In this document: positions 1 to 42,406 of the stretch, one piece after another
Layout: the number at the start of each line of letters is the position of its first letter
Position numbering within the stretch: the first letter of the stretch is position 1
Virus record (IMG/VR): IMGVR_UViG_2663762841_000006
Coordinates: 1-42,406 of that record
Length of the DNA: 42,406 bases
From: a virus
Lineage: Duplodnaviria > Heunggongvirae > Uroviricota > Caudoviricetes
Strand: one strand, 5' to 3'
The notes under the pieces: generated by a model
What the model saw: only the letters and a program-made list of their open reading frames with translations
What the model was told of the DNA's origin: nothing
The model's database searches: none
Made by a program: the position numbers and the translations under genes

Positions 1-870
1 TTGCTTGACAGCTTCACCGAAAAAATGGCGCGAAATTTTCATTTCGAATATGGAACAGCGCGCGCCTGGGGATCTTTTGGCTATGCTATTGGCGCGTTCT
101 TTGCCGGCATATTTTTTAGTATCAGTCCCCATATCAACTTCTGGTTGGTCTCGCTATTTGGCGCTGTATTTATGATGATCAACATGTGTTTTAAAGATAA
201 GGATCACCAGTGCGTAGCGGCGGATGCGGGAGGGGTAAAAAAAGAGGATTTTATCGCAGTTTTCAAGGATCGAAACTTCTGGGTTTTCGTCATATTTATT
301 GTGGGGACGTGGTCTTTCTATAACATTTTTGATCAACAACTTTTTCCTGTCTTTTATGCAGGTTTATTCGAATCACACGATGTAGGAACGCGCCTGTATG
401 GTTATCTCAACTCATTCCAGGTGGTACTCGAAGCGCTATGCATGGCGATTATTCCTTTCTTTGTGAATCGGGTAGGGCCAAAAAATGCATTACTTATCGG
501 TGTTGTGATTATGGCGTTGCGTATCCTTTCCTGCGCGCTGTTCGTTAACCCCTGGATTATTTCATTAGTGAAGCTGTTACATGCTATTGAGGTTCCACTT
601 TGTGTCATATCCGTCTTCAAATACAGCGTGGCAAATTTTGATAAGCGCCTGTCGTCGACGATCTTTCTGATTGGTTTTCAAATTGCCAGTTCGCTTGGGA
701 TTGTGCTGCTTTCAACGCCGACTGGGATACTCTTTGACCACGCAGGCTACCAGACAGTTTTCTTCGCAATTTCGGGTATTGTCTGCCTGATGTTGCTATT
801 TGGCATTTTCTTCTTGAGTAAAAAACGCGAGCAAATAGTTATGGAAACGCCTGTACCTTCAGCAATATAG
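1..870 (+). CDS. cscB: LacY-family oligosaccharide:H+ symporter (MFS), C-terminal 289 codons only; 5' end outside window; probably sucrose permease CscB-like
   Basis: ORF open from window edge; translation aligns by eye with the C-terminal half of LacY (EKMARNFHFEYGTARAWG ~ EKVSRRSNFEFGRARMFG; YNIFDQQL ~ YDVFDQQF; GPKNALLI ~ GGKNALLL; LHAIEVPL ~ LHMFEVPF). Symbol is an inference from family plus argW-adjacent context. Confidence 0.7.
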   Translation: MLDSFTEKMARNFHFEYGTARAWGSFGYAIGAFFAGIFFSISPHINFWLVSLFGAVFMMINMCFKDKDHQCVAADAGGVKKEDFIAVFKDRNFWVFVIFIVGTWSFYNIFDQQLFPVFYAGLFESHDVGTRLYGYLNSFQVVLEALCMAIIPFFVNRVGPKNALLIGVVIMALRILSCALFVNPWIISLVKLLHAIEVPLCVISVFKYSVANFDKRLSSTIFLIGFQIASSLGIVLLSTPTGILFDHAGYQTVFFAISGIVCLMLLFGIFFLSKKREQIVMETPVPSAI

Positions 871-1312
871 ACGTAAACTTTTTCCGGTTGTTGTCGATAG
901 CTCTATATCCCTCAACCGGAAAATAATAATAGTAAAATGCTTAGCCCTGCTAATAATCGCCTAATCCAAACGCCTCATTCATGTTCTGGTACAGTCGCTC
1001 AAATGTACTTCAGATGCGCGGTTCGCTGATTTCCAGGACATTGTCGTCATTCAGTGACCTGTCCCGTGTATCACGGTCCTGCGAATTCATCAAGGAATGC
1101 ATTGCGGAGTGAAGTATCGAGTCACGCCATATTTCGCTATCAGGATTCTGTGTGATGGTTACATCGCCCGGCCCAGGGCTGTTTAGTCATCAGCGCTTTC
1201 TGACAGTGCTGAGATTTCAACCTGTTGCAGTAAAAATGAGTAGATATAAGGCAAGTGTGCTGCCAAACCCATCTTTTACGGGGTGAAGGTAGATTTCGTT
1301 TGAAGGGTATCT

Positions 1313-1326
1313 GGTGTCCCTGCAGA
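1313..1326. other. putative att core copy (left prophage junction); tggtgtccctgcag, a one-base-deleted copy of the argW 3' terminus
   Basis: Direct comparison with 41324..41338 (tggtgtcccctgcag) inside the intact tRNA. Confidence 0.55.
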
Positions 1327-1384
1327 CATCTACTTGACGCGGCAGGGGATTGATTAGAATGGTGTTTTTTAGATGTGAGAAATA

Positions 1385-1404
1385 TTTTACCCGCTATTTT
1401 ACCC
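1385..1404. repeat. two direct copies of TTTTACCC (1385..1392, 1397..1404), putative integrase arm-type binding sites
   Basis: Same 8-mer occurs three more times at 41163..41207 beside the int start; five copies of an 8-mer within the two att-flanking regions is far above chance. Confidence 0.5.
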
Positions 1405-1599
1405 ATTGGCGCGGCTTAAGAGCTTATTTTTGAATTCACAATGGTCACGATATAACCATCTTGCTCGCCCGTGGATAACTTTGGCTTTAGGCAGGTCTCC
1501 GGACTTAATCCGGTCATATATGAAGGTTTTACCGAAGCCAGTATCAGCCATGATGAATTTCAAATCAACCAGGGAATCAGGCTGTAGTTCGTGTTGCAT
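1399..1599 (-). CDS. AlpA-family HTH DNA-binding protein, putative excisionase/Xis
   Basis: 66 aa; motif LKFIMADTGFGKTFIYDRIKSGDLPKAKVIHGRARW typical of AlpA/Xis-type MerR-like HTH; sits next to the att core and arm repeats. Confidence 0.65.
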   Translation of the reverse strand: MQHELQPDSLVDLKFIMADTGFGKTFIYDRIKSGDLPKAKVIHGRARWLYRDHCEFKNKLLSRANG

Positions 1600-1722
1600 G
1601 AGTGCTATCTCCGAATAGGGAATCGAACCTGCAAATCAGGTAATAAAAAAACCGCATTGATGCGCCGATGGTAGGTCTGGATATCTTGATAAATGAAAAT
1701 GCCTCATCGAGTGTGAGGCGGG

Positions 1723-2067
1723 TTAATCCTTGCGTAGCTCGCTGATTCTTCTGTAAGTCTCTGGTGCTTTGTTCCCGTACGTCTTCATTTCAGACTTCAA
1801 CAGAGCAACGAGTGAATCCCATTCGTTGAGGATTCCTTTGAATGCCGGAACGCGCTTTGCAACCTTGTCGAATGAATCTCTGATTTCTGGAATCTGCTCA
1901 ACAAGTGCAACGCATCGCCGAAAGTCTGCTGCGTCATGTGGAGCACCGAAGCTATGACCATAGATATTCTTTTTCAGTCCACATGCGATTGAGGCAAGAG
2001 TTGCGCTACTGATGCCAACATCGCCAGTCGATTGCCATTTCAAAACCTTCATAGCCAAATCTGACAT
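1723..2067 (-). CDS. hypothetical early-region (ea) protein, 114 aa
   Basis: ORF with GGAGA Shine-Dalgarno before the ATG at 2067; the track ORF extends to 2094 but lacks an RBS there. Confidence 0.5.
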   Translation of the reverse strand: MSDLAMKVLKWQSTGDVGISSATLASIACGLKKNIYGHSFGAPHDAADFRRCVALVEQIPEIRDSFDKVAKRVPAFKGILNEWDSLVALLKSEMKTYGNKAPETYRRISELRKD

Positions 2068-2081
2068 TTCTTGTCTCCAAT

Positions 2082-2102
2082 AAAAAACCGCCATCAGGCG
2101 GC
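2082..2102 (-). terminator. rho-independent terminator-like hairpin (ccgcc/ggcgg) followed by U-run on the minus strand
   Basis: Plus-strand aaaaaaccgccatcaggcgg; lies between two co-directional early-left genes, consistent with a terminator overridden by N antitermination. Confidence 0.45.
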
Positions 2103-2167
2103 TTGGTGTTCTTTCAGTTCTTCAATTCGAATATTGGTTACATTGTTTTCATATATGAATAAATAAA

Positions 2168-2347
2168 TTAGCTTTTTCCGTTGCCTTCGCGATCTTTATT
2201 AATTTTGACAAACTCGTTTTTACCACGCTCTCCAAATGCGTCTTTAGAGTCGTTGTATCCGCAATCGCAGCACACATAATCACCAGACCATCCACGCATT
2301 GTTTTTTCTTTTGCAATATTTCCAGAACCGCATTTTGGACAAGACAT
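2168..2347 (-). CDS. small zinc-ribbon protein (CPKC...CCDC), 59 aa
   Basis: Two CxxC pairs; GGAGG Shine-Dalgarno 7 nt before the internal ATG at 2347, so the track start at 2380 is rejected. Confidence 0.5.
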   Translation of the reverse strand: MSCPKCGSGNIAKEKTMRGWSGDYVCCDCGYNDSKDAFGERGKNEFVKINKDREGNGKS

Positions 2348-2443
2348 ATCACTACCTCCAAAGCATGAGTGAGATGACAACGTAACATTGATTGGAGATT
2401 AACAATAGATTGCTGATGTAAAAGATATGTATAAGCTTCGCTT

Positions 2444-3013
2444 TCAAAGTGGAGGCTCTGGTAGCGGCATCCAGTGAGTTACGTCATCCAAGATATTTCC
2501 TGATAAATACGTGAAAGCTCTATATTTTTTGTAATCAATTGGATTTACAACCCAGTTCCAATATGCGGCCACGATTTCACCTTGACTAAATGCCAGTAAC
2601 ATTTTGGTGTCTTCCGGCATTCGATCACTACAGCTTATCCAACCATCCTTAATGCAATTACCTTGACTCTGAAGCATAGCGGCACGACAGGCGTTCCATC
2701 CGACAGCTTTTCCGTGTTCAAACGCGCTGTCAAAGTCATCATCCATTTCCATCGCAGCAGGCACAGATACCGGCGCTGGCGGTGCGGTGTAAACGGCCAC
2801 GTGAGTTGAACTGTATCGATAGGCTTCACGGTCATTCGACAACCCGCAACTGCCTGTTTTCTCATATGCCGCTTTATGCACATATCCATATGGCTCCGCT
2901 TCGAGCGATGCCAGCGCGATACGCGCCAGCTCAGCCGCTTCGTCATCTTGAACGCAATACCATGCGTTTCCAGATGCTAATTGTTCCAGACGTTCTTTGG
3001 GAATAGTGCTCAT
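2444..3013 (-). CDS. phage early-region protein with DUF551-like C-terminal domain
   Basis: 189 aa; C-terminal DGWISCSDRMPE...HWMPLP motif recalled from DUF551 phage proteins; AAGGAG RBS; ATGA overlap with upstream gene. Confidence 0.5.
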   Translation of the reverse strand: MSTIPKERLEQLASGNAWYCVQDDEAAELARIALASLEAEPYGYVHKAAYEKTGSCGLSNDREAYRYSSTHVAVYTAPPAPVSVPAAMEMDDDFDSAFEHGKAVGWNACRAAMLQSQGNCIKDGWISCSDRMPEDTKMLLAFSQGEIVAAYWNWVVNPIDYKKYRAFTYLSGNILDDVTHWMPLPEPPL

Positions 3014-3447
3014 GATGCCTCTCCTTTACCTGCTTCGGTGACGTTTATTCCAGCGTTGTGCAGTGCCTCAAGAACCTGATGCTGCCTGTAAACCATTTCA
3101 GTGTGGTAAGGCTCGTCAAAATCGACGCGATGCAACATGCTATAGCATTGCGGAAGCACAACCTCCCGCAACTGCAGCTCAGCAATGCGCTTCTCTGCGG
3201 CTTCCAGCTCAACACGCAGTTTCCCTACCGTTAGCGCAATTTCCTCGTTCTCCTGATCGCGGAGTTTGATGTATTGCTGGTTCCTTTCCCGTTCATCCAG
3301 CAGTGCCAGCGCGATATCTGGCGAAAAGTGCTTCATAAAATCGTTAAGCGCATTAATTCGCTGATCGAAAGGCATTACAGGTGCTTCACCAGCAATTTTT
3401 GTTTTTTCAGCGATTTCACGAAGCTTTTGATAATCAATCTTGCTCAC
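3010..3447 (-). CDS. Ead/Ea22-like protein
   Basis: 145 aa, coiled-coil-rich; GTG start with AAGGAG RBS; family assignment from recalled similarity to lambda Ea22-type proteins. Confidence 0.5.
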
Positions 3448-3611
3448 TGCTTGACTCCTTTACGCCACATCGCATTCAGATATTTGTTGTCATTAACAGA
3501 ACCGAAACTCTTCCTTTTAAGCAATTCCTCTCTCGATGGCATTGGCTTTACGCGTTGGCGAATAATCATTTCTGCCGGAAGAATGCCGGGATTGTATGCA
3601 AGTCCTCTCAT
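3444..3611 (-). CDS. hypothetical small early protein (55 aa from the RBS-supported ATG)
   Basis: GAGGA RBS before the third in-frame ATG; track start at 3644 has no RBS. Confidence 0.35.
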
Positions 3612-3621
3612 GGTAAATTCC

Positions 3622-3918
3622 TCAGTCATTACTGATAGCGCCATAGCGTGAGCGGTAATTACGCAGGCGCGGGTCGATATATTCAGGGAAGTGGGTATAT
3701 ATGGATTTGCGGAATGGTCGGATTGATGTTTCGTTTATTCGGTCTTTTTCCTGTTTTTCTGCGAGTTGTATATCGCGTCGGTACTTCCGTTCTTCTTTTG
3801 TTTCCGGTGGCAGAGCAAGAAACGCGTCGAGATTATTCTTGATATTTTCCAGCACCTCCGATATGGAATTGCCGGAACAGCGGCGCGGGTCGTCCGCACC
3901 ATATAGAGGCGCTGGCAT
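3622..3918 (-). CDS. hypothetical early protein, 98 aa
   Basis: AGGAG RBS before ATG; tightly packed in the early-left operon. Confidence 0.45.
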
Positions 3919-3934
3919 GGTTTTCTCCTGTTGA

Positions 3935-4483
3935 TTATTTAGCTAACTTTTTCCAGATCGCTGAAACGTATTTGGCTTGGTGAATGGCATCATCAAGCGC
4001 GTTGTGGCGAGTTCCTTTGAATGGCATATCTCGCTTAGGGTCGAATCCTATTACCTTCCCAAGTTCGACGATTGTTCTTACGTCGCGGTCATTCCACCAC
4101 TGCCACGGAACTGGCTGCCCTGTCAGTGAATAACTGTTTCGGAGAATAACGCAGTCAAATGATGCTCCATTCCCCCAAACCTGAACGAATTTGTGGTTAG
4201 CGTTCTTTATGATGAATTCAGATAACCATGAAAGAGCCGTTGAAAGCTCTTGAGTGTTGCTGGTTAGCGATTTTCTGGCTTCTTCACTCTGTTCCATCCA
4301 CCATAAAATCGTTGAAGCGTCAGGACGCGCCCGATATCGCATTGATGACTCAAGCGAGATATTTACCGAGAACTCTTCTCCTGTTTCTCCGGTATTCGGG
4401 TCAAAGAATACCGCACCAATAGAAATAACTGGCGCATATGGCCCGTTGCCCATTGTTTCAAGGTCAACCATTAAGTGATTCAT
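3935..4483 (-). CDS. DnaQ-like (DEDDh) 3'-5' exonuclease
   Basis: 182 aa; N-terminal MVDLETMG (DxE) motif and C-terminal H...D motif typical of DEDD exonucleases. Confidence 0.65.
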   Translation of the reverse strand: MNHLMVDLETMGNGPYAPVISIGAVFFDPNTGETGEEFSVNISLESSMRYRARPDASTILWWMEQSEEARKSLTSNTQELSTALSWLSEFIIKNANHKFVQVWGNGASFDCVILRNSYSLTGQPVPWQWWNDRDVRTIVELGKVIGFDPKRDMPFKGTRHNALDDAIHQAKYVSAIWKKLAK

Positions 4484-4491
4484 GTAAGTCC

Positions 4492-4971
4492 TTAAATTGC
4501 GTGAATAGCGTGACGAGGGAAGGGGAGAGTTACTGGTTCCTCGTCTGGGTAGATAGGTTTGTTATGTTTGTGCCACTCGACATGACATGACTTGCAGAGC
4601 CACATCACATCGGTTGGTTTGCTGTAGTCGCAGTGGTGCGCCTGTGGTTTACATTCTGATCCGCAGCACTCACATTGTGGTGGTCGGATTAGCTTACCGT
4701 CGCGCAAAAAATTACCCACAATGATGTGGGCTTTTCTTTTCCATGGGTTGCTCTGAATGAACCGCTTTTTGGCTGCGTTACACCGTTCTCTTCCGCGTTC
4801 CGATGATTGATATTCTCTCCTTGCTGATACTCGATGTGGCAATCCAGCGCGTTCTTTGTCGTATTCAGCCAGGCAAGCCCGGCAAGCGGCAGTTAATCCA
4901 TCTCTGGATGCTCTTCTGATTTGAAAGTCCCTTTCTTCCTTCTGTTGATGGCATCTTGAGCAGACTTTCAT
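4492..4971 (-). CDS. HNH endonuclease-like zinc-finger protein
   Basis: 159 aa; several CxxC pairs and HHCDYSKPTDVMWLCKSCHVEWH HNH-type motif. Confidence 0.6.
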   Translation of the reverse strand: MKVCSRCHQQKEERDFQIRRASRDGLTAACRACLAEYDKERAGLPHRVSARREYQSSERGRERCNAAKKRFIQSNPWKRKAHIIVGNFLRDGKLIRPPQCECCGSECKPQAHHCDYSKPTDVMWLCKSCHVEWHKHNKPIYPDEEPVTLPFPRHAIHAI

Positions 4972-4980
4972 ATTCAGCTC

Positions 4981-5454
4981 CTAGAACGGAATATCCGAAT
5001 CGTCGAAGTTCATAGGTGGTTCGCTGTGATTCCCCTGCTGCTGAGATTGCTGTCTTTGTTGCTGACCGTTATTTCGCTGATGTGAAGACTGTTCATTGCC
5101 TCCTTGTTTGCCACCAAGCATTTGCATGGTTCCACCAACGCCCACGATGACTTCGGTAGTGAACCGATCCTGTCCACTTTGATCCTGCCATTTTCTTGTC
5201 CGCAATTTGCCTTCAAGATAAACCTCAGAGCCTTTTCGCAGATATTCGCTGGCAATTTCTGCCAGTTTCCCGCTCATTACCACGCGGTGCCACTCCGTCT
5301 GCTCCTTTTGCTCTCCAGTTTGCTTATCACGCCATTGTTCTGACGTAGCAACTGTAAGGTTTGCAAATGCCGTTCCTGATGGTGAATATCTGATTTCTGG
5401 ATCATGCCCAAGGCGACCAATAATGATCACCTTATTTACGCCTCTGCTTGCCAT
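4981..5454 (-). CDS. ssb: single-stranded DNA-binding protein
   Basis: 157 aa; OB-fold N-terminus ([15 protein letters not shown]...), Gly/Gln-rich linker, acidic DDSDIPF C-terminal tail. Confidence 0.9.
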
Positions 5455-6162
5455 TTATGCCGCCTGTTTTAGTTCGTTAACTCTGATGTTCATTACCTGA
5501 ACGCATTTAGCCTGCGCATCCTCATTGCCAGCCATTAATTGCCAGTCATGCTGATAACGCTCGATGAGTTTTTTCTTGTCAGTTTCTTTCGATGCAAAAT
5601 CGCTGAAGTCTTTCAGGATTTGTTCGTAGTCAACCGATGGAGATTTCTGGTTGGTATTTTCTGGTGATGGTTTGTTATCTGATGCTGGGATTGCCCATCC
5701 CGGCAGCGATGGAGGGAGCCAGTAAAATCCTGTTCCATCCTTGAGTTTTGCCCTGTGCCATCCCTGCTTTTTATCGAGAGATGTTTGTGCAAAACCTTCC
5801 TCAAGGTTATACAGATACCGACCGATTCCCCACTGAACGGCAGCGCGCTTCATTGCACCGGAACGACCGCCTTTGACGGCTTCTACCTGCGTGTTTTCAG
5901 CAGCATCCCATTTGGTTACCCATTCGGAATCAATCTTGATTGATATGCCGCATTCAACTCCGCCGTTGTTGGGAATATCGCGGTATTCATTGCGCCATCC
6001 TGCTTTGCCGCAAACATCGTCCAGGCGCTTCATGATTGCCCGGTTCGTGACATAAGCCAGCACCATAGCCCACACCTTGCCATCGCGTGTTTTACCGCTT
6101 TGCTGTATTCGCCATTCGATATCTTCAGGGCTGAATGGCTCATCGAATTTGTTCAAATCCAT
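5455..6162 (-). CDS. single-strand annealing recombinase (Rad52/Sak-like family, inferred)
   Basis: 235 aa directly upstream of ssb in the recombination module; family recalled from memory, not verified by profile search. Confidence 0.5.
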   Translation of the reverse strand: MDLNKFDEPFSPEDIEWRIQQSGKTRDGKVWAMVLAYVTNRAIMKRLDDVCGKAGWRNEYRDIPNNGGVECGISIKIDSEWVTKWDAAENTQVEAVKGGRSGAMKRAAVQWGIGRYLYNLEEGFAQTSLDKKQGWHRAKLKDGTGFYWLPPSLPGWAIPASDNKPSPENTNQKSPSVDYEQILKDFSDFASKETDKKKLIERYQHDWQLMAGNEDAQAKCVQVMNIRVNELKQAA

Positions 6163-6261
6163 AATTCACCTCAGAATGGACACGGCCCAAGGAAATAACG
6201 CTGATTTAATACTTCGACTCGGGACAAATTAAGGCATACCCGCATTCCTTCGCGGTCACCA

Positions 6262-6420
6262 TTATGGCGATACCAGAGAGCTTTCTGCGTGTACATGCGT
6301 CTCTGTAACTTGCTCTCCTTCACTGTGGTTGCAAGTGACATGAATATCTCCTTCGTTACCGATTAATTCTTTCATCTGACGAATGAATTCTTCGTCTGAC
6401 CAGTTATCTGTAAAACTCAT
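6262..6420 (-). CDS. small hypothetical protein, 52 aa (below the ORF-track cutoff)
   Basis: Manual translation MSFTDNWSDEEFIRQMKELIGNEGDIH...; start overlaps the stop of the upstream Kil-like ORF (ATGA). Confidence 0.3.
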   Translation of the reverse strand: MSFTDNWSDEEFIRQMKELIGNEGDIHVTCNHSEGEQVTETHVHAESSLVSP

Positions 6421-6569
6421 TTCCTGCGATACCACGGAAGGTTGATAGCTGATTTCATAGCTTTATTTGCTTCAAGCCACATTTTTGAATCACCAATAAA
6501 TCTGGCTATTACTGCTTTGTTCTGTGCTGCACGAAGCATCTGGTGATTAATGGCTATTTCATTGCGCAT
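6417..6569 (-). CDS. Kil-like small protein (50 aa), putative host cell-division inhibitor
   Basis: Manual translation MRNEIAINHQMLRAAQNKAVIARFIGDSKMW...; IA(R/T)FIGD(S/E)KM(W/F) resembles lambda Kil as recalled; position between CIII-like gene and recombinase fits. Confidence 0.4.
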   Translation of the reverse strand: MRNEIAINHQMLRAAQNKAVIARFIGDSKMWLEANKAMKSAINLPWYRRK

Positions 6570-6688
6570 AACGCCTCCAGTTGTTTCTTTGCTGCTCTGA
6601 TTAATTGTTTAACTCGGCGTGATAATTCAGATTCGTGCGGGTAGAAAGCGGACATGACGCCGCTACCCGCGAGCTGAAAGTGCATCAT
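6554..6688 (-). CDS. CIII-like small protein (44 aa), putative FtsH inhibitor
   Basis: Manual translation MMHFQLAGSGVMSAFYPHESELSRRVKQLIRAAKKQLEAL; resembles lambda CIII central region (ESLLERITRKLR); AAGGAG RBS. Confidence 0.4.
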   Translation of the reverse strand: MMHFQLAGSGVMSAFYPHESELSRRVKQLIRAAKKQLEALCAMK

Positions 6689-6763
6689 GGGTAACTCCTT
6701 ATATTTGATTGCATAACGAAAACGCCTAGAGTGAAGCGTTATTGGTATGCGGTAAAGCCGCGC

Positions 6764-7075
6764 TTAGGCGGCTGATGTTTCTTCTTTCAGGCTTTCGAGA
6801 TATTTACGTGGGTCGTCGTAACATTGGCATTCGCTGTACCAATCCACCCAGCGATCAGTAAGCCCCATCTCTGATAAATCTTCATCGGTAAGGCTCTCAT
6901 CCCACATCTCAAGGCCGTTAGCATTGCAGTAATCAGGCTTGATGTTGTTGTCATACTGAAAGGCGTCATAATCAGCCAGTGCGTCCATCAGGCGAACACC
7001 CTCTTCAACACTTGCCACTTCTGCAATGAACGGTTTCATAGGTACTTGCGGGATATGCCAGACACGTAATTTCAT
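6764..7075 (-). CDS. highly acidic 103-aa early protein, function unknown
   Basis: GGAGG RBS before ATG at 7075 (track start 7129 rejected); about 23 Asp/Glu versus 9 Lys/Arg. Confidence 0.5.
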   Translation of the reverse strand: MKLRVWHIPQVPMKPFIAEVASVEEGVRLMDALADYDAFQYDNNIKPDYCNANGLEMWDESLTDEDLSEMGLTDRWVDWYSECQCYDDPRKYLESLKEETSAA

Positions 7076-7176
7076 ATTTCCTCCGTCAAAAAAATTGCCC
7101 TCACACTGGAGGGCAAAGAAGATTTCCAATAATCAGAACAAGTCGGCTCCTGTTTAGTTACGAGCGACATTGCTCC

Positions 7177-7204
7177 GTGTATTCACTCGTTGGAATGAAT
7201 ACAC
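7177..7204 (-). promoter_or_regulatory. perfect 9-bp inverted repeat (gtgtattca/tgaatacac) with 10-nt loop, no U-run
   Basis: Seen directly; lies just downstream of the 156-aa gene on the PL transcript; possible rho-dependent or N-sensitive terminator, processing site or protein-binding site. Confidence 0.3.
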
Positions 7205-7218
7205 AGTGCTTACTCGTA

Positions 7219-7689
7219 CTAATAAAATACCCAATTTTCTGTTTCTTGGTTGTGCCCAAAGTTATATTCAATATCTGGTGTTGATGTATCAATATTCTTC
7301 ATCCCATCAACAAGAGTTGATACAACAGCCAAATCTTGTTTGATTCTCATTAAATGGTATTTCTTCCGGCGCAATAAACTTTCAATGGCAAGTTTCTTCG
7401 TTGGGAATGCAAAAGATCTTTCTGCATTTTTTGCTACTTTCTTAATTGCATATCTATTTCTCCTTTGTTTCCATTCCTGTAACCACTGATTTGGTGCTGG
7501 TTTAAAATTAACAATCCAATGCGCAGGAACCAACCATGCATAATGCTCTGTCTGATGAAAAGCTATATATTGAAGTGCGAATATTTTTATCCCATCTTCT
7601 TCAACTGTCGCCTGGAATCTCCAGAAAACAGGCATTCCATCATGTTCAGTTTCTGATTCAGGAAAAGGTACGCTCCATGATTTTGTCAT
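7219..7689 (-). CDS. AT-rich moron protein, 156 aa, unknown function, immediately downstream of N
   Basis: GAGGTGA RBS; coding sequence is visibly AT-rich (A/T-ending codons throughout) relative to neighbours; basic region KQRRNRYAIKKVAK...LLRRKKYHLMRIK. Confidence 0.55.
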   Translation of the reverse strand: MTKSWSVPFPESETEHDGMPVFWRFQATVEEDGIKIFALQYIAFHQTEHYAWLVPAHWIVNFKPAPNQWLQEWKQRRNRYAIKKVAKNAERSFAFPTKKLAIESLLRRKKYHLMRIKQDLAVVSTLVDGMKNIDTSTPDIEYNFGHNQETENWVFY

Positions 7690-7697
7690 ATCTCACC

Positions 7698-7997
7698 TCA
7701 AATAAGTGGTTTGCTGCCTAATTTCATTTTCTGGCGACCAACACAAGTCACACCCATTTCACTGCGTGGCTTGCGGTAGTAAATACGGTTCTGTTTACGC
7801 TCGACTTCATCTGCCTTCTTGCAGCGAAGGCTTACGAGTGATGCTGCTTTGTCTGCTCTGACGCAACCAGAGAGCTTTAGCGCAATCTTTCGCGCCAGTC
7901 GCTGTTCTTGCATTGCCTGTTCACGTTGAGCCTGTCTGCGTGCTCTGCGGCGATTTCTGGCGTTATCGTCAGCCAGATATGTAATGACTACTGTCAT
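7698..7997 (-). CDS. N-like transcription antitermination protein
   Basis: 99 aa; arginine-rich motif NARNRRRARRQAQREQ near N-terminus; GGAGG RBS; first gene downstream of PL/nutL. Confidence 0.6.
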   Translation of the reverse strand: MTVVITYLADDNARNRRRARRQAQREQAMQEQRLARKIALKLSGCVRADKAASLVSLRCKKADEVERKQNRIYYRKPRSEMGVTCVGRQKMKLGSKPLI

Positions 7998-8192
7998 GTT
8001 GACCTCCGATGATTGACTTTGGTGATTGGATGGCCGGTGCTGAATTCCGGCTTACTGGTTAGAGCGCCCGCACTACCAGTGACGCTGTCTTGAGGCGCAG
8101 ATTGGTTACTGCTTGCCATGAGCGCTGTTTATACATTGGTCGAGCATCAGCCTGCTCATTCATCCAATCCCAAAGCCAACTACTCTTTGGTT

Positions 8193-8232
8193 CCCGCATT
8201 TCGGCGGGACAATCCCATCAATGTTAAAGAGC
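8193..8232 (-). promoter_or_regulatory. nutL (boxA ggctctttaa; boxB cccgccgaaatgcggg)
   Basis: boxA close to CGCTCTTTA consensus; boxB hairpin identical to the one at 9350..9365 (nutR) in the opposite orientation. Confidence 0.6.
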
Positions 8233-8278
8233 CTGCCAATCTATTCCGTTTGGCTACCAGCGTCCTGCTGATGGCTTA

Positions 8279-8308
8279 AATTTAAGATCTCTTTAATTAA
8301 TGGTCAAG
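8279..8308 (-). promoter_or_regulatory. PL promoter (-35 TTGACC, -10 TAAATT/TTAAAT) with TTAAG-containing operator-like palindromes
   Basis: Read on minus strand; 17-18 bp spacing; sits between cI terminator and nutL. Confidence 0.45.
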
Positions 8309-8374
8309 AATATTTTTGAAGAAAACTTAAATTTTCTTTCGTGACTTAAGTTTGGCTTTGATTTTTAAAGGAAA

Positions 8375-8398
8375 TAAAAAAAAAGGGGCGAATGCCCC
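8375..8398 (-). terminator. rho-independent terminator downstream of repressor gene
   Basis: Hairpin ggggc-gaat-gcccc followed on minus strand by a long U-run (plus-strand A10). Confidence 0.7.
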
Positions 8399-8399
8399 C

Positions 8400-9050
8400 T
8401 TATGGAAGGTTTGCTAGTTTTGCATCGACAACTACGCCGATGATTTTGCAGTTTCCGTTGATCTCGATCATCGGATATTGTGGGTTAAGTGGTTTTAGAA
8501 ACTTCCTGCCTGCATCAATAACTAACTTCTTGAAAGTTGCCTCGTTTTCTCCTTCGAGCTTTGCAACTACCAGTTTCCCGTTACGCGGCTCTACTTCAGG
8601 ATCGACGAGTATTATCATTCCTTCAGGGATACTGAGACCGGCCGGAGCCGTCATTGAGTCTCCCTTCACGTCCAACCAAAACGAATCTTCTGAACAGTCT
8701 ACGGTTGTATCGTACCAGTTATCTATTGCACGCTTATGATATGGTTCTACAGCTTCCATCCAGCATCCTGCGCTCACCCAGCTAATCAGAGGGTATGACC
8801 CTCTTGGATCATGCCTACTGTGATAGGCAATGTTTGAAAGACTTTCCTCTCCTTTCATCAGATAGTCAGGGGAACACTTCAACGCATTAGCCAGGGCGAG
8901 AAGATTCTCTCCATTTGGCTCTGTCTCAGAGCGTTCCCACTGAGATATGGCAACATTAGACACGCCGACCATCTTTCCAAGTGCGGCCTGCCTGATCTTG
9001 AGTTCTTTTCTCCGAGCGCGAATGCGCTCTCCCATCAATTGAGTTTTCAT
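8400..9050 (-). CDS. c2: CI/C2-type prophage repressor (HTH + LexA-like S24 peptidase domain), P22 C2-like
   Basis: 216 aa; N-terminal HTH (QAALGKMVGVSNVAISQWER), C-terminal autocleavage domain (AG, GDSM, K motif); appears near-identical to the P22 C2 sequence as I recall it. Confidence 0.9.
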   Translation of the reverse strand: MKTQLMGERIRARRKELKIRQAALGKMVGVSNVAISQWERSETEPNGENLLALANALKCSPDYLMKGEESLSNIAYHSRHDPRGSYPLISWVSAGCWMEAVEPYHKRAIDNWYDTTVDCSEDSFWLDVKGDSMTAPAGLSIPEGMIILVDPEVEPRNGKLVVAKLEGENEATFKKLVIDAGRKFLKPLNPQYPMIEINGNCKIIGVVVDAKLANLP

Positions 9051-9053
9051 AGT

Positions 9054-9117
9054 TAAGACATCTTAAATAAACTTGACTTAAGATTCCTTTGGTGGATAAT
9101 TTAAGTGTTCTTTAATT
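9054..9117 (+). promoter_or_regulatory. OR/PR region: PR (-35 TTGACT 9074..9079, -10 GATAAT 9096..9101) with P22-type operators (ttaagacatcttaa; atttaagtgttctttaat)
   Basis: Promoter hexamers and imperfect palindromes read directly; operator sequence resembles P22 OR as recalled. Confidence 0.6.
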
Positions 9118-9130
9118 TCGGAGCGAGTCT

Positions 9131-9316
9131 ATGTACAAGAAAGATGTTATCGACCACTTCGGAACCCAGCGTGCTGTCGCTAAAGCGTTAGGCATTAGCG
9201 ACGCAGCAGTCTCTCAGTGGAAGGAAGTCATCCCAGAGAAAGACGCCTATCGACTGGAAGTCGTTACAGCTGGCGCCCTGAAGTATCAAGAAAGCGCTTA
9301 CCGCAAAGCGGCATAA
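9131..9316 (+). CDS. cro: Cro repressor (P22-type)
   Basis: 61 aa HTH protein (QRAVAKALGISDAAVSQW) transcribed divergently from the repressor gene. Confidence 0.85.
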   Translation: MYKKDVIDHFGTQRAVAKALGISDAAVSQWKEVIPEKDAYRLEVVTAGALKYQESAYRKAA

Positions 9317-9323
9317 GCAAATT

Positions 9324-9365
9324 GCTCTTTAACAGTCATGGTCCTCATTCCCGCCGAAATGCGGG
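9324..9365 (+). promoter_or_regulatory. nutR (boxA gctctttaa; boxB cccgccgaaatgcggg)
   Basis: Same boxA/boxB pair as nutL, here on the plus strand between cro and the CII-like gene. Confidence 0.6.
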
Positions 9366-9424
9366 AATACAACGCACATAAGTTGATGCGTATAACTTCT
9401 TATTTGTTAAGGAAATACTTACAT

Positions 9425-9703
9425 ATGCAACTTACAAGTACTCGCAAGAAAGCGAATGCAATTACAAGCAACATCCTGAATCGAATTGCTGTACGTGGTC
9501 AGCGAAAGGTTGCTGATGCATTAGGGATTAATGAATCGCAAATTTCGCGATGGAAAGACAGCTTCATCCCAAAAATGGGAATGCTTCTGGCTGTTCTTGA
9601 ATGGGGTGTTGAAGACGAGGAGTTGGCGGAACTGGCTAAGAAAGTAGCCAGAATGCTGACAAAAGAAAAAGCCCCGAAGAACGGCGAATTCTTCGAGGCC
9701 TGA
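9425..9703 (+). CDS. cII: CII-like transcriptional activator
   Basis: 92 aa from ATG with AAGGA RBS; LLAVLEWGV and ESQISRWK motifs match lambda CII as recalled; track start 9338 rejected. Confidence 0.75.
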   Translation: MQLTSTRKKANAITSNILNRIAVRGQRKVADALGINESQISRWKDSFIPKMGMLLAVLEWGVEDEELAELAKKVARMLTKEKAPKNGEFFEA

Positions 9704-9737
9704 TGTAGAAAGACTGGATCAATCCACAGGAGTAATT

Positions 9738-9899
9738 ATGACAAAACGTCGTAAGAAATACCAGGAAAAAGAAGAGATTCGACACCCTGATTCACCTGAG
9801 GGATTAGTGGTAGCCGCAGCAAATAACAGGGCGTTCGCAGAGCGCCTTGTTGGTGTTTACAGACTAGCCAAAGCAGGAGTGAAACATGGGCGTCGTTAA
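9738..9899 (+). CDS. small basic hypothetical protein, 53 aa
   Basis: Manual translation MTKRRKKYQEKEEIRHPDSPEGLVVAAANNRAFAERLVGVYRLAKAGVKHGRR; CAGGAG RBS. Confidence 0.35.
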   Translation: MTKRRKKYQEKEEIRHPDSPEGLVVAAANNRAFAERLVGVYRLAKAGVKHGRR

Positions 9900-9948
9900 G
9901 TTAGCTGATTACAGGCATAACCCTGTACAACATCAGGAGGCATCCAGT

Positions 9949-10776
9949 ATGGGGTATGTCTCTATACACCGCCAGTTTATGGACAGCAGGCTCTATAAGG
10001 ACTCTCAGGCAGTACATCTTTGGCTTCACTTAATCCTCAAGGCTAATCACGAATCTACTGTCGTCAATACGGATATCGGTCCGATAACTGTTGATCGCGG
10101 TCAGATGATAACTGGACGCCCGTCGCTGGTCAGAGAAACATTCATTCCCGACAACAAAGTTCGGAGCTTATTACGGACTTTTGAGTCGAAAGGGATGCTT
10201 AATATTTGCTCGATGGGGAAGAAATTTAGCCTGTTTACAATCGTTAAATATGACGATTTTCAGGCAAAAAATTGTCCAACGGTTGTCCAACGGTTGTCCA
10301 ACGCAAACACCAGTAATGGCGCGGCTCTCAGTGGAGATTGTCCAACGGTTGTCCAACGGTTGTCCATAAACAATAATATAAATAATATCTCTAATACTGA
10401 CGTATTAGAGAGTGCCACAGCAGACAAAAAGTCTGACAAGAAAAAACCTTCCGTTAGCTGTCAGGATGTTGTCGATGCTTACCACGAAATCCTTCCTGAA
10501 GCGCCAAGAATCCGCGCACTGAATGACAAGCGTAAAAACCAGATCCGAACGTTCTGGCGCAAAGCCGGAGTGATAACCCGCCAGCTTGACGGACATGGGT
10601 TCACGATGCAGGACTGGAGAAATTATTTGAGCTACGTAGGCGAAAATTGTCGATGGATGTTCGAAGAGCGTCCAAACCATCAACGTGGAACTGTCTGGCA
10701 CAAAAAGGGATTTGATTTCCTGCTTAACGATAATACCTACCTGAAAGTTCGTGAGGGTGAACACGATGACCGATAA
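9949..10776 (+). CDS. replication initiator (lambda O / P22 gene 18 analog) containing the origin iterons
   Basis: AGGAGG RBS before ATG 9949; six 11-bp iterons inside the gene; immediately followed by the helicase gene. Confidence 0.65.
   Translation: MGYVSIHRQFMDSRLYKDSQAVHLWLHLILKANHESTVVNTDIGPITVDRGQMITGRPSLVRETFIPDNKVRSLLRTFESKGMLNICSMGKKFSLFTIVKYDDFQAKNCPTVVQRLSNANTSNGAALSGDCPTVVQRLSINNNINNISNTDVLESATADKKSDKKKPSVSCQDVVDAYHEILPEAPRIRALNDKRKNQIRTFWRKAGVITRQLDGHGFTMQDWRNYLSYVGENCRWMFEERPNHQRGTVWHKKGFDFLLNDNTYLKVREGEHDDR
10272..10400. repeat. replication origin: six iterons TTGTCCAACGG (10272..10304 and 10338..10370) followed by an AT-rich stretch (10368..10400)
   Basis: Exact tandem repeats seen directly; in-frame, encoding the repeated peptide CPTVVQRLS. 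Confidence 0.75.
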
Positions 10777-12202
10777 TTTTTATGCGCCGCCCCATAGCAT
10801 CGAGGCAGAGCAGGCGGTGATTGGTGGATTGCTTCTGGATGATGACAGCAGTGAGCGCGTCCAGAAAGTTCTGGCGATGCTGAAGCCTGATTCATTTTAC
10901 AGCCGACCACACAAAATCCTTTTCGAAGAAATAACCAGAATGCACCGGGAGCAAAAGCCAGTAGATGGCCTGACGCTTTTCGATGAACTTGAGCGTAAAT
11001 CGTTAACGGCGTCTGTTGGAGGTTTTGCTTATATCGCTGAGATCGCAAAGAACACGCCAAGTGCAGCAAACATCGTTGCCTATGCAATGCAGGTTCGTGA
11101 AACCGCAATGGAACGCTACGCCATCAACCGCATGACTGAAGCGACGGAATTGCTCTATTCCCGCAACGGAATGACTGCAACGCAGAAGTACGAAGCTATT
11201 CAGGCGATTTTCACGCAACTGACAGACCATGCAAAAACCGGATCGCGTCGTGGCCTTCGCTCATTTGGTGAGGTCATGGAAGACTGGGTTAGCGACCTTG
11301 AGAAGCGATTTGACCCGTCAGGCGAACAGCGAGGAATGAGCACAGGGATCCCATCGCTGGACAGGATGCTGTCACCGAAAGGTCTGGTGAAAGGCTCTCT
11401 GTTTGTCATTGGCGCTCGCCCTAAGATGGGGAAAACGACGCTATACAGCCAGATGGCAATCAACTGCGCAGTGCATGAGAAAAAGCCCGCTCTGATGTTC
11501 AGCCTTGAAATGCCAGGCGACCAGATACTGGAAAAACTGGTAGGACAGAAGTCAGGTGTTAACCCGAATATTTTTTACCTTCCGGCGACAAATGACGCTG
11601 ATGACGGCTATCAGGGTGATTACGATGGTGACTTCAACAGGGCGATCGAAACAGCCAATCGCTTGAGTGAAATCGACCTGCTTTACATCGACGACACGCC
11701 GGGATTATCTCTGGCTCAAATCGTCAGCGAAAGCCGTCGAATCAAGCGAGAAAAAGGATGTGTTGGCATGATTCTGGTCGATTACCTGACACTAATGACC
11801 GCTGAGAAGGCCGATCGCAACGACCTTGCTTACGGCATGATCACCAAAGGACTGAAGAACCTTGCCAAAGAGCTTGATTGCGTTGTTGTGCTTCTGACAC
11901 AGCTTAACCGCGCACTGGAAAGCCGAACCAATAAACGCCCATTACCAAGTGACTCACGAGATACAGGGCAGATTGAACAGGATTGCGATTATTGGGTGGG
12001 GATCCATCGTGAAGGCGCTTTTGATGACAGCGTTCCTCCTGGTGAAACCGAACTAATCCTTCGCCTCAATCGTCATGGCAATACCGGCACGGTGTATTGC
12101 ATTCAGGCAAATGGCGCTATTTATGACACAGACCAACAGTCTGCTGAAATGCGCCGCCGTGAACGCGAGGAACCGCAGTCCAAGAAGAAAGGAGGATTCT
12201 GA
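10766..12202 (+). CDS. replicative DNA helicase, DnaB family (P22 gene 12 analog)
   Basis: Walker A GARPKMGKT, DnaB N-terminal motif SIEAEQAVIGGLL; GAGGG RBS before ATG 10766. Confidence 0.85.
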   Translation: MTDNFYAPPHSIEAEQAVIGGLLLDDDSSERVQKVLAMLKPDSFYSRPHKILFEEITRMHREQKPVDGLTLFDELERKSLTASVGGFAYIAEIAKNTPSAANIVAYAMQVRETAMERYAINRMTEATELLYSRNGMTATQKYEAIQAIFTQLTDHAKTGSRRGLRSFGEVMEDWVSDLEKRFDPSGEQRGMSTGIPSLDRMLSPKGLVKGSLFVIGARPKMGKTTLYSQMAINCAVHEKKPALMFSLEMPGDQILEKLVGQKSGVNPNIFYLPATNDADDGYQGDYDGDFNRAIETANRLSEIDLLYIDDTPGLSLAQIVSESRRIKREKGCVGMILVDYLTLMTAEKADRNDLAYGMITKGLKNLAKELDCVVVLLTQLNRALESRTNKRPLPSDSRDTGQIEQDCDYWVGIHREGAFDDSVPPGETELILRLNRHGNTGTVYCIQANGAIYDTDQQSAEMRRREREEPQSKKKGGF

Positions 12203-12277
12203 TGACCATCTACATCACTGAGCTAATAACAGGCCTGCTGGTAATCGCAGGCCTTTTTATTTGGGGGAGAGGGAAGT

Positions 12278-12604
12278 GTGGCTGACTGGCAAATTCCAAT
12301 CATCATTCTTGCCGGAGCTTCGCTGGTTGCTGGCTTTATCCTGCTGAAAAAGCATAAAGACCGTGATCAAAAAGTCGAAGTTCTCTATGGGTATCCAGCG
12401 AACAGCACAACATGGCTGACCATTTACCACTACCGAAAATCAGGCCGCTGGGTATTCGAATGGGATGATCTGTTTGCTGAAAAGCGACCAAAGTCATGGG
12501 GAGACATCAGCGAATGCATGATGTTTGAAGAAAGAAAATCCGGCGCAACCCGAGAAGAGTTTAACGAAGCGTGGGCGCGATTAAGTGAGAGAGGGTATTT
12601 GTGA
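12278..12604 (+). CDS. hypothetical membrane-anchored protein, 108 aa (ren-slot gene)
   Basis: GTG start with GGGAGAGGG RBS; N-terminal hydrophobic helix IPIIILAGASLVAGFILL. Confidence 0.45.
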   Translation: MADWQIPIIILAGASLVAGFILLKKHKDRDQKVEVLYGYPANSTTWLTIYHYRKSGRWVFEWDDLFAEKRPKSWGDISECMMFEERKSGATREEFNEAWARLSERGYL

Positions 12605-12801
12605 GCAAGTACGAAAAATTAGATCAAAACATTCTTTCAATGCTGAGTGAAAGACCAACACCTGTTTTTGATATCTGGCTTAAATGGCGGAGCAATGGAA
12701 TGTATATCGAAACCATCGATCGCCGTATGCAATACCTGAGAAAGAAAGGGCTTGTTGCAAATGTGCGTGGGAAGGGTTGGGTGAAAATTAACCTGTCATA
12801 A
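12601..12801 (+). CDS. hypothetical protein, 66 aa
   Basis: GTG start overlapping the upstream stop; no recognised motif. Confidence 0.35.
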   Translation: MSKYEKLDQNILSMLSERPTPVFDIWLKWRSNGMYIETIDRRMQYLRKKGLVANVRGKGWVKINLS

Positions 12802-12812
12802 CGGGGATTGAT

Positions 12813-13079
12813 ATGGACGAATCAAGAAAGCAGTTTGAAGAATGGTTTAAAAACAAATATCACGTTTCAAGTGACGTGATGAAGATTATGCACATCAAGG
12901 TCGAGATTGCATGGGAGGCATGGCAGGCATCGCGAGCAGCTATTGAAATTGAGCTGCAAAAGCCAAAGAAAGGCCCACTTCCCGGTGATTATCACATTGG
13001 CTATGACTCAGGTGCAGAATCACAATACGAAAGCGATGTAGAGGCCATCCGCGCGGCTGGAGTTAAAGTGAAGGAGTGA
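12813..13079 (+). CDS. hypothetical protein, 88 aa
   Basis: ORF with ATG start; no recognised motif. Confidence 0.4.
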   Translation: MDESRKQFEEWFKNKYHVSSDVMKIMHIKVEIAWEAWQASRAAIEIELQKPKKGPLPGDYHIGYDSGAESQYESDVEAIRAAGVKVKE

Positions 13080-13081
13080 GT

Positions 13082-13288
13082 ATGACAAATCAGCAGCAAA
13101 TAGAGTTCATCCTTGAGCAGATCAGAAAAATGCGAGAAAAGAACCAGCCAGACATGATGGAAATATGGAGACGCCAGCAGGAAGAATACCGCAAGCATAT
13201 TTTTGGTGAGAGAAAACAGGATGACTGGAGCCTATATGGCTATGGCACCAGGACAAATAAAAACGGATATAGCCTTTACACATATTGA
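13082..13288 (+). CDS. hypothetical protein, 69 aa
   Basis: AAGGAG RBS 5 nt before ATG 13082. Confidence 0.4.
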   Translation: MTNQQQIEFILEQIRKMREKNQPDMMEIWRRQQEEYRKHIFGERKQDDWSLYGYGTRTNKNGYSLYTY

Positions 13289-13296
13289 GGAATTCC

Positions 13297-13707
13297 ATGA
13301 AACAGACAATTTTCCTCAGGAGTAAGCAACAACAGCAAGCCGCAATCAACGCCATCCTCGCAACACCACTCGATAAAGACAAGCCAGTTACCATCCGCAT
13401 TACTGACTACAAGCGCAACCTTGACCAGAACGCAAAATTTCACGCGATGCTGGCGGATATCGCAAGTCAGGTTCAATGGTGCGGCAAATGGTTAAAACCA
13501 GAACAGTGGAAGGTTTTGTTGATTAGCGGTCATGCAGTGGCAACAAAACAGGAAGCTGATGTTTTGCGCGGCCTTGAAGGCGAATTCGTCAACATTCGCG
13601 AAAGCAGCGCGCAGATGAGTGTGAAGCGTATGGCAAGTCTGATCGAGTACACAACAGCCTGGGCTATTGGTCAGGGTGTCAGATTTACCGACAGGAGGTA
13701 CGAATGA
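13297..13707 (+). CDS. ninB: NinB (recombination protein, lambda NinB/Orf family)
   Basis: GAGGA RBS; RNLDQN and WCGKWL motifs match lambda NinB as recalled. Confidence 0.8.
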
Positions 13708-13880
13708 GACGACAGCGACGAAGTATCACCGACATAATCTGCGAAAACTGCAAATACCTTCCAACGAAGCGCTCCAGAAACAAACGCAAGCCAATCCCAA
13801 AAGAATCTGACGTAAAAACCTTCAATTATACGGCTCACCTGTGGGATATCCGGTGGCTAAGACATCGTGCGAGGAAATGA
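13704..13880 (+). CDS. ninD: NinD-like small protein, 58 aa
   Basis: Manual translation [32 protein letters not shown]...; AGGAGG RBS; ATGA overlap with ninB stop; identity to lambda NinD recalled but not verified. Confidence 0.45.
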
Positions 13881-13882
13881 CG

Positions 13883-14827
13883 ATGACTGCGTATTACAAC
13901 GAAATAGATCCGTATGCAGCGCAATGGCTGCGTAACTTAATTGACGCTGGAGAAATTGCCCCCGGTTATGTAGATGAAAGGAGTATTGAAGATGTCACAC
14001 CAGGTGATTTGCGAGGATTTACCCAGCACCACTTTTTTGCAGGAATCGGAGTTTGGAGCTATGCACTTAGAAAAGCAGGATGGCCAGACAACAAGAGTAT
14101 CTGGACAGGAAGTTGCCCATGCCAACCTTTCAGCTCGGCAGGCAAAGGAAAAGGGGTTGATGACGAGCGGCACTTATGGCCGGCATTCTTCTGGCTTATT
14201 GAAAAATGCAATCCTGGCATCGTTATTGGCGAACAGGTTGCAAGCGCAGACGGCCTCGCTTGGCTCGACCTTGTACAAACTGACTTGGAAGGTGCGAACT
14301 ACACCTCTGCAGGTACCGATATTTGCGCTGCGGGCTTCGGTTCTCCGCACATCAGGCAGCGATTGTATTGGGTGGCCTACTCCAACGACAAATATCAACT
14401 TTCAGCCAGAGACACGCAGGGGAATTCAGAACCTATCTGGATGCGTGAGACTAGCGGGATGGCAAACTCCTTTAGCGAACGATGCAACAGGTTCAACGCA
14501 TTGCTACAGCGGAAAAGACAAGAGCGGAACCCCAAGAATCTGCTTGAAACTTCCCGGGACGGTGAAGCTATGTACCCATTACCGGTTAACGGCTTCTGGA
14601 GAGATGCAGACTGGCTTTACTGTAGAGATGAAAAATATCGTCCAGTTAGACCCGGCTCATTCCCGATGGTTAATGGCATTGCCAAAAGCTTGGGACGAGG
14701 CAAGTCCACACTGGGAAGAATGGCAAAGCGCAATCAAGATCAGCGAATTATTGGATATGGAAACGCAATCAATGCAGAAGTAGCAACGGCATTCGTGAAA
14801 GTTTGTATGGAGGTTGTTAATGCTTAG
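13883..14827 (+). CDS. DNA (cytosine-5)-methyltransferase, orphan (no cognate nuclease gene seen)
   Basis: Motif I FFAGIG, motif IV PCQPFSSAG, motif VI-like GEQV, motif VIII QRLYWVAY, motif X GNAI; start chosen at second ATG for RBS spacing. Confidence 0.75.
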   Translation: MTAYYNEIDPYAAQWLRNLIDAGEIAPGYVDERSIEDVTPGDLRGFTQHHFFAGIGVWSYALRKAGWPDNKSIWTGSCPCQPFSSAGKGKGVDDERHLWPAFFWLIEKCNPGIVIGEQVASADGLAWLDLVQTDLEGANYTSAGTDICAAGFGSPHIRQRLYWVAYSNDKYQLSARDTQGNSEPIWMRETSGMANSFSERCNRFNALLQRKRQERNPKNLLETSRDGEAMYPLPVNGFWRDADWLYCRDEKYRPVRPGSFPMVNGIAKSLGRGKSTLGRMAKRNQDQRIIGYGNAINAEVATAFVKVCMEVVNA

Positions 14828-14996
14828 CCCATCCCAATCCCTTCAATACCAGAAAGAAAGCGTCGAGCGAGCTTTAACGTGCGCTAACTGCGGTCAGAAG
14901 CTGCATGTGCTGGAAGTTCACGTGTGTGAGCACTGCTGCGCAGAACTGATGAGCGATCCGAATAGCTCAATGTACGAGGAAGAAGACGATGGCTAA
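14814..14996 (+). CDS. ninF: NinF
   Basis: 60 aa; CANCGQ...CEHCC zinc-binding motifs; sequence matches lambda NinF as recalled. Confidence 0.75.
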
Positions 14997-15600
14997 ACCA
15001 GCACGAAGACGATGTAAAAACGGTGAATGTCGGGAATGGTTTCACCCTGCATTCGCTAATCAGTGGTGGTGCTCTCCAGAGTGTGGAACAAAGATAGCAC
15101 TCGAACGACGAAGCAAAGAACGCGAAAAAGCGGAAAAAGCAGCAGAGAAGAAACTACGACGAGAGGAGCAGAAACAGAAAGATAAACTGAAGATTCGAAA
15201 ACTCGCCTTAAAGCCCCGCAGTTACTGGATTAAACAAGCCCAACAAGCCGTAAACGCCTTCATCAGAGAAAGAGACCGCGACTTACCATGTATCTCGTGC
15301 GGAACGCTCACGTCTGCTCAGTGGGATGCCGGACATTACCGGACAACTGCTGCGGCACCTCAACTCCGATTTGATGAACGCAATATTCACAAGCAATGCG
15401 TGGTGTGCAACCAGCACAAAAGCGGAAATCTCGTTCCGTATCGCGTCGAACTGATTAGCCGTATCGGGCAGGAAGCAGTAGACGAAATCGAATCAAACCA
15501 TAACCGCCATCGCTGGACTATCGAAGAGTGCAAGGCGATCAAGGCAGAGTACCAACAGAAACTCAAAGACCTGCGAAATAGCAGAAGTGAGGCCGCATGA
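14989..15600 (+). CDS. ninG: NinG/Rap recombination-promoting nuclease
   Basis: 203 aa with Cys-rich N- and central regions; matches lambda NinG as recalled. Confidence 0.8.
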
Positions 15601-15803
15601 CGTTCTCAGTAAAAACCATTCCAGACATGCTCGTTGAAGCATACGGAAACCAGACAGAAGTAGCACGCAGACTGAAATGTAGTCGCGGTACGGTCAGAAA
15701 ATACGTTGATGATAAAGACGGGAAAATGCACGCCATCGTCAACGACGTTCTTATGGTTCATCGCGGATGGAGTGAAAGAGATGCGCTATTACGAAAAAAT
15801 TGA
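15597..15803 (+). CDS. ninH: NinH
   Basis: 68 aa; HTH-like [18 protein letters not shown]; matches lambda NinH as recalled. Confidence 0.8.
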
Positions 15804-16446
15804 TGGCAGCAAATACCGAAATATTTGGGTAGTTGGCGACCTGCACGGATGCTACACGAACCTGATGAACAAACTGGATACGATTGGATTCGACACCCAA
15901 AAAGACCTGCTTATCTCGGTTGGCGATTTGGTCGATCGCGGTGCAGAGAACGTCGAATGCCTGGAATTAATCACATTCCCCTGGTTCAGAGCTGTACGTG
16001 GAAACCATGAGCAAATGATGATTGATGGCTTATCAGAGCGTGGAAACGTCAATCACTGGCTGTTTAATGGCGGTGGCTGGTTCTTTAATCTCGATTACGA
16101 CAAAGAAATTCTGGCTAAAGCTCTTGCCCATAAAGCAGATGAACTTCCGTTAATCATCGAACTGGTGAGCAAAGGTAAAAAATATGTCATCTGCCACGCC
16201 GATTATCCTTGTGATAAATACGAGTTTGGAAAGCCAGTTGATCATCAGCAGGTAATCTGGAACCGCGAACGAATCAGCAACTCACAAGACGGGTTCGTGA
16301 AAGAAATCAAAGGCGCGGACACGTTCATCTTTGGTCATACGCCAGCAGTGAAACCACTCAAGTTTGCCAACCAGATGTATATCGATACCGGCGCAGTGTT
16401 CTGCGGAAACCTCACATTGATTCAGGTACAGGGAGAAGGCGCATGA
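15781..16446 (+). CDS. ninI: Ser/Thr protein phosphatase NinI (lambda PPase)
   Basis: Metallophosphatase motifs GDLHG, GDLVDRG, GNHE; start at MRYYEK, so track start 15706 rejected. Confidence 0.9.
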
Positions 16447-17066
16447 GACTCGAAAGCGTAGCTAAATTTCATTCGCCAAAAAGCCCGATGATGAGCGACT
16501 CACCACGGGCTACGGCTTCTGACTCTCTTTCCGGTGCTGATGTGATGGCTGCTATGGGGATGGCGCAATCACAAGCCGGATTCGGTATGGCTGCATTCTG
16601 TGGTAAGCATGAACTCAGCCAGAACGACAAACAAAAGGCTATCAACTATCTGATGCAATTTGCATACAAGGTATCGGGGAAATACCGTGGTGTGGCAAAG
16701 CTTGAAGGAAATACTAAGGCAAAGGTACTGCAAGTGCTCGCAACATTCGCTTATGCGGATTATTGCCGTAGTGCCGCGACGCCGGGCGCAAGATGCAGAG
16801 ATTGCCACGGTACAGGCCGTGCGGTTGATATAGCAAAAACAGAGCAGTGGGGGAGAGTTGTTGAGAAAGAATGCGGAAGATGCAAAGGTGTCGGCTATTC
16901 AAGGATGCCAGCAAGCGCAGCATATCGCGCTGTGACGATGCTAATCCCAAACCTTACCCAACCCACCTGGTCACGCACTGTTAAGCCGCTGTATGACGCT
17001 CTGGTGGTGCAATGCCACAAGGAAGAGTCAATCGCAGACAACATTTTGAACGCGGTCACACGTTAG
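16443..17066 (+). CDS. Q: late-gene antiterminator Q
   Basis: 207 aa; zinc-finger CRDCHGTG...CGRCKG; appears near-identical to lambda Q as recalled. Confidence 0.9.
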
Positions 17067-17108
17067 CAGCATGATTGCCACGGATGGCAACATATTAACG
17101 GCATGATA

Positions 17109-17137
17109 TTGACTTTTTGAATAAAGTTGGGTAAATT
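17109..17137 (+). promoter_or_regulatory. late promoter PR' (-35 TTGACT, -10 TAAATT) with overlapping qut region
   Basis: Hexamers read directly; sequence from here to tR' matches the lambda PR'/6S RNA region as recalled. Confidence 0.7.
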
Positions 17138-17279
17138 TGACCCAACGATGGGTTAATTCGCTCGTTGTGGTAGTGAGATGAAAAGAGGCGGCGCTTACTA
17201 CCGATTCCGCCTAGTTGGTCACTTCGACGTATCGTCTGGAACTCCAACCATCGCAGGCTGAGAGGTCTGCAAATGCAAT

Positions 17280-17337
17280 CCCGAAACAGTTCGCAGGTAA
17301 TAGTTAGAGCCTGCATAACGGTTTCGGGATTTTTTAT
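17280..17337 (+). terminator. tR' terminator (end of the short 6S-type leader transcript)
   Basis: Stem cccgaaac...gtttcggg followed by attttttat. Confidence 0.7.
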
Positions 17338-17339
17338 TT

Positions 17340-17414
17340 GGGTCAGTCGTATAAAGGTCATTACGGAAGGCTGTTAACCTTCTTATCGTGGTTCGAGTCC
17401 ACGCTGCCCCTCCA
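17340..17414 (+). tRNA. tRNA with GUU anticodon (Asn-type), 75 nt, one U4-C69 mismatch in acceptor stem
   Basis: Manual cloverleaf fold: acceptor gggtcag/ctgcccc, anticodon stem gaagg/ccttc, loop cuGUUaa, T-arm cgtgg-ttcgagt-ccacg, encoded CCA. Confidence 0.6.
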
Positions 17415-17419
17415 AATAT

Positions 17420-17495
17420 GCTGGTTTAGCTCCAATGGTAGAGCAGTCGCCTTGTAAGCGAATGGGTAGCGGTTCAAGTCCGTTAACCAGCACCA
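17420..17495 (+). tRNA. tRNA with UGU anticodon (Thr-type), 76 nt
   Basis: Manual fold: acceptor gctggtt/aaccagc perfect, D-stem gctc/gagc, anticodon loop cuUGUaa, T-arm agcgg-ttcaagt-ccgtt, encoded CCA. Confidence 0.65.
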
Positions 17496-17613
17496 TTACT
17501 GAGCCGTAGCCACTGGCTATTCTGAATTCATCAGTGATAGTTATGCTGCGGCCTTCTTTTTTCCCCTTCCCAATATAAGAACTACGCAATCCGTTACTGG
17601 CGGAGGCGTTGCT

Positions 17614-17829
17614 ATGAAATCAATGGACAAAATCTCAACTGGCATTGCCTACGGAACATCCGCTGGTAGTGCGGGATACTGGTTTTTACAGTGGTTGGAT
17701 CAGGTCAGTCCATCACAGTGGGCTGCGATTGGGGTGCTTGGAAGCCTTGTGTTGGGTTTTCTCACCTATCTGACAAATCTGTATTTCAAAATCAGAGAAG
17801 ACAGAAGAAAGGCTGCGAGAGGTGAATAA
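17614..17829 (+). CDS. S: class II pinholin (phage 21 S21-type), dual-start MKSMDK
   Basis: 71 aa with two TM segments; sequence matches phage 21 S21 as recalled. Confidence 0.85.
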
Positions 17830-18326
17830 TGCCTCCATCATTACGAAAAGCCGTTGCTGCGGCTATTGGTGGCGGGGCTATTGCTATAGCATCTGTGTTA
17901 ATCACTGGCCCAAGTGGTAACGATGGTCTGGAAGGCGTCAGCTACATACCATATAAAGATATCGTTGGTGTATGGACTGTATGTTACGGGCACACCGGAA
18001 AAGACATTATGCTCGGTAAAACGTATACCGAAGCAGAATGCAAAGCCCTCCTGAATAAAGACCTTGCCACTGTCGCCAGACAAATTAACCCGTACATCAA
18101 AGTCGATATACCGGAAACAACGCGTGGCGCTCTTTACTCGTTCGTCTACAACGTGGGGGCTGGCAATTTCAGAACATCGACGCTTCTTCGCAAAATAAAC
18201 CAGGGTGATATCAAAGGCGCATGTGACCAGCTACGTCGCTGGACATACGCTGGCGGTAAGCAATGGAAAGGGCTGATGACCCGTCGTGATATTGAGCGTG
18301 AAGTCTGTTTGTGGGGGCAGCAATGA
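17829..18326 (+). CDS. R: SAR endolysin (lysozyme with N-terminal signal-anchor-release helix)
   Basis: 165 aa; Gly/Ala-rich weakly hydrophobic N-terminus then lysozyme-like domain; overlaps holin stop (TAATG). Confidence 0.85.
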
Positions 18327-18766
18327 GCAGGAGCAGGGTAACCGCGATTATTTCCGCTCTGGTTATCTGCATCATCGTTTGCCTGTCATGGGCTGTTAAT
18401 CATTACCGTGATAACGCCATGATCTACAAAGAGCAGCGCGATAAGGCCGCATCCACAATCGCTGACATGCAGAAGCGTCAACGTGATGTAGCGGAACTCG
18501 ACGCCAGATACACAAAGGAGCTTGCTGATGCTAACGAGACTATCGAAAGCCTCCGTGCTGATGTTTCTGCTGGTCGTAAGCGCCTGCAAGTCGCCGCCAC
18601 CTGTGCAAAGTCAACGGCCGGAGCCAGCAGCATGGGCGATGGAGAAAGCCCAAGACTTACAGCAGATGCTGAACTCAATTATTACCGTCTCCGAAGTGGA
18701 ATCGACAAGATAACCGCGCAGGTTAACTACCTGCAGGAGTACATCAGGACGCAATGCCTTCGATGA
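18323..18766 (+). CDS. Rz: Rz i-spanin
   Basis: N-terminal TM helix plus coiled-coil periplasmic domain; similar to lambda Rz as recalled. Confidence 0.85.
18522..18713 (+). CDS. Rz1: Rz1 o-spanin lipoprotein, embedded in the +1 frame of Rz
   Basis: Lipobox LVVSAC, Pro-rich mature region; wholly nested in Rz. Confidence 0.8.
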
Positions 18767-18940
18767 TAGCGATAATTTTACTCATCATCCTTCACATCTG
18801 TCTCTGTAGACAGGGTGGTGATCACTTCTGGAGTGAATCCAGATTAAACATCTCATTGCTGATGCTTGAAGTTGAGCATCTGGCGCGCGGTAAGGGGCTG
18901 CGTTGAGATAAGAGCCAGTCATTACAAATACCAGGATTTA

Positions 18941-18966
18941 GCCTCGCATTCGCGGGGCTTTTTTAT
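18941..18966 (+). terminator. rho-independent terminator after the lysis cassette
   Basis: gcctcgc-attc-gcggggc hairpin followed by ttttttat. Confidence 0.6.
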
Positions 18967-19111
18967 ATCTGCAACAAACGCGCTTCACACGCGCGACTTA
19001 TGAACACAGAGCCTTTCAGGATGACCCTTGAGGATGCCGGTTTGGTAATCGGTGCCTTTCTGTGGGCCGGAATCCTGTGTGACAAGGTTCATCACTAAAA
19101 GGTAATCACTG

Positions 19112-19642
19112 ATGAAGTACCCAACAGTTATTGTCAATGGTGTGTCCGTTCGTGTTGATGAGGATGGACGCTACAACTTAAACGATCTCCATGCAGCAGC
19201 AGTTGCAAATGGAGAGGCTACAGAGCAACAGCGCCCAAGCCAGTTTTTGCGTAGCGCGCAGATAAAACGCTTCATAAAAGCACTGGAGGCCAAAGTGCAA
19301 AAAAGCACTTTGGAACAAATTCAACCACTTAAAATAATCAAAGGTGGTGCAGAACCAGGTGTGTGGGGTGTTGAACTTCTGGCAATCAGATATGCAGCAT
19401 GGATTAAGCCGGAATTTGAAATCGAAGTTTATGAAGTTTTCAAAACGGTTGTCCGTCTCGGCGTTGGCGCAATGTCCCGTCTGAATAGAATCGATCACAT
19501 CATCAATACTGAAACCAAAGCGATAAGCCAGTGCGCAAGCCAAATGGCTAAGTGGGGCGTTGGTGGGCGAAAAAGATTGCTTCATGTTGCACGTGAGAGA
19601 GCGGCAAATGAAGTGCAAATGTATTTGCCCGGAATGGTGTGA
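19112..19642 (+). CDS. KilA-N domain protein (antirepressor/regulator-like)
   Basis: N-terminal KilA-N-like region (VRVDEDGRYNLNDLHAAA...QFLRSAQIKRFIKAL...WGVELLAIRYAAWI) recalled from the KilA-N/APSES DNA-binding family. Confidence 0.55.
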   Translation: MKYPTVIVNGVSVRVDEDGRYNLNDLHAAAVANGEATEQQRPSQFLRSAQIKRFIKALEAKVQKSTLEQIQPLKIIKGGAEPGVWGVELLAIRYAAWIKPEFEIEVYEVFKTVVRLGVGAMSRLNRIDHIINTETKAISQCASQMAKWGVGGRKRLLHVARERAANEVQMYLPGMV

Positions 19643-19898
19643 TTTCGCAGGTTAATCCAGTTTTTGCATTACGGCAGTACCGCGAAACAACCCAAGCCAG
19701 TAAGTGGGGAAATAACACTGGCAGCCACTGAAAGATGAACCTCCAGCCTTATGGCAAAAAAGATTCTTTGTGGTGGCGGACTGATGGAAAGACATCGGTT
19801 ATTGCAGAGGCCATTCAATGAGTGGTCTCGACAATGGCTTATACCCTACACGGGATAACTTAACTGATATCCCTTTTAACGGATAAACGGAGCCAACA

Positions 19899-20141
19899 AT
19901 GGCAGAGATTATTCCCATGACTGAAGAACAGAAATTCCAGTTAGAGATTTACAAACTGGTCATGAACCAGAACGCAGCCGCAGAAGAAGCATTTCAATTC
20001 ATTGGCACTGACGAACTGAAGCTTGAGCTATTCAAAATTCACTTCCAGTCAGGTGGCGCTAATTCGGATATCACGATCCGCACATTTGAAGCGGTGCGTA
20101 AATCGAAGGAAGCGTTAGACCTGTTCACTACCGGAGCATAA
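19899..20141 (+). CDS. hypothetical protein, 80 aa, upstream of terminase
   Basis: ORF with ATG; P22 carries an 80-codon ORF at the equivalent position, as recalled. Confidence 0.4.
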   Translation: MAEIIPMTEEQKFQLEIYKLVMNQNAAAEEAFQFIGTDELKLELFKIHFQSGGANSDITIRTFEAVRKSKEALDLFTTGA

Positions 20142-20220
20142 ACATGGCAACTCAAGGTTTCGACAACCCATCCAAATTCCGCGATGAATGGGATAAGCAA
20201 GCAGAAGGGAAATAATCAAT

Positions 20221-20646
20221 ATGGCGACTGAGAAAAAGAATGTCGGTCGCCCTTCGGATTACCTACCGGAGGTGGCTGATGATATCTGTGCGCTGCTTGC
20301 CTCCGGGGAAAGTCTGGTTAAGGTTTGCAAGCGCCCCGGCATGCCAGCAAAGGCTACTGTATTTCGCTGGCTGTCAGAGCATGAAGAATTTAGAGACAAG
20401 TACGCGAAGGCAACTGAGGCACGAGCTGATTCTATTTTCGAAGAGATATTCGAAATTGCTGACACTGCGATTCCAGATGCTGCTGAGGTGGCAAAGGCAA
20501 GACTTCGCGTTGATACCCGCAAATGGGCGCTGGCCCGAATGAATCCCCGTAAGTATGGCGACAAGGTAACTAACGAGCTTGTCGGCAAAGACGGCGGCGC
20601 AATTCAGATTGAAACATCACCGATGAGCACTCTATTCGGAAAATGA
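20221..20646 (+). CDS. terminase small subunit (P22/Sf6-like)
   Basis: 141 aa directly upstream of and overlapping TerL; N-terminus resembles Sf6 gp1 as recalled. Confidence 0.75.
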   Translation: MATEKKNVGRPSDYLPEVADDICALLASGESLVKVCKRPGMPAKATVFRWLSEHEEFRDKYAKATEARADSIFEEIFEIADTAIPDAAEVAKARLRVDTRKWALARMNPRKYGDKVTNELVGKDGGAIQIETSPMSTLFGK

Positions 20647-22055
20647 CCTCGATTAATCCTATCTTTGAACCGTTCATTGAGGCGCATCGCTACAAAGTCG
20701 CCAAAGGCGGTCGAGGTAGCGGTAAGTCATGGGCAATTGCTAGGCTGCTTGTTGAAGCGGCGCGTCGTCAGCCAGTGCGTATTCTCTGCGCTCGTGAACT
20801 GCAAAACAGTATCAGCGATTCGGTAATCCGGTTGCTTGAAGACACCATAGAGCGGGAAGGGTATTCGTCTGAGTTTGAAATTCAGCGTTCAATGATTCGT
20901 CATCTCGGAACGAATGCTGAATTCATGTTCTACGGCATCAAAAACAACCCGACGAAGATTAAATCGCTAGAAGGCATTGATATTTGCTGGGTGGAAGAAG
21001 CGGAAGCGGTAACAAAGGAATCGTGGGATATCCTGATTCCAACCATCCGCAAGCCGTTTTCCGAAATATGGGTGAGCTTTAACCCGAAGAACATACTCGA
21101 CGATACCTATCAGCGATTCGTTGTAAATCCTCCCGATGATATTTGCCTGCTGACGGTGAACTACACCGACAACCCGCATTTTCCTGAAGTTCTCCGTCTG
21201 GAGATGGAAGAGTGCAAACGCAGAAACCCGACACTGTATCGTCACATCTGGCTTGGTGAGCCAGTAAGCGCAAGTGATATGGCAATCATCAAACGTGAAT
21301 GGCTTGAAGCCGCAACCGATGCGCACAAGAAACTCGGATGGAAAGCGAAAGGCGCTGTTGTCTCTGCGCATGACCCATCAGATACAGGGCCAGATGCTAA
21401 AGGTTATGCATCGCGTCACGGTTCGGTAGTTAAGCGCATTGCCGAAGGTCTGCTGATGGACATCAACGAGGGTGCTGACTGGGCTACTTCGCTGGCGATT
21501 GAAGACGGCGCTGACCATTACCTGTGGGATGGTGATGGTGTTGGTGCCGGGCTACGCAGACAGACAACGGAAGCGTTCTCCGGCAAGAAAATCACCGCCA
21601 CGATGTTCAAGGGCAGCGAATCGCCATTCGATGAAGATGCTCCGTATCAGGCCGGAGCATGGGCTGATGAAGTCGTACAGGGCGACAACGTTCGCACTAT
21701 TGGCGATGTATTCCGCAATAAGCGAGCGCAATTCTATTACGCGCTGGCTGACAGGCTGTATCTGACATATCGGGCGGTTGTCCACGGTGAGTATGCAGAC
21801 CCCGACGACATGCTGAGTTTCGACAAAGAAGTGATAGGCGAGAAGATGCTGGAGAAGCTGTTTGCAGAACTGACGCAGATTCAGCGCAAATTCAATAATA
21901 ACGGGAAGCTGGAGCTTATGACTAAGGTCGAAATGAAGCAGAAGCTCGGTATTTCATCTCCTAACCTGGCTGATGCGCTGATGATGTGTATGCATTGCCC
22001 GGCATTGGTCCGCGAAGAAACAGAAATATACGTTCCCTCATCCTCCGGTTGGTAA
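20643..22055 (+). CDS. terminase large subunit
   Basis: 470 aa; Walker A KGGRGSGKS; C-terminal nuclease region. Confidence 0.9.
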   Translation: MTSINPIFEPFIEAHRYKVAKGGRGSGKSWAIARLLVEAARRQPVRILCARELQNSISDSVIRLLEDTIEREGYSSEFEIQRSMIRHLGTNAEFMFYGIKNNPTKIKSLEGIDICWVEEAEAVTKESWDILIPTIRKPFSEIWVSFNPKNILDDTYQRFVVNPPDDICLLTVNYTDNPHFPEVLRLEMEECKRRNPTLYRHIWLGEPVSASDMAIIKREWLEAATDAHKKLGWKAKGAVVSAHDPSDTGPDAKGYASRHGSVVKRIAEGLLMDINEGADWATSLAIEDGADHYLWDGDGVGAGLRRQTTEAFSGKKITATMFKGSESPFDEDAPYQAGAWADEVVQGDNVRTIGDVFRNKRAQFYYALADRLYLTYRAVVHGEYADPDDMLSFDKEVIGEKMLEKLFAELTQIQRKFNNNGKLELMTKVEMKQKLGISSPNLADALMMCMHCPALVREETEIYVPSSSGW

Positions 22056-22057
22056 AC

Positions 22058-24184
22058 ATGGCAGAGACATTAGAGAAAAAACATGAGCGGATCATGCTCA
22101 GGTTTGACCGCGCCTATTCTCCACAGAAGGAAGTGCGCGAAAAGTGCATTGAAGCTACGAGGTTTGCTCGTGTCCCCGGAGGTCAATGGGAAGGAGCAAC
22201 GGCGGCTGGAACTAAGCTTGATGAGCAGTTCGAGAAGTATCCTAAGTTTGAAATCAATAAGGTAGCAACTGAACTTAACCGCATCATTGCAGAATACCGC
22301 AATAACAGAATAACCGTTAATTTTCGTCCTGGTGACAGAGAGGCAAGCGAAGAGTTAGCCAATAAATTAAATGGTCTGTTCCGTGCTGACTACGAAGAAA
22401 CTGATGGCGGTGAGGCTTGCGATAATGCATTTGACGACGCTGCTACTGGTGGTTTCGGTTGCTTCCGTTTGACGTCGATGCTGGTCAATGAATACGACCC
22501 CATGGACGATCGTCAGCGTATTGCTATTGAACCAATATACGACCCGTCGCGCTCTGTGTGGTTTGACCCTGACGCTAAGAAGTACGACAAATCTGACGCG
22601 TTGTGGGCGTTCTGTATGTATTCGTTGTCACCTGAAAAATATGAGGCTGAATACGGGAAGAAACCTCCTACTTCTCTGGATGTAACGTCTATGACCAGTT
22701 GGGAATATAACTGGTTTGGTGCAGATGTTATTTACATAGCGAAGTATTACGAAGTTCGTAAAGAGTCTGTTGACGTCATCAGTTATCGACATCCAATCAC
22801 TGGAGAGATTGCAACATACGACAGTGATCAGGTTGAAGATATTGAAGATGAACTGGCAATAGCTGGATTTCATGAAGTGGCAAGGCGCTCAGTGAAGCGC
22901 CGTCGTGTGTATGTATCCGTAGTGGATGGTGATGGTTTCCTTGAGAAACCTCGACGTATTCCTGGTGAACATATCCCCCTCATCCCGGTTTATGGAAAAC
23001 GCTGGTTCATTGATGACATTGAGCGTGTCGAAGGGCACATTGCAAAAGCAATGGATCCACAACGTTTGTACAACCTTCAGGTATCAATGCTGGCTGATAC
23101 TGCAGCGCAAGACCCCGGTCAGATCCCTATAGTTGGCATGGAGCAAATTCGTGGACTTGAGAAGCACTGGGAGGCTCGCAACAAGAAACGACCAGCGTTC
23201 TTGCCGTTGCGCGAAGTGAGAGATAAATCTGGCAACATTATCGCTGGAGCTACCCCGGCAGGATATACACAGCCTGCGGTTATGAATCAGGCATTGGCTG
23301 CATTACTACAGCAAACCAGTGCAGATATTCAGGAGGTTACAGGCGGCAGTCAGGCCATGCAGCAGATGCCAAGTAATATTGCTCAGGAAACGGTTAACAA
23401 CTTGATGAACAGAGCAGATATGGCTTCGTTTATCTATCTGGACAATATGGCGAAAAGTCTTAAACGCGCTGGTGAAGTATGGCTGTCAATGGCGCGTGAA
23501 GTGTACGGTTCAGAGCGTGAAGTGCGCATCGTTAACGAAGATGGAAGTGATGATATCGCTGTCCTGAGCGCACAGGTTGTTGACAGGCAAACAGGGGCTG
23601 TTGTTGCTTTAAATGACCTTTCTGTCGGTCGATACGATGTGACGGTTGATGTTGGACCAAGCTACACAGCACGACGTGATGCAACGGTTTCTGTACTGAC
23701 AAATGTCCTTAGCTCTATGCTTCCAACAGACCCAATGCGCCCGGCAATTCAGGGTATTATTCTGGACAATATTGATGGCGAAGGCCTTGATGACTTCAAA
23801 GAGTACAACCGAAACCAACTGCTGATATCTGGCATTGCAAAACCACGCAATGAGAAAGAGCAGCAGATTGTTCAACAGGCGCAAATGGCAGCACAAAGCC
23901 AGCCAAATCCTGAAATGGTTCTCGCTCAGGCGCAAATGGTAGCAGCGCAGGCAGAAGCGCAAAAAGCAACTAACGAAACTGCTCAAACTCAAATCAAAGC
24001 ATTTACTGCCCAGCAGGATGCGATGGAGAGTCAGGCAAACACTGTCTATAAACTGGCTCAAGCCAGAAACATCGATGACAAAGCAGTGATGGAGGCAATA
24101 CGCCTTCTGAAAGATGTCGCCGAGTCACAACAACAGCAATTCCAGTCACCACCACAGTCACCGGCAGACTTAATGCCGAGTTAA
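22058..24184 (+). CDS. portal protein (P22 gp1-like)
   Basis: 708 aa from ATG 22058; position after TerL; Gln-rich C-terminal barrel region. Confidence 0.85.
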   Translation: MAETLEKKHERIMLRFDRAYSPQKEVREKCIEATRFARVPGGQWEGATAAGTKLDEQFEKYPKFEINKVATELNRIIAEYRNNRITVNFRPGDREASEELANKLNGLFRADYEETDGGEACDNAFDDAATGGFGCFRLTSMLVNEYDPMDDRQRIAIEPIYDPSRSVWFDPDAKKYDKSDALWAFCMYSLSPEKYEAEYGKKPPTSLDVTSMTSWEYNWFGADVIYIAKYYEVRKESVDVISYRHPITGEIATYDSDQVEDIEDELAIAGFHEVARRSVKRRRVYVSVVDGDGFLEKPRRIPGEHIPLIPVYGKRWFIDDIERVEGHIAKAMDPQRLYNLQVSMLADTAAQDPGQIPIVGMEQIRGLEKHWEARNKKRPAFLPLREVRDKSGNIIAGATPAGYTQPAVMNQALAALLQQTSADIQEVTGGSQAMQQMPSNIAQETVNNLMNRADMASFIYLDNMAKSLKRAGEVWLSMAREVYGSEREVRIVNEDGSDDIAVLSAQVVDRQTGAVVALNDLSVGRYDVTVDVGPSYTARRDATVSVLTNVLSSMLPTDPMRPAIQGIILDNIDGEGLDDFKEYNRNQLLISGIAKPRNEKEQQIVQQAQMAAQSQPNPEMVLAQAQMVAAQAEAQKATNETAQTQIKAFTAQQDAMESQANTVYKLAQARNIDDKAVMEAIRLLKDVAESQQQQFQSPPQSPADLMPS

Positions 24185-24197
24185 CCAGGAGTAATCA

Positions 24198-25082
24198 ATG
24201 GAAAACGAACTGATCATCGACGGTCAGGTTATTGACCTGTCTGAAACACAGGAAAATGCAGAAGAAACCATCATCCAAACAGAGTCACAGCCTGAGAATG
24301 AAAGCCAGGATGACAACGGTAAAGAGGTGGCAACTGAGCCTGAAAAAACCGAAGAGACACCAGAAGATTACGCCTTGCGTATTGGTGATGAAGAAATTCA
24401 GCTTAACGCTGACGATGATGATCACATTGACGGGCAACCTGCGCCGCAATGGGTGAAAGATCTTCGCAAAGGCTTCAAAGAAACACAGAAAGAAAACCGT
24501 GAGTTGCGCCGCCAGCTTGAGGAAGCATTAGCCAAGCCAGCGGAACATCAGCAACCACAACCAGACGCTATTCCACCAAAACCGACTCTTGAGTCGTGTG
24601 ATTATGACGAACAGGCGTTTGAACAGGCATTGACTGATTGGCATGAGAAAAAAGGCCGTGTCGAACAGCAGCAGCAACAAAAACTACGTCAGCAACAGGA
24701 ATACCAGCAGCGTTTCCAGCAAAGGGTAGAAGCGCATAAACAACGGGCAGCCAAACTTCCTGTGAAAGATTATCAGGAAATGGAAGCCATTGTTCTTAGT
24801 GAGCTACCACCAATTCAGCAGGAAATCATCATTCACTGTGCAGACGAAGGCTCTGAACTACTCGCCTATGGCTTAGGCAAGAGCCAGCAATTACGCCAGC
24901 GTGTAGCCGCTGAGACAGATCCAATTCGCGCAGCATTCCTCTTGGGGCAGATTAGCAAACAGGTAAGCCTTGCTCCAAAACCAAAGAAAGCCATCAAGCC
25001 AGAGCCGGAAGTACGTGGTGGCGGTGCTGATGCGAAACAAGACGAATTCAACAAATTATGCCCCGGCGCAAAAATCGAATAA
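24198..25082 (+). CDS. scaffolding protein
   Basis: 294 aa, acidic N-terminus, helical Gln-rich middle; between portal and coat. Confidence 0.8.
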   Translation: MENELIIDGQVIDLSETQENAEETIIQTESQPENESQDDNGKEVATEPEKTEETPEDYALRIGDEEIQLNADDDDHIDGQPAPQWVKDLRKGFKETQKENRELRRQLEEALAKPAEHQQPQPDAIPPKPTLESCDYDEQAFEQALTDWHEKKGRVEQQQQQKLRQQQEYQQRFQQRVEAHKQRAAKLPVKDYQEMEAIVLSELPPIQQEIIIHCADEGSELLAYGLGKSQQLRQRVAAETDPIRAAFLLGQISKQVSLAPKPKKAIKPEPEVRGGGADAKQDEFNKLCPGAKIE

Positions 25083-25093
25083 GGAAAAGATAA

Positions 25094-26365
25094 ATGCCTA
25101 ACAATCTCGACAGTAACGTCAGTCAAATCGTTCTGAAAAAATTCCTTCCGGGTTTTATGTCAGATTTAGTTCTGGCGAAAACCGTAGACCGTCAGTTGCT
25201 GGCAGGTGAAATCAACTCCAGCACTGGCGATAGCGTTAGCTTTAAACGTCCGCATCAATTCTCATCCCTCCGTACTCCCACTGGTGATATTTCAGGGAAA
25301 AATAAAAACAACCTGATCTCAGGTAAAGCTACGGGGCGTGTAGGTAACTACATCACTGTTGCTGTTGAATATCAGCAACTGGAGGAAGCGATCAAGCTTA
25401 ACCAGCTGGAAGAAATTCTCGCGCCGGTTCGCCAGCGAATCGTTACCGACCTTGAAACAGAGCTTGCTCACTTCATGATGAATAACGGTGCGTTGTCACT
25501 TGGTAGCCCCAATACTCCAATCACCAAATGGTCTGATGTTGCGCAGACGGCATCTTTCCTGAAAGACCTCGGCGTTAATGAAGGTGAAAACTATGCTGTA
25601 ATGGATCCATGGTCTGCACAGCGACTTGCTGATGCGCAGACTGGTTTGCATGCTTCAGATCAATTGGTTCGTACTGCATGGGAGAACGCACAGATCCCAA
25701 CCAATTTTGGCGGCATTCGCGCACTGATGTCTAATGGGCTTGCCTCTCGTACGCAGGGGGCATTTGGCGGAACACTGACAGTCAAAACACAGCCAACTGT
25801 TACCTATAACGCAGTTAAAGACTCATACCAGTTCACTGTAACATTGACCGGAGCGACAGCCAGCGTTACAGGTTTTCTGAAAGCTGGTGATCAGGTCAAA
25901 TTCACCAATACCTACTGGCTGCAACAGCAGACCAAACAGGCGTTGTATAACGGAGCCACACCAATTAGCTTCACTGCAACGGTTACTGCTGATGCTAATT
26001 CAGACAGCGGTGGCGATGTGACGGTTACGCTTTCTGGTGTTCCGATTTATGACACTACAAACCCGCAGTACAACTCTGTAAGTCGTCAGGTAGAGGCAGG
26101 CGATGCCGTATCTGTAGTAGGCACTGCTAGCCAGACAATGAAGCCAAACCTGTTCTATAACAAGTTCTTCTGTGGACTTGGCTCTATCCCACTGCCGAAA
26201 CTGCACAGTATTGATTCTGCTGTTGCAACATATGAAGGTTTCTCCATCCGCGTACATAAATACGCAGATGGCGATGCCAACGTGCAAAAAATGCGCTTCG
26301 ACTTACTGCCTGCATATGTGTGCTTTAACCCTCACATGGGCGGTCAGTTCTTCGGTAATCCGTAA
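25094..26365 (+). CDS. major capsid (coat) protein
   Basis: 423 aa; position and size match P22/Sf6 coat; followed by a strong terminator. Confidence 0.85.
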   Translation: MPNNLDSNVSQIVLKKFLPGFMSDLVLAKTVDRQLLAGEINSSTGDSVSFKRPHQFSSLRTPTGDISGKNKNNLISGKATGRVGNYITVAVEYQQLEEAIKLNQLEEILAPVRQRIVTDLETELAHFMMNNGALSLGSPNTPITKWSDVAQTASFLKDLGVNEGENYAVMDPWSAQRLADAQTGLHASDQLVRTAWENAQIPTNFGGIRALMSNGLASRTQGAFGGTLTVKTQPTVTYNAVKDSYQFTVTLTGATASVTGFLKAGDQVKFTNTYWLQQQTKQALYNGATPISFTATVTADANSDSGGDVTVTLSGVPIYDTTNPQYNSVSRQVEAGDAVSVVGTASQTMKPNLFYNKFFCGLGSIPLPKLHSIDSAVATYEGFSIRVHKYADGDANVQKMRFDLLPAYVCFNPHMGGQFFGNP

Positions 26366-26370
26366 TAACA

Positions 26371-26396
26371 AGGGGCTTACGCCCCTTTTATGTTTT
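26371..26396 (+). terminator. rho-independent terminator after coat gene
   Basis: aggggc-ttac-gcccct hairpin plus T-run. Confidence 0.75.
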
Positions 26397-26407
26397 AAGG
26401 AAACAAT

Positions 26408-26593
26408 ATGGATCGGATGAGTGTATTCCTTGCCGCAGATAACGAATCCGGGCATGTACAGGCCGTTATCGCAGAAAAAGACTTCCAGTTTTTCGAAAGG
26501 TTGGGCTTTGTTGCCTCAGTTGATGAATTGAAACCGACCAGTAAGCGAGGTCGTAAGGCGGCAGACAATGGCAACAGTACTGACAAAGGGTGA
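26408..26593 (+). CDS. small hypothetical head-region protein, 61 aa
   Basis: AAGGA RBS; conserved position after coat. Confidence 0.45.
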   Translation: MDRMSVFLAADNESGHVQAVIAEKDFQFFERLGFVASVDELKPTSKRGRKAADNGNSTDKG

Positions 26594-26999
26594 GATCGTC
26601 CTTTTTGCGCTTCGTAAGTTTGCTATTGCTTCTAATGCATCGCTGACTGATGTTGAGCCGCAATCAATTGAAGATGGTGTAAATGATCTGGAAGATATGA
26701 TGTCCGAGTGGATGATTAACCCCGGCGACATTGGTTACGCTTTCGCAACTGGAGATGATCAGCCATTACCAGATGATGAGTCAGGTCTTCCAAGAAAATA
26801 CAAACACGCAGTAGGCTATCAGTTATTGCTGAGAATGCTATCTGATTACAGCCTTGAACCAACTCCGCAAGTTCTCAGTAACGCCCAACGCTCATATGAT
26901 GCCTTGATGACCGACACTCTGGTTGTTCCTTCAATGCGACGACGTGGAGATTTTCCTGTAGGACAGGGTAATAAATATGACGTGTTTACATCTGACTGA
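26568..26999 (+). CDS. head completion / packaged-DNA stabilization protein (P22 gp4-like)
   Basis: 143 aa; position in the P22 gene order 5-4-10-26. Confidence 0.65.
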   Translation: MATVLTKGEIVLFALRKFAIASNASLTDVEPQSIEDGVNDLEDMMSEWMINPGDIGYAFATGDDQPLPDDESGLPRKYKHAVGYQLLLRMLSDYSLEPTPQVLSNAQRSYDALMTDTLVVPSMRRRGDFPVGQGNKYDVFTSD

Positions 27000-27058
27000 T
27001 ATTATCCAGGCGATCTCCCTCTGATTGATGGCGATATCCCAAACGCATAGGTGAATAA

Positions 27059-28477
27059 ATGCCGATTCAGCAACTTCCGCTTATGAAAGGTGTCGGCAAA
27101 GACTTCCGAAACGCCGACTATATCGACTATCTGCCAGTGAATATGTTGGCTACACCAAAAGAAATCCTTAACAGCAGCGGATATCTTCGCTCATTCCCGG
27201 GCATTGCCAAACGTTCTGATGTGAACGGCGTATCGCGTGGCGTCGAGTACAACATGGCGCAGAATGCTGTTTATCGCGTGTGTGGTGGCAAGCTGTACAA
27301 AGGCGAAAGTGAAGTCGGTGACGTCGCCGGAAGTGGTCGTGTATCAATGGCGCATGGTCGGACATCACAGGCGGTAGGCGTTAACGGGAAACTGGTCGAG
27401 TATCGCTATGATGGCACGGTTAAAACCGTCTCAAACTGGCCTACAGACAGCGGATTCACGCAGTATGAGTTAGGCTCAGTACGCGACATTACGCGCTTAC
27501 GTGGGCGTTATGCGTGGTCAAAAGACGGCACTGATTCATGGTTTATCACTGACCTTGAAGACGAATCACATCCTGACCGATACAGCGCACAATATCGCGC
27601 AGAATCGCAGCCTGACGGCATCATCGGCATCGGAACATGGCGAGACTTCATCGTCTGCTTTGGTTCATCGACGATTGAATATTTTTCCCTGACTGGTGCA
27701 ACCACTGTTGGTGCCGCTTTGTATGTCGCCCAGCCATCGTTGATGGTGCAAAAAGGAATCGCCGGAACCTACTGCAAAACGCCGTTTGCTGATTCGTATG
27801 CGTTCATCAGCAATCCGGCAACAGGTGCGCCGTCTGTTTACATCATCGGCTCCGGTCAGGTATCACCAATCGCCAGCGCGAGCATTGAGAAAATCCTCCG
27901 CTCCTACACTGCTGATGAACTGGCTGATGGCGTGATGGAGTCTCTACGATTTGATGCTCATGAGTTGCTGATTATCCACCTTCCGCGCCACGTCCTCGTG
28001 TACGACGCATCTTCAAGCGCCAATGGTCCGCAATGGTGTGTGTTGAAAACAGGCTTGTATGACGATGTGTACCGCGCTATCGACTTCATTTACGAAGGAA
28101 ATCAGATAACGTGCGGCGATAAGCTGGAATCGGTGACCGGGAAATTGCAGTTCGATATCAGCAGTCAGTACGACAAGCAGCAGGAACACCTGCTGTTTAC
28201 TCCGTTGTTCAAAGCAGATAACGCCAGAGTTTTCGACCTTGAAGTTGAATCTTCAACTGGAGTTGCGCAGTATGCTGACCGCCTTTTTCTCTCTGCAACC
28301 ACTGACGGCATCAATTACGGGCGTGAGCAGATGATTGAGCAGAATGAACCGTTCGTTTACGACAAACGCGTTTTGTGGAAGCGAGTAGGGCGCATCAGGA
28401 AAAATGTCGGTTTCAAATTGCGCGTTATCACGAAGTCACCTGTCACTCTGTCAGGCTGCCAGATAAGGATTGAGTAA
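27059..28477 (+). CDS. tail accessory / DNA stabilization protein (P22 gp10-like)
   Basis: 472 aa; size and position match P22 gp10. Confidence 0.75.
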
Positions 28478-29430
28478 TGGCTGATTCGAATCTCAATGTG
28501 CCGGTAATCATTCAGGCTACACGGCTCGACACATCAGTCCTTCCACGCAATATCTTCTCGCAGTCGTATCTGCTTTACGTTATCGCACAGGGCACTGATG
28601 TTGGTAACGTGGCTAACAAAGCCAACGAGGCCGGACAGGGCGCTTATGATGCACAGGTCAGGAACGATGAGCAGGATGTCACCCTTGCAGACCATGAATC
28701 CAGAATTGAAGCTGCTGAAGCAACTCTCATCAATCATGAACATAGAATTGCAGCAGCGGAAAGCACTCTTGCAGATCATGAAACAAGGATTACGGCTGCT
28801 GAAACAGAGCTGGCTGATCACGAGACGCGAATTGCTGCCAATGAATCTGAGTTAGCAAACCATGATGCGCGCATAACTCAGAATACAACCGATATCGACG
28901 CACTTGATACCAGGCTCACAGCGGCAGAGGGAAGTATTTCGACGCTACAAAGCACAGTTGGTGATCACTCAACAAGAATATCTGCGCTTGAGTATGCCAC
29001 CACGCGCAAGAAATCAGAGGTTGTTTACTCAGGGGTATCGGTAACAATTCCGACATCGCCTACCAACCTTGTTAGCCTGCTGAAAACGCTCACGCCGTCA
29101 TCCGGTGAGTTGGCACCATTCTTCGACACCGTTAACAACAAGATGGTTGTGTTCAACGAGAACAAAACCTTGTTCTTCAAGCTGTCGATCGTCGGGACGT
29201 GGCCCAGCGGAACCGCCAACAGGTCAATGCAGCTAACATTTTCCGGTTCTGTTCCTGACACACTGGTAAGCAGTCGTAATGCGGCGACAACAACCGACAA
29301 CATCCTGTTAGCTACGTTCTTCAGTGTGGATAAAGACGGCTTTCTTGCCACAAATGGCAGTACGTTAACCATTCAGTCGAATGGTGCGGCGTTTACTGCC
29401 ACAACCATCAAGATAATCGCGGAGCAGTAA
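28477..29430 (+). CDS. tail needle protein (P22 gp26-like) with C-terminal knob
   Basis: 317 aa; long coiled coil built from 14-residue repeats (ADHETRI...), C-terminal beta-rich domain. Confidence 0.8.
28687..28896 (+). repeat. about five tandem in-frame 42-bp repeats encoding the trimeric coiled coil of the tail needle
   Basis: gcagaccatgaatccagaattgaagctgctgaa...; consecutive units read directly. Confidence 0.6.
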
Positions 29431-29885
29431 TGATTCAGTTCAAACCAACGCGAAACATCGACTTGATCGAAGCAGTCGGAAATCACCCTGACATTATTGC
29501 CGGGAGCAACAACGGTGATGGATACGACTACAAGCCTGAATGCCGTTACTTTGAGGTTAACGTGCACGGTCAGTTTGGCGGCATTGTTTATTATCAGGAG
29601 ATTCAGCCGCTGACATTCGATTGCCACGCCATGTACCTGCCAGAGATTCGCGGCTTCAGCAAAGAAATAGGGCTGGCGTTCTGGCGATACATTCTGACTA
29701 ACACCACCGTTCAGTGCGTCACATCGTTCGCCGCACGCAAATTCCGCCACGGGCAGATTTACTGCGCAATGATTGGCCTTAAGCGTGTCGGAACCATCAA
29801 GAAATACTTTAAAGGCGTGGATGACGTGACTTTTTACAGCGCCACACGCGAAGAACTAATCGACTTCCTGAATCACGGGAGATAG
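29430..29885 (+). CDS. gp14-like protein (occupies the P22 gene 14 position), function uncertain
   Basis: 151 aa between needle and ejection-protein genes. Confidence 0.5.
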   Translation: MIQFKPTRNIDLIEAVGNHPDIIAGSNNGDGYDYKPECRYFEVNVHGQFGGIVYYQEIQPLTFDCHAMYLPEIRGFSKEIGLAFWRYILTNTTVQCVTSFAARKFRHGQIYCAMIGLKRVGTIKKYFKGVDDVTFYSATREELIDFLNHGR

Positions 29886-29887
29886 CC

Positions 29888-30580
29888 ATGTTATATGCAT
29901 TTAAGCTGGGCAGAAAACTGCGCGGCGAGGAACCTTGGTGCCCTGAAAAAGGCGGGAAAGGTGGTAGCTCTGATAAAAGCGCAAAGTATGCAGCAGAAGC
30001 CCAGAAGTATGCCGCAGACCTGCAAAATCAGCAGTTCAACACCATCATGAACAACCTGAAGCCGTTTACTCCTCTGGCTGAGAAGTATGTCGGCAGCCTC
30101 GAGAACTTATCGTCTCTGGAGGGGCAAGGTCAGGCACTTAACCAGTATTACAACTCTCAGCAGTACAAAGACCTTGCAGGTCAGGCTCGCTATCAGAGTC
30201 TGGCGGCAGCGGAAGCAACAGGTGGATTGGGTTCCACTGCAACCAGTAATCAGTTAGCAACAATCGCACCAACGCTTGGTCAGCAATGGCTATCTGGACA
30301 AATGAACAATTACAACAACCTGGCAAATATCGGTCTTGGCGCTCTTCAGGGGCAGGCAAACGCCGGGCAAACATATGCCAACAACATGAGTCAGATTTCA
30401 CAGCAAAGCGCGGCGCTGGCTGCGGCAAACGCCAACCGACCGTCAGCATTGCAGCAGGGGGTTAGTGGTGCTGCATCCGGTGCGCTTTTGGGTGGTGGCA
30501 TAGCCAGTGCTCTCGAGCTATCAACTCCGTGGGGTGCTGGTATCGGTGCTGGTCTTGGTCTGCTTGGCTCGTTGTTTTAA
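29888..30580 (+). CDS. ejection (internal/injection) protein gp7-like
   Basis: 230 aa; Gln/Ala/Gly-rich low-complexity sequence typical of P22 gp7. Confidence 0.75.
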   Translation: MLYAFKLGRKLRGEEPWCPEKGGKGGSSDKSAKYAAEAQKYAADLQNQQFNTIMNNLKPFTPLAEKYVGSLENLSSLEGQGQALNQYYNSQQYKDLAGQARYQSLAAAEATGGLGSTATSNQLATIAPTLGQQWLSGQMNNYNNLANIGLGALQGQANAGQTYANNMSQISQQSAALAAANANRPSALQQGVSGAASGALLGGGIASALELSTPWGAGIGAGLGLLGSLF

Positions 30581-30590
30581 GGGGTAATCA

Positions 30591-32006
30591 ATGGCTACGT
30601 GGCAACAGGGTATTAATTCTGGTGGTTTTCTGGCTGGCATCGGTACGCAAAATGAGAATGCGCCAAAGGCAAGCGACATTAACGCAACGCTTGGTCTGAT
30701 CCGCGAAAACAATGAACTGGCTCGCTCAGGTGCAAATAACGTTGGTCTGACCGCGTTACGTGGTCTGGCTGGAGTTGCTGATATTTATAAGCAGGAACAG
30801 CAACAGAAAGCGATTAATGCGTTCAATAAGGTTCATGCTGATGCATGGGCTTCTGGTGATCCATCGGGACTATTTAAGTTTGCCAAGGAAAATCCAGCGT
30901 TTGTTGCGCAGGCACAACAGGCGTTTTCCGGTCTTAATGAGCAGCAACGCAACGATATGGGCGATTTAGCCATGAGGGCTAACGTCGCTCTTTCTCAGGG
31001 ACCGGAAGCCTACAGTAAATTCATTACTGACAACAAGGATAGGTTAAATCGCGTTGGTGCTAATGCTGACTGGATGATTCAGACAGGTAACCAGAATCCA
31101 GAGCAGCTATCACACATGCTGACTACTATGTCTCTCGGTGCGCTTGGACCAGAAAAGGCGTTTGCTGTTCAGGACAAGATGGCTGGTCGTGAGATTGATC
31201 GCGGAAAACTTGCAGAGACAATCCGCAGCAATCAGGCTGGTGAAGCACTTCAGGCGAGAGGGCAAAACCTTTCCTATCAGTCAGCAATGACTGGGCACAA
31301 TATCGCAGCACAACGCTTGGCTCTGGATCAGCAAGAGTTCGGGTTTAAGATGCAGCAAGCGCAGGAAAAGGCTCAGCAGTTGATTAGCGAAGCACCTAAG
31401 CTGTCAGTAAACATGGAAAAAGGCATCGAGACGGCTGTAAACAATGCTACAGCATCATCAAACTCAGCCAATTCTATGAGTGCGCTTGCTCAACAGTTCA
31501 GAGCAGAAAAACCAACGACAGGTTTGTTCGGTAACGCACAGAACATGTTCGCAAAACTTACCGGAAGCGATACAACATTGCGTGATTTGCGCATTCGCCA
31601 AAATGCCCTTGTTAACAGTCAGGTTCTTAAATTCCTACCTCCCGGCCCAGCAACGGATAAAGACGTTGAGATCGTTCGACAGGGTGCGCCAACTGACATG
31701 GATAACCCTGAGACGGTCGCAAGATGGCTTGATGCAATGGCAAACCTTGAGCGACGAAACGCGCAGTTTAATGAGTTTAAAGCCGAGTGGATGAGCGCGA
31801 ATGGCAACCCTGGACAATCGCGTAATGGCGGTCAGATATTGGGGTTGGATGTTAAAAAAGGTGAATCATTGGGGAGTGCCGTTAAGCGGTATATGTCAAT
31901 GAATACTGACGCAGCGCCAGCACAAGATTCGACACCTTCAGGAGAACCACGGAATCAGGTTGGATCATATACCTCAAAATCAGGCATTCAATTTACGGTG
32001 GAATGA
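30591..32006 (+). CDS. ejection protein gp20-like
   Basis: 471 aa, same size and position as P22 gp20. Confidence 0.75.
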
Positions 32007-34009
32007 TGAAAGTAACTGCAAACGGTAAGACATTTACCTTTCCTGATGGTACGAGCACCGAAGATATTGGCACCGCCATTGATGAGTATTTTGCTGGTCA
32101 GTCAGCACCAACACAACAAGGTGTTCAGCAATCTCCAGCAGACAACTCACTTGCATCAGGATATGCACAGCTTGCCACTCAGCAGAAGGAAGGACTAGAT
32201 CGCTCTGCTGAGCAAGGGGCTGTTTTAGGTGCTGCAATGCGCGATGCCGTTACCGGTGAAAGCCGAATGACACCAGAAATGGAGAGGCTGCAAAATGTTG
32301 GGTCTGCTCCAGAGCTTAATAGCTTAAGCACTGATGCACTGCGTGCTGGATTGGGACAGCTATTTGGTTCCGACGCTTCACAGGAGAAAATACTGCAAAG
32401 TATTGGCGGGAAAATCCGGAAGGATGAGAAGGGAAATTCCATAGTCACCCTTCCTTCAGGGGAATATGCACTTAACAAGCCTGGTTTGTCACCGCAGGAT
32501 ATAACGTCATTCTTGGCAAATGCTCTTGCATTCACTCCAGCAGGTAGAGCTGCGTCTGTTGTAGGTGCAACACTAAAATCAGGCGCTACTGATTTAGCTT
32601 TACAGGGTGCCACTAAGATCGCTGGCGGTGAGAATGTTAATCCAGTTCAAACTGCAATTTCTGCTGGTCTTGGTGGGGTACTGAAGGGTGTAGAAAACAC
32701 CGCAAGCGCAGTGTCTCGTTCTGCTATGGGTAAGATTGCTCCTGAAAAACAAGCTCAGATTGACTTTGCCAAGCAGAACAACTTGCCACTGATGACAACA
32801 GATCTTGTGGAACCGGGACCAAATATTGGTAAGCAAGCACGAGCTATGGCTGAGCGAATCCCAATAGCCGGAACAGGTGGGATAAGAAATGCACAGCAAA
32901 AGGCCAGGGAAGATTTAGTTAGAACATTTAGCGATAATGTTGGTGGAATATCTGACGCACAACTTTACCAATCAGCTACTCGTGGTCAGCAGCAATTTAT
33001 TCAGGCTGCTGGCAAGCGGTACGACAGGATCATCAGTTTGATGGGGGATACTCCTGTTGACATCACTGGAACAGTGAAAGCAATTGATGCGCAGATTTCC
33101 AAGTTAACTCGCCCAGGAGTATCGCAAGACCGCTCAGCTGTTTCTGTCCTTCAACAGTTTAGAAATGACATCACCAGCGGTCCAAATAACCTGCAATTAG
33201 CTAGAGAAAACCGTACAAACTTACGTAAGCGCTTTATGGCAGCACCTGACGAGGTCGATAGAGATACGCTGGAGAAAGCTGCGCAGTCTGTTTATAACGC
33301 ATACACAACAGACATGAAAAAAGCGGTTGGCGCAAAACTAGGTGCGAAGGAAGCGCAAAACATGTCGCGTGTTGATCGTTCTTGGGCAAAGTTCAACGAC
33401 ATGATGAGCAATACACGTGTCCAAAAAGCTATTCAGAGTGGTAAAACAACGCCAGAAGATGTCACTAAACTAGTATTCAGCCAAAGCCCAGCGGAAAGGG
33501 CGCAACTTTATCGATTGCTTGATGATAGTGGGCGTCAAAATGCTAGAGCAGCACTTGTTCAGCGTGCAATGGATAAGGCGACAAGCGATTCAGGAAAGCT
33601 TAGCGTTGAGAAGTTTATTAATGAAATGAAAAGGAATCGGAAGCAGGCTGAGACGTTCTTCAGAGGAGAGCATGGGAAACAGCTTGATGGGATAATGAAA
33701 TATCTTGATTCCACTAGACAGGCAGCTACAGCTGCCGCAAGCCCACTAACAGGGCAAATGGTAGCTGGTCCAGCAGCGCTGATAACAGCTCTTGCGCCTG
33801 TTACAAATCCAATGTTTGCAAAAGTTGCGGCAGTTGGAGCTGGTATCGGTATGGCTGGCAGGGTCTATGAGTCACGCGCGATGAGGAACGCATTACTAAA
33901 GTTAGCAAACACGCCAAAAGGAAGTACTGCTTATGATAGAGCGATCAGACTGGTATCTGAAACTCTTACACCTCTAATTCAGGCTTCAAGTGAGAAAGCC
34001 CAGCAGTAA
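32003..34009 (+). CDS. ejection protein gp16-like
   Basis: 668 aa; last gene of the ejection-protein operon. Confidence 0.75.
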
Positions 34010-34017
34010 AAAGTTGG

Positions 34018-34338
34018 TTAGCGGTTGATGGTTGCTTTTTTCGGGTCATACCATCTCGGCCATTCTTTCAGGAATGGGAATGAGTCGGGTGCGTGGTTCT
34101 TTTTGTACGATTTAAGCAGCCTTAACCGCTCAATCGCACACTCATAAACCTCTTGTTGCCCTGTAGTCATTTCGGTCCATGAAAGGTGATCCATTGATAA
34201 GACAACGTTTTCAGCTTCTTTTATGAGGGCGTTTTTATTTCTCACCGCAGCAGCATGGCTGACAGAGCAATCCTGCCATATTCTTAAAAGCCAAATAGCT
34301 AAGCAGATGAAAAAAATGGTAGATAGCGATATATACAC
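34018..34338 (-). CDS. hypothetical membrane-anchored protein, about 106 aa (accessory island)
   Basis: Strong SD TAAGGAGG then GTG; N-terminal hydrophobic helix ISLSTIFFICLAIWLL; the 178-aa track extension is antisense to the next gene and reads as junk. Confidence 0.45.
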   Translation of the reverse strand: MYISLSTIFFICLAIWLLRIWQDCSVSHAAAVRNKNALIKEAENVVLSMDHLSWTEMTTGQQEVYECAIERLRLLKSYKKNHAPDSFPFLKEWPRWYDPKKATINR

Positions 34339-34368
34339 ACCAACCTCCTTAGTTTTACGCAGGATACC

Positions 34369-34734
34369 ATGAAAAAAGTTAACATTGGAAACGTACCAAA
34401 AATGCTCGTACCGCTCTTTGAGAGCGGTACAATTGTGTTTTGCAGAGACTTTCCAGAATGGCAACGCCTGCATCAAAAACTTGGCGTGGACGTGCAGGAC
34501 TCGGATGCCAACGGAGCGTCTCATACAATGAGCAGCGAGAATGGTGTTTTGCATGTGATAGGCGTGTTCAATGGCAAACTATCTACCATTGCCCATGAGT
34601 GCGCTCACATGGCATTCGATATCTGCTCAAGGGTCGGTGTTGATGTTGAACCAGGAAGAGCCAACGAGACTTACTGCTACTTAATGAGCAGGCTTGTTGA
34701 GTTCTGCGAGCGACATATCAAAAAGCCGGAGTGA
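34369..34734 (+). CDS. hypothetical protein with HExxH motif (HECAH), possible minimal zinc metallopeptidase
   Basis: 121 aa with protein-like composition; ends within a bidirectional terminator hairpin. Confidence 0.5.
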   Translation: MKKVNIGNVPKMLVPLFESGTIVFCRDFPEWQRLHQKLGVDVQDSDANGASHTMSSENGVLHVIGVFNGKLSTIAHECAHMAFDICSRVGVDVEPGRANETYCYLMSRLVEFCERHIKKPE

Positions 34735-34746
34735 CCCGGCTTGATT
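34720..34746. terminator. bidirectional hairpin terminator (agccgg-agtgac-ccggct) between convergent genes
   Basis: Flanked by an A-run on one side and a T-rich tract on the other. Confidence 0.5.
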
Positions 34747-34747
34747 A

Positions 34748-34972
34748 TTACTTTTTTTGGTATGTTAAGAATGGCAAGTCGCCAGTGTACCCCAAGCGGA
34801 AAAGCTCCAATTGCTTATCTCTTATGGATAAAAAATAATCGTTTCTTGCCTTTTTAAGCCACAACCAGCCGATCATCAAGATGAATAATATTGATATTAT
34901 TGGCATCGGGGAGATCAACACCACTCCGATGAATAATGACGCTAGCAGCACCGATAAAATAGCAGAAACCAT
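34748..34972 (-). CDS. small double-TM membrane protein, 74 aa
   Basis: Two hydrophobic segments (AILSVLLASLFIGVVLI and IISILFILMIGWLWL); GGGAGA RBS. Confidence 0.5.
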   Translation of the reverse strand: MVSAILSVLLASLFIGVVLISPMPIISILFILMIGWLWLKKARNDYFLSIRDKQLELFRLGYTGDLPFLTYQKK

Positions 34973-34997
34973 ACTAATCTCCCACTAAGGTAACAAT

Positions 34998-35183
34998 ATG
35001 ACCATAGAAGAACGCCTGAACAACATCGAGTTGAATCAAACCCTGCTTGACCAGCGACTTTCAGATCTTGAACTTAAAGATCTGGATGCGCAAATATCGG
35101 AAGCAGAAGCCAAGCTCTCCAGCCTAAACCACCGCAAGAAGCAAATCCGCAACAGAATTACTCAGGGACGCGGAAGCTGTTGA
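34998..35183 (+). CDS. small coiled-coil-like protein, 61 aa
   Basis: TAAGGT RBS; heptad-like Leu/Glu-rich sequence; 3' end overlaps the convergent 69-aa gene. Confidence 0.35.
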   Translation: MTIEERLNNIELNQTLLDQRLSDLELKDLDAQISEAEAKLSSLNHRKKQIRNRITQGRGSC

Positions 35184-35367
35184 GGTGGGATGCTAGGTCT
35201 CTATCGTTAAAATCAAGGCTGCTAATCATTTCATTGTAAATAGCGTTTTTATCTTCCATTGGCAGTCTTGAGTAAACCAGACACAGAGCATATTTCAGGG
35301 AGTTTAGCTCTTTCTCTAGCTCTTCCTTGCTTGATGTTTTTGACTTAATAAACTGTTTTTTATTCAT
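35158..35367 (-). CDS. hypothetical protein, 69 aa, translationally coupled to mnt
   Basis: Start overlaps the mnt stop (ATGA); no recognised motif. Confidence 0.45.
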   Translation of the reverse strand: MNKKQFIKSKTSSKEELEKELNSLKYALCLVYSRLPMEDKNAIYNEMISSLDFNDRDLASHLNSFRVPE

Positions 35368-35600
35368 TTTGCATCCTTACCATACATGGTTTTCAGTGTT
35401 TCAATCAGCGCATCCCTGAATTTGTCAGCCTCTTTCTGAGCAAATTCATTGCTATTAAGCGATCTACCACAAACAGCATCTTCGATAATCTGTATTATTT
35501 CAGCATTCATGGAACGCTTGTTATGTTGCGCCCTGGCTTTAACCTTTGCCTTTAACTCTTTGGAAATCCTGATATTTATTTGCGGCTCTTCGCGTGACAT
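35364..35600 (-). CDS. mnt: Mnt-like ribbon-helix-helix repressor
   Basis: 78 aa; N-terminal RHH (INIRISKELKAKVKARAQHNKRSMNAEIIQIIEDAV) resembles P22 Mnt; divergent from arc-ant. Confidence 0.7.
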   Translation of the reverse strand: MSREEPQINIRISKELKAKVKARAQHNKRSMNAEIIQIIEDAVCGRSLNSNEFAQKEADKFRDALIETLKTMYGKDAK

Positions 35601-35688
35601 ACCACCTCCATAGCATTTTGGTGATATTACTATTGCATCACTGCGATCACAATGGCATAACGGTTATACCAAATTGATTGGAGGTAAT

Positions 35689-35862
35689 ATGATAGTCAAG
35701 TCAGACGCACCAAAGTACCCTTTGCGCATCCCATTAGAGGTTAAGTTAGCAATCGAGAAGTCAGCGAAAGAAAATGGTCGCTCAATAAATACCGAGATGG
35801 TAATGCGGTTAGTGGATAGTTTAAGGCGGGATAGTTCTAAAGGTAATCTAGCAAAAAGTTGA
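35689..35862 (+). CDS. arc: Arc-like ribbon-helix-helix repressor
   Basis: 57 aa from ATG with GGAGG RBS; [18 protein letters not shown] resembles P22 Arc (ENGRSVNSEIYQRVMESF). Confidence 0.7.
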
Positions 35863-35924
35863 AGCCCCAACTGCGGGAACAGTCAGGGCTTCGGTATCAA
35901 CAAATCGGATTAGGAAATATTGAC

Positions 35925-36803
35925 ATGAAAAGTATAGCAAAGGCACAAAACGATTTCACCATCTTCAAATTCGGCGACAGTGAAATCCGCGTCATCAACA
36001 AATGCGGTGAGCCGTGGTTTGTAGCAAAAGATGTTTGTGATGCTTTAACCCTGACTAACTCACGCAAGGCGCTTACTGCACTTGATGACGATGAAAAGGG
36101 AGTAACTTTAAGTTACACCCTTGGTGGTGAGCAGAATCTAAGCATTGTTAGCGAATCAGGTATGTATACATTGGTTCTGCGCTGCCGCGATGCTGTCAAT
36201 AAAGGTTCGGTCCCGCACAAATTCCGCAAGTGGGTAACAGCAGAAGTTCTGCCTTCAATTCGCAAACATGGCGAGTATGTGAAAGGCAAGAAAACCACTG
36301 TTGAGGAAAGAACACCGCTACGCGATGCAGTAAACATGCTGGTAGGAAAGAAAGGACTTCGCTATGACGATGCATACAATATGGTTCATCAGCGTTTTGG
36401 TATTGACAGCATTGATGAACTTTCAATTGAACAAATCCCGCTGGCCGTAGAGTACATCCACAGGGTAGTGCTTGAAGGTGAATTCATCGGAAAACAAGAG
36501 AAGAAAACTGATGAGCTTTCTGCAAAAGAAGCAAACAGCCTTGTATGGTTATGGGATTATGCCAACCGCTCACAGGCATTATTCCGCGAACTGTATCCGG
36601 CGCTAAAACAAATTCAATCGAACTATTCCGGCAGATGCTACGACTACGGTCATGAGTTCTCGTATGTTATCGGAATGGCGAGAGACGTTTTAATCAATCA
36701 CACACGAGATGTTGATATTAATGAGCCAGACGGACCAACGAATCTTTCCGCATGGATGAGACTTAAGAATAAAGAATTACCTCCTTCAGTACATAACTAC
36801 TGA
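35925..36803 (+). CDS. ant: antirepressor Ant (BRO-N-type N-terminal domain)
   Basis: 292 aa from ATG 35925; follows arc; Bro-N-like N-terminus; terminator downstream. Confidence 0.7.
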
Positions 36804-36821
36804 CAGATAACCAACGCAACG

Positions 36822-36846
36822 ACCCAGCTTCGGCTGGGTTTTTTTA
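36822..36846 (+). terminator. rho-independent terminator after ant
   Basis: acccagc-ttcg-gctgggt followed by T7. Confidence 0.75.
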
Positions 36847-36913
36847 TGCCCAAAATTCACCGTAGCCATGCTGCGGGGATTCATTGTATCTGGAGCAAAT
36901 TAAATGACAGACA

Positions 36914-37408
36914 TTATCTAAAACAAGCAAACTCGCCATGATATTTTTCCCTGAATGCAATAGACATTAATTCGGCCAGCTCAATATCATCGGTATACCC
37001 AAGGCAAATAGACTTACCTTTTAGTTTGAACATAACTTTATATGTGTTTTTCCCTTTAAGAAGATGAACTCCTTTTATACCTGTATTGGATGATGAAACG
37101 CTGTTGGTTTTATTCTGACCTCTGGTTACTTCTCTTAGGTTTGAAATTCTATTGTCATTTTTAACCCCGTTAATATGGTCAATTAACCCTTTAGGCCAGC
37201 ATCCTTTCATATAAAACCAAGCAAGTCGGTGGCAAAGATATGATTTCCCATTAATCCGTATTGATAAGTAGTCGGCCTGTGAGTTCGTCTTAAATCCAGC
37301 AACCTTTCCGATACTGGAGCTACCAGAAGCTATCTTCCAAGTGAAGACGCCTGTTTCTGGGTTGTAGTTGAGTGAAGAGGTTAATTCTTTATGAGTAATC
37401 ATATTCAT
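36914..37408 (-). CDS. HNH homing-endonuclease-like protein (HNH_3 type)
   Basis: 164 aa; HRLAWFY...IDHINGVKNDNRISNLREVTRGQN motif; AT-rich; antisense to the flanking late genes. Confidence 0.65.
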   Translation of the reverse strand: MNMITHKELTSSLNYNPETGVFTWKIASGSSSIGKVAGFKTNSQADYLSIRINGKSYLCHRLAWFYMKGCWPKGLIDHINGVKNDNRISNLREVTRGQNKTNSVSSSNTGIKGVHLLKGKNTYKVMFKLKGKSICLGYTDDIELAELMSIAFREKYHGEFACFR

Positions 37409-37428
37409 TCCTTAAATAGAGATTCACT

Positions 37429-39876
37429 ATGTCAAATATTGTGCCAAATGTTATAATTTCAATGCCAAGTCAACTATTTACGTTAGCCAGAAAATTCCAG
37501 GCAGCAAGCAATGGCAAGATATTCATTGGTAAGATAGATTCCGATCCCACGCTCCCACAGAATCAAGTGCAGGTTTATGTGGAGAACGAAGACGGCTCTC
37601 ACATTCCCGTTTCGCAACCAATAATTATTAACGCTGCTGGCTACCCTGTATATAACGGACAGATTGCCAAATTCGTAACCGTGCAAGGGCATTCTATGGC
37701 TGTGTACGATGCATATGGATCACAGCAGTTCTATTTCCCTAATGTGCTGAAGTACGATCCAGATCAGTTTTCATATTTGCTGAAAAGTGATGATGGCTAT
37801 AAGTATATAGGAGAATGCAAAGATATATCTACATTGAGAACAATTGAACCAAGTTATGATGGACAGGTTATAAGACTGAGGGGATATTACTCTGACAGCT
37901 ATTCAGGAGGTGGAAGGTTTTTCCGTAGTGTTAATCCTGATGGATTGACAGATAACGGAGGAACGATAATTTTCACATCAGAAGGAAATGTATGGAAATC
38001 AGATGATATATATAATGTTATGCTTGAGGATTTCGGAGCTAAAGATGGTGCTGACAACACCGAAGCATTTCATAAAGCAATTAACTCACCAGCAAAAAAA
38101 ATCACAACAAATATAAAAGAGTTGATACTAACAAACAATATTGTAATTACACGCGGCGACCTGGCAATTGATATGCCTGATACGGAGATAATATGGAATG
38201 CTCCGGAAGGACATATTCCTGATAGAAGTGGATCTACAAATCCAAGTAACTATCGTTTTCCTGGCATTCTAGCATTTCGCGGCACTGCTGGAGATATAAT
38301 AGACTCTTTTACTCTAACAAATAGAATATCAAAAGGAGATACAACATATTGGTGTACGAACAACTCTCTTTTTGAGAATAGACAGTGGGTTATTATGTCA
38401 TCGGATGTTGGCGGCGGAACCGTAGGTAGAGAAATAAATGTAATGACACAAGTGCAGGGCAGTGGTGGAGCAATAACTCAATTGCGAGTTGATTATAAAA
38501 CAGGCTGGCATCTTGATGTCGGAAGGGTATTGACATATAGAAATGTAACCCCAATAGAAAATGTAAGAATTGCTTTTAAAGGCGTAAAATGGAATCAAAA
38601 CATAACAGATGCTTCAGGTGGTGGCGATGGATTTGCCAGTCAACAATCATGCGCACTTGTGTCCCTTGAATACGTAAATAACGCTGACATTTGTCTCGGG
38701 TATGGATTTAATCACCCTTACCCAATGGTTGTAACTGCCATGGTCAGGAATGTTTTTGTTCATGATACGGAAACAAATTTCCCAAGAGTTCCAGGGTCCG
38801 ATCATGTTGTTCAATTCAATAACGCATATGAATGCCACGCAAGAAGATTACGCAATATTTCAGGCAGGCACGTAGTTGATTTTAGTGGTTCAAGTTATTG
38901 CTCTGTAAGAGATTGCGGAGAAACAGGAACAAGAAATGGTGCATTTACTACGCACGGTATGTTTGAGCACAATTTGCGATTTGATAATAATTATGGTCTT
39001 TTAAGCATTGCAAACAGTGGTGAATATTATGGTGAGTCAGCAGATAATATAACTGTAACCCATCATTTCGGAGATTATTTAATTGCAACTTCAAAAGTTA
39101 CCAACCTTAACATATTGCATGCAATATTTACAAAAGGTGCAAGATTAAACAATGATGCCGTCACATTGATTGATGTTACTATTGGAGAAAACTCAACTGA
39201 TGCCGATAGAGGGCTTAGATTTACCCAAAGCTCTAATGTTTATGGGCGTGGGGCAAAAATATTCGGCTGTGACATTGTGTTAAACAAGCAAGCAGGGAAT
39301 GCTCTGCCTGATTCTCTTAACCAAAGGGTGAAAATCGAATCGACATATATCAGGAATTCAAACGCTTCATATTATGGTGGTAGTTGGATTGAACTAATTA
39401 ATTGTGATGTTTCAGGATCAGGTTCAAGTCTTGAGAATGTTGTTGCTGCAACGCGGTTTAGCATGCTGTCCGGATCACTATCTAATACTGGTTTTATTTT
39501 TCAAGGCCCATCAGAGCAAATCGTAAAAATACATGACGTTTCACAGTCTGGAACAGGAGCGTCAGGGCTTAATAGTCATTTTACTTTAAATAAAGATGAG
39601 GCAGGAAGTGGACCAATAACAATGTCATATAAAAATAATCAATGTATATTGAGTGGAGAAACATGCGCATTCAAAATAAATAATGCTTCAGGAGCATTCA
39701 GAGTAAACTCTACAGGGAATACGTTTCAAGGTGGGAAAATAGAGTTTCAGAAATCTATTACATCAGGTGGCAGTTACTTAAATCACACTGGAAACGTAGA
39801 GCGTGGCGTTAGTAGAGTCAACGAGCCAGAAAATACTCCATATATAGTAACAACAGGGAATATGATAATTCCCTGA
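37429..39876 (+). CDS. tailspike protein: conserved P22-type head-binding N-terminal domain fused to a divergent receptor-binding domain
   Basis: 815 aa; first ~115 residues match the P22/Sf6/HK620 tailspike N-terminus as recalled; remainder Gly/Ser/Asn-rich, consistent with a beta-helix. Confidence 0.85.
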
Positions 39877-40004
39877 TATAATATAAATCGCCAAGGATGG
39901 CTCATTCAAATAAGAATCTTTAGTAATCAGATTGTTAATTAAAGATGGTTTGTTGGTTTTTATGTTTATTAAAAAAGGTTATATCAACGCGCTGTTATTG
40001 TTCT

Positions 40005-41198
40005 TTAATCAACCTTCCCATCAAGCCAGTCTGCCCACCACTGCATCATTTCTCTGCGTTTGTCGAGATACTGAGCATGGTTGTAAATTCCACGCACAGA
40101 ACCGCCGTTGGCATGTGCCAGTTGCACTTCAATAGCATCAGCGGGCCATTCGTGCTCGTTCATAATCGTGCTGAATTCATGCCTGAATCCGTGACCGCTT
40201 TCCAGACCCTCATAGCCGATTTGTTTGATCACAAGCAATACCGCGTTCTCGCAGATTGGCTTCTTCTTATCGTTGCGCCCGGCAAAAACAAACTCTGATA
40301 CTGGTTTGGTGATTGAGCTTAGCGTAGTGAGAAGTTCAACCACCTGGTCCGACATCGGGACCACATGAATTTTGCGGCCCTTCATCACACTGGCGTCGAT
40401 GGTGATAATCCTGTTTTCAAAATCGACGTTCTTCCATAGCATGGAACGAAGCTCTTTCGTTCTTAGGGCAGTGTAGCGTAAAACTTTGGTCGCAATGAGC
40501 GATACGATACTTCCTGAAAATGTTGCAAGTGCTTTGTTGAATGCCGGGATCTGGTCGGCAGGTAAAAACGGGAAGTTCTTCTTGCGGTATCCCTTCATGG
40601 CGTCAGCAAGGTCAGGTGCCGGGTTATATTTAGCCCTACCAGTGACAATAGCGTAACGGAAAACCTCGCCGCATCTTCTGCGGGCTTTGTTGGCTCGCTC
40701 CATTGCACCGCGATCTTCAAATCTGCGGATTACTTCCAGCAGTTGCATCGGCTCAATATCCTGAATTTCAAGGCCGCCGATGATAGGTAAAATGTCGTCA
40801 TCAAACATTTTTGCAAGTTCATTTGCATAGCCTACTGACCAGACTTGCTTCTTGTGCTCGTACCATTCCTTGTAAATGGCGCTAAAGGAATTGTTGTTAG
40901 ACGAAGCCTTTTTCGCTTTTACCGGATCGATGCCAACCGAGATGTCTTTCCTCGCGGTCCATGCTTTATCCCTTGCCTCCTGCAAAGTCATAAGCGGATA
41001 TTTTCCGACGGTCAGGATTTTCTCCTTACCGTCAATCTTGTAGCGAAGCTGCCATACCTTTTTCCCTGATACAGGGACATAAAGGTACAGGCCATTACCA
41101 TCGAGTAGGCGGTATGGTTTTTCTTTCGGCTTTGCTGCTTCAATCTGCTTAACGGTGAGCATGGGTAAAAATCCGGTGGGTAAAATTATTTTATCCAC
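40005..41198 (-). CDS. intS: tyrosine integrase, IntS (CPS-53/KpLE1)-like, P4-type
   Basis: 397 aa; C-terminal catalytic region (HGFRHEFST...HA...RGIYNHAQY); adjacent to argW; true start may be ATG at 41162 (MLTVKQIE). Confidence 0.85.
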   Translation of the reverse strand: MDKIILPTGFLPMLTVKQIEAAKPKEKPYRLLDGNGLYLYVPVSGKKVWQLRYKIDGKEKILTVGKYPLMTLQEARDKAWTARKDISVGIDPVKAKKASSNNNSFSAIYKEWYEHKKQVWSVGYANELAKMFDDDILPIIGGLEIQDIEPMQLLEVIRRFEDRGAMERANKARRRCGEVFRYAIVTGRAKYNPAPDLADAMKGYRKKNFPFLPADQIPAFNKALATFSGSIVSLIATKVLRYTALRTKELRSMLWKNVDFENRIITIDASVMKGRKIHVVPMSDQVVELLTTLSSITKPVSEFVFAGRNDKKKPICENAVLLVIKQIGYEGLESGHGFRHEFSTIMNEHEWPADAIEVQLAHANGGSVRGIYNHAQYLDKRREMMQWWADWLDGKVD

Positions 41199-41207
41199 TT
41201 TTTACCC
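41163..41207. repeat. three copies of the TTTTACCC arm-type repeat (two inverted at 41163..41170 and 41178..41185, one direct at 41200..41207)
   Basis: Same 8-mer as at 1385..1404; overlaps the int start region. Confidence 0.5.
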
Positions 41208-41323
41208 GTCATGGAGTGCGGCTGTCAACGATCTGACGCGAACCATGACGAACTGCGAATCTACGGAAGGCTTGATATTCATGGGATTTTGCGGACTGGT
41301 ACGGATGGGAGCGAACTGATAAA

Positions 41324-41398
41324 TGGTGTCCCCTGCAGGAATCGAACCTGCAATTAGCCCTTAGGAGGGGCTCGTTATATCCATTTAACTAAGAGGAC
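41324..41398 (-). tRNA. argW: tRNA-Arg (anticodon CCU), intact; 3' end forms the prophage att core
   Basis: 75-nt cloverleaf read from the reverse complement, ending GGGGACACCA; anticodon loop cuCCUaa. Confidence 0.9.
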
Positions 41399-41473
41399 AA
41401 TGCGGCATGAGTATACCCGCTAATGGAGTGCGGGGTAAGTACGCTGCCGCTCGATTGCTTAAACCCTCGCCAT

Positions 41474-42406
41474 TTATGCCGGGTTTTTATCATTTTTCTT
41501 AATGTTTTCCGCACGTTCTGCTTTTTGGCGTGCTTCTGCTTTACGCTTGTTGCTCATGTCGTTACGAATCTGTGCATGACTCATTAACGCGAAGATAAAG
41601 GTGCCGCCGCAGATGTTCCCCGCTAAAGTAGGTAGTGCGAAGGGCCAGATGAAATCGCTCCAGTGCAGCGTACCGTTAAACACCAGATAGAGGATTTCAA
41701 CAGAACCGACCACGATATGGGTGGTGTCACCCAGGGCAATAAGCCAGGTCATCAATATAATCACCACAATCTTTGCCGCACCTGCTGCAGGAAACATCCA
41801 TACCATAGTGGCGATCAGCCAGCCGGAAATGATCGCGTTGGCAAACATCTCGCTGGGGGTGTTCTTCATCACATCCATGCCGATTTTGACAAATGCATCG
41901 CGAGTTTCTTCATTGAAGATAGGCATATATTCAAATGCCCATGCAGCAATACCTGTCCCGAGAATATTACCCAGCAGCACGACGCCCCATAATCGCATAA
42001 GTAAGCCGACGTTGCTCATTGTCGGTTTTTGCATGACGGGTAGTACCGCAGTCACGGTGTTTTCGGTAAATAATTGCTGGCGGGCCATAATGACGATAAT
42101 AAAACCAAAGGTATAACCGAGATTCTCCAGTAAGAAGCTGCCCGGCACACCTTCCAGTTCGACATGAAATATCCCTTTTGCCAGTAACGAAGCGCCCATC
42201 GACAGACCCGCCGCAATGGCTGACCACAGTAGCGCCATTGCGTCGCGTTCCAGCTCTTTTTCACCATCCTGGCGGATATGCTCATGAATTGCCATCGCCC
42301 GGGAGGGGAGTCGGTCTTCATCTATTTCTATTTTTTTGCCGCGCTCTTTTTCTTCGCTCTCAACTTCAATTTCGTCGCTGTGTTGATCAATTTTGTCGTT
42401 GTCCAT
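41474..42406 (-). CDS. yfdC: formate/nitrite transporter (FNT) family inner-membrane protein YfdC
   Basis: 310 aa polytopic membrane protein; known argW neighbour in E. coli; ORF start coincides with the window end. Confidence 0.8.
   Translation of the reverse strand: MDNDKIDQHSDEIEVESEEKERGKKIEIDEDRLPSRAMAIHEHIRQDGEKELERDAMALLWSAIAAGLSMGASLLAKGIFHVELEGVPGSFLLENLGYTFGFIIVIMARQQLFTENTVTAVLPVMQKPTMSNVGLLMRLWGVVLLGNILGTGIAAWAFEYMPIFNEETRDAFVKIGMDVMKNTPSEMFANAIISGWLIATMVWMFPAAGAAKIVVIILMTWLIALGDTTHIVVGSVEILYLVFNGTLHWSDFIWPFALPTLAGNICGGTFIFALMSHAQIRNDMSNKRKAEARQKAERAENIKKNDKNPA

Follow-up and report, generated by a model that had tools for sequence, protein, structure and literature searches.

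The stretch of DNA analyzed here (hereafter the window, 42,406 nt) comprises what its sequence indicates to be an apparently complete P22-like (Lederbergvirus) prophage of ~40 kb, inserted in the 3' end of argW in an Escherichia coli chromosome. To its left, positions 1..870 (plus strand) hold the 3' part of a host gene for a cscB-like sucrose/oligosaccharide MFS permease (Pfam LacY_symp, E = 7e-133), which related genomes list as an oligosaccharide MFS transporter or a sucrose permease. The gene is followed by a host intergenic flank (871..1311) that in strain AR_0014, as in many further genomes, continues without interruption into argW. To its right lie the intact tRNA-Arg(CCU) gene argW (41324..41398, minus strand; identified by ARAGORN, with 63.4 bits for the Rfam tRNA family) and the host gene yfdC (41474..42406, minus strand; Pfam Form_Nir_trans, and annotated as yfdC in relatives). 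The prophage reads as a mosaic Lederbergvirus related to HK620, Sf6, IME10, N7, and Kapi1. Among its other features are a tRNA-Asn(GTT) and a tRNA-Thr(TGT) gene at 17340..17495, between the Q antiterminator gene and the lysis genes, a match to the sar antisense RNA of the P22 immI region (35857..35923, minus strand; Rfam, 71.6 bits), and an HNH endonuclease ORF (36914..37408, minus strand) between the antirepressor gene and the tailspike gene.

The genes of site-specific recombination are found at the two extremities of the element. On the left, a gene of 66 codons (1399..1599, minus strand) encodes a protein matching TorI, the 'Tor inhibition protein' of PDB 1Z4H, at 66/66 residues (100% identity, E = 7e-43), and the gene is called torI in relatives. 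It is the excision factor (RDF) of the KplE1/HK620/Sf6 recombination module, it lies at the end of the prophage opposite the integrase gene, and it reads toward the junction. On the right, intS (40005..41162, minus strand) codes for a 385-aa tyrosine integrase. Pfam recognizes in it an arm-binding, a central, and a catalytic domain (Arm-DNA-bind_3, Phage_int_M, and Phage_integrase), and the protein is 99.2% identical to IntS of K-12, 97.9% to Int of HK620, and 98.4% to Int of Sf6. We take the ATG at 41162 as its start and reject the upstream GTG at 41198 given by the ORF tool. The gene is beside argW and is read away from the att site; it adjoins the gene of a tailspike with a P22 head-binding domain (37429..39876, 815 aa), at the far end of the prophage, where the sequence-only reading had placed it. 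In the prophage, torI and intS are ~38.4 kb apart.

Each extremity carries a copy of the 3' end of argW. The integrase-side core, TGGTGTCCCCTGCAG (41324..41338, minus strand), is the functional 3' end of the tRNA gene and is supplied by the phage. The torI-side core, TGGTGTCCCTGCAG (1312..1325, minus strand), is the displaced 3' end of argW, the counterpart of pawZ in K-12, and equals TGGTGTCCCCTGCAG minus one C, so that the duplicated core CTGCAGGGGACACCA(T) is perfect on the right and one C short of the 15-bp identity on the left. A 14-bp near-copy of the argW 3' end had been proposed at 1313..1326; the copy is real, and lies one base further to the left. Calling it a near-copy holds for the sequence of the window, but the close relatives carry a perfect 15-bp repeat. 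The unoccupied site of strain AR_0014 reads ...GAAGGGTATC-TGGTGTCCCCTGCAG-GAATCGAACC (argW)-yfdC, with the flank 871..1311 directly abutting the 3' end of argW, and the attP of both HK620 and Sf6 reads ...GAACTGATAAA-TGGTGTCCCCTGCAG-ACATCTACTTG...torI, where GAACTGATAAA is the int arm. In the window, the left junction consists of host flank, core, and ACATCTACTTG, and the right junction of GAACTGATAAA, core, and GAATCGAACC. The two are thus exact reciprocal products of the AR_0014 empty site and the HK620/Sf6 attP, and this comparison with an empty argW, which places both junctions to the base, bears out the predicted junction. The phage arm of the torI-side junction covers 1326..1404, with three differences (1337, 1340, and 1356) from KplE1 of K-12, HK620, and Sf6 between the core and torI. 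An 88-aa ORF (1140..1406, minus strand) crosses the junction. Its counterpart in the free phages is a 46-aa ORF over the attP core (hkaB in HK620, gene 17 in Sf6), which integration therefore splits, joining its start to host sequence; the 88-aa ORF is probably not a real gene. In phage record ON470622.1 (1945..3381), argW is bordered on its 5' side by a different element, which has an integrase of its own, and the first bases of the tRNA there are GGGGACA instead of GAGGACA. Different elements thus seem to use argW as a target from either end.

The region between the integrase-side core and intS is identical or nearly so to attL of K-12. The promoter PintS (41199..41228, minus strand; -35 box TTGACA at 41223..41228 and -10 box TAAAAA at 41199..41204) is the same as that of K-12, for which the start site has been mapped by primer extension (PMC2951348). 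The K-12 attL has three P' arm-type IntS sites sharing a TAAA motif, one of which, P'1, overlaps the -10 box of PintS, and these sites act in the autorepression of IntS (PMC2951348). Their counterparts in the window are all copies of TTTTACCC on the minus strand: P'3 at 41163..41170, P'2 at 41178..41185, and P'1 at 41199..41207 (copy at 41200), which also overlaps the -10 box. Five TorI sites with the cores GTTCG, GATCG, or GTCCG were described in K-12 between the att core and the -35 box (PMC2951348), and five pentamers in the window match the published pattern, all on the minus strand: I5 (GATCG, 41229..41233), I4 (GTTCG, 41239..41243), I3 (GTTCG, 41249..41253), I2 (GTCCG, 41292..41296), and I1 (GTTCG, 41312..41316). 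A search of 1300..1420 for the pentamer G(T/A)(T/C)CG gave no match, and the predicted TorI sites are those of the integrase-side junction, not of the torI side. The strict IHF consensus WATCAANNNNTTR has no match in either att arm.

On the torI side, the sequence-only reading had pointed to two repeats next to the att core, and these are indeed present: TATTTTACCC occurs on the plus strand at 1383..1392 and, 12 bp further, at 1395..1404, where it overlaps the stop codon of torI. Their common 8-mer, TTTTACCC, is found six times in the window when 1.13 copies are expected (no shuffled sequence reached six), and five of the six copies, starting at 1385, 1397, 41163, 41178, and 41200, are within ~170 bp of the junction cores. 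The GenBank record of HK620 annotates the stretch matching 1384..1406 as an attP repeat. To see how far the arrangement is conserved, we scanned relatives of TorI with 60-100% protein identity, at 24 loci in Escherichia, Enterobacter, Serratia, Citrobacter, Dryocola, Pantoea, Tatumella, Rouxiella, Edwardsiella, Arsenophonus, and others. At 19 loci, from ~12 genera, two repeats of the GGGTAAA(A/T) type are spaced by 12 bp and overlap the torI stop codon. The core was found in 18 of these 19, always with 68 bp (69 bp in one locus) between repeat 2 and TGCAGGG, even though the intervening sequence is divergent. Such a fixed geometry is as expected for sites of one intasome. Given their identity to the mapped P' sites, which have the TAAA motif (PMC2951348), the annotation in HK620, and this conservation, we infer that both repeats at 1383..1404 are arm-type sites for the N-terminal domain of IntS. 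Loci of the TorI module were also found on contigs labelled Actinomycetes MAG and Parachlamydiaceae MAG. These are probably mis-binned enterobacterial DNA, because their modules closely resemble the one of Citrobacter type.

The region upstream of torI has its own link to the tRNA gene. An exact 16-nt copy of the argW T arm, GGAATCGAACCTGCAA, lies 20 nt before the torI start codon (1619..1634, minus strand; the original is in argW at 41338..41353), inside the stretch that corresponds to the pI (integration) promoter and cII site annotated in HK620. This motif (GGTTCGATTCC) is the tRNA-side sequence that adjoins the crossover in attB, and it includes a TorI-type pentamer, GTTCG. Ten torI loci, representing at least eight genera, share its core, GGTTCGATT(C/T)C, unchanged, and the mean column identity of the surrounding region is 57%. 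The copy may have remained from tRNA capture, or may act as an operator in the torI promoter. A simple sigma-70 scan of 1000..2500 found no promoter, which is uninformative on torI since the scan also missed the proven PintS, whose -10 box TAAAAA fails its rule. Further upstream there are two terminator-like hairpins on the minus strand, at 1701..1719 and at 2085..2104, the latter being shared with HK620, where it also precedes torI. Compared with HK620 and Sf6, an additional segment of ~440 bp (1650..2090) separates torI from this conserved terminator in the window, with an ORF of 123 aa (1723..2094; a shorter start is annotated in relatives) that has no Pfam match. The segment looks like a moron-type insertion, with similar ATAAAAAAACCGC sequences at its bounds.

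The regulatory genes of the prophage tell how torI would be expressed. The cI-like repressor gene (8400..9050) and the gene of an N-like protein (7698..7997) are on the minus strand, and cro (9131..9316) and cII (9338..9703) are on the plus strand. From these positions, the PL operon is therefore predicted to run on the minus strand, through erf/abc-type genes and toward torI, its last gene, with intS remaining outside. It had been proposed that int is uncoupled from PL in the prophage, and the two ends of the element agree with this: PL ends at torI, whereas intS is at the other end with its own promoter. In the free genomes of HK620 and Sf6, the order is int - attP core - torI, and the annotation includes the attP repeats and distinct promoters for excision and integration. 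The same order was predicted for the excised circle, alpA (here torI) - attP - int, and the window junctions are the reciprocal recombinants of this form. As attP lies between torI and intS, integration places the two genes at opposite ends of the prophage. In K-12, intS is read from its own promoter inside the att arm, and both IntS and TorI repress PintS, which keeps the amount of IntS low and within a narrow, constant range; production of TorI suffices to trigger excision (PMC2951348). By analogy, loss of the repressor would deliver TorI as the product of the last gene of an N-antiterminated PL operon, and TorI, IntS, and IHF would then recombine the two cores, yielding the circle torI - attP - intS.

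Together, these observations lead us to identify the region at 1312 as the excisionase-side attachment junction (attR in the nomenclature of K-12) of a recombination module of the KplE1/HK620/Sf6 type, a reading to which we give a probability of about 95%. Both the layout and its interpretation are already known. The annotations of HK620 (2001) and Sf6 (2004) display the split between int and torI. Panis 2007 (JBC) is said to have mapped the torI-side arm sites and to have presented the module as 'a new recombination module'. Panis 2010 spoke of 'a new paradigm' and reported that the overlap between attL and the integrase promoter is widespread in prophages inserted in tRNA genes (PMC2951348). 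The 'unusual regulatory asymmetry' announced by the sequence-only reading is thus right as a layout, but had been published and is reported to be common in such prophages (PMC2951348). Panis 2012 found TorI to be 100% identical in HK620 and Sf6 (PMC3509656), and the description of Kapi1 notes that attP lies between int and xis, which are thus at opposite ends of the prophage (PMC8787464).

The closest of these systems, KplE1 (CPS-53) of E. coli K-12, shares with the window the integration site, the core, TorI (100%), and IntS (99.2%); its PintS, P' arm sites, and TorI pentamers are nearly identical, and its torI and intS are also at opposite ends. It differs in being a 10-kb remnant without repressor, when the element studied here is an apparently complete 40-kb P22-like prophage, and in its host flank, which is dsdC in K-12 and cscB here; the left core with one C less is also a difference. 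HK620 and Sf6, both Lederbergvirus, have the order int - attP core - torI (the last gene being hkaC and gene 18, respectively) and are 96-97% identical to the window over the module. They are mosaic with respect to it, since 38-48% of either prophage half aligns, and they differ by the extra ~440-bp gene that the window has upstream of torI and by the C at position 1641 of the window, within the annotated cII site. Kapi1 (from E. coli MP1) and CUS-3 also integrate in argW, but differ in their O-antigen and tailspike modules, and a duplication of 17 bp is reported for Kapi1 (PMC8787464). More distant systems also transcribe the integrase and the RDF separately, such as P4 (Int/Vis) and P2/186 (Int, Cox/Apl). 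In the satellite P4 both proteins down-regulate int (PMC2951348). Proteins and sites are nevertheless different in these phages, and the RDF of P2/186 is the first lytic gene, whereas torI is here the last of the early-left operon. Lambda and P22 share with the window a tyrosine integrase of the heterobivalent kind that uses arm and core sites, an RDF that is a small winged-helix protein, and the lambdoid PL/N context. In lambda, however, xis is next to int and both are transcribed together from PL, attP is downstream of int, and there is sib retroregulation, whereas here attP separates torI from intS, which has an autoregulated promoter inside the att arm. We also considered a lambda-type int-xis module as the assignment for this locus and rejected it, since ~38.4 kb lie between torI and intS in the prophage, and attP lies between them in the circle.

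Other explanations of the torI-side region were weighed against this assignment. A match of 14 bp may arise by chance, in which case the true end of the prophage would be elsewhere, and indeed 0.33 occurrences of a 14-mer with up to two mismatches are expected in the window. Yet the host homology stops, and the homology to HK620, Sf6, IME10, and Kapi1 starts, exactly at the element at 1312, as seen by megablast against phage genomes and in the comparisons of empty site, attP, and lysogens; this refutes a chance match, to which we give practically no weight. The TTTTACCC repeats might instead serve TorI as binding sites, or serve the torI gene as a regulatory element or terminator, as their position directly 3' of the gene and over its stop codon could suggest. 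This is very improbable, because the published TorI sites are G(T/A)(T/C)CG pentamers (PMC2951348), all five of which are at the other junction, because the three P' sites to which IntS binds at PintS consist of the same 8-mer (PMC2951348), and because neither hairpin nor T-run was found at 1383..1404. Finally, the small gene could encode a transcriptional activator of the AlpA type, turning on the integrase gene in the way AlpA turns on intA of CP4-57, and not a DNA-bending excisionase. The protein is small, has a helix-turn-helix, and is encoded at the end of a prophage, and it gives weak matches to Pfam HTH_17 (16.9 bits, for a cut-off of 27) and Phage_AlpA (PF05930; 12.7 bits, for a cut-off of 21, E = 0.12). 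Both are below threshold, and NCBIfam, which has no TorI model, gave no match to the 66-aa protein. The complete identity to TorI, which is required for the excision of KplE1 in vivo and in vitro and represses intS (PMC2951348, PMC3509656), leaves an activator hardly credible. Hence, the gene had been correctly described as an excisionase read toward the junction, but its assignment to the AlpA family is not supported by the family models, and 'AlpA-like' is at most a loose description of its product.

With the assignment to the KplE1/HK620/Sf6 module in place, the locus is ordinary except for the base missing from the repeat, i.e., one C in the run at 1319..1321. The core is a dyad, GATGTC-TGCAGGG-GACACC, and from this symmetry and the conserved spacing between arm and core we infer an overlap of 7 bp, CCCTGCA on the plus strand of the window. 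The corresponding crossover region would here have 6 bp (CCTGCA, 1319..1324), against the 7-bp CCCTGCA of all relatives, between the half-sites GGTGTC (1313..1318) and GACATC (1325..1330), a placement that is consistent with the 19 loci from other genera. The half-sites covary in Edwardsiella (GGCGTA/AACGCC) and in Pantoea BRM17 (GACGTC/GACGCC), while no covariation was seen in Dryocola, Arsenophonus, and Candidatus Pantoea communis, so this partial pattern is at most suggestive. The deletion is found in none of the 258 complete E. coli genomes that have the same flank-core-arm junction (among 5,426 complete genomes). The best E. coli matches are all 97.9% identical over the span of 48 nt, and all have the extra C. 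Over 1..3400, this one C is all that distinguishes strain SWYH.B349aT from the window. Since CCCC thus occurs in an identical background of 3.4 kb, we favor a mutation that arose recently in this sequence alone, or else a sequencing error in the homopolymer. We also considered that CCC could have been inherited from an earlier P4-like satellite at argW, as the same variant is found beside a different argW element in 68 genomes (E. coli ATCC 43896 and 67 others). The satellite of ATCC 43896 (410..14363 of that locus) has psu, a sid-like gene, a primase, and its own integrase of 424 aa. At its distal junction, the displaced tRNA end also has the CCC form, and the identity to the tRNA is longer there, running through GAATCGAA.

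If the base is truly missing, one of the two partner sites has a putative overlap of 6 instead of 7 bp, which should strongly impair excision. The module would then be the known one in a disabled copy, the 6-bp left crossover blocking strand exchange by IntS, and the prophage would be locked in the chromosome or excise very poorly. The absence of the deletion from the 258 comparable lysogens, its being the only difference from SWYH.B349aT over 1..3400, and the conservation of at least 7 nt (TGCAGGG) between the dyad half-sites in all 18 cores found in other genera are in line with this idea. With the integrase of lambda, heterology in the 7-bp overlap strongly lowers recombination, and this provides a precedent. 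On the other hand, the deletion could be an error of sequencing in a homopolymer, the position of the overlap comes from symmetry and a crossover to the left of the C run could tolerate the variant, and the 68 genomes with CCC beside another element indicate that the variant can persist. We therefore regard a disabled copy as possible but unlikely.

In practice, the result is a correct annotation of the window: the ends of the prophage to the base, torI, intS, the arm sites, the TorI sites, and PintS. Conceptually it adds nothing, as work on KplE1, HK620, and Sf6 from 2001 to 2012 had already clarified how int and xis are split and what this entails for their regulation. What it adds is the invariant spacing between arm and core across ~12 genera, a private 1-bp deletion in the putative overlap, and a conserved motif of the argW T arm upstream of torI. 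That the missing C is real and, by reducing the left crossover from 7 to 6 bp, grounds an otherwise intact and inducible P22-like prophage is a doubtful proposition. If true, the induced phage would replicate and package in situ without clean excision, thereby favoring the lateral transduction of the adjacent yfdC-mlaA-fadL region.

Follow-up and report, generated by a model that had tools for sequence, protein, structure and literature searches.

Gene 17 of the Salmonella phage P22 is a close and long-known relative of the gene reported here, and is annotated in the curated P22 records (BK000583 and AF527608) with the phrase "allows growth on phage Fels2 lysogen". PMC6486243 likewise states that gp17 counteracts Fels-2 exclusion; the primary source of the phenotype is Semerjian et al. 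1989, cited here by way of the GenBank notes and that secondary citation. Fels-1 was considered as the excluding prophage and was ruled out; the P22 records and PMC6486243 name Fels-2. The family to which gene 17 belongs (PF17420/PHROG 1510) nonetheless carries the name "superinfection exclusion protein" in Pfam, PHROGs and PGAP alike.

Other small acidic proteins provide a second point of comparison. These include Ocr of phage T7 (gene 0.3), an all-helical inhibitor of type I restriction and of BREX, and the ArdA proteins of conjugative plasmids and transposons. Among the accepted DNA mimics, Ugi, AcrIIA4 and Arn have alpha/beta folds and are comparably small and acidic.

We have analysed a stretch of 42,406 nucleotides (positions 1 to 42,406 of IMG/VR record IMGVR_UViG_2663762841_000006; referred to here as the window), which as a whole is a P22-like/lambdoid mosaic, its closest relatives being vB_EcoP-683R2, IME10, HK620 and Sf6. 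An initial annotation of this DNA proposed that one small acidic product is a DNA mimic or an anti-defence factor. The gene in question is a known, catalogued gene at a known place, and belongs to a named family that went unrecognised in the initial annotation. The second half of the proposal is supported by orthology with P22 gp17, from which the window copy is probably an anti-defence factor; the first half, DNA mimicry, finds no positive support beyond the net charge of the protein.

The gene 17 homologue and its product

The gene 17 homologue occupies positions 6764–7075 on the minus strand, with an ATG start codon at 7075–7073, a TAA stop codon at 6766–6764, and a length of 103 codons plus the stop; its product reads MKLRVWHIPQVPMKPFIAEV...SLKEETSAA. 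A Shine-Dalgarno sequence, GGAGG, can be read on the same strand at 7080–7084, 4 nt before the ATG, and is kept in P22. The list of open reading frames also contains a 121-aa version (6764–7129) with a TTG start, which would cross the terminator hairpin described below. Because of this, and because the homologues in the family alignment start mostly at, or a few residues from, the sequence MKLRVW, the 103-aa version with the ATG start is the right one, and the coordinates chosen in the initial annotation are correct.

The protein matches Pfam PF17420 (GP17) with an E-value of 4.7e-55 and a score of 184.3 bits (against a cut-off of 25), residues 1–98 aligning with positions 1–98 of the 98-position profile, and matches PHROG 1510 with an E-value of 2.7e-57. 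It shares 87.4% amino acid identity with P22 gp17 over all 103 residues, 92% with ST64T gene 17, and 97–99% with proteins from E. coli phages, Stx-converting phages among them (99% for one Stx1a phage protein). The core motifs of the GP17 family, VWxIPQxP, LxxYDxFQ, KPDYxN, WxDW and DDP, are all present, and every computable test of membership in the P22 gene 17 family gave a positive result. As far as sequence comparison can tell, the window protein is an orthologue of P22 gene 17. Close copies of the gene occur in 134 of 5426 genomes, and at least seven complete E. coli genomes contain DNA identical across all 312 bases; the genome copies among the matches listed are all annotated "superinfection exclusion protein". 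Searches with the protein gave no match in NCBIfam and no family at E ≤1 among the defence models of PADLOC-DB, and a phmmer search of PDB chains returned only noise (PPR repeats, E 0.13).

The product is strongly acidic, with exactly the 23 Asp/Glu (12 D and 11 E) and 9 Lys/Arg (5 K and 4 R) that were counted initially among its 103 residues. Both of the acidic clusters quoted at that time are found, DEDLSEMGLTD at residues 64–74 and YDDPRKYLESLKEE at residues 86–99, and calculation gives a pI of 4.14 and a net charge of −14.4 at pH 7. When the window's 69 non-overlapping ORFs of 50 aa or more (median pI 8.76) are ranked, this one comes first for low pI and second for negative charge per residue, and its acidity exceeds chance. 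The acidity is also family-wide; all 91 aligned members have a pI of 4.05–4.49 and a net charge between −7.5 and −19.5, and ten positions (25, 37, 42, 48, 59, 78, 82, 87, 88 and, very nearly, 19) are acidic in at least 80% of them. The protein contains no transmembrane segment, the maximum Kyte-Doolittle value over a 19-residue window being 0.89 and the GRAVY score −0.61.

Organization of the leftward early operon

All of the genes in this part of the window are transcribed from the minus strand. Just downstream of the c2-like repressor gene (8400–9050, from the ORF list), a promoter scan places a PL-like sigma-70 promoter, TTGACC-17-TAAATT, at 8279–8307, a match to the consensus only, at 9 of 12 positions; its placement is that of PL in the P22 record. 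Beyond it the sequence contains a nutL-like site at 8193–8232, with a boxA, GCTCTTTAAC, at 8223–8232 and a boxB hairpin, CCCGCCGAAATGCGGG, at 8193–8208, which we take to be nutL from its resemblance to lambdoid nut sites and also from its position relative to the P22 nutL annotation. The N-like antiterminator gene (7698–7997) matches PHROG 271 (anti-termination protein N-like) with an E-value of 1.1e-36 and Pfam N_peptide with an E-value of 3.7e-4, the latter below the gathering score.

The next gene is an AT-rich ORF of 156 aa at 7219–7689, with a GC content of 0.35–0.39 compared to 0.466 for the window, which matches PHROG 1636 (unknown function) and has no match in Pfam. It corresponds to gp45 of HK97, with the same 156-aa length and position and with adjoining DNA that is near-identical where aligned. 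A terminator scan identifies a strong terminator-like hairpin, TTGCCCTCCAGTGTGAGGGCAA followed by a T-run, at 7088–7116, directly upstream of the gene 17 ribosome-binding site, which ends the transcription unit of the AT-rich ORF; the same hairpin is annotated as a putative terminator in HK97, and its P22 equivalent has another stem sequence but still pairs. The AT-rich ORF and this 3′ hairpin form a classic moron-like unit, and gene 17 is indeed directly downstream of it in the direction of transcription, as the initial annotation had noted.

A further hairpin, AGCCGCCTAAGCGCGGCT, lies over the gene 17 stop codon at 6756–6773 and is the homologue of P22 tL2, which overlaps the end of gene 17 in the P22 annotation; the T-run is shortened here. 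The terminator scan also finds a second terminator-like hairpin, AACGCTTCACTCTAGGCGTT followed by TTTCGTT, at 6721–6740, between gene 17 and cIII and within the flank shared with HK97. The operon then continues through cIII, kil, two small ORFs with PHROG "recombinase" assignments, a Rad52/Erf-type annealing protein and ssb (together 4981–6688; assigned from the ORF list, Pfam and PHROG). The two small ORFs (6171–6341 and 6262–6435), which match PHROGs 1723 and 2123, overlap each other between kil and the annealing-protein gene, are the counterparts of HK97 gp42 and gp42.1, and occupy the position of arf in P22. We also note that the 235-aa single-strand annealing protein (5455–6162) is assigned to families with different names, matching Pfam Rad52_Rad22 with an E-value of 5e-26 and PHROG 1097, "Erf-like".

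The position of gene 17 in the leftward early operon, downstream of the PL-like promoter, nutL and N and upstream of cIII, kil and erf, agrees with its earlier description as encoding an early protein. A consensus scan found no sigma-70-like promoter on the gene 17 strand between the AT-rich ORF and gene 17, and its expression should therefore need N-mediated read-through from PL. From this architecture and the P22 annotation we infer that gene 17 is expressed early in the lytic cycle and is kept repressed in lysogens.

A single-gene cassette relative to HK97

Alignment of the window with HK97 delimits a cassette of 346 bp (6751–7096, minus strand), present here and missing in HK97, which contains the ribosome-binding site, gene 17 and its hairpin. 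In the corresponding region of HK97 (25377–25400), Gp45, the terminator and cIII are arranged without gene 17, and the flanks are virtually identical to those in the window. Because the cassette is present in one phage and absent from the other between such flanks, gene 17 would be dispensable, and the alignment presents it as a mobile module consisting of a single gene. One junction lies in the T-run of a terminator and the other just past the next hairpin, which points to terminator hairpins as the joints of the mosaic.

Predicted structure and sequence conservation

An AlphaFold2 model of the gene 17 protein, built with the 91-sequence alignment, has a mean pLDDT of 92.8 and a pTM of 0.81, and predicts a compact alpha/beta domain with the elements β1 (residues 3–8), β2 (16–20), α1 (23–42), β3 (52–58), α2 (64–70), β4 (76–78) and α3 (89–102). 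A Foldseek search of the PDB with this model returned nothing significant (best E 0.39), and a fold search of BFVD matched only members of the GP17 family; Ocr, ArdA and the other mimics of known structure are not among the matches listed. The initial annotation had pointed to structure prediction as a check for a mimic, and in these searches the predicted domain matched no solved structure significantly, Ocr and ArdA included. There is a noise-level likeness to the fold of ERH, the enhancer of rudimentary homologue (Foldseek E 0.39, 5–7% identity), that warrants no functional inference.

The residues L33, Y36, D37, F39, Q40, K46, D48, Y49 and W76 are invariant in the family alignment, and V5, W6, P9, Q10, P12, F16, N51, G54, D78, W79, D88 and P89 are near-invariant. 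They gather in three segments, the β1–β2 loop, the end of α1 together with the loop that follows it, and the connection between β4 and α3; because consecutive elements run up and down, the topology would place all three at one pole of the domain. The DEDLSEMGLTD cluster sits in the β3–β4 connection, at what by topology is the opposite pole. Alignment columns 63–68, within the region of this cluster, are gaps in 47–51% of the aligned relatives, and the AlphaFold2 model of an 85-aa member that lacks the acidic insertion (pLDDT 95.2) has the same core minus α2. The acidic insertion (residues ~59–75) is thus variable, and the models depict it as needless for the fold; a net negative charge persists across the alignment, but the most conspicuous acidic patch does not.

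Distribution of the GP17 family

Searched against 1.84 billion representatives, the profile recovered 1194 clusters (50% identity level) at E ≤1e-3, with 786 at E ≤1e-10; lengths are mostly about 90–130 aa among the clusters listed. GP17 is present in 325 records of the phage collection, spread over P22-like and Stx phages, N4-like podoviruses, Kuttervirus and its relatives, and phages of Pectobacterium, Serratia and Erwinia. N4 itself and Kuttervirus (Ackermannviridae) are obligately virulent carriers. Homologues with 41–48% identity that keep about 20 invariant residues are found on large phage-like plasmids in Bacillus and Paenibacillus, and on a plasmid in Clostridium botulinum. For example, a 148-kb plasmid of Bacillus velezensis contains one at 4992–5264 of the stretch examined, and C. 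botulinum pRSJ10_1 contains one at about 5001–5267 of the stretch examined, where it is unannotated as a gene; the 162-kb Bacillus phage 2S-4 also has a homologue. Judged by these sequences, GP17 conservation is unusually deep for a small phage accessory protein. Sixteen plasmid records contain GP17, of which 15 are non-mobilizable and one is conjugative.

On distant metagenomic contigs the gene is found amid small early genes, and near RecT or Erf in two of three contexts; there is no conserved neighbour gene in these distant contexts beyond the early-region placement near Erf/RecT. The extra segments of longer homologues are heterogeneous (N4 gp49/Sf6 gp66-like, DUF6166, and RNAP alpha-CTD-like), give no coherent hint of an informative domain fusion, and may be read-through or gene-calling artefacts. 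We also note that two metagenomic homologues are extended at the N terminus by related segments of about 55 aa, which contain a Walker-A-like motif, GxxxxGK[ST] (GPQCCGKS and GAQASGKT), and which represent either fusion with a small upstream gene or read-through in gene calling.

Function of the gene 17 protein

The window gene is probably an orthologue of P22 gene 17 with a counter-defence role, carried by an E. coli P22-like/lambdoid phage of the HK620/Sf6/IME10 mosaic type, although we are less sure of the details of its action. The name "superinfection exclusion protein" is a misnomer that inverts the function of gp17, which is one of counter-exclusion and anti-defence, because the curated P22 notes and PMC6486243 report the opposite activity. 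It is very improbable that gp17 truly acts in superinfection exclusion, as a prophage product directed against incoming phages, even though Pfam, PHROGs and PGAP all use this name. The gene lies in a PL operon under repressor control, preceded by nutL, N and a terminator, and the consensus scan detected no promoter of its own; the protein has no membrane segment, unlike what is expected of SieA/SieB-type proteins, and no PADLOC defence match. Moreover, homologues are present in the strictly virulent N4 and Kuttervirus, in which an exclusion of the prophage type would be senseless. Each of these observations agrees with counter-exclusion.

Two other accounts of the protein are more plausible than a genuine exclusion function, but both are unlikely. 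A DNA mimic would use its acidic surface to copy the phosphate backbone and block a DNA-binding defence enzyme (type I restriction, BREX or another nuclease) in the manner of Ocr and ArdA. The low pI and net charge of the protein, the acidity kept in 91 of 91 aligned members, the ten acidic family positions, and the early expression of the gene in a region where P22 also has ral are all in keeping with this, and the alpha/beta fold is compatible, since Ugi, AcrIIA4 and Arn are alpha/beta proteins too. However, neither sequence nor profile comparison relates the protein to Ocr or ArdA, the charge density is −0.14 per residue compared to −0.24 in Ocr (60%), and the DEDLSEMGLTD insertion is missing in about half of the aligned relatives, with a member that lacks it predicted to fold alike. 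Most of the invariant positions are loop residues of aromatic or polar type (Y, F, Q, K, N, W and P), a pattern that suits a specific site better than charge spread over an array. What is reported for the gene is that the phage escapes a prophage exclusion, not that restriction is alleviated, and GP17, unlike ArdA, is almost absent from conjugative plasmids. The other account, that gp17 is an enzyme, a sponge for a small molecule or signal, or a host-takeover factor acting on a conserved host component, with escape from Fels-2 as an indirect effect, likewise strikes us as improbable. It would suit the very deep conservation of a protein of this size (1194 clusters at 50% identity, and 41–48% identity between the E. 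coli phage protein and those of Bacillus, Paenibacillus and Clostridium elements), the pocket-like grouping of conserved K46, D48, Y49 and N51 with D37 and Q40 where helix 1 ends and the neighbouring loop begins, and the frequent adjacency of the gene to the recombination genes Erf or RecT. Against it, the protein matches no enzyme or sponge family in Pfam, NCBIfam or the PDB, its fusion partners are heterogeneous and perhaps gene-calling artefacts, and its small size leaves scant room for a catalytic site.

In the counter-exclusion reading that we prefer, gene 17 would belong to the leftward early (PL) operon as an accessory gene that the phage can do without. After infection or induction, N-antiterminated polymerase from PL would read through the upstream hairpin and transcribe gene 17, and translation from its own GGAGG site would yield a soluble, compact, strongly acidic 12-kDa alpha/beta protein. 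Because P22 gene 17 permits growth on cells with the P2-like prophage Fels-2, we propose that gp17 would neutralise a prophage-borne exclusion or abortive-infection function and would itself exclude no other phages. It may do so by stoichiometric binding through one pole of the domain, formed by PQVPxKxF (9–16), NxIKPDYCN (43–51), and WxDW plus DDP (76–89), and its partner may be the exclusion protein itself, or a phage or host component that triggers it. However, inhibitors of defence proteins, which evolve fast, are not usually conserved so strongly from one phylum to another, and this conservation could instead reflect a target conserved among hosts, or a role in catalysis or ligand binding.

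Fels-2 (NC_010463) encodes in a hotspot adjoining the portal gene Q a 565-aa protein, STM2723.1 (22639–24336, minus strand), that is annotated as hypothetical but matches PADLOC AbiU with an E-value of 2.7e-112 and Pfam AIPR with an E-value of 8.8e-43. Thirteen accessory Fels-2 ORFs were scanned with PADLOC, and the only other match was an orphan Dam-type methylase. At the position of STM2723.1, P2 carries old. We infer that this AbiU/AIPR-type protein is the best candidate for the target of gp17 in Fels-2, because it is a recognisable defence gene on that prophage, which is its sole link to gp17; a full-text literature search found no paper that tests STM2723.1 as the Fels-2 exclusion gene or that identifies the excluding gene. 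The presence of an AbiU/AIPR gene turns "Fels-2 exclusion" into a testable gene-for-gene hypothesis. Extending this to the family as a whole, we suggest, as a rather unlikely proposal, that GP17 proteins, which occur in temperate and virulent phages of Proteobacteria and in elements of Firmicutes, are widespread inhibitors with a previously unsolved fold that target AbiU/AIPR-type abortive-infection proteins, or another defence or host factor shared across phyla, through the invariant aromatic/polar pole and not through charge mimicry. If true, GP17 would be the first counter-defence partner of AbiU-like systems, and hence a mechanistic handle on them.

For the window alone these findings have little consequence, gene 17 being a routine and already annotated accessory gene of lambdoid/P22-like phages. 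More generally, counts of defence versus counter-defence genes in prophages will misclassify gene 17 if they rely on its product name. The GP17 family is large, deeply conserved, and confidently folded without a solved relative, and with a phenotype dating from 1989 it makes a cheap and well-posed anti-defence target.

Comparison with known systems

The likeness to P22 is the most extensive. In both phages gene 17 lies between N (gene 24 in P22) and cIII (c3), followed by kil and erf, with the same ribosome-binding site and with hairpins at the same places, upstream of the gene and over its stop codon. The hosts differ, Salmonella for P22 and E. coli here. Upstream of gene 17, P22 has ral, orf78 and orf87 whereas the window has the 156-aa AT-rich ORF, and the T-run of tL2 is shorter here. 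Comparison of P22 2874–4337 (gene 24 to gene 17) and of window positions 7698–8400 indicates that the window phage is without ral, orf78, orf87 and sieB/esc, the AT-rich ORF filling this slot. The Fels-2 phenotype of gene 17 is known for P22, and would extend to the window copy by orthology.

Like T7 Ocr, gp17 is a small, early and very acidic protein (about 100–117 aa, with a pI of about 4). However, Ocr has about twice the net charge of the gene 17 protein, and the gene 17 model has the order β-β-α-β-α-β-α and not an Ocr-type fold. The gene 17 protein has no Pfam match other than GP17 at E ≤1, so neither Ocr nor ArdA is matched, and hhalign against T7 Ocr gives a probability of 0.13%; the remark in the initial annotation that there is no sequence identity to Ocr or ArdA thus holds. 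With ArdA the likeness is in the logic of an acidic anti-defence protein expressed early on entry, but size and fold differ, there is no Pfam ArdA match, and the GP17 family is essentially phage-borne, with just one of its 16 plasmid records conjugative.

P22 Esc and lambda Ral resemble gp17 in being small, non-essential accessory proteins of the same mosaic PL region that guard the phage from exclusion or restriction. Their sequences are unrelated to that of gp17, and Ral is not acidic (pI 7.6). Esc acts against the phage's own SieB, whereas gp17 acts against a heterologous P2-like prophage.

Follow-up and report, generated by a model that had tools for sequence, protein, structure and literature searches.

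A mobile, AT-rich early-left accessory gene behind N of a P22-like phage, orthologous to HK97 gene 45 and 933W p19

Introduction

What is the role of the small, AT-rich gene that directly follows the N antiterminator gene in a P22-like phage, and does it serve the infecting phage or the lysogen? The gene, an ORF of 156 codons, lies at positions 7219..7689 on the minus strand of the window analyzed here, the complete 42,406-nt stretch of IMG/VR record IMGVR_UViG_2663762841_000006, which is the genome of a P22-like (Lederbergvirus-type) temperate phage. An original prediction, made from the sequence alone, described it as a moron that is transcribed early from pL, was acquired separately from its neighbors and might have an exclusion or anti-restriction function of the ral, sieB or rex kind. 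By definition, a moron has its own promoter and is expressed from the repressed prophage (Cumby 2012, PMC3594210). We examined the gene call, the anatomy and spread of the locus, its predicted transcription and the structure of the product, and then weighed the functions that these allow.

Results

The ORF is a catalogued gene under purifying selection

The ORF starts with an ATG at 7689 and ends with a TAG. The N gene ends with a TGA at 7700-7698, so the two genes are separated by exactly 8 nt, and a Shine-Dalgarno sequence, GAGGTGA (7693..7699, minus), lies 3 nt 5' of the ATG and overlaps the N stop codon. The predicted spacing and good ribosome-binding site were thus correct; the minus strand had gone unmentioned. 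Approximately 28 nt 5' of the ATG are conserved along with the gene in all lambdoid copies aligned.

The product matched phrog_1636 ('unknown function') over residues 1-156 of 156 (E 2.7e-112) and was identical over all 156 residues to 933W p19 (NP_049479; ST933Wp19) and 99.4% identical to HK97 Gp45 (AAF31125). In a tblastn search of GenBank phages, the protein was found at 99-100% identity in 79 records. The carriers include BP-4795, Min27 (ORF20), Stx2 phage 86 (orf57), many Stx1a/Stx2a-converting phages and the BASEL phages CurroJimenez_Bas106, Huey and Dewey, and the near-identical copies are always annotated 'hypothetical'. The gene, long catalogued in these model and pathogen phages as HK97 gene 45, 933W p19 and PHROG 1636, is therefore not new; the remark that its protein has no assignable motif still stood after the searches described below. 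At the DNA level, 597 of 5426 complete E. coli genomes (~11%) carry the ORF at ≥95% identity, with up to four copies per genome. Homologues at 55-85% identity were found in Salmonella, Cronobacter, Pectobacterium, Brenneria, Serratia, Rosenbergiella and Symbiopectobacterium. In comparisons with these, pN was 0.09-0.28 while synonymous sites had reached or neared saturation; where dN/dS could be measured, it was ~0.15-0.17. Low pN at saturated synonymous sites indicates that the reading frame is under purifying selection and that the ORF is a genuine gene rather than a chance ORF.

The GC content of the ORF is 36.1% compared to 46.6% for the window, which places it at the 0.6th percentile among all 471-bp windows. 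It ranks last of the 45 plausible genes in the window in both GC (z –3.0) and GC3 (28%, z –2.7), which bears out the claim that it is more AT-rich than its flanks. Close homologues in other hosts likewise had GC contents 6-10 points below their own flanks. Comparable AT-richness elsewhere in the window was confined to the tailspike/HNH region near 37-40 kb. This second strongly AT-rich patch (36914-39876) consists of an HNH_3 endonuclease gene (36914-37408, minus; GC 37%) and the tailspike gene (37429-39876; GC3 28%), in which a conserved P22-type head-binding domain is followed by a divergent receptor-binding part.

The gene is carried on a ~660-bp cassette with its own predicted terminator

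A blastn comparison with two related phage loci revealed a sharp 662-bp block (window 7750-7089) that was 99% identical to one of the two, assigned by its coordinates as Stx2a_WGPS9, in which N is of the HK97/933W type. The block (7089..7750, minus) comprises a spacer with the Shine-Dalgarno sequence, the ORF, a hairpin and a terminator; it starts within the last ~17 codons of the window N gene and ends just 5' of the ribosome-binding site of the next gene, gene 17. The window N-like antiterminator (7698..7997, minus) is a 99-aa protein with an arginine-rich N-terminus (PHROG 271, E 1e-36; weak match to Pfam N_peptide, E 3.7e-4). It is 99% identical to N of phage Gally and 97% identical to N of CUS-3, and this CUS-3/Gally-type N has its C-terminal part in common with phage 21 N. 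Its last ~17 codons (7698-7750; …CVGRQKMKLGSKPLI*) match the non-coding spacer of 58 nt between N and gene 45 of HK97 and 933W base for base; in those two phages, an in-frame TGA terminates N at the junction equivalent to 7750, and both share the spacer upstream of gene 45 base for base. The alignment thus places the mosaic joint inside the 3' end of the window N gene. HK97 gene 45, 933W p19 and the ORF are the same gene in the same place behind N and followed by a terminator; in the window, however, the cassette follows a CUS-3/Gally-type N in a P22-like backbone, with an 8-nt gap instead of the 58-nt spacer.

The 150-nt 3' UTR region of the ORF folded far better than shuffled controls (z = –4.4). 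It contains an RNA hairpin with a 14-bp stem and a 4-nt loop, without a U-tract (7175..7206, minus), that travels with the gene in 65 of 72 loci. Lying between the ORF stop and the terminator, this hairpin may serve as a site for RNase III or for a binding protein, or affect transcript stability. It is followed by an intrinsic-terminator-like hairpin, TTGCCCTC-cagtgt-GAGGGCAA plus T7 (7088..7116, stem 7116-7095, minus), a predicted analogue of tL1. A 'putative terminator' is annotated directly 3' of gene 45 in the HK97 record, and a terminator was predicted within 260 nt downstream of the gene in 54 of the 72 loci. In Bas106, the gene is separated from the hairpin/terminator by two small inserted ORFs. 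An Rfam search gave no match in the ORF/cassette region. The next gene encodes a gp17-type superinfection-exclusion protein (6764..7075, minus; ATG 7075, RBS GGAGGA; PF17420). A 121-aa version of this gene with a TTG start at 7129 (6764-7129) was rejected as an artefact: it runs through the terminator, and the PF17420 match begins at residue 19.

Among 80 IMG/VR loci, the identical protein was encoded downstream of at least 10 different upstream genes. The 127-aa HK97/933W-type N preceded it in 17 loci and the 99-aa N of the window in 12; in one locus the upstream gene begins with the lambda N arginine-rich motif (MDAQTRRRERRA), and many other types occurred besides. Conversely, phages with closely related N genes carry other genes in this slot: ral and a 140-aa ORF in CUS-3, and an 83-aa and a 149-aa ORF in Gally, which has essentially the same N allele as the window. 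Homology of the ORF to the 149-aa Gally and 140-aa CUS-3 occupants was rejected (hhalign probability <1%), as was homology to the Ea10-like neighbor in 933W (hhalign probability <1%). Taken together, these comparisons indicate that the ORF is one interchangeable occupant of a known variable slot behind N in many lambdoid backbones, and that a ~660-bp cassette of Shine-Dalgarno sequence, ORF, hairpin and intrinsic terminator recombines into this slot. The sharp 99% block and the exchange of upstream genes support the separate horizontal acquisition that had been proposed, and the presence of ral behind the 97% identical N of CUS-3 agrees with the proposal that anti-restriction functions reside at this position. 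Placement in the slot is not universal, since Pectobacterium and Brenneria prophages carry the homologue at the far end of the early-left operon, as the last gene before xis-int.

The gene is predicted to be immediate-early and silent in the prophage

On the minus strand, the early-left operon of the window runs from a pL-like promoter through N, the ORF, the gp17-type gene, cIII (6554-6688), kil (6417-6569), an arf-like gene (6262-6435), erf (5455-6162) and ssb (4981-5454). A consensus scan of this strand identified a single promoter-like site ahead of N and the ORF, the pL-like sigma-70 promoter (TTGACC-17-TAAATT; 8279..8307, minus). No promoter-like site was found between pL (8307-8279) and the ORF, relaxed consensus scan included, and no sigma-70-like promoter was predicted within 200 nt upstream of the gene in either the window or HK97, even at a relaxed threshold. 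Since the ORF has no predicted promoter of its own, it would be co-transcribed with N from pL, in line with the early expression from pL originally envisaged. It also precedes the first predicted terminator of the leftward operon, and would hence be part of the N-independent, immediate-early transcript, with the product made within minutes of infection or induction. Here, both the absence of promoters and the function of terminators are consensus predictions. Between pL and N (8020-8215, minus), two candidate nutL elements were picked by eye: a boxA-like CGCTCTAA followed by the hairpin GCCGG-aattcagca-CCGGC (~8068-8020), and a short hairpin, CCCGC-cgaaat-GCGGG (~8212-8197).

A strong predicted terminator (8382..8401, minus) lies directly 3' of the cI-like repressor gene (8400-9050). 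In a repressed prophage, this terminator would stop the pRM transcript before it reaches pL, N and the ORF. Because the cI transcript is predicted to end at its own terminator upstream of pL, we expect the ORF to be silent in the lysogen.

Early expression was again predicted in a different setting. Bas81 and two metagenomic contigs, the ~47-kb Bas81-like loci, carry a homologue of 62-85% identity as the first gene behind a near-consensus sigma-70 promoter (TTGACG-17-TATAGT) that lies ~41 nt upstream, which suggests very early expression there as well. An HTH_ParB/KorB-like gene was seen immediately after the homologue in two of these loci (L009 and L020) and two genes downstream in L019; a ParB-like gene is also found two genes downstream of a more distant homologue in Klebsiella phage VLCpiS10a. 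This adjacency may reflect a functional link or just a shared early module.

These results bear on the term moron. Like classical morons such as HK97 gene 15 (Juhala 2000; Cumby 2012, PMC3594210), the ORF is an extra, compositionally deviant gene with sharp mosaic boundaries, a terminator and horizontal spread: the extra DNA is present in only some close relatives, its GC content deviates (36.1% versus 46.6%), and it has its own predicted terminator. It differs in that no promoter for expression from the prophage is predicted in the window or in HK97, and in that it lies in the early-left rather than the late operon. The strict sense of the term therefore does not apply. The ORF is an uncharacterized, AT-rich and mobile early-left accessory gene of lambdoid phages, situated in the ral slot.

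The product is predicted to be a soluble protein with a fold lacking a solved counterpart

The ORF encodes an 18.6-kDa protein with a pI of 9.07 and zero cysteines. Residues 1-60 are acidic, residues 61-118 contain 17 K/R against 3 D/E (pI 11.4), and residues 119-156 are acidic and aromatic; the basic patch noted in the original prediction is present in the translation. No membrane segment was predicted (maximum Kyte-Doolittle 19-residue mean 0.56, GRAVY –0.59).

A profile search of 1.84 billion representatives returned only 87 proteins at E ≤ 1e-3, mostly of 130-155 aa. Apart from fragments and two repetitive false positives (P0066 and P0080), which were discarded, the distant homologues are standalone proteins. 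A second profile search yielded no domain fusions or informative names among them; all were standalone and 'hypothetical'. Their genes lie among early accessory genes, beside orphan DNA methylases and HNH genes. No significant match for the ORF protein was found in Pfam or NCBIfam, and none to the Ral/Lar families in Pfam, NCBIfam or PHROG. The only PADLOC-DB hit, Cas1_II at E 0.018 and 12 bits, is noise. Searches of PDB sequences gave nothing significant, with best E values of 0.13 for the single protein and 0.38 for a 63-sequence profile.

An AlphaFold run with 20 close homologues reached a pLDDT of 60 and was replaced by a run with the 63-sequence superfamily alignment, which gave a pLDDT of 96 and a pTM of 0.83. 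The model consists of strands 19-30, 33-46 and 50-55, two short helices, strand 83-86 and helix 98-130. We infer from it that the product is a soluble alpha/beta protein of a fold restricted to phages, in which a three-stranded sheet at the N-terminus is joined by a short fourth strand and a helix of 33 residues. Homologues of about 20% identity have the same fold, and their genes show no AT-richness compared with the flanking sequence. No fold counterpart to the model was found among PDB structures. In BFVD, the model matched 13 phage proteins at E ≤ 1e-3, all of them uncharacterized and some from non-lambdoid phages, many of which we take to be virulent; the matches include proteins of Erwinia phiEa2809, Achromobacter phiAxp-3, Delftia RG-2014 and phages of Tenacibaculum, Cellulophaga and Rhizobium. 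Tudor/KOW-like small beta-barrel plus helix proteins (PipX, the UvrD C-terminal domain, the CarD RID) are among the closest known systems.

The positions conserved in 53 distant members are an aromatic residue at 23, a basic residue at 24, G33, E46, T47, basic residues at 76, 83 and 84, K87, R91/92, F93, A94, F95, T97, A101, R108, K109 and F155. Basic and aromatic residues predominate among them, and none has the look of a catalytic residue. Only one acidic position is conserved, Glu 46 in the distant members, and it is Gln in the subfamily of the ORF; at the polar positions 112 and 115, which are conserved in part, the residue itself varies. Given the basic and aromatic conservation, the loss of the acidic position in the subfamily and the lack of cysteines, the protein is probably not an enzyme but a stoichiometric binder of nucleic acid, a host protein or an acidic protein surface.

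Discussion

The gene itself was already known from HK97, 933W, BP-4795 and many Stx1a/Stx2a phages. What the present analysis adds is the anatomy of the cassette, the case for an immediate-early, prophage-silent gene rather than a true moron, and a superfamily alignment that gives a high-confidence model of a fold without a solved counterpart, with conservation of a basic/aromatic and not a catalytic kind. Literature searches with phrog_1636, the accessions and HK97 gp45/gene 45 found no reported function for the gene, and no mention of HK97/933W gene 45 was found in the main text of two accessory-gene papers by Silas et al. The 'gp45' of an OLD preprint is a gene of phage HK578, and not HK97 gp45.

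Our best explanation, held at low confidence (a probability of roughly 0.4), is that the product is an early, phage-serving host-takeover or counter-defence factor that would act by stoichiometric binding. This guess draws on position, timing and distribution. The predicted immediate-early and prophage-silent expression, the ral slot and the interchangeability of its occupants were counted in its favor, as were the very broad horizontal distribution of a sequence that hardly varies in E. coli, the presence of relatives in early regions of non-lambdoid phages and the orphan DNA methylase neighbors of distant homologues. On these points, the infecting phage, not the lysogen, is the most likely beneficiary of the product. 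It would then be a functional analogue of ral, the occupant of the same slot in CUS-3. Like Ral of lambda, P22 and CUS-3, it is encoded by an early accessory gene of the pL operon that appears dispensable for the core program, directly downstream of N as in CUS-3; unlike Ral (~66 aa), it has 156 residues. Immediate-early counter-defence genes such as T7 0.3 (ocr) and early-promoter-driven acr genes offer an analogy, drawn on timing alone: they too are among the first genes transcribed and encode small, non-enzymatic proteins. In contrast to Ocr, the protein is basic overall (pI 9.1) and thus would not be a DNA mimic of that kind. Counted against this explanation were the lack of any sequence or fold similarity found to known anti-defence, defence or takeover proteins, and the far-end placement in the Pectobacterium and Brenneria prophages. 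The conserved basic face also counts against it, as it fits a DNA-binding regulator internal to the phage equally well.

The main alternative is such a regulator, a small and basic protein that would bind DNA or RNA and act on the program of the phage itself, not on host defences. It could take part in early transcription, serve as an accessory factor in replication or recombination, or modulate the lysis-lysogeny decision. The conserved basic positions lie on the strand-loop-helix segment within a central region of pI 11.4, the gene is always found in early DNA-metabolism and recombination surroundings (Erf/RecT, YqaJ, SSB), and ParB/KorB-like genes follow it closely in the Bas81-like loci. 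We nevertheless regard this role as doubtful. The gene is absent from the P22-like CUS-3 and Gally, which have the same N allele, and its slot is interchangeable with unrelated genes, which places it outside the core program. The identical protein stands behind many N alleles in Stx-phage, HK97 and P22-like backbones, and this argues against a phage-specific DNA target. If the product were a DNA-binding accessory regulator, it would be an ordinary addition to lambdoid biology.

A sharper form of the phage-serving explanation is that HK97 gp45/933W p19 is the founding member of a structurally novel, immediate-early counter-defence family, which would neutralize a specific E. coli immune system by binding either the system or its nucleic-acid trigger. 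The model showed no fold match to solved anti-defence proteins. We consider this role unlikely. If it were correct, the near-invariance of the protein in Stx1/Stx2 phages would help toxin-converting phages to establish in new hosts; a counter-defence factor of any kind would represent a new family with a bearing on how Shiga-toxin phages spread. The gene is nearly invariant across the Stx-converting phage records found and HK97 is genetically tractable, which makes it a worthwhile experimental target.

A true moron serving the lysogen, expressed at a low level from the prophage and excluding or aborting superinfecting phages in the manner of sieB or rex, or otherwise benefiting the host, would explain the AT-rich composition, the cassette-like mobility and the gene's own terminator. 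Its neighbor is a gp17-type exclusion gene, and E. coli prophages, Stx prophages among them, very often carry the gene in nearly unchanged form. We find this role quite improbable, because no promoter-like sequence lies within 200 nt upstream at relaxed thresholds, because the neighboring cI-type repressor controls pL, and because the cI transcript is predicted to end at a strong terminator of its own. SieB, RexB and HK97 gp15 are membrane proteins, whereas the ORF protein lacks a membrane segment. There was no PADLOC match, homologues stand behind early promoters in the Bas81-like loci, and fold relatives occur in phages far from the lambdoids. Of the functions originally suggested, sieB/rex-like exclusion is thus disfavored by the missing promoter, the predicted silence in the lysogen, the lack of a membrane segment and the relatives outside the lambdoids, while anti-restriction or another form of counter-defence stays plausible by position and timing. 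That the protein is secondary, and that selection acts on AT-rich DNA or a structured 3' UTR (for example for H-NS nucleation, or for the processing or stability of the N transcript), would fit the GC content of 36% and the conserved 14-bp hairpin and terminator that travel with the gene, but is hardly credible in view of the strong purifying selection at the amino acid level with synonymous sites saturated, and of a well-determined fold shared with ~20% identical homologues that lack the relative AT-richness.

Other features of the genome

The integrase gene (40005-41198, minus) comes directly after the tailspike gene and adjoins a complete tRNA-Arg(CCT), and sar RNA is located at 35857-35923. 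The early-left genes run toward the left end of the window while the integrase follows the tailspike; this layout (40005-41398) resembles a vegetative, circularly permuted map or an att-adjacent junction, and not the simple attL-int…tailspike-attR order of a prophage. Two phage-borne tRNA genes, Asn(GTT) and Thr(TGT), lie at 17340-17495 (plus), upstream of the lysis/late region. P22-like phages do not usually carry such a pair, which recalls the late regions of Stx phages. Two clusters of 11-bp-phased repeats (TTGTCCAACGG three times, twice, 66 bp apart) were seen at 10260-10377 (plus), inside a 296-aa replication-initiator-like ORF (9886-10776); these iteron-like repeats probably mark the replication origin.

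Follow-up and report, generated by a model that had tools for sequence, protein, structure and literature searches.

Natural C5-cytosine DNA methyltransferases made of two polypeptides are the described systems closest to the phage locus analysed here. M.EcoHK31I (YGGCCR), a heterodimer occurring naturally in E. coli (Lee, Kam & Shaw 1995, outlined in PMC2836561 and PMC3404938), needs its beta polypeptide for activity; this chain contains motif IX and is encoded wholly within the alpha gene in a different frame, and the recognition domain has been assigned to alpha. M.AquI (CYCGRG) is likewise a two-subunit C5 methyltransferase (Karreman & de Waard 1990, cited in PMC3404938). The locus examined here lies in a 42,406-nt window, which is the whole stretch of Caudoviricetes DNA that was analysed (IMG/VR record IMGVR_UViG_2663762841_000006). 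Compared by described layout, it shares with M.EcoHK31I a second chain encoded wholly within the first gene in a different frame, the placement of motifs I-VIII and X in alpha and of motif IX in beta, and start codons of beta's own. The alpha chain of M.EcoHK31I has about 309 aa, similar to the 314 aa found here. With M.AquI, as that enzyme is outlined, it has in common a natural division into two polypeptides, split in the variable region after motif VIII; the second subunit of M.AquI comprises motifs IX and X, whereas here motif X is in alpha and the beta match ends before X. The M.AquI ORFs overlap only briefly and are not nested. We consider it likely that the locus encodes an orphan, phage-borne two-chain C5 methyltransferase from one DNA stretch read in two frames. 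The two ORFs and their flanking genes are the following.

13883..14827, plus strand: alpha ORF (frame A), 314 aa plus stop, with ATG at 13883 and stop at 14825-14827; putative catalytic chain of a C5 methyltransferase
13992..14783, plus strand: beta ORF (frame B, the +1 frame of alpha), 263 aa plus stop, nested wholly inside alpha
13704..13880, plus strand: ninE, upstream flank, 58 aa (PF05322 NinE, E 7e-44; RefSeq 'NinE family protein')
14820..14996, plus strand: ninF, downstream flank (PF05810 NinF; RefSeq coordinates of a near-identical copy)

The alpha/beta pair is an accessory gene of the lambdoid nin region, on the same strand as the nin genes and within the order ninB-ninE-(alpha/beta)-ninF-ninG-ninH-phosphatase-Q. 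The ninF frame opens at an ATG at 14820 and has its first 8 nt in common with the end of alpha; in relatives, ninE is directly followed by ninF. An earlier note on this DNA had rightly seen an insertion in the nin region, with nin genes on both sides, and had recognized ninF; the ORF that it called NinD-like is the 58-aa NinE. NinE has therefore not been replaced, and the gene sits between ninE and ninF. The nested +1-frame ORF inside alpha had been missed at that stage. Within the locus we found no terminator-like site, and promoter-like sites occur at chance level. As the note had also held, no restriction partner lies nearby: searching the window brought up no restriction endonuclease, the neighbours of the locus being NinB, NinE, NinF and NinG, and the sole nuclease-like ORF found there encodes an HNH_3 protein (36914-37408) 22 kb away. 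A link to EaeI through a match to a Klebsiella aerogenes plasmid was considered and dropped, the matching region being phage-like and holding no nuclease.

Alpha belongs to the C5-cytosine DNA methyltransferase family by its match to PF00145 (53 bits over residues 73-215, where the cut-off is 22). The NCBIfam model TIGR00675 'dcm' gives 42.2 bits, below its cut-off of 100.65. In RefSeq, a copy that is 98% identical and has the same gene context bears the name 'DNA cytosine methyltransferase'. The motif set comprises II/III, I, IV, VI, VIII and X.

13892..13996, plus strand: motif II/III-like stretch (YYNEID ... SIEDV), N-terminal, preceding motif I
14033..14050, plus strand: motif I (FFAGIG, AdoMet loop), with F51, F52, A53, G54 and G56 invariant
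14111..14134, plus strand: motif IV (SCPCQPFS), invariant in the alignments and aligned to the HhaI PCQ motif
14228..14239, plus strand: motif VI (GEQV, replacing ENV), with G116, E117, Q118 and V119 invariant, aligned to HhaI ENV
14345..14362, plus strand: motif VIII (PHIRQR), with P155, R158 and R160 invariant, aligned to HhaI QKRER
14756..14770, plus strand: motif X (YGNAI), with Y292, G293, N294 and A295 invariant, followed by a C-terminal helix

Motifs I, IV, VI, VIII and X had all been named from the letters alone, and each is present in alpha. The catalytic motifs are intact, with the PCQ cysteine (Cys80, 14120-14122) kept and motif IV invariant in the family. HMMER puts HhaI motif I on FFAGIG, downstream of the II/III-like stretch, and the TIGR00675 alignment sets alpha residue 6 onward on profile position 27 onward; the order read from these alignments, with II/III ahead of I, is unusual. 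The AF2 model of alpha is confident over residues 1-170 and 298-313 (the C-terminal helix), which together form an HhaI-like large domain, and Foldseek with this model returned M.HhaI as its top PDB match (E 1e-7). The canonical one-chain enzymes E. coli Dcm and M.HhaI have in common with alpha the fold of the catalytic large domain and motifs IV, VI, VIII and X; unlike alpha, their single chain also includes motif IX and the recognition domain, and their motif I is N-terminal.

Between motifs VIII and X, the alpha frame lacks motif IX as well as any conserved domain for target recognition. The description of alpha as a complete Dcm-like methyltransferase consequently stands as to the enzyme family and falls as to completeness. 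The following stretches occupy most of the interval.

14378..14587, plus strand: alpha spacer (aa 166-235), amino-acid identity 0.26-0.48, pLDDT about 30, indel-rich and always open
14588..14665, plus strand: alpha C-terminal box (NGFWRDADWLYCRDEKYRPVRPGSFP, aa 236-261), overlapping beta motif IX

Residues 166-232 are unconserved in the alignments, with many indels, and AF2 leaves residues 171-293 unstructured (pLDDT about 30). An alignment of the variable region of alpha against REBASE, as the note proposed, would have fallen on this unconserved spacer. With random synonymous codons for beta, 2.8 stops would be expected in the spacer and the chance of a stop-free spacer is about 0.05 per sequence; it is open in 52 of the 52 sequences tested, and on this comparison selection evidently keeps it readable. 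In the C-terminal box, F238, W239, R240, D241, D243, W244, C247, R248, D249 and R253 are invariant and AF2 confidence is low. The strong conservation of this box is unexplained by the two-chain model. The alpha frame is most likely the catalytic chain only.

Besides a leader, the beta frame has a start signal and three further parts.

13978..13983, plus strand: Shine-Dalgarno sequence AAGGAG of beta, 8 nt before ATG 13992 and within alpha codons E32-R33-S34 (GAA AGG AGT)
14127..14354, plus strand: beta N-module (LSARQAKEKGLMTSGTYG ... GSTLYKLTWK ... LRASVLRTS), overlapping alpha motifs IV-VIII
14373..14471, plus strand: beta recognition-type modules GWPTP (14373-14384) and GWQTP (14460-14471)
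14643..14696, plus strand: beta helix resembling motif IX (QLDPAHSRWLMALPKAWD), which aligns with EWMMGWPAGW, an in-frame motif IX

At the start of beta, GGAG followed by GATGT is present in most of 66 representatives. Lineages without it have a stop at that point and an ATG 12 nt downstream, behind GAGGA, and equivalent SD-ATG signals for beta are found in phage Shelly and phage K1H. The conserved SD-ATG, with its compensating alternative start, supports independent initiation of beta, in so far as initiation can be read from sequence. In the present locus an alternative ATG at 13974 would give 269 aa (open +1 frame 13974-14783). The first approximately 45 residues form a loosely constrained leader (identity 0.38 versus 0.33 expected). 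AF2 of beta alone gives a mean pLDDT of 48 and no confident global fold; within the N-module it predicts a helix (residues 75-95) followed by a hairpin (residues 101-123), and we propose that this module is the contact surface for alpha. Such a model is too poor to be informative in a fold search. The beta profile had no match among PDB sequences at E<=10, hhalign of beta against the M.HhaI sequence was not significant, scans of frame B with Pfam and NCBIfam matched no model, and the ten longest beta representatives contained no Pfam domain.

The C-terminal half of beta can be placed by comparison with actinophage methyltransferases, which carry a recognition-repeat and motif IX module in frame, before motif X. 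Beta 132-249 matches this module (hhalign Prob 96.5, E 8.9e-10), with the GWxTP modules of beta collinear with the LLPTPxAxD repeats of the actinophage enzymes, and the match stops just ahead of motif X. In the motif IX-like helix, L225, P227, H229, W232, L233, L236, P237 and W240 are invariant. These profile alignments show the C-terminal half of beta to be homologous to a recognition-plus-motif-IX module. Mycobacterium phage Phasih gp65 is an example of the one-chain phage C5 methyltransferases with LLPTPxAxD repeats; their catalytic motifs IV-VIII are homologous to alpha and their recognition repeats and motif IX to beta 132-249. They differ in having all motifs in one frame, in the order I-II-III-IV, with no full-length nested gene. 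Many actinophage relatives look M.AquI-like, being short stand-alone proteins with recognition repeats, motif IX and motif X. A similarity of the Phasih +1 frame to the beta N-module was considered as a sign of deep conservation; it is weak, and we do not rely on it because its T-S-x-S part is forced by alpha motif VIII (codons read by eye). The number of recognition-type modules per beta varies from 1 to 6 across the family. Tandem exchangeable recognition modules, varying in number between phages, are known from the orphan multispecific C5 methyltransferases M.SPRI, M.Phi3TI and M.Rho11sI of Bacillus phages, where a single polypeptide contains them all; they are not known to be related in sequence to the GWxTP modules. 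That each of the 1-6 beta modules specifies a target is speculation.

Analysing many loci allowed us to ask how far the conservation of beta exceeds what alpha imposes. The +1 frame is open over 216-348 codons in 90 of 90 loci, against an average of 55 codons for the longest open stretch in the +2 frame. All 80 bacterial loci retrieved by beta patterns have the alpha/beta overlap with beta in the +1 frame of alpha, and in all some 170 related loci from distant hosts have the two frames open. Synonymous shuffles of alpha give few +1 stops (4-9 per gene); beta was nevertheless far above the shuffle mean in 12 of 12 sequences, and in 7 of the 12 it was at least as long as the longest of 500 synonymous-codon shuffles. 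Beta identity was 0.59 over alpha codons 81-165 and 0.63 over codons 236-268, where 0.30 and 0.33, respectively, are expected from alpha constraint. Third codon positions of alpha are much less variable over about nt 14123-14700: in the conserved blocks within codons 81-270 their identity is 0.67-0.90 (mostly at least 0.72), as opposed to 0.48-0.67 in codons 1-80 and 0.55-0.57 in codons 291-310. Third positions of the spacer, which cannot be aligned (codons 171-230), reach only 0.46-0.73; where GWxTP modules lie over the variable alpha spacer, conservation tracks the codon periodicity of beta. When the locus is compared with a relative of 90% identity, 8.7% of the nucleotides differ in the dual-coded part, as against 16.5-17% in the single-coded ends of alpha, and only 7 of 69 changes alter both proteins. 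As judged from these alignments, the comparisons show that neither frame has been allowed to close and that purifying selection acts on each.

In the two-chain model, alpha and beta would be transcribed with the nin (delayed-early) operon. Alpha would be the AdoMet-binding catalytic domain, in which the spacer between motifs VIII and X replaces the recognition domain of one-chain enzymes, and beta would initiate at its own ribosome-binding site inside alpha. By analogy with the chains of M.EcoHK31I, alpha and beta would then assemble into an active enzyme, with beta supplying sequence recognition and the motif IX anchor and alpha doing the catalysis. We infer that beta is translated, that the heterodimer forms, that both chains are needed and what their biological role may be. 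The most plausible role is anti-restriction self-methylation, an activity that would methylate phage, perhaps also host, DNA against restriction. Of the readings offered in the earlier note, one half of a split system came closest; the proposed split runs inside the methyltransferase, not between methyltransferase and nuclease.

There are other possible explanations for the nested frame. RefSeq annotates alpha alone, beta is matched by no Pfam or NCBIfam model, and synonymous shuffling already leaves few +1 stops, all of which would suit an ordinary one-chain orphan methyltransferase whose +1 ORF is a non-functional by-product of alpha sequence and codon usage. Such a by-product would not be expected to show conservation about twice that predicted by alpha constraint, to be best conserved at GWxTP, where alpha is unconserved, and there with a codon periodicity of its own, or to stay open in about 170 loci from distant hosts. 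The conserved SD-ATG of beta, its homology to an in-frame recognition-plus-motif-IX module, and the lack of motif IX and of a folded recognition domain in alpha alone also speak against a one-chain enzyme. The conservation tests, which are sequence comparisons, largely refute it, and we regard it as highly improbable. Programmed frameshifting offers a different route to one chain, in which ribosomes would leave the alpha frame for the beta frame after motif VIII and return ahead of motif X, giving a single fused polypeptide. With I-VIII read in frame A, the repeats and IX in frame B and X once more in frame A, the order of the blocks does mimic a one-chain enzyme broken by two changes of frame, and actinophage relatives have recognition repeats, IX and X in one frame. 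Against this, beta is conserved beyond alpha constraint in the motif IV-VIII overlap, over the 250 nt that precede any such shift point, and it has a start signal of its own. Of 55 representatives, only 6 contain an X_XXY_YYZ heptamer in the stretch from IX to X, and no slippery heptamer is conserved there. In 42 of the 55 the IX-to-X gap is only 23 nt, much shorter than the 20 residues in Phasih (counted from the proline in WPAGW to the glycine in GNG) or the 17 residues in M.HhaI. M.EcoHK31I works as two separate chains, and we know of no precedent for two frameshifts within one gene. We give a fused product very little credence.

Beta might also be a real, translated overprinted protein that acts outside methyltransferase function, for example as a regulator, a DNA-binding protein or an anti-defence factor. 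The absence of a confident global fold from AF2 and of a match among solved structures leaves room for this, as does the N-terminal half (LSARQAKE ... TWK hairpin), which has no counterpart in one-chain enzymes, and in the literature searched we found no characterisation in phages. The C-terminal half, however, is homologous to the recognition-repeat and motif IX part of true methyltransferases and supplies exactly what alpha is missing; each of the 80 loci retrieved with beta has alpha as well; and the single studied enzyme of such a layout needs beta for methylation. We consider an unrelated function of beta unlikely, if less so than either single-chain explanation. If the two-chain model is right, the locus still departs from M.EcoHK31I as described in several respects. 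It is an orphan gene in a prophage nin region with no adjoining endonuclease, whereas M.EcoHK31I belongs to a restriction-modification system. Its beta covers 84% of alpha and overlaps motifs IV-VIII too, and its alpha has motif II/III ahead of motif I. The N-terminal 42 residues of M.EcoHK31I beta matter for association, whereas the beta leader here is barely above chance. Finally, the GWxTP recognition-type repeats are in beta, whereas the recognition domain of M.EcoHK31I is in alpha, so the chains may split the work differently.

The family extends well beyond this phage. A tblastn search with beta retrieved 243 phage records at 40-57% identity, and beta matches 15,559 cluster representatives (clusters at 50% identity) at E<=1e-3, as well as phrog_1008 and phrog_31772, both labelled 'DNA methyltransferase' in PHROGs. 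Hosts are those of Proteobacteria phages and prophages and of one Acidobacteria phage, with Paenibacillus phages as more distant members. No beta without alpha was found among the 80 loci from the beta search, and no beta was fused in frame to a catalytic domain, the best 150 representatives all starting at about residue 1. RefSeq annotates alpha and not beta, and both ORFs are annotated in some phage records. The nested layout is rare among studied enzymes, with one example, and common but mostly unannotated in phages. In the literature on overlapping genes in phage cytosine methyltransferases we found no paper on this phage family, which appears to be undescribed beyond the single enzyme M.EcoHK31I. 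Tentatively, and with more doubt than for the locus itself, these phage C5 methyltransferases may form a very large family, for the most part unannotated, in which two chains are obligatory and beta is the subunit for recognition. If so, the approximately 600-700 nt of double coding would be among the longest and most widely conserved same-strand overlaps in prokaryotic viruses, and the varying GWxTP number (1-6) could shift specificity through beta with the catalytic chain untouched.

About 790 nt are common to the two proteins, with purifying selection on both frames over about 600 nt, and the alpha spacer would stay stop-free only so that the chain reaches motif X. With thousands of sequences available, the family provides a well-replicated natural system for the upkeep of overlapping genes. 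If beta is required, functional tests, cloning and specificity prediction that use only alpha would be misleading or fail outright. Through escape from restriction, orphan methyltransferases influence the host range of phages, and a recognition subunit that is modular and has a gene of its own would be a neat means to vary the target.

The methyltransferase ORF reported in the earlier note exists and scores 53 bits against PF00145 (cut-off 22); where RefSeq has a copy with 98% identity and matching gene context, its name is 'DNA cytosine methyltransferase'. A second open frame lies entirely within it. The features discussed here are:

13883-14827, + strand: alpha (frame A), C5-cytosine methyltransferase ORF, ATG 13883 to stop 14825-14827, 314 aa
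13974-14783, + strand: beta (frame B), 269-codon open frame in the +1 frame of alpha, from the ORF list
13978-13983, + strand: Shine-Dalgarno AAGGAG of beta, 8 nt before ATG 13992

Motifs I (FFAGIG), IV (SCPCQPFS), VI (GEQV), VIII (PHIRQR) and X (YGNAI) of alpha are readable, intact and invariant across relatives. The earlier description of a 'complete Dcm-like methyltransferase' is therefore sound for the catalytic motifs, but not for completeness, since this frame has neither motif IX nor a conserved recognition domain. Motif order is also unusual, with II/III-like YYNEID ... SIEDV preceding motif I FFAGIG (window 13892-14050) and motif IV following motif I within ~20 residues. In AF2 models residues 1-170 and 298-313 fold confidently, while residues 171-293 have pLDDT ~30; the best PDB matches of the model by Foldseek are M.HhaI and other C5 methyltransferases (E ~1e-7, ~180-200 columns), and in HMMER motifs IV-VIII fall on M.HhaI residues 73-174. 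By these results alpha consists of the large catalytic domain and the motif X helix, with a spacer linking the two. One strongly conserved box at aa 236-261 (FWRDADWLxCRDxxxRPV; NGFWRDADWLYCRDEKYRPVRPGSFP; 14588-14665), with about ten invariant residues and low AF2 confidence, shares its nucleotides with motif IX of beta.

Beta matches no Pfam or NCBIfam model. Its tblastn search against phage genomes nevertheless returned 243 records at 40-57% identity over ~90% of its length (E down to 5e-78), with hosts that include Salmonella, Erwinia, Klebsiella, Edwardsiella, Aeromonas, Vibrio, Pseudomonas, Xanthomonas, Burkholderia and Rhodobacter, and the listed matches coincide with the loci of alpha-frame matches. 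The start signal is encoded within alpha codons GAA AGG AGT ... GAA GAT GTC. GGAG followed by GATGT is kept in most representatives; those without it carry a stop at that point and start instead from an ATG located 12 nt downstream and preceded by GAGGA. Similar start signals stand directly after a stop codon in Escherichia phage K1H and Paenibacillus phage Shelly. From the beta start codon to alpha codon 80 the beta frame has no stop in any representative, against 0.8 stops expected under the null model for alpha codons 32-80.

In every one of the 90 loci sampled, made up of 80 IMG/VR contigs, nine phage records and the window itself, the +1 frame stays open over 216-348 codons (mean 293), against an average of 55 codons for the longest open stretch in the +2 frame. 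Likewise, alpha and beta overlap, with beta at alpha +1, in 80/80 bacterial genome loci found by beta peptide patterns. The locus from the Type-B symbiont of Plautia stali (L138) is the only one of these 80 with alpha broken by a stop (1368-1850, 1854-2396), beta remaining open, which probably reflects decay of a prophage gene in an insect-symbiont genome. Beta length is far above the mean of synonymous-codon shuffles in all 12 sequences tested, and equals or exceeds the longest of 500 shuffles in seven. Relative to the identity expected from the alpha amino-acid constraint with random synonymous codons, beta is barely conserved above expectation in its first ~45 residues (0.38 versus 0.33), and reaches 0.59 over alpha codons 81-165 and 0.63 over 236-268 (expected 0.30 and 0.33). 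Third-position identity of alpha among 66 representatives stays at 0.48-0.67 over codons 1-80 and at 0.55-0.57 over codons 291-310. The conserved alpha blocks that lie within codons 81-270 reach 0.67-0.90, and the value is 0.46-0.73 in the unalignable spacer (codons 171-230), over which conservation of the beta GWxTP modules shows beta codon periodicity. Comparison with a 90%-identical relative gives 8.7% divergence where the two frames overlap and 16.5-17% in the single-coded ends of alpha, and only 7 of 69 substitutions alter both proteins. The alpha spacer varies from 56 to 143 codons without sequence conservation. Random synonymous codons in beta would place ~2.8 stops in it (P of no stop ~0.05 per sequence), and it is open in 52/52 sequences; alpha is thus kept readable, presumably to reach motif X.

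In its C-terminal half beta has two modules, GWPTP and GWQTP, as well as the helix QLDPAHSRWLMALPKAWD; family members have one to six W-x-T-P modules, two in the window. Alone, beta folds poorly in AF2 (mean pLDDT 48), with only helix 75-95, hairpin 101-123 (TWK motif), short strands and C-terminal helices. Its profile is collinear with the actinophage module profile LLPTPxAxD(xN)...EWMMGWPAGW (Prob 96.5%, E 8.9e-10, 142 columns), the alignment stopping just short of the actinophage motif X. In Mycobacterium phage Phasih (L095), where everything is in a single 408-aa ORF, the recognition-repeat/IX module sits between motifs VIII and X in the same frame. By this profile match, beta has the two elements missing from alpha, namely motif IX and the recognition-type repeats.

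Among 1.84 billion cluster representatives, the beta profile finds 15,559 at E<=1e-3 and 7,037 at E<=1e-30. The best 150 of the 15,559 all stand alone, at 244-487 aa, and none of the ten longest has a Pfam domain. In PHROGs the family corresponds to phrog_1008 and phrog_31772, both labelled 'DNA methyltransferase'. Both ORFs are annotated in a few phage records: K1H (ORF28, ORF29), K1ind2 ('Mte8-like protein'), PhiXhv-5 and Shelly ('g55 internal gene'); RefSeq E. coli genomes annotate alpha and not beta. The Shelly internal ORF (E 2e-14 against the beta profile) is nested in a methyltransferase with canonical motif order, so motif permutation and nesting are separable. Both frames are also present in an Acidobacteria phage. 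In Edwardsiella phage eiAU (L009, 1616-3037) the beta frame lacks its usual stop and continues in frame into the downstream N-6-adenine methyltransferase gene (annotated 2495-3040), making a beta-Dam fusion protein possible.

One enzyme, M.EcoHK31I, has been described with a nested two-frame layout: its alpha chain carries motifs I-VIII plus X, its beta chain motif IX, the chains 'require association for methyltransferase activity', and removing the beta start codons silently in alpha abolishes methylation in vivo (PMC2836561; PMC3404938). By this published description the window locus has the same layout and would be an orphan, phage-borne case of it. The two differ in that the predicted recognition domain of M.EcoHK31I is assigned to alpha (PMC2836561; PMC3404938), whereas recognition-type repeats at the window locus are placed in beta. 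In M.AquI, the other natural split enzyme, the second subunit has both IX and X (PMC3404938); beta of the window has no motif X. The actinophage recognition-repeat, IX and X modules mostly occur on their own, as short proteins of 100-274 aa that lack PF00145 (P0387-P0506), some named 'DNA methylase'; this points to split enzymes of the M.AquI type being common among actinophages. Our literature search found no paper on a nested-beta phage methyltransferase family.

There are other possible explanations for the second frame. It could be a by-product of the alpha sequence, which the openness, conservation, spacer and start-signal tests make highly improbable. A single polypeptide formed by frameshift fusion of frames A and B is just as improbable: beta has its own start and is constrained well 5′ of any shift point, a slippery heptamer occurs in only 6/55 representatives, and the gap between IX and X is just 23 nt in 42/55. 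Somewhat less remote, though still unlikely, is a translated beta with a job unrelated to the methyltransferase, against which stand its profile homology to the recognition-repeat and motif IX module and the finding that, across the 80 beta-seeded loci, beta was always accompanied by alpha. We consider it likely that the window gene makes up one half of an M.EcoHK31I-type enzyme with two chains and nested genes, orphan and phage-borne in this case.

The upstream 58-aa ORF, earlier called NinD-like, proves to be NinE (PF05322, E 7e-44), which places the gene between ninE and ninF; in relatives such as HK630, ninF lies directly 3′ of ninE. In an Stx1a prophage of E. coli STEC1588 (L002, 3180-4172), a variant has a different, longer alpha C-terminus (330 aa) and a 58-nt overlap with ninF. 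In its nin region an N-6-adenine methyltransferase additionally lies 5′ of ninE, and ninF is followed by an HNH endonuclease. The window is a P22-like lambdoid prophage adjoining tRNA-Arg(cct) and yfdC: at 40005-41398 an integrase gene, homologous to intS annotated in an ST131 relative, adjoins tRNA-Arg(cct), followed by host yfdC, which marks the right prophage end. The remainder is mosaic and has no more than patches in common with the ST131 prophage that occupies this site. That related prophage also has the tRNA-Asn(gtt) and tRNA-Thr(tgt) pair found at 17340-17495, just 3′ of the Q antiterminator gene. In the early-left region, ORF 6764-7129 (-) matches superinfection exclusion protein gp17 (PF17420, E 8e-55). 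This alpha allele occurs in this context in only 10 of 5,426 complete E. coli genomes.

The first reading saw no restriction endonuclease partner nearby, and no nuclease partner was found within the window. The only nuclease-like ORF found there (36914-37408, -) encodes a free-standing HNH_3 endonuclease and stands between the genes for the antirepressor and the tailspike; it is 22 kb away from the methyltransferase and has the look of a homing-type HNH, not of a restriction enzyme.

In the proposed mechanism, the nin operon transcript would be translated from two starts to give alpha and beta, which would associate as a heterodimer, with the conserved beta N-module or motif IX as the candidate contact with alpha. 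Beta would then read the target sequence and alpha would methylate cytosine C5. Given the lack of a nuclease partner, the product may protect phage DNA against restriction or mark host DNA. The nested two-chain principle is already known from M.EcoHK31I; what makes it moderately interesting is how large the family is, how deep its double coding goes and that its annotation is missing.

What the first reader, a model, noticed from the sequence alone, without database searches (positions are those of the whole stretch)
13974..14783. 269-codon open reading frame in an alternate frame, embedded in the methyltransferase gene
A second frame stays open for 810 nt inside the methyltransferase coding sequence, which is improbable by chance at this GC content. 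Its translation contains repeated W-x-TP-type motifs (GWPTPTT, AGWQTPLAND). Frame 1 carries all catalytic motifs including the C-terminal GNAI, so this is not a simple frameshift of the enzyme. It could be an overlapping gene, a relic of recombination between two methyltransferase alleles, or coincidence.
Basis: seen in the sequence. Interest (0 to 1): 0.4.

Follow-up and report, generated by a model that had tools for sequence, protein, structure and literature searches.

The report
Second gene nested inside phage methyltransferase
The long alternate-frame ORF inside this prophage DNA cytosine methyltransferase gene is a real, widely conserved second gene; it most likely encodes the enzyme's missing DNA-recognition subunit, an arrangement shown experimentally in only one enzyme (M.EcoHK31I) and usually left out of genome annotation.

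Summary
A 269-codon ORF (13974-14783) lies in the +1 frame inside the C5 cytosine methyltransferase gene (13883-14827) of a lambdoid prophage nin region. It is not chance. The same +1 ORF is open in 78 of 80 homologous loci with 47-100% protein identity, and it matches 246 phage records from Enterobacteria to Rhodobacter, in the +1 frame in all 10 records checked. A profile of it finds 15,706 protein clusters. Selection alternates between the two frames along the DNA. Frame 0 (alpha) is constrained over the catalytic motifs, a short GFWRDADW segment and motif X. The +1 frame (beta) is constrained over the region between motifs VIII and X and over a motif-IX-like LNPAHSRWLMGLP..W. Synonymous codon choice in alpha's DERSIEDV motif preserves AAGGAG plus an ATG at 13992, so beta is probably 13992-14783 (263 aa). 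Alpha has no conserved or foldable target-recognition domain. The best explanation is a two-polypeptide methyltransferase like M.EcoHK31I, whose beta chain lies in another frame inside alpha. That beta is a real gene is well supported. That it is the recognition/motif-IX subunit is inferred: beta has no Pfam or PDB match, its AlphaFold model is poor, and no expression data were available.

The parts
13883..14827 (+). alpha gene (frame 0): C5 DNA cytosine methyltransferase large subunit, 314 aa. In-frame ATG at 13877 and GTG at 13841 are alternative starts.
   Evidence: PF00145 at 4.7e-14 over residues 87-228. phrog_363 at 2e-92. RefSeq annotates the near-identical gene as DNA cytosine methyltransferase starting at the 13883 equivalent. 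AlphaFold residues 1-170 have pLDDT 80-95, and Foldseek's top hit is M.HhaI at E 5e-8.
13992..14783 (+). beta gene (+1 frame), 263 aa, fully nested in alpha.
   Evidence: ORF. tblastn finds 246 phage records, E down to 4e-79. 2784 database proteins of the same length class with no Pfam domain. 15,706 50%-identity clusters, nearly all starting at profile position 1. The exact 263-aa protein is in GenBank as a hypothetical protein.
13977..13983 (+). Shine-Dalgarno-like AAAGGAG for beta, 8 nt upstream of ATG 13992. It is encoded inside alpha codons Glu-Arg(AGG)-Ser(AGT).
   Evidence: Sequence. In 57 homologues the Arg codon is AGG in 33 and CGG in 18, although AGG is only 11% of Arg codons in these genes. 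Ser is AGY in 51 of 57.
13992..13994 (+). Probable beta start codon ATG, formed by alpha codons GAT-G (Asp37-Val38).
   Evidence: ATG is present in 56 of 59 aligned homologues. Alpha's Asp codon is GAT in 56 of 57 against 43.5% GAT overall. Some distant members (K1ind2) instead use the ATG equivalent to 13974.
13992..14107 (+). Beta N-terminal leader with no beta-specific constraint. It overlaps alpha's DERSIEDV motif (motif III-like) and motif I (FFAGIG, 14033-14050).
   Evidence: pN/pS is 0.18 for alpha and 1.76 for beta. Alpha position 3 is the most variable (0.36-0.47).
14108..14377 (+). Dual-constraint zone. Alpha carries motifs IV (PCQ, 14117-14125), VI (GEQV, 14228-14239) and VIII (PHIRQR, 14345-14362). 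Beta carries its conserved N-domain (LSARQAKE.GL.TSGTYG ... GSTLYKLTWK..TP ... LRASV.RTS).
   Evidence: Alpha synonymous difference falls from 0.645 to 0.385. pN/pS is 0.48 for alpha and 0.89 for beta. Alpha position-3 diversity drops to about 0.29.
14378..14590 (+). Beta repeat-module core: GWPTP at 14370-14384 and AGWQTPLANDATGSTHCYSGK from 14454. In alpha this stretch is a poorly conserved, length-variable linker.
   Evidence: The most variable codon position is alpha position 1, which is beta position 3 (0.57-0.69). pN/pS is 0.65 for beta and 1.13 for alpha. Alpha pLDDT is 24-38 here. Under beta-synonymous recoding frame 0 stays open in only about 4% of trials per locus, yet it is open in all 40 loci tested. 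Beta relatives carry a variable number of W.TP modules, mostly 2-5.
14594..14647 (+). Alpha-specific conserved segment FWRDADWLYCRDEKYRPV.
   Evidence: pN/pS is 0.17 for alpha and 1.35 for beta. Invariant columns F238 to V255.
14643..14696 (+). Beta-specific conserved segment QLDPAHSRWLMALPKAWD, the candidate motif IX.
   Evidence: pN/pS is 0.33 for beta and 1.26 for alpha. Invariant L219, P221, H223, W226, L227, L230, P231, W234. Splicing this segment in front of alpha's motif X extends the PF00145 alignment to profile positions 64-322 of 324. Two of 6 mini-chimeras give weak PF00145 hits over positions 266/278-322, against 0 of 6 native alpha controls.
14756..14827 (+). Alpha motif X (YGNAINAEVATAF) and C-terminal helix. 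Beta terminates here at TAG 14781-14783.
   Evidence: Invariant Y292, G293, N294, A295, I296. AlphaFold helix 298-313 has pLDDT about 86. Sequence.

Best explanation
One stretch of DNA encodes two polypeptides in two frames, and together they most likely form one C5 DNA cytosine methyltransferase.

Alpha (13883-14827, frame 0) supplies the AdoMet-binding and catalytic large domain. It consists of motifs I and IV-VIII, then an unstructured linker, then a short conserved GFWRDADW..RPV element and the motif X helix.

Beta (13992-14783, +1 frame) starts from its own Shine-Dalgarno sequence and ATG, both embedded in alpha's DERSIEDV codons. It supplies what alpha lacks: a conserved N-domain, an array of AGW(P/Q)TP repeat modules in the place where a target-recognition domain would sit, and a motif-IX-like LNPAHSRWLMGLP..W.

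Shown here: beta is a conserved coding sequence under purifying selection, interleaved with alpha, and its start signals are preserved by synonymous codon choice.

Inferred: beta binds alpha, provides DNA recognition and motif IX, and is required for methylation, as the beta chain of M.EcoHK31I is.
For: (1) Conservation. The +1 ORF is open in 78 of 80 homologues, while the +2 frame never exceeds 96 codons. The match is in the +1 frame relative to the annotated methylase CDS in all 10 phage records checked, from Erwinia, Salmonella, K1ind2, Xanthomonas, Burkholderia BcepC6B, Rhodobacter RcPutin, two Klebsiella phages, a spring-water metagenome phage and the record named Dunaliella viridis virus SI2.

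(2) Selection. The most variable codon position switches from alpha position 3 to beta position 3 at 14378-14590 and again at 14648-14693. pN/pS alternates along the DNA. Alpha is 0.18, 0.48, 1.13, 0.17 and 1.26. Beta is 1.76, 0.89, 0.65, 1.35 and 0.33. In the middle region beta is more conserved than alpha in every 10-residue block.

(3) Both frames are kept open. Under alpha-synonymous recoding P(+1 ORF >= 269 codons) is about 1e-3. Under beta-synonymous recoding the alpha linker stays open in about 4% of trials, yet it is open in all 40 loci tested.

(4) Start signals. AAGGAG plus ATG are maintained by non-random synonymous codons. Gene callers independently start the protein at that ATG in thousands of contigs.

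(5) Alpha is incomplete. PF00145 covers only profile positions 64-211. Residues 171-294 have pLDDT 24-38. The large domain and the motif X helix are confident and match M.HhaI.

(6) Beta's C-terminal segment behaves weakly like motif IX in Pfam chimera tests.

(7) Precedent. [quoted passage not shown]

(8) PHROGs labels both beta families, phrog_1008 and phrog_31772, as DNA methyltransferase.
Against: There is no direct evidence of translation or activity.

Beta has no Pfam, NCBIfam, PADLOC or PDB sequence match. Its AlphaFold model is poor, with mean pLDDT 46.

The motif IX assignment rests on pattern resemblance and on two hits of about 11 bits at E 0.2-0.3. hhalign against E. coli Dcm was uninformative.

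Beta's first roughly 39 residues show no beta-specific constraint, so the true start could lie further downstream.

Natural single-ORF alphaN+betaC proteins exist (P0390, P0458). They may be frameshift mutants that merely look intact, so they are weak evidence of a functional link.

Nesting itself guarantees that alpha and beta co-occur, so co-occurrence cannot prove a shared function.
Confidence: 0.68

Rival explanations
1. Beta is a genuine nested protein-coding gene, but its function is unrelated to methylation. It could be, for example, an anti-defence, regulatory or DNA-binding protein overprinted on the methylase gene.
For: Beta resembles no known methyltransferase domain in sequence. 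Its WPTP repeat architecture is not a described target-recognition fold. Co-occurrence with alpha is forced by nesting. The PHROG label is not independent evidence.
Against: Alpha lacks a conserved or foldable recognition domain and lacks motif IX, so it needs a partner. Beta's selected segments sit exactly where the recognition domain and motif IX lie in canonical enzymes, and beta stops at motif X. There are weak PF00145 hits for beta C-terminus plus motif X. M.EcoHK31I is a precedent.
Confidence: 0.17
2. The two frames are joined by programmed ribosomal frameshifting into one canonical chain: catalytic domain, recognition domain, motif IX, motif X.
For: Read across frames, the DNA preserves the canonical motif order. 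The spacing from beta's motif-IX-like segment to alpha's motif X is 19 codons in the window (14697-14755) and shorter in Erwinia phage 59. I recall similar spacing in canonical enzymes but did not test it. Chimeric single ORFs occur in nature.
Against: Selected segments alternate alpha, both, beta, alpha, beta, alpha, so one chain would need four shifts. Frame 0 is kept open through the whole linker. A dedicated Shine-Dalgarno sequence and ATG for beta are conserved by codon choice. I did not look for slippery sites.
Confidence: 0.05
3. The alternate ORF is a non-functional by-product of alpha's sequence or composition, or a relic of recombination between alleles, as in the reader's other options.
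For: Alpha's amino-acid sequence alone already gives fairly long +1 ORFs, about 105 codons on average under synonymous recoding. Two of 80 homologues carry a stop in beta (L034, L076).
Against: P is about 1e-3 in this gene alone. The ORF is open in 78 of 80 homologues. Beta is more conserved than alpha in the middle region, and beta position 3 is the most variable there. The family comprises 15,706 clusters. The arrangement is shared by distantly related phages, which rules out a recent recombination relic.
Confidence: 0.03

Closest known systems
M.EcoHK31I (E. coli type II C5 methyltransferase, YGGCCR), alpha/beta heterodimer
   Same: Two polypeptides are needed. Alpha carries motifs I-VIII and X. 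Beta carries motif IX and is encoded entirely inside the alpha gene in a different reading frame (PMC2836561; PMC3404938). The plasmid names M38 and C23, if they denote kDa (my guess), suggest subunit sizes close to alpha (314 aa) and beta (263 aa) here.
   Different: In M.EcoHK31I the target-recognition domain is assigned to alpha and only motif IX to beta. Here alpha's variable region is unconserved and unstructured, and the conserved recognition-domain-position sequence lies in beta. This enzyme is a prophage orphan methylase in a nin region, not part of a restriction-modification pair. Sequence homology to M.EcoHK31I could not be tested because its sequence is not in the held resources.
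M.AquI (CYCGRG), two-subunit C5 methyltransferase
   Same: A natural C5 methyltransferase assembled from two polypeptides split within the variable region (PMC3404938).
   Different: M.AquI's split is sequential: motifs I-VIII plus half the variable region in one subunit, the rest plus motifs IX-X in the other. It has no long nested dual coding, and motif X stays with motif IX.
Lambda Rz/Rz1 and other fully nested same-strand phage genes
   Same: One complete gene is embedded in another frame of a second gene, and the two products work together. Rz/Rz1 is cited as the textbook case in PMC9409062.
   Different: From my own knowledge, Rz1 is short (about 60 codons). Here about 790 nt, 84% of the host gene, is dual-coding, with selection alternating between frames.
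Multispecific Bacillus phage C5 methyltransferases (SPR, phi3T) with tandem recognition domains
   Same: A variable number of tandem modules lies between motif VIII and motif IX. This is a resemblance recalled from my own knowledge.
   Different: Those modules are in frame within a single chain and have defined specificities. The WPTP modules here are in a separate, nested polypeptide, and their role is untested. This is an analogy only.

Membership tests
C5 DNA cytosine methyltransferase (PF00145), alpha | Motif IV (PCQ) catalytic cysteine, motif VI (ENV-like) and motif VIII (QxRxR-like) on a Rossmann-type large domain | tested here: met
   PF00145 at 4.7e-14. The profile aligns to M.HhaI residues 74-171, including PCQ, GEQV and PHIRER. 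Foldseek's top hit is M.HhaI at E 5e-8.
C5 DNA cytosine methyltransferase (PF00145), alpha | Motif I (FxGxG) and motif X (GNAV/I) forming the AdoMet pocket | tested here: inconclusive
   FFAGIG and YGNAI are invariant, and the motif X helix is confident. The HMM alignment of motif I to HhaI is below significance, and the motif order appears permuted.
C5 DNA cytosine methyltransferase (PF00145), alpha | Target-recognition domain and motif IX in the same chain | tested here: not met
   PF00145 coverage stops at profile position 211 of 324. Residues 171-294 have pLDDT 24-38. The middle region is poorly conserved, with alpha pN/pS 1.13.
M.EcoHK31I-type two-polypeptide C5 methyltransferase | Beta ORF entirely inside the alpha gene in a different reading frame | tested here: met
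   13992/13974-14783 lies within 13883-14827 in the +1 frame. The arrangement is conserved in homologues.
M.EcoHK31I-type two-polypeptide C5 methyltransferase | Beta carries motif IX | tested here: inconclusive
   LNPAHSRWLMGLP..W is invariant and beta-selected. The PF00145 alignment extends to profile position 322 when it is spliced in. Only 2 of 6 mini-chimeras give hits of about 11 bits, against 0 of 6 controls. hhalign against Dcm was negative.
M.EcoHK31I-type two-polypeptide C5 methyltransferase | Both polypeptides required for methylation; alpha-beta association | not testable with these tools
   This needs expression and complementation or a complex prediction. Only monomer predictions were possible.
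M.EcoHK31I-type two-polypeptide C5 methyltransferase | Sequence homology to M.EcoHK31I alpha and beta | not tested
   The original paper and the supplement holding the sequences are not held.
Functional overlapping (nested) protein-coding gene | Purifying selection on the alternate frame beyond what the host frame imposes | tested here: met
   The most variable codon position switches, and pN/pS alternates between frames. Recoding nulls.
Functional overlapping (nested) protein-coding gene | Own translation-initiation signals | tested here: met
   AAAGGAG lies 8 nt upstream of ATG 13992. Both are maintained by biased synonymous codons in 51-56 of 57 homologues.
Functional overlapping (nested) protein-coding gene | Detected translation product | not testable with these tools
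   No ribosome-profiling or proteomic data were available.

The most novel reading that the evidence does not exclude
A very large family of phage and prophage C5 methyltransferases (more than 15,000 50%-identity clusters on the beta side) is obligatorily two-subunit. The DNA-recognition subunit would be written in the +1 frame across about 84% of the catalytic subunit's gene. It would be built from a variable array of AGWPTP repeat modules, so each repeat gain or loss must also keep the other frame open. If so, this would be among the longest and most widespread fully nested same-strand gene pairs in bacteria and phages, it is missed by RefSeq annotation in the locus checked, and M.EcoHK31I would be its only characterised member.
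Probability: 0.5. Interest if true: 0.72.

Novelty: new member of a known kind. Interest (0 to 1): 0.55.

Why it matters
If beta is the recognition subunit, enzymes of this family annotated as single-gene "DNA cytosine methyltransferase" are only half described. In the near-identical RefSeq E. coli locus checked, beta is not annotated at all. Cloning alpha alone would then give an inactive enzyme, and specificity predictions based on alpha would be meaningless.

The locus is also a clean natural system for studying how two proteins share one DNA sequence. Selection visibly hands over from one frame to the other five times within 800 nt. The repeat array in one frame forces an open, junk-like linker in the other.

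For annotation practice, single-base indels here produce intact-looking chimeric ORFs that RefSeq names as methyltransferases (P0390, P0458).

Tried and rejected
**Beta against family libraries.** Pfam, NCBIfam and PADLOC gave no hits.

**Beta profile against PDB sequences.** No hits at E <= 10.

**AlphaFold of beta alone.** Mean pLDDT 46, too poor for a fold search, so none was run.

**hhalign of the beta alignment against E. coli Dcm.** It gave only a 17-column match at probability 0.1%, aligned to the wrong motif.

**Search for an in-frame fusion of alpha's catalytic domain with beta.**
- All 10 phage hits I checked were in the +1 frame.
- A chimeric query did recover single-ORF alphaN+betaC proteins.
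- Their DNA shows a single indel that rotates all three frames. BetaN and alphaC-plus-motif-X persist as separate ORFs, and the junctions differ between Morganella and Pseudomonas.
- I therefore treat them as possible frameshift mutants and not as proof.

**Single-chain relatives.** From memory, actinophage methylases have TP repeats followed by an LNPxFxEWLMGFP motif and then GNGVVP. A tblastn with a betaC+X chimera found only this family, always in two pieces.

**M.EcoHK31I sequence.** The original paper (PMC306636) and the supplement of PMC2836561 are not held.

**"Mte8-like protein".** This is the K1ind3 annotation of the nested ORF. The literature search gave no explanation.

**Literature.** Searches for any description of this nested gene in phage methylases found nothing relevant.

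**Rejected readings.** Coincidence, recombination relic and frameshift fusion are rejected on the evidence given under the rival explanations.

Full report
**Context.** The window is a lambdoid prophage. Around the finding lie NinB (13285-13707), a NinE-family end, the methyltransferase, NinF (14814-), NinG (14989-), NinH, a Ser/Thr phosphatase and Q. The methyltransferase is rare cargo. Its first 45 nt, the ninE junction, occur in 1233 of 5426 complete E. coli genomes, but the whole gene occurs in only 10.

**Observation.** An ORF at 13974-14783 (269 aa) lies in the +1 frame of the 13883-14827 gene.
- Frame 0 hits PF00145 over residues 87-228 only, and the alternate frame hits no Pfam family.
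- I kept the frame-0 protein and resampled its synonymous codons. The longest +1 ORF then averages 104-110 codons and reaches 269 in 0.05-0.15% of trials.
- The +2 frame reaches only 54 codons.

**The alternate frame has homologues.** tblastn of the 269-aa translation against phage genomes gave 246 records. E-values went down to 4e-79, with 40-57% identity over more than 85% of the query, all under annotated cytosine methylase genes.
- In all 10 records I opened, the match is offset +1 from the annotated CDS. These are Erwinia phage 59, Salmonella 66FD, K1ind2, Xanthomonas PhiXhv-28, Burkholderia BcepC6B, Rhodobacter RcPutin, Klebsiella SAKp11 and Soft, a spring-water metagenome phage, and the record named Dunaliella viridis virus SI2.
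- K1ind2/K1ind3 and PhiXhv-28 annotate both frames. The K1ind3 authors called the nested ORF "putative Mte8-like protein".
- In 80 IMG/VR loci whose frame-0 protein is 47-100% identical to the window's, the +1 frame is open for 216-338 codons in 78. The +2 frame never exceeds 96 codons.
- The protein database holds 2784 relatives at E <= 1e-3. The best 120 are 239-342 aa with no Pfam domain.
- A profile search of 1.84 billion cluster representatives finds 15,706 clusters, 7,069 of them at E <= 1e-30. Nearly all top hits begin at profile position 1.
- The exact 263-aa product is in GenBank as a hypothetical protein of E. coli HVH 55. RefSeq does not annotate it in a 99.9% identical locus.
- PHROGs holds it as phrog_1008 and phrog_31772.

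**Selection.** I analysed 63 homologues with less than 90% protein identity to one another.
- The most variable codon position is alpha position 3 from 13883 to about 14100 (diversity 0.40-0.57).
- Alpha position-3 diversity drops to about 0.29 from 14108.
- At 14378-14600 the most variable position is alpha position 1, which is beta position 3 (0.57-0.69).
- It is alpha's again at 14603-14648, beta's at 14648-14693 (alpha position 3 only 0.13), and alpha's after 14738.

Nei-Gojobori proportions agree:

| Region | alpha pN/pS | beta pN/pS |
|---|---|---|
| 13992-14107 | 0.18 | 1.76 |
| 14108-14377 | 0.48 | 0.89 |
| 14378-14590 | 1.13 | 0.65 |
| 14591-14650 | 0.17 | 1.35 |
| 14651-14700 | 1.26 | 0.33 |

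- In 14108-14377 alpha's synonymous difference falls from 0.645 to 0.385.
- Given the beta protein, beta-synonymous recoding leaves alpha's linker open in only about 4% of trials per locus. It is open in all 40 loci tested.
- So both frames are kept open, and selection is interleaved between them. That fits two polypeptides and does not fit one frameshifted chain.

**Start of beta.** Alpha's invariant DERSIEDV is encoded GAx GAA AGG AGT ATT GAA GAT GTC. That sequence contains AAGGAG, 8 nt of spacer and ATG (13992).
- The Arg codon is AGG in 33 and CGG in 18 of 57 homologues, while AGG is 11% of Arg codons in these genes.
- Ser is AGY in 51 of 57.
- The second Asp is GAT in 56 of 57, against 43.5% overall.
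- Beta is therefore most likely 13992-14783 (263 aa).
- Some distant members lack this ATG and use the one equivalent to 13974.
- The first roughly 39 beta residues carry no beta-specific constraint.

**What the two products look like.**
- Alpha: residues 1-170 are modelled confidently (pLDDT 80-95) and match the M.HhaI large domain (Foldseek E 5e-8). Residues 171-294 have pLDDT 24-38. The motif X helix (298-313) is confident.
- Alpha therefore has no foldable or conserved recognition domain and no motif IX.
- Beta has a conserved N-domain (LSARQAKE.GL.TSGTYG ... GSTLYKLTWK..TP ... LRASV.RTS).
- It then has a variable number of AGW(P/Q)TP modules, mostly 2-5 in 146 representatives, with two in the window.
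- It ends in an invariant C-terminus, RLT..G..LTG....GGQLNP.HSRWLMG.P..WD, and stops exactly at alpha's motif X.
- This C-terminal pattern resembles motif IX of C5 methyltransferases (L-T/N-P-x-E-x-x-R-L-Q/M-G-F-P, from my own knowledge).
- The tests give only weak support:
  - A chimera of alpha 1-167, beta 90-239 and alpha motif X aligns to PF00145 positions 64-322 of 324, against 64-211 for native alpha.
  - Two of 6 mini-chimeras (beta C-terminus plus alpha motif X) give hits of about 11 bits over positions 266/278-322.
  - None of 6 native alpha C-termini gives a hit.
- Beta alone folds poorly in AlphaFold and has no PDB sequence match.

**Precedent and interpretation.** M.EcoHK31I is a characterised C5 methyltransferase that needs two chains. 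Alpha carries motifs I-VIII and X. Beta carries motif IX and is encoded entirely in another frame inside alpha. The present locus has the same logic. I conclude it most likely works the same way, with beta supplying motif IX and probably the recognition function. I could not test homology to M.EcoHK31I because its sequence is not held.

**Frame-rotated relatives.** A chimeric query recovered RefSeq "DNA cytosine methyltransferases" that are alphaN fused in frame to betaC and that end without motif X. Examples are Morganella P0390 and Pseudomonas P0458.
- P0458 residues 6-169 match alpha at 71% identity (E 6e-86). Residues 194-290 match beta at 39% (E 5e-18).
- Their DNA shows betaN still open in the +1 frame and alphaC plus motif X open in the +2 frame. 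This is what a single indel rotating all frames would produce. The junctions differ between the two loci.
- Because both frames are open by design, such indels automatically yield intact-looking ORFs. I treat these as possible pseudogenes.
- They are only weak evidence of a functional link, but they are a real annotation hazard.

**Verdict.**
- The ORF is a real, ancient, widely conserved nested gene (confidence about 0.95).
- It is the second subunit of an EcoHK31I-like two-polypeptide methyltransferase (confidence about 0.68).
- The architecture is a known kind. Its family-wide extent, the size of the overlap (about 790 nt, 84% of alpha), the interleaved selection and the repeat-module beta do not appear in the literature I could search.

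Noticed in passing
window 13883-14125 (alpha residues 1-81): Alpha's N-terminal motif order looks permuted compared with canonical C5 methyltransferases. AYYNEIDPYAAQWLRNL closely resembles M.HhaI motif II as I recall it (VYSNEWDKYAQEVYEMNF). DERSIEDV resembles motif III. Only then come motif I (FFAGIG) and, about 25 residues later, motif IV (PCQ). The AlphaFold strand order (E3-6, E28-31, E48-51, E73-76) is compatible with this. It would be a II-III-I-IV arrangement.
   Followed up: partly
L093 2501-3519 (Morganella prophage); L095 2501-3435 (Pseudomonas): In these relatives one indel rotates all three frames. AlphaN+betaC becomes one ORF, which RefSeq annotates as DNA cytosine methyltransferase although it has no motif X. 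BetaN remains open in the +1 frame and alphaC plus motif X in the +2 frame. The junctions differ between the two loci. They could be pseudogenes that look intact or a functional three-ORF variant.
   Followed up: partly
L003 3043-4026 (E. coli K56-43-un, 99.9% identical to window 13841-14826): RefSeq annotates only the methyltransferase here and not the nested 263-aa ORF. Some GenBank E. coli genomes annotate the identical protein as hypothetical (EQP02271.1). In L003 the methylase CDS also runs 13 codons further than in the window, because the last base of the 987-nt query differs, and so it overlaps ninF more.
   Followed up: partly
L034 and L076 (IMG/VR loci), beta frame: These are the only two of 80 homologues with a stop inside beta (longest +1 ORF 187 and 204 codons), while alpha stays open. 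They could be a decayed beta, a split beta or sequencing errors.
   Followed up: no
window 13841-13885 and flanks: The first 45 nt of the query (the ninE end and junction) are 96-100% identical in 1233 of 5426 complete E. coli genomes, and also in P22, H-19B and Stx phages. The whole methylase gene is in only 10 genomes. The alpha/beta cassette therefore behaves as a rare insert between ninE and ninF.
   Followed up: partly
P0359, P0244 and other beta relatives: Beta relatives range from 244 to 487 aa, mainly through gain or loss of AGWPTP modules of roughly 35-40 aa (0-7 W.TP matches by a strict pattern; correlation with length 0.54). Each added module also lengthens alpha's junk-like linker, which must stay free of stops.
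   Followed up: partly
L096 694-1491 (Escherichia phage K1ind3): The nested ORF was annotated in 2010 as "putative Mte8-like protein". The origin of the name Mte8 could not be traced in the held literature. It may point to an earlier database entry for a beta-type protein.
   Followed up: partly

Follow-up and report, generated by a model that had tools for sequence, protein, structure and literature searches.

A known lambdoid late-operon tRNA-Asn/tRNA-Thr cassette in a P22-like prophage and its probable role in replacing a nuclease-sensitive host tRNA

Introduction

Why should a temperate phage place two tRNA genes, of Asn(GUU) and Thr(UGU) type, directly between its late terminator and its lysis genes? 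The question is raised by a stretch of 42,406 nucleotides (IMG/VR record IMGVR_UViG_2663762841_000006; hereafter the window), which is an integrated P22-like prophage and a mosaic of HK620, Sf6, IME10 and vB_EcoP-683R2 sequences. The arrangement itself is already known: the Asn/Thr tRNA cassette of lambdoid late operons is widely annotated, with the tandem pair annotated or described in phages 21, Sf6, SfI, HK446, Kapi1, mEp506 and several Salmonella phages, and found in 368 of 5426 complete E. coli genomes. The explanation that we favor, and hold to be probable though well short of assured, is that the window carries a copy of this cassette in which tRNA-Thr is both a resistant replacement for the host tRNA thrU and a supply of ACA-decoding capacity, with tRNA-Asn playing an analogous part that is probably weakened here.

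The prophage is recognizable as integrated from an intact tRNA-Arg(CCU) gene (41324-41398, minus strand; ARAGORN and Rfam, 63.4 bits) adjoining the integrase gene (40005-41198, minus strand), and from LacY-family and FNT-family transporter genes at the ends of the window (1-870, plus strand, and 41474-42406, minus strand), which are host flanks. The attachment site is probably of the argW type. Its P22 character is evident in an immI region of the sar/ant type, which combines an antirepressor-like gene with Bro-N and P22_AR_C domains (35859-36803, plus strand) and, across the start of that gene, a sar antisense RNA (35857-35923, minus strand; Rfam RF00262, 71.6 bits). In the nin region, 5' of NinG, a phosphatase and Q, lies a gene for a protein with a cytosine-C5 DNA methylase domain (13841-14827, plus strand), which may be an anti-restriction moron.

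The tRNA genes and their late-operon setting

The pair consists of genuine phage tRNA genes, tRNA-Asn(GUU) at 17340-17414 and tRNA-Thr(UGU) at 17420-17495, both on the plus strand and both with an encoded CCA. ARAGORN calls three tRNAs in the whole window, these two and tRNA-Arg(CCU). Rfam model RF00005, with a gathering score of 29, scores tRNA-Asn at 53.6 bits (E 6.6e-9) and tRNA-Thr at 61.5 bits (E 4.6e-11). Each has a cloverleaf as its minimum-free-energy fold, and each shows the hallmarks of an elongator tRNA of this family: a 7-bp acceptor stem, a D arm, a 7-nt anticodon loop with U33, and a T arm with GTTCRA. The anticodon arm reads GAAGG-CUGUUAA-CCUUC in tRNA-Asn and GUCGC-CUUGUAA-GCGAA in tRNA-Thr, the latter with a G27.A43 mismatch; tRNA-Asn has mismatches of its own at U4.C69, in the acceptor stem, and at U13.U22. 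An initial annotation of this DNA had described a GUU Asn-type and a UGU Thr-type gene, a U-C mismatch in the acceptor stem of the first, and a lambda-like PR'/tR' sequence ending at 17337 ahead of the tRNAs and the lysis cassette. As an observation, it is confirmed in all details.

Upstream of the pair, a lambda-type late antiterminator gene Q (16443-17066, plus strand; PF03589 Antiterm, E 3.3e-56) is followed by the late promoter PR' (17109-17137, plus strand; TTGACT-17-TAAATT), inside a block homologous to lambda PR', and then by the terminator tR' (17278-17339, plus strand), which both folding and lambda homology identify as a hairpin at 17278-17330 followed by UUUUUUAUUU. The lambda Q-PR'-tR' segment (J02459 44443-44781) matches the window with 97.9% DNA identity, and the homology stops at window position 17337. 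The tR' hairpin is very stable, at -25.5 kcal/mol (z -6.7; none of 200 shuffled sequences did as well), and its U-tract, TTTTTTATTT, abuts G1 of tRNA-Asn with no spacer. Downstream, a phage-21-type lysis cassette (17614-18766, plus strand; PF04971, PF00959 and phage 21 annotation) comprises a pinholin S21 gene with the P21-type holin domain PF04971 (17614-17829), a SAR endolysin gene of the lysozyme family PF00959 (17829-18326) and Rz (18311-18766), all on the plus strand, and at the DNA level matches phage 21 and SfI with 97% identity.

Between the tRNAs and the lysis genes lies a second long hairpin (17503-17552; -24.8 kcal/mol, z -4.8) followed by CUUCUUUUUU, the whole block (17503-17562, plus strand) being terminator-like here. 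The block is kept in lambda, which is without tRNAs (about 551-601 of the piece compared), in phage 21, and in nearly all of 119 IMG/VR copies of the cassette (a sample defined as contigs that contain the tRNA-Asn 3' end), with the U-run after the hairpin confined to S21-type contexts. Its role may be to terminate late transcription a second time, or it may mark a site of RNA processing.

How, then, would the tRNAs be made? Within 16400-18400, a promoter scan gave PR' as the sole promoter-like site on the plus strand, with none in the interval from PR' to the tRNAs. A tRNA promoter in the 6S-like leader was ruled out, since the best site in a looser scan of the leader matched only 8 of 12 positions and had a poor -10 element. 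Because there is no other credible promoter and no spacer between tR' and the tRNAs, their transcription must come from PR'. The likely route is Q-dependent read-through: both tRNAs would ride on the PR' transcript, directly 3' of tR', and would be made once Q lets RNA polymerase pass the terminator, after which RNase P would free their 5' ends and ordinary 3' trimming would halt at the encoded CCA. For phage L, the tRNA expression mode has been described as unknown (PMC8022706). The initial annotation had these genes transcribed only under Q antitermination, and this "only" overstates the dependence on Q. In lambda and Stx phages, PR' shows constitutive activity (PMC7547250). More speculatively, the second hairpin and its U-run might confine Q-independent read-through to the tRNAs.

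A parallel had also been drawn with the tRNAs of Stx-type phages, and in position it stands, since these too lie just 3' of tR' in the late region. It fails in the tRNA species, those of Stx phages being ileZ, argN and argO, unlike the GUU and UGU anticodons found here. It fails equally in the promoter, for a separate one has been mapped between tR' and the tRNAs of an Stx2 phage (PMC7547250), and the window, with neither a promoter-like site nor any tR'-tRNA spacer, has no room for it.

Distribution among lambdoid phages

The order seen here, Asn(GUU) and then Thr(UGU) right after the tR' U-tract and 5' of lysis genes, is that of the known lambdoid cassette. All 119 IMG/VR copies have in common the junction TTTTTTATTT/GGGTCAG, and the terminator upstream is either of the 21/P22 type or a lambda-type tR'. 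Among these contigs, two types of Q and two of holin accompany the cassette in free combination, so that it behaves as an independent mosaic module; some relatives have only one of the two tRNAs. In lambda, alignment finds the same conserved flanks, with the tRNA slot between them filled by an unrelated block some 160 nt long. A decayed tRNA was considered for this block and ruled out, since only the flanks align and Rfam at E<=10 gives no match.

Several characterized phages provide closer comparisons. Phage 21 (OL657228 39591-39746) has the same gene order, the same 5-nt spacing and the same slot between tR' and S21, and its tRNA-Thr is 100% identical to that of the window; in contrast to the window, the Q21, PR' and terminator that precede the pair are those of phage 21 itself, and its tRNA-Asn has U69/G73 where the window has C69/U73. 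HK446 (NC_019714 35097-35252) resembles the window in its lambda-type Q-PR'-tR' upstream (98% identity) and in the presence of Gp33 and Abc2, and its 156-nt pair differs at two positions, both in tRNA-Asn (98.7% identity), with tRNA-Thr identical. It is unlike the window in that it is an HK97-like siphovirus, has a holin of the lambda type and encodes the Old inhibitor Oad2. The HK446 interval also includes the Asn gene; the RefSeq record annotates no tRNAs, and a preprint on this phage (bioRxiv 10.64898/2026.07.10.737580) states a single tRNA.

Tandem tRNAs 3' of a Q-type gene are likewise reported for Sf6, SfI, ST64T and L (PMC3636060, PMC8022706, PMC2629481). The SfI paper notes the pair in Sf6, ST64T, PS3 and p21 (PMC3636060), and the phage L paper records P22 as without tRNA genes and Sf6 as having Asn and Thr tRNAs at that position (PMC8022706). 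L and ST64T differ from the window in that their second gene is a 72-nt derivative annotated as Leu(UAA), for which ARAGORN makes no call. This second "tRNA" (in phage L, 1281-1352 of the piece compared) has GCTGGTT, the acceptor strand on the 5' side, in common with the Thr gene. On visual inspection, a hairpin of 5 bp closed by a loop of 4 nt takes up its anticodon region; from its sequence it looks like a degenerate or derived Thr gene.

Codon usage and nuclease resistance

tRNA-Thr(UGU) decodes ACA, for which the host has one tRNA, thrU. The 18 late genes of the window contain 21.6 ACA per 1000 codons (35% of Thr codons), compared with 13.5 (31%) in the early genes and 5.4 (10%) in a sample of 42 E. 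coli K-12 genes that served as the host codon reference. ACA is the top Thr codon of the late genes, 4-fold over the K-12 sample (Fisher p 3e-23). Asn codons stand at 53, 47 and 37.6 per 1000 in the same three sets, so that the compensation of late-gene codon usage proposed in the initial annotation holds for Thr and is only weak, at 1.4-fold, for Asn. It is this heavy use of ACA that exposes the phage to harm when thrU is lost, and supplementation and counter-defence are on that account compatible: they work through one shared tRNA supply.

Unbeknown to the initial annotation, counter-defence activity has been shown by experiment for exactly this tRNA-Thr. The window sequence is 100% identical to the copies in phage 21 and HK446, and it is the molecule termed tRNAThr21, because phage 21 has one tRNA-Thr and the features reported for it, a shorter anticodon stem and C28U/G42A (PMC12445682), agree. 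Govande et al. (2025) found that tRNAThr21 protects cells from P2 Old and resists cleavage in vitro, and that phage Thr(UGU) tRNAs replace the host tRNA, with no shielding of it (PMC12445682). An independent preprint of July 2026 reports strong counter-defence by the HK446 tRNA-Thr(UGU), with which HK97, HK542 and Bas34 again form plaques on Old+ cells (bioRxiv 10.64898/2026.07.10.737580). Both the resistance and the rescue were obtained with tRNA of identical sequence expressed from plasmids instead of a late operon (PMC12445682; bioRxiv 10.64898/2026.07.10.737580).

The features that define the Old-resistant class (tRNAThr21 and tRNAThr6; PMC12445682) are all present in the window tRNA-Thr, namely a UGU anticodon, an altered CNG at 28-30/40-42 and a 27:43 mismatch. 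Where host thrU has CUG/CAG it has UCG/CGA, and where host asnT has CGG/CCG the window tRNA-Asn has AAG/CUU, so that neither phage tRNA contains a CNG motif. A second nuclease, AriB of the PARIS system, has host Thr(UGU) as an efficiently cut substrate and Asn(GUU) as a secondary one, the cut falling at U36AAUC/N41; changes at 39 and 41 block this cleavage, and other distal contacts also matter (PMC12409363). Positions 36-41 are UAAGCG in the window tRNA-Thr and UAACCU in its tRNA-Asn, against UAAUCA and UAAUCC in the host counterparts, and to judge by sequence alone both have a cleavage context of the AriB-resistant kind. Neutralizing the PARIS system studied required Lys(UUU) along with Thr(UGU), with or without Asn(GUU) (PMC12409363). 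ARAGORN finds no tRNA-Lys(UUU) in the window, which is thus without the full anti-PARIS set.

In the mechanism that we propose, thrU would be lost because P2 Old, a Toprim tRNase, cleaves it in preference to other tRNAs and PARIS AriB has it among its prime targets. The phage tRNA-Thr, in which G27.A43 shortens the anticodon stem to 4 bp, neither strand contains a CNG, and U39/A41 are exchanged for G39/G41, would by these features persist once the host tRNA is destroyed, and would also raise ACA decoding capacity. In its common form, tRNA-Asn would parallel tRNA-Thr, plausibly standing in for a host tRNA that these nucleases attack secondarily and itself resisting them; host asnT is among the host tRNAs that Old cleaves more slowly than tRNA-ThrU.

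The phage itself is predicted to trigger Old and yet to be without a known protein inhibitor. This prediction follows from a homologue of HK446/HK75 Gp33, a reported P2 Old trigger, at 6265-6420 (minus strand; tblastn, 88% over 52 aa, E 5e-29), and from tblastn finding no Oad2 (HK446 gp27) homologue in the window at E<=1e-3. The early-left operon also encodes a P22-type Abc2 (3622-3918, minus strand), a protein that failed to trigger Old, and a Pfam scan found no Gam family among its 10 early-left ORFs.

There are, nevertheless, limits to a counter-defence reading, among them the presence of Abc2 in place of Gam, the missing tRNA-Lys(UUU) and an Asn allele that has lost G73. The genes for N, the Gp33-like protein and Q contain two, two and four ACA codons, respectively, so ACA decoding is needed before Q can act, and expression of a late cassette may come too late for counter-defence. 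A single viral Thr(UGU) tRNA rescued neither lambda nor Old toxicity in recB-deficient cells, Asn(GUU) falls outside the five preferred Old targets, and the authors of that work doubt that the HK446 tRNA is primarily anti-Old (bioRxiv 10.64898/2026.07.10.737580).

The Asn allele

The tRNA-Asn of the window is a rare allele, with U4.C69 and discriminator U73, and differs from the allele of phages 21, L and HK446 only at positions 69 (U to C) and 73 (G to U). From the acceptor-stem mismatch the initial annotation had suspected a variant or pseudo-tRNA. The mismatch is a poor guide, however, because 4:69 is U.U in 116 of the 119 IMG/VR copies, and a mismatch there is the family norm; Klebsiella phage Mulock retains it too, with compensatory changes at 6:67 and 7:66. 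The truly odd feature, overlooked at that stage, is the discriminator. G73 is found in phages 21, L, HK446, Mulock, P1, N4 and T5, in a T4-like phage and in host asnT, and it belongs, with the anticodon bases G34, U35 and U36, to the identity set of E. coli AsnRS (PMC9976931). The window copy retains the GUU anticodon and has U73.

With this identity element lost, the window tRNA-Asn is probably poorly charged and would be a weakened copy; that it is poorly charged while giving no sign of being dead is to our minds an even call. Equally balanced is the stronger reading that the allele is decaying or non-functional, effectively a pseudo-tRNA beside a tRNA-Thr that still functions. The deviation from G73 in every relative compared and in the host, in an identity set of discriminator plus anticodon (PMC9976931), speaks for decay, as does the rarity of C69/U73, which is found in 1 of 119 IMG/VR copies and is matched exactly by 2 of 374 E. 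coli records. The IMG/VR copies also include an intermediate, C69/G73, and relatives that keep one tRNA only point the same way. Against decay stand a score of 53.6 bits, the cloverleaf fold and the retained CCA, together with the occurrence of the same C69/U73 allele in a lambda-like prophage of strain VCSW7, where it accompanies a different Q type and has thus persisted and moved.

Alternative explanations

The replacement reading must be set against others that dispense with defence or make it the sole purpose. In pure codon supplementation, the tRNAs would simply top up scarce host tRNAs, and the anticodon-stem differences would be neutral divergence. The codon figures agree with this to the extent of a 4-fold excess of ACA and a 1.4-fold excess of Asn codons in the late genes over the host sample, the same argument has been made for SfI (PMC3636060) and phage L (PMC8022706), and the late-operon slot coincides with synthesis of ACA-rich structural proteins. 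The Asn enrichment is nonetheless weak, and the SfI authors, who reported the ACA bias, found none for Asn and termed the significance of the Asn tRNA unclear (PMC3636060). The cassette, moreover, travels with unrelated structural modules, of siphovirus, myovirus-type (SfI) and podovirus kinds, and the identical Thr sequence bears a two-factor resistance signature and resists Old experimentally (PMC12445682), so that we regard supplementation by itself as unlikely. No better placed is the opposite extreme, a doubtful proposal in which the pair would be a dedicated cassette against Toprim nucleases (Old and PARIS AriB), convergent in lambdoids, P1 and N4, acting here as the only anti-Old device and trickle-expressed through read-through from PR' without lysis. 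Trickle expression is possible because the cassette is bracketed by tR' and the second terminator-like hairpin, and if true, such expression from a constitutive PR' would remove the difficulty of timing.

Other readings place the function outside translation altogether. Since no spacer separates tRNA-Asn from the U-tract of tR' and the pair is followed by a conserved hairpin, the tRNAs might act as RNA-processing punctuation, the RNase P cut splitting the 6S-like leader from the late mRNA and setting the 5' end and stability of the latter. We consider this very improbable, because lambda and most lambdoid phages are without the tRNAs yet have the same flanking blocks, because anticodon, identity elements and CCA are conserved, and because the acceptor-stem compensation in the Mulock tRNA-Asn maintains the cloverleaf, the last two points arguing for selection on tRNA function. 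Still less credible, and in our analysis ruled out, are the suggestions that the tRNAs are decoys that titrate tRNA-targeting nucleases, as raised in the initial annotation and as a possibility elsewhere (PMC12409363), or that they compensate for a host tRNA gene broken by integration, as raised for HK446 (bioRxiv 10.64898/2026.07.10.737580). Northern blots in two studies found host tRNA-ThrU equally degraded in the presence of the resistant phage tRNA, which replaces it (PMC12445682; bioRxiv 10.64898/2026.07.10.737580). As for compensation, the prophage adjoins an intact tRNA-Arg(CCU) gene and no Thr(UGU) or Asn gene, and the HK446 site is thrW-like according to its record, thrW being different from thrU, the host UGU tRNA.

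Implications and related arrays

The replacement reading makes the cassette an illustration of how temperate phages protect late protein synthesis, given that ACA decoding hangs on one low-abundance host tRNA, and that no fewer than two defence nucleases carried by prophages or satellites, P2 Old and PARIS AriB, destroy it. That tRNA-Thr replaces thrU is already published for the identical molecule. What is added here is a rationale for its long-unexplained Asn partner, as a secondary target of the same nucleases that comes without their cleavage motifs; the finding that HK446 also carries the Asn gene; and a natural Asn allele lacking G73, usable to gauge selection on this partner. The remaining points, namely the rare U73 Asn allele, the HK446 Asn gene and the genotype with Gp33 present and Oad2 absent, are minor.

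Comparable tRNAs occur in less closely related phages. T5, whose Lys, Thr and Asn tRNAs together neutralize PARIS, resembles the window in having nuclease-resistant forms of both Thr(UGU) and Asn(GUU) with changes near positions 39-41, and is unlike it in being virulent, in having about 25 tRNAs that include the essential Lys(UUU), and in tRNA sequences only some 60-65% identical to those of the window. Two unrelated coliphages with few tRNAs also carry these species: P1 has Asn(GUU) and Thr(UGU) adjacent (225-378 of the piece compared), and N4 has an Asn-Ser-Thr array (137-386 of the piece compared). P1 and N4 share one Asn lineage, which differs from the lambdoid lineage; in the comparison of these Asn lineages, the closest among the sequences compared was reported to be the tRNA-Asn of a T4-like phage.

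The slot itself can hold other arrays. In Klebsiella phage Mulock the cassette is expanded to Asn-Phe-Thr-Arg at the same position (1201-1520 of the piece compared). Eight IMG/VR contigs have Asn(GUU) followed by a Thr-like chimera, for which ARAGORN makes no call and whose 3' half and anticodon arm are like those of host thrU. In seven of these eight contigs, the chimera is followed by a tRNA-Gly(UCC), Gly(UCC) being another preferred Old target (bioRxiv 10.64898/2026.07.10.737580), and then by a clean terminator.

Follow-up and report, generated by a model that had tools for sequence, protein, structure and literature searches.

The DNA analysed here (the window) comprises the 42,406 nucleotides of the virus record IMGVR_UViG_2663762841_000006, assigned to the Caudoviricetes. 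Its gene order in the region of interest is gp16, slot, mnt, arc, sar, ant and tailspike. The slot segment (34018-35367) is bordered on the left by a gene 16 homologue (32003..34009, plus strand) encoding an ejection protein that is 99% identical to gp16 of phage N7 and 22-31% identical to other gp16 types. The right border is mnt (35364..35600, minus strand), which encodes an Arc/MetJ-type RHH repressor (Pfam Arc, E = 5.7e-13) and is adjoined by the sar RNA, as identified with Rfam. The segment contains five small open reading frames, named ORF A, hkcC (ORF B), ORF C, ORF D and ORF E. All five are present at the positions assigned to them in the original prediction, and comparison with the P22 annotation agrees that this is the slot of sieA. 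The segment had also been described as AT-rich: its GC fraction (0.433) is indeed below that of the window (0.466), but the difference is slight and corresponds to the 15th percentile of 1350-nt windows.

Judged by its sequence, the segment belongs to the hypervariable 'ant moron' of a P22-like (Lederbergvirus) prophage and forms the portion of it next to gene 16. This moron was described as being in 'rapid flux', with hkcC and 59a functionally uncharacterised (Villafane, Casjens et al. 2008, PMC2629481). The described moron and the window share the position, from gene 16 to the tailspike gene, the elements hkcC, bidirectional terminator, mnt, arc, sar and ant, and a similar turnover of small genes. 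On the other hand, no named counterpart exists for ORFs A, C, D and E, and the combination of A, hkcC, C, D and E lies outside the types that it covers. As a region, the segment is a known hot spot in one further variant, and is ordinary in this respect; the functions of its genes are predicted only.

It had been proposed that none of the five proteins could be placed in a family. This does not hold for the HExxH protein, which is HkcC of HK620 and P22, nor for the region, which is the ant moron. However, the PHROG matches are labelled 'unknown function', and Pfam, NCBIfam and PADLOC returned no significant match. The four scans gave no functional assignment for these accessory genes, and no match of any of the five ORFs to a known defence, toxin or structural family. 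With the defence HMMs of PADLOC-DB v2, ORFs A, B, C and E had no match and ORF D gave coiled-coil noise only (PbeC, 7e-4; JetC). Searches of PDB sequences with HkcC (single-family and diverse profiles), A, D and E produced nothing significant. No Rfam family was found within the island, sar alone being detected outside it, and a sigma-70 consensus scan identified no promoter site in the island.

The most notable gene of the segment is hkcC (34369..34734, plus strand), which has an invariant zinc-protease signature and is carried by P22 itself. The gene is placed in late-operon orientation and encodes a soluble protein of 121 aa, 100% identical to HkcC of HK620 (121/121 residues) and matching phrog_1365 (E = 1.4e-39). 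Sequence-wise there is no difference from the HK620 and P22 genes (about 98% nucleotide identity to the latter), whereas the convergent partner is ORF C here and orf59a/HkcD there. Of its variable sites, 27/32 are at codon position 3. A second hkcC paralogue was not found in the window, and the literature on hkcB, hkcC and orf59a yielded nothing functional.

The family of HkcC comprises 526 representative clusters. The HECAH motif, noted from the start, occupies residues 76-80, and H76, E77, H80 and E100 are the only residues invariant in all 91 diverse members; in 86 of them the Glu follows the second His at a distance of 19-20 residues. In the AF2 model (pLDDT 93.8), helix 71-88 carries the HExxH motif; a beta-hairpin follows, and the next helix (100-117) has E100 at its N-terminus. 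This layout agrees with the zincin core as set out in Iyer et al. 2017 (PMC5512222). An HExxH motif on an alpha-helix and a Glu on the next helix, about 20 residues past the second His, is the arrangement of the gluzincins. The latter, including the MPTase domains of polyvalent proteins (PMC5512222), share with HkcC the motif helix, the Glu 19-20 residues further on, and the beta-sheet and backing helix upstream of the motif, and both are phage-borne. In contrast, HkcC is a stand-alone protein of 121 aa and not the MPTase domain of a giant polyvalent protein, and no defined zincin family matches it significantly by HMM or by fold. Comparison with solved structures and characterised zincins also gave no significant structure or profile match. 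The weak matches are almost all zincins, namely SprT-like, DUF5700 and M78 in Pfam and myroilysin, astacins and the MPTase region of the N4 vRNAP in the PDB, and one family member carries the source label 'PolyVal metallopeptidase'.

The relatives of HkcC are co-directional with late genes at 65 of 80 loci. Typically, an Rz-like spanin gene and terS flank them, or they form part of siphovirus tail operons. An ImmA/IrrE (M78)-like repressor protease was considered and rejected: the best M78 match (E = 0.099) was obtained with one member, and the relatives lie mostly between lysis genes and terS, not next to repressors. An obligate pair of hkcC and orf59a was also rejected. The pair is kept in close relatives, siphovirus tail operons included, but occurs in only 5/80 diverse family members, and in the window orf59a is replaced by ORF C. 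HkcC is most likely a small zinc metallopeptidase of the cytoplasm that would be produced late in the lytic cycle.

The 5' end of hkcC is overlapped by the expression scaffold of the left-slot gene (34339..34423, minus strand). This scaffold contains an SD (AAGGAGG), the 5'UTR and the region labelled 'P sieA' in the P22-pbi annotation, and differs from P22 by 4 mismatches in 85 bp. Its 30-nt spacer recurs in 86/88 hkcC loci, and the SD with a GTG or ATG start is found wherever a cassette is present. Homology between the window, P22, HK620 and two E. coli prophages begins exactly at the left-slot GTG and spans the SD, the annotated P sieA and hkcC. The content of the left slot, by comparison, belongs to at least 13 unrelated cassette types, and those in the 88-locus hkcC census share the start position. 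An N-terminal TM or signal peptide is detectable in 12 of the 13 types, the 99-aa type having a weaker signal-like region. In P22, sieA with 85 bp of upstream sequence is enough for exclusion from single copy (PMC10883804).

The cassette of the window is ORF A (34018..34338, minus strand; phrog_10450, unknown function), which encodes 106 aa from a GTG start, with an N-terminal TM helix followed by a helical domain of about 85 aa. The single TM and strong SD attributed to it are both present, as one N-terminal hydrophobic stretch and a GTG placed 5 nt past AGGAGG. Its position is that of sieA in P22 and hkcB in HK620, and it reuses the P sieA region, SD and GTG start of P22. The relatives of ORF A form 14 clusters in which the length is kept at 65-77% identity. 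Among 16 variable sites, 13 fall at codon position 3, with 13 synonymous and 3 non-synonymous changes. The AF2 model (pLDDT 87.3) consists of a single long helix (5-48) and a second one (59-77), and its structural neighbours are generic helical hairpins only.

P22 SieA, a superinfection-exclusion protein of the inner membrane (Leavitt et al. 2024, PMC10883804), and ORF A are alike in locus (between genes 16 and 9, leftward, behind P sieA), orientation, 85-bp upstream promoter/SD and GTG position, and both are membrane-anchored, ORF A by prediction. However, SieA has 164 aa and three predicted TM, whereas ORF A has 106 aa and one TM, without sequence or profile similarity. The three or four predicted TM of SieA proteins (types A-C), which keep P22-like phages from injecting their DNA, are replaced in ORF A by its one hydrophobic stretch. 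BLASTP gave no alignment between the two proteins and hhalign a probability of 0.1%, and both the cytoplasmic SieA motif FxRYPxEAxxFNK and a tblastn match to SieA are absent across the whole window; a SieA homologue is ruled out on these grounds. BLASTP and hhalign revealed no similarity to HkcB either, which rules out homology with this protein. The sieA position is filled alternately by at least 13 unrelated proteins directed to the envelope, and ORF A is therefore a candidate exclusion protein. The exclusion role originally suggested for the island is plausible for ORF A on account of position, promoter and membrane anchor, but not for the five genes as one module. ORF A would be anchored in the inner membrane of the lysogen that makes it, act at the envelope and most probably exclude superinfecting phages in place of SieA, through contacts of its own.

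To the right of hkcC, a bidirectional intrinsic terminator (34723..34742, scored on both strands) is common to hkcC (plus) and ORF C (minus). This is the hairpin that had been noticed between the convergent pair, and it corresponds to 'tORF59A, bidirectional terminator' of HK620 and 't mnt' of P22. ORF C (34748..34972, minus strand) encodes 74 aa with two TM segments, as described before: residues 1-42 are hydrophobic and interrupted by Pro22/Pro24. ORF C is the positional replacement of P22 orf59a, which uses the same terminator, and the two are mutually exclusive (10 and 70 loci, respectively, among 80 hkcC loci). A homologue of orf59a/HkcD (YjzC-like) was ruled out: BLASTP gave no alignment and the terminal KK alone is in common.

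ORF D (34998..35183, plus strand; phrog_7586) encodes a 61-aa coiled-coil protein in late-operon orientation. The substitution pattern indicates that it is a real gene: 21/34 variable sites are at codon position 3, in frame there are 23 synonymous and 11 non-synonymous changes, and the ratios in the other frames are far worse. Homology breakpoints fall exactly at its ATG and its stop. Some PGAP records name a 92-aa version of it 'hemolysin XhlA family protein', after the PBSX haemolysin/lysis-associated protein (PF10779), with which ORF D shares a coiled-coil N-terminal region. XhlA was rejected, with 14.1 bits against a cut-off of 34.7 bits (Pfam E = 0.056) and the C-terminal membrane segment of XhlA missing in D. 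ORF D is taken to lack a TM because its maximum KD19 hydropathy is -0.28. The 92-aa form was discarded as an upstream over-extension across an opposite-strand gene.

ORF E (35158..35367, minus strand; phrog_16466) encodes a soluble 69-aa protein. Its ATG overlaps the mnt stop in the sequence ATGA (35364-35367), the coupling seen at first reading, and its 3' end overlaps that of ORF D by 26 nt. The codon-position signal is 5/7 variable sites at position 3. No function can be assigned to ORFs C, D and E; all three are genuine or probable small proteins.

Two alternative readings concern single genes. The HExxH...E site of HkcC could be a structural or regulatory metal site, or serve another hydrolysis, in a protein that is not an active peptidase. 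The small size, the several conserved cysteines (C103 is kept in 77/91 members) and the missing significant match to a characterised zincin are in agreement with this. Nevertheless, the catalytic Glu is as invariant as both His and the distal Glu, all at gluzincin spacing; a purely structural site would have no need of E77, and the topology of the model is that of a minimal zincin core. An inactive HkcC is consequently judged unlikely. Of the five ORFs, C has the least certain coding status; the stretch from ORF E to the terminator could be a non-coding spacer or a 3'UTR. PGAP never calls ORF C, PHROG has no entry for it, and its relatives are restricted to at least 91% identity, always in the hkcC-C-D context (166 assembly blocks). 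Only 3 sites are variable, 2 of them non-synonymous, and the codon-position test is therefore uninformative for C. Against a spacer stand the GGAG 7 nt upstream of the ATG, two clean hydrophobic segments, a length of 74 aa intact in all variants and the exchange with orf59a exactly at the ORF ends. Moreover, in the 91%-identical variant 5/7 substitutions are conservative hydrophobic swaps (V/I/L/M) and the other two lie at the C-terminal Q-K-K. It is doubtful that ORF C is not a gene.

Other readings join genes of the locus into functional units. ORF A is genetically linked to the gp16 lineage of the window and could be the functional partner of the adjoining gp16, as an allele-matched exclusion or self-compatibility factor, instead of a free cassette. 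All 26 ORF A relatives directly adjoin the 3' end of a gp16 gene belonging to the same lineage, in convergent orientation. The identities of A and of the gp16 C-terminus fall together (99/99, 66/81, 72/67 and 41/36%) while the mnt-side neighbours vary, and the mutations by which phages escape SieA lie in gp16 and gp20 (PMC10883804). However, the stops of gp16 and ORF A are merely 8 nt apart, and physical linkage without function therefore suffices to explain the co-divergence. Among eight more distant gp16 relatives (77-82% identity), only three have ORF A; in the other five the place is taken by a BamE-like lipoprotein or a 4-TM protein, or is empty, which excludes an obligate partner and makes the partnership as a whole improbable. 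The pair of mnt and ORF E resembles a type II toxin-antitoxin system, in which an RHH antitoxin is followed by a coupled toxin, and Mnt weakly matches the antitoxin RHH families FitA and HicB. But Mnt is the maintenance repressor of immI, with arc, sar and ant alongside, and ORF E matches no toxin family or fold in Pfam, NCBIfam, PADLOC or the PDB. Furthermore, the place of E beside mnt is taken in other prophages by at least four unrelated coupled genes, and the mnt of P22 has no coupled partner. A toxin-antitoxin function of mnt and E is very hard to credit.

The widest of these readings was that of the original prediction: a single module of all five genes for superinfection exclusion, abortive infection or toxin immunity. 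The genes are compact neighbours beside the immunity I region, they include membrane proteins and a putative peptidase, and the window, E. coli 0H strains and a few IMG/VR contigs have all five together. A comparison of the slot across relatives, as proposed in the original prediction, revealed gene turnover in the form of exchange of single genes. Among the 80 hkcC loci, orf59a is present in 70, C in 10, D in 19, E in 9 and A in 4, and all five genes in just 3; the 26 loci of ORF A relatives have hkcC in 4 and all five in 3. Every gene is seen with differing neighbours and the homology breakpoints coincide with ORF ends; in E. coli genomes they lie at the stop of ORF D and within the 3' end of mnt. 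Separate pieces match phages N7, Kapi1 and S.Kent in a mosaic manner, and the genes are divided between both strands, with expression expected at different times. Nothing pointed to a toxin-immunity pair, and PADLOC, Pfam and NCBIfam gave no defence or toxin match. The phages swap the five genes one at a time, and these are therefore not a single defence system; one common module is highly improbable. The preferred reading, which is considered likely, is a patchwork of five separately exchanged small genes with likely roles of their own, set in fixed regulatory scaffolding.

A broader proposal joins two parts. The left position would be a plug-and-play socket (fixed promoter, SD and GTG) for at least 13 unrelated envelope-targeted proteins, and HkcC, unrecognised so far in the model phage P22, would be the founder of an extensive family of mini zinc proteases of about 120 aa that stand alone and are made late by the phage to cleave a target of the host or of a rival phage. 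Taken jointly, the two parts are put forward as a tentative possibility. The left slot provides a ready list of candidate exclusion proteins with common promoter, SD and start, which can be tested side by side with the single-copy sieA assay. The hkcC gene combines a complete zinc-peptidase catalytic signature with hundreds of clusters in phage late operons, and its presence in P22 and HK620, which are genetically easy phages, makes its role directly testable.

The minus-strand genes (A, mnt-E and possibly C) would be expressed in the prophage through P sieA and P mnt. In front of hkcC and D there is no space for separate conserved promoters; both genes are oriented in the late-operon direction and would probably be read by late transcription towards the tailspike gene. 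In the Kapi1 lysogen, mnt transcripts were under the detection threshold in LB and SIF (PMC12922286). The D-E-mnt segment of Kapi1 is nearly identical to that of the window, and prophage expression from P mnt is not assured. Within hkcC there is a perfect 12-bp hairpin (34406..34432; -18.5 kcal/mol, z = -5.8), which precedes a U-run on the minus strand and lies just upstream of P sieA.

The window is a P22-like (Lederbergvirus) phage or prophage. The 1.35-kb segment (34018-35367) lies between a gene 16 homologue (32003-34009, plus strand) on the left and mnt (35364-35600, minus) on the right, followed by arc (35674-35862, plus), sar, ant (35859-36803, plus), an HNH-like ORF and the tailspike gene. 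The sar antisense RNA (35857-35923, minus; Rfam RF00262, 71.6 bits, E = 3.7e-14) is placed at the arc/ant junction and, given its presence, the immunity I region looks complete and functional. Between ant and the tailspike gene, a 164-aa minus-strand ORF (36914-37408) is inserted in the same moron; the Kapi1 gene at the equivalent position is annotated as an HNH endonuclease. All five small genes of the original prediction were found: ORF A (34018-34338, minus), with a GTG start 5 bases after AGGAGG and a single N-terminal hydrophobic stretch; ORF B (34369-34734, plus), with HECAH at residues 76-80; ORF C (34748-34972, minus), with two hydrophobic segments; ORF D (34998-35183, plus), a coiled coil; and ORF E (35158-35367, minus). 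The predicted ATGA overlap of ORF E with the mnt stop is present, the two genes being translationally coupled, and the predicted bidirectional hairpin (34723-34742) is scored as a terminator in both orientations. The segment was rightly assigned to the sieA position, where P22 carries sieA, whereas its description as AT-rich holds only mildly (GC 0.433 against 0.466 for the window, the 15th percentile of same-size windows).

The coding potential was evaluated from the variable sites per codon position among the relatives of each ORF. Third positions account for 13 of 16 sites in ORF A, 27 of 32 in ORF B, 21 of 34 in ORF D and 5 of 7 in ORF E, with synonymous to non-synonymous ratios of 13:3, 29:6, 23:11 and 5:2, respectively; ORF D scores far more poorly in the other frames and on the opposite strand. 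By this measure the four ORFs vary in the manner of protein-coding genes. Only three sites vary in ORF C, all of whose homologues are at least 91% identical, and it has no PGAP call. Its coding status is supported indirectly by a GGAG 7 nt 5' of the ATG, a constant length of 74 aa, two clean hydrophobic segments, a 91% variant whose changes are mainly conservative exchanges among hydrophobic residues, apart from two at the C-terminal Q-K-K, and an exchange with P22 orf59a that falls exactly at the ORF ends. The exact protein sequences of all five ORFs are present in public databases as 'hypothetical protein', in about a thousand contigs each for A, B, D and E and in 121 for C, a near-identical C variant occurring in 569.

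The segment is a mosaic of independently assorting cassettes in an already described hypervariable region. The slot contains sieA, hkcC, orf59a and mnt in P22, and hkcB, hkcC and a possible hkcD in HK620. Villafane, Casjens and colleagues named the gene 16-to-gene 9 stretch the 'ant moron', found ten types in sixteen genomes, described a 'rapid flux' and gave no known function for hkcC and 59a (PMC2629481). The whole 1.8 kb is matched only by E. coli 0H-series strains (99.5%). Other records match pieces: phage N7 the gp16 end and ORF A, P22 and HK620 hkcC, S.Kent 1-2-1 hkcC, C and D, and Kapi1 D, E and mnt. In a census of 80 IMG/VR contigs carrying hkcC at ≥99% identity, orf59a was present in 70 loci, ORF C in 10 (always with D, never with orf59a), D in 19, E in 9, A in 4, SieA in 12 and HkcB in 8. 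The single five-gene module originally proposed does not hold: all five genes occur together in 3 of the 80 loci, and the homology breakpoints fall at gene ends, as expected for cassettes exchanged independently. ORF D, found in 136 of 5426 complete E. coli genomes, has breakpoints at its ATG and its stop; in E. coli, the homologous stretch ends either at the D stop or within mnt, 13-40 nt in from its 3' end. The original observation is confirmed and its interpretation partly supported.

The association of ORF A with gp16 could suggest an obligate coupling. Every ORF A relative is directly 3' of, and convergent with, gp16 of one lineage, and the identities of A and gp16 fall together (99/99, 66/81, 72/67 and 41/36%). 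Furthermore, ORF A is present in 20/20 loci with gp16 at ≥97% identity, but in only 3/8 of those at 77-82%. The two stop codons are only 8 nt apart, so that physical linkage without functional coupling explains the pattern, and obligate coupling ranks as a rival reading. hkcC, in turn, is present in just 4 of the 26 loci bearing an ORF A relative.

ORF A occupies the gene-16-proximal cassette position. When P22, HK620 and two E. coli prophages are aligned to the window, the sequences diverge completely left of the GTG; right of it they are nearly identical across the Shine-Dalgarno, 5'UTR and annotated P sieA and on through hkcC. Among 88 loci, each cassette has the same Shine-Dalgarno and GTG (rarely ATG) at the same position, ahead of unrelated proteins, and 86 have an identical 30-nt spacer 5' of the hkcC ATG, the remaining two having no hkcC. 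The cassettes are SieA (164 aa), two or three types of 109-aa TM-plus-coiled-coil proteins including HkcB, ORF A, two-TM proteins of 75 and 62 aa, signal-peptide proteins of 129, 99 and 68 aa, and a TM protein of 149 aa; the position is empty in 17 loci. In distant relatives of the window's gp16 lineage, the place is taken by a BamE-like lipoprotein or a four-TM protein. An N-terminal membrane or signal segment is detectable in 12 of 13 types; the 99-aa type narrowly misses the hydropathy cut-off, and in Kapi1 the annotation gives its counterpart a signal peptide. A fixed expression socket serving many unrelated envelope proteins is added here as a testable lead. Single-copy sieA with 85 bp of upstream sequence suffices for exclusion (Leavitt et al., PMC10883804), and the window's copy of this region has four differing positions. 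From this conservation, ORF A is very probably expressed and membrane-inserted in the lysogen. An exclusion role, among those originally suggested for the whole island, is plausible for ORF A. A 178-aa version of ORF A (34018-34554), overlapping hkcC, is annotated in one E. coli record. Within hkcC, a perfect 12-bp hairpin (34406-34432; -18.5 kcal/mol, z = -5.8) is followed by a U-run on the minus strand, immediately upstream of the annotated P sieA; the P22 stem has one mismatch. This hairpin could insulate P sieA or attenuate late read-through.

The five proteins were described as unplaceable. They are indeed accessory and uncharacterised, but ORF B is a named gene, its product being 100% identical to HK620 HkcC. 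A word-indexed search retrieved 32 clusters of relatives, and an exhaustive profile search 526 representative proteins (E ≤ 1e-3), almost all of 110-140 aa. In an alignment of 91 diverse members, H76, E77, H80 and E100 are the sole invariant residues, with 19-20 residues from the second His to the Glu in 86 members. Together these form the gluzincin arrangement, and the same core was described for phage zincin-like MPTases by Iyer et al. (PMC5512222). In the AF2 model, which is confident (pLDDT 93.8, pTM 0.87), residues 11-13, 21-25, 49-56 and 59-66 form strands and 28-37 a helix; HExxH is carried on a helix of residues 71-88, and E100 opens a further one, 100-117. HkcC has no significant match to known families or structures in Pfam, PDB profile or Foldseek searches: a few members match SprT-like, DUF5700 and M78 in Pfam, all weakly, the PDB profile matches (myroilysin, astacins and the MPTase region of N4-like vRNAP) have E-values of 0.055-1.3, and the best Foldseek E-value is 0.16. 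From its motif, spacing and topology, HkcC is predicted to be a zinc metallopeptidase outside any defined family.

Relatives 57-63% identical to HkcC are encoded inside siphovirus tail operons, in the direction of the tail genes, and after each a 59-aa homologue of P22 orf59a (78-83% identity) lies in convergent orientation. These two-gene cassettes (L010:5001-5563, L012:5001-5556 and L013:5001-5526, in locus coordinates) occur in siphovirus prophages of Klebsiella, Rosenbergiella and a metagenome, where they follow the tail tube and YdaY-like genes and lie just ahead of the tape-measure region. Relatives 37-50% identical have both neighbours co-directional in 65/80 loci, typically with an Rz-like spanin gene on one side and the gene for the terminase small subunit on the other; orf59a is present at only 5/80. 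In the window, the variable cassette upstream of hkcC leaves no room for a conserved promoter, from which we infer transcription by the late operon. The invariant zinc-protease signature together with this late-operon placement is a second testable lead added here. An ImmA-like action on repressors is unlikely, given the family's usual genomic positions. The window has one family member only; some P22-like genomes have two paralogues, one in the ant moron and another elsewhere on the contig (L060 and L171, both IMGVR_UViG_650627081_000001; L066/L170; L077/L169). The gene 3' of several distant relatives (L230:4355-5005; phrog_513, labelled 'transposase') has its own HELYH motif and may encode a second putative metallopeptidase adjoining the HkcC relative.

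On the mnt side, ORF C replaces P22 orf59a, with which it has in common only the two terminal lysine codons, the stop and the terminator. ORF E has no toxin-family match. In other prophages, mnt is coupled by a 1-4 nt overlap to at least four other unrelated genes (L008:3426-3962, L005:3513-3860, L006:3358-3675 and L095:2196-2561), one encoding a 178-aa ClpP-family protease (Pfam CLP_protease, E = 4e-12), and the place behind mnt seems to be a second site for cassettes. Published RNA-seq data are mixed as to whether this side is expressed from the prophage. The Kapi1 lysogen has a D-E-mnt segment nearly identical to that of the window; in LB and in simulated intestinal fluid its mnt did not reach the detection threshold, and Kapi1_059-062 are absent from the list of unexpressed genes (PMC12922286). 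In macrophages, expression of the mnt-side genes of the LF82 prophage Gally rose 6- to 40-fold (PMC9928086). Some PGAP/GenBank records have ORF D as a 92-aa 'hemolysin XhlA family' protein (L007:2614-2892, L004:2409-2687 and L009:3324-3602); the 31 extra upstream residues cross an opposite-strand signal-peptide gene and probably result from an over-extended start. As an XhlA protein, ORF D scores 14 bits against a cut-off of 34.7 and has no TM. Inside ORF D, a 23-nt near-perfect palindrome with two BglII sites (CAGATCTTGAACTTAAAGATCTG, 35062-35084) is unique in the window and absent from 100 shuffles; it may act as an operator-like site, or have arisen by chance within the coiled-coil coding repeat.
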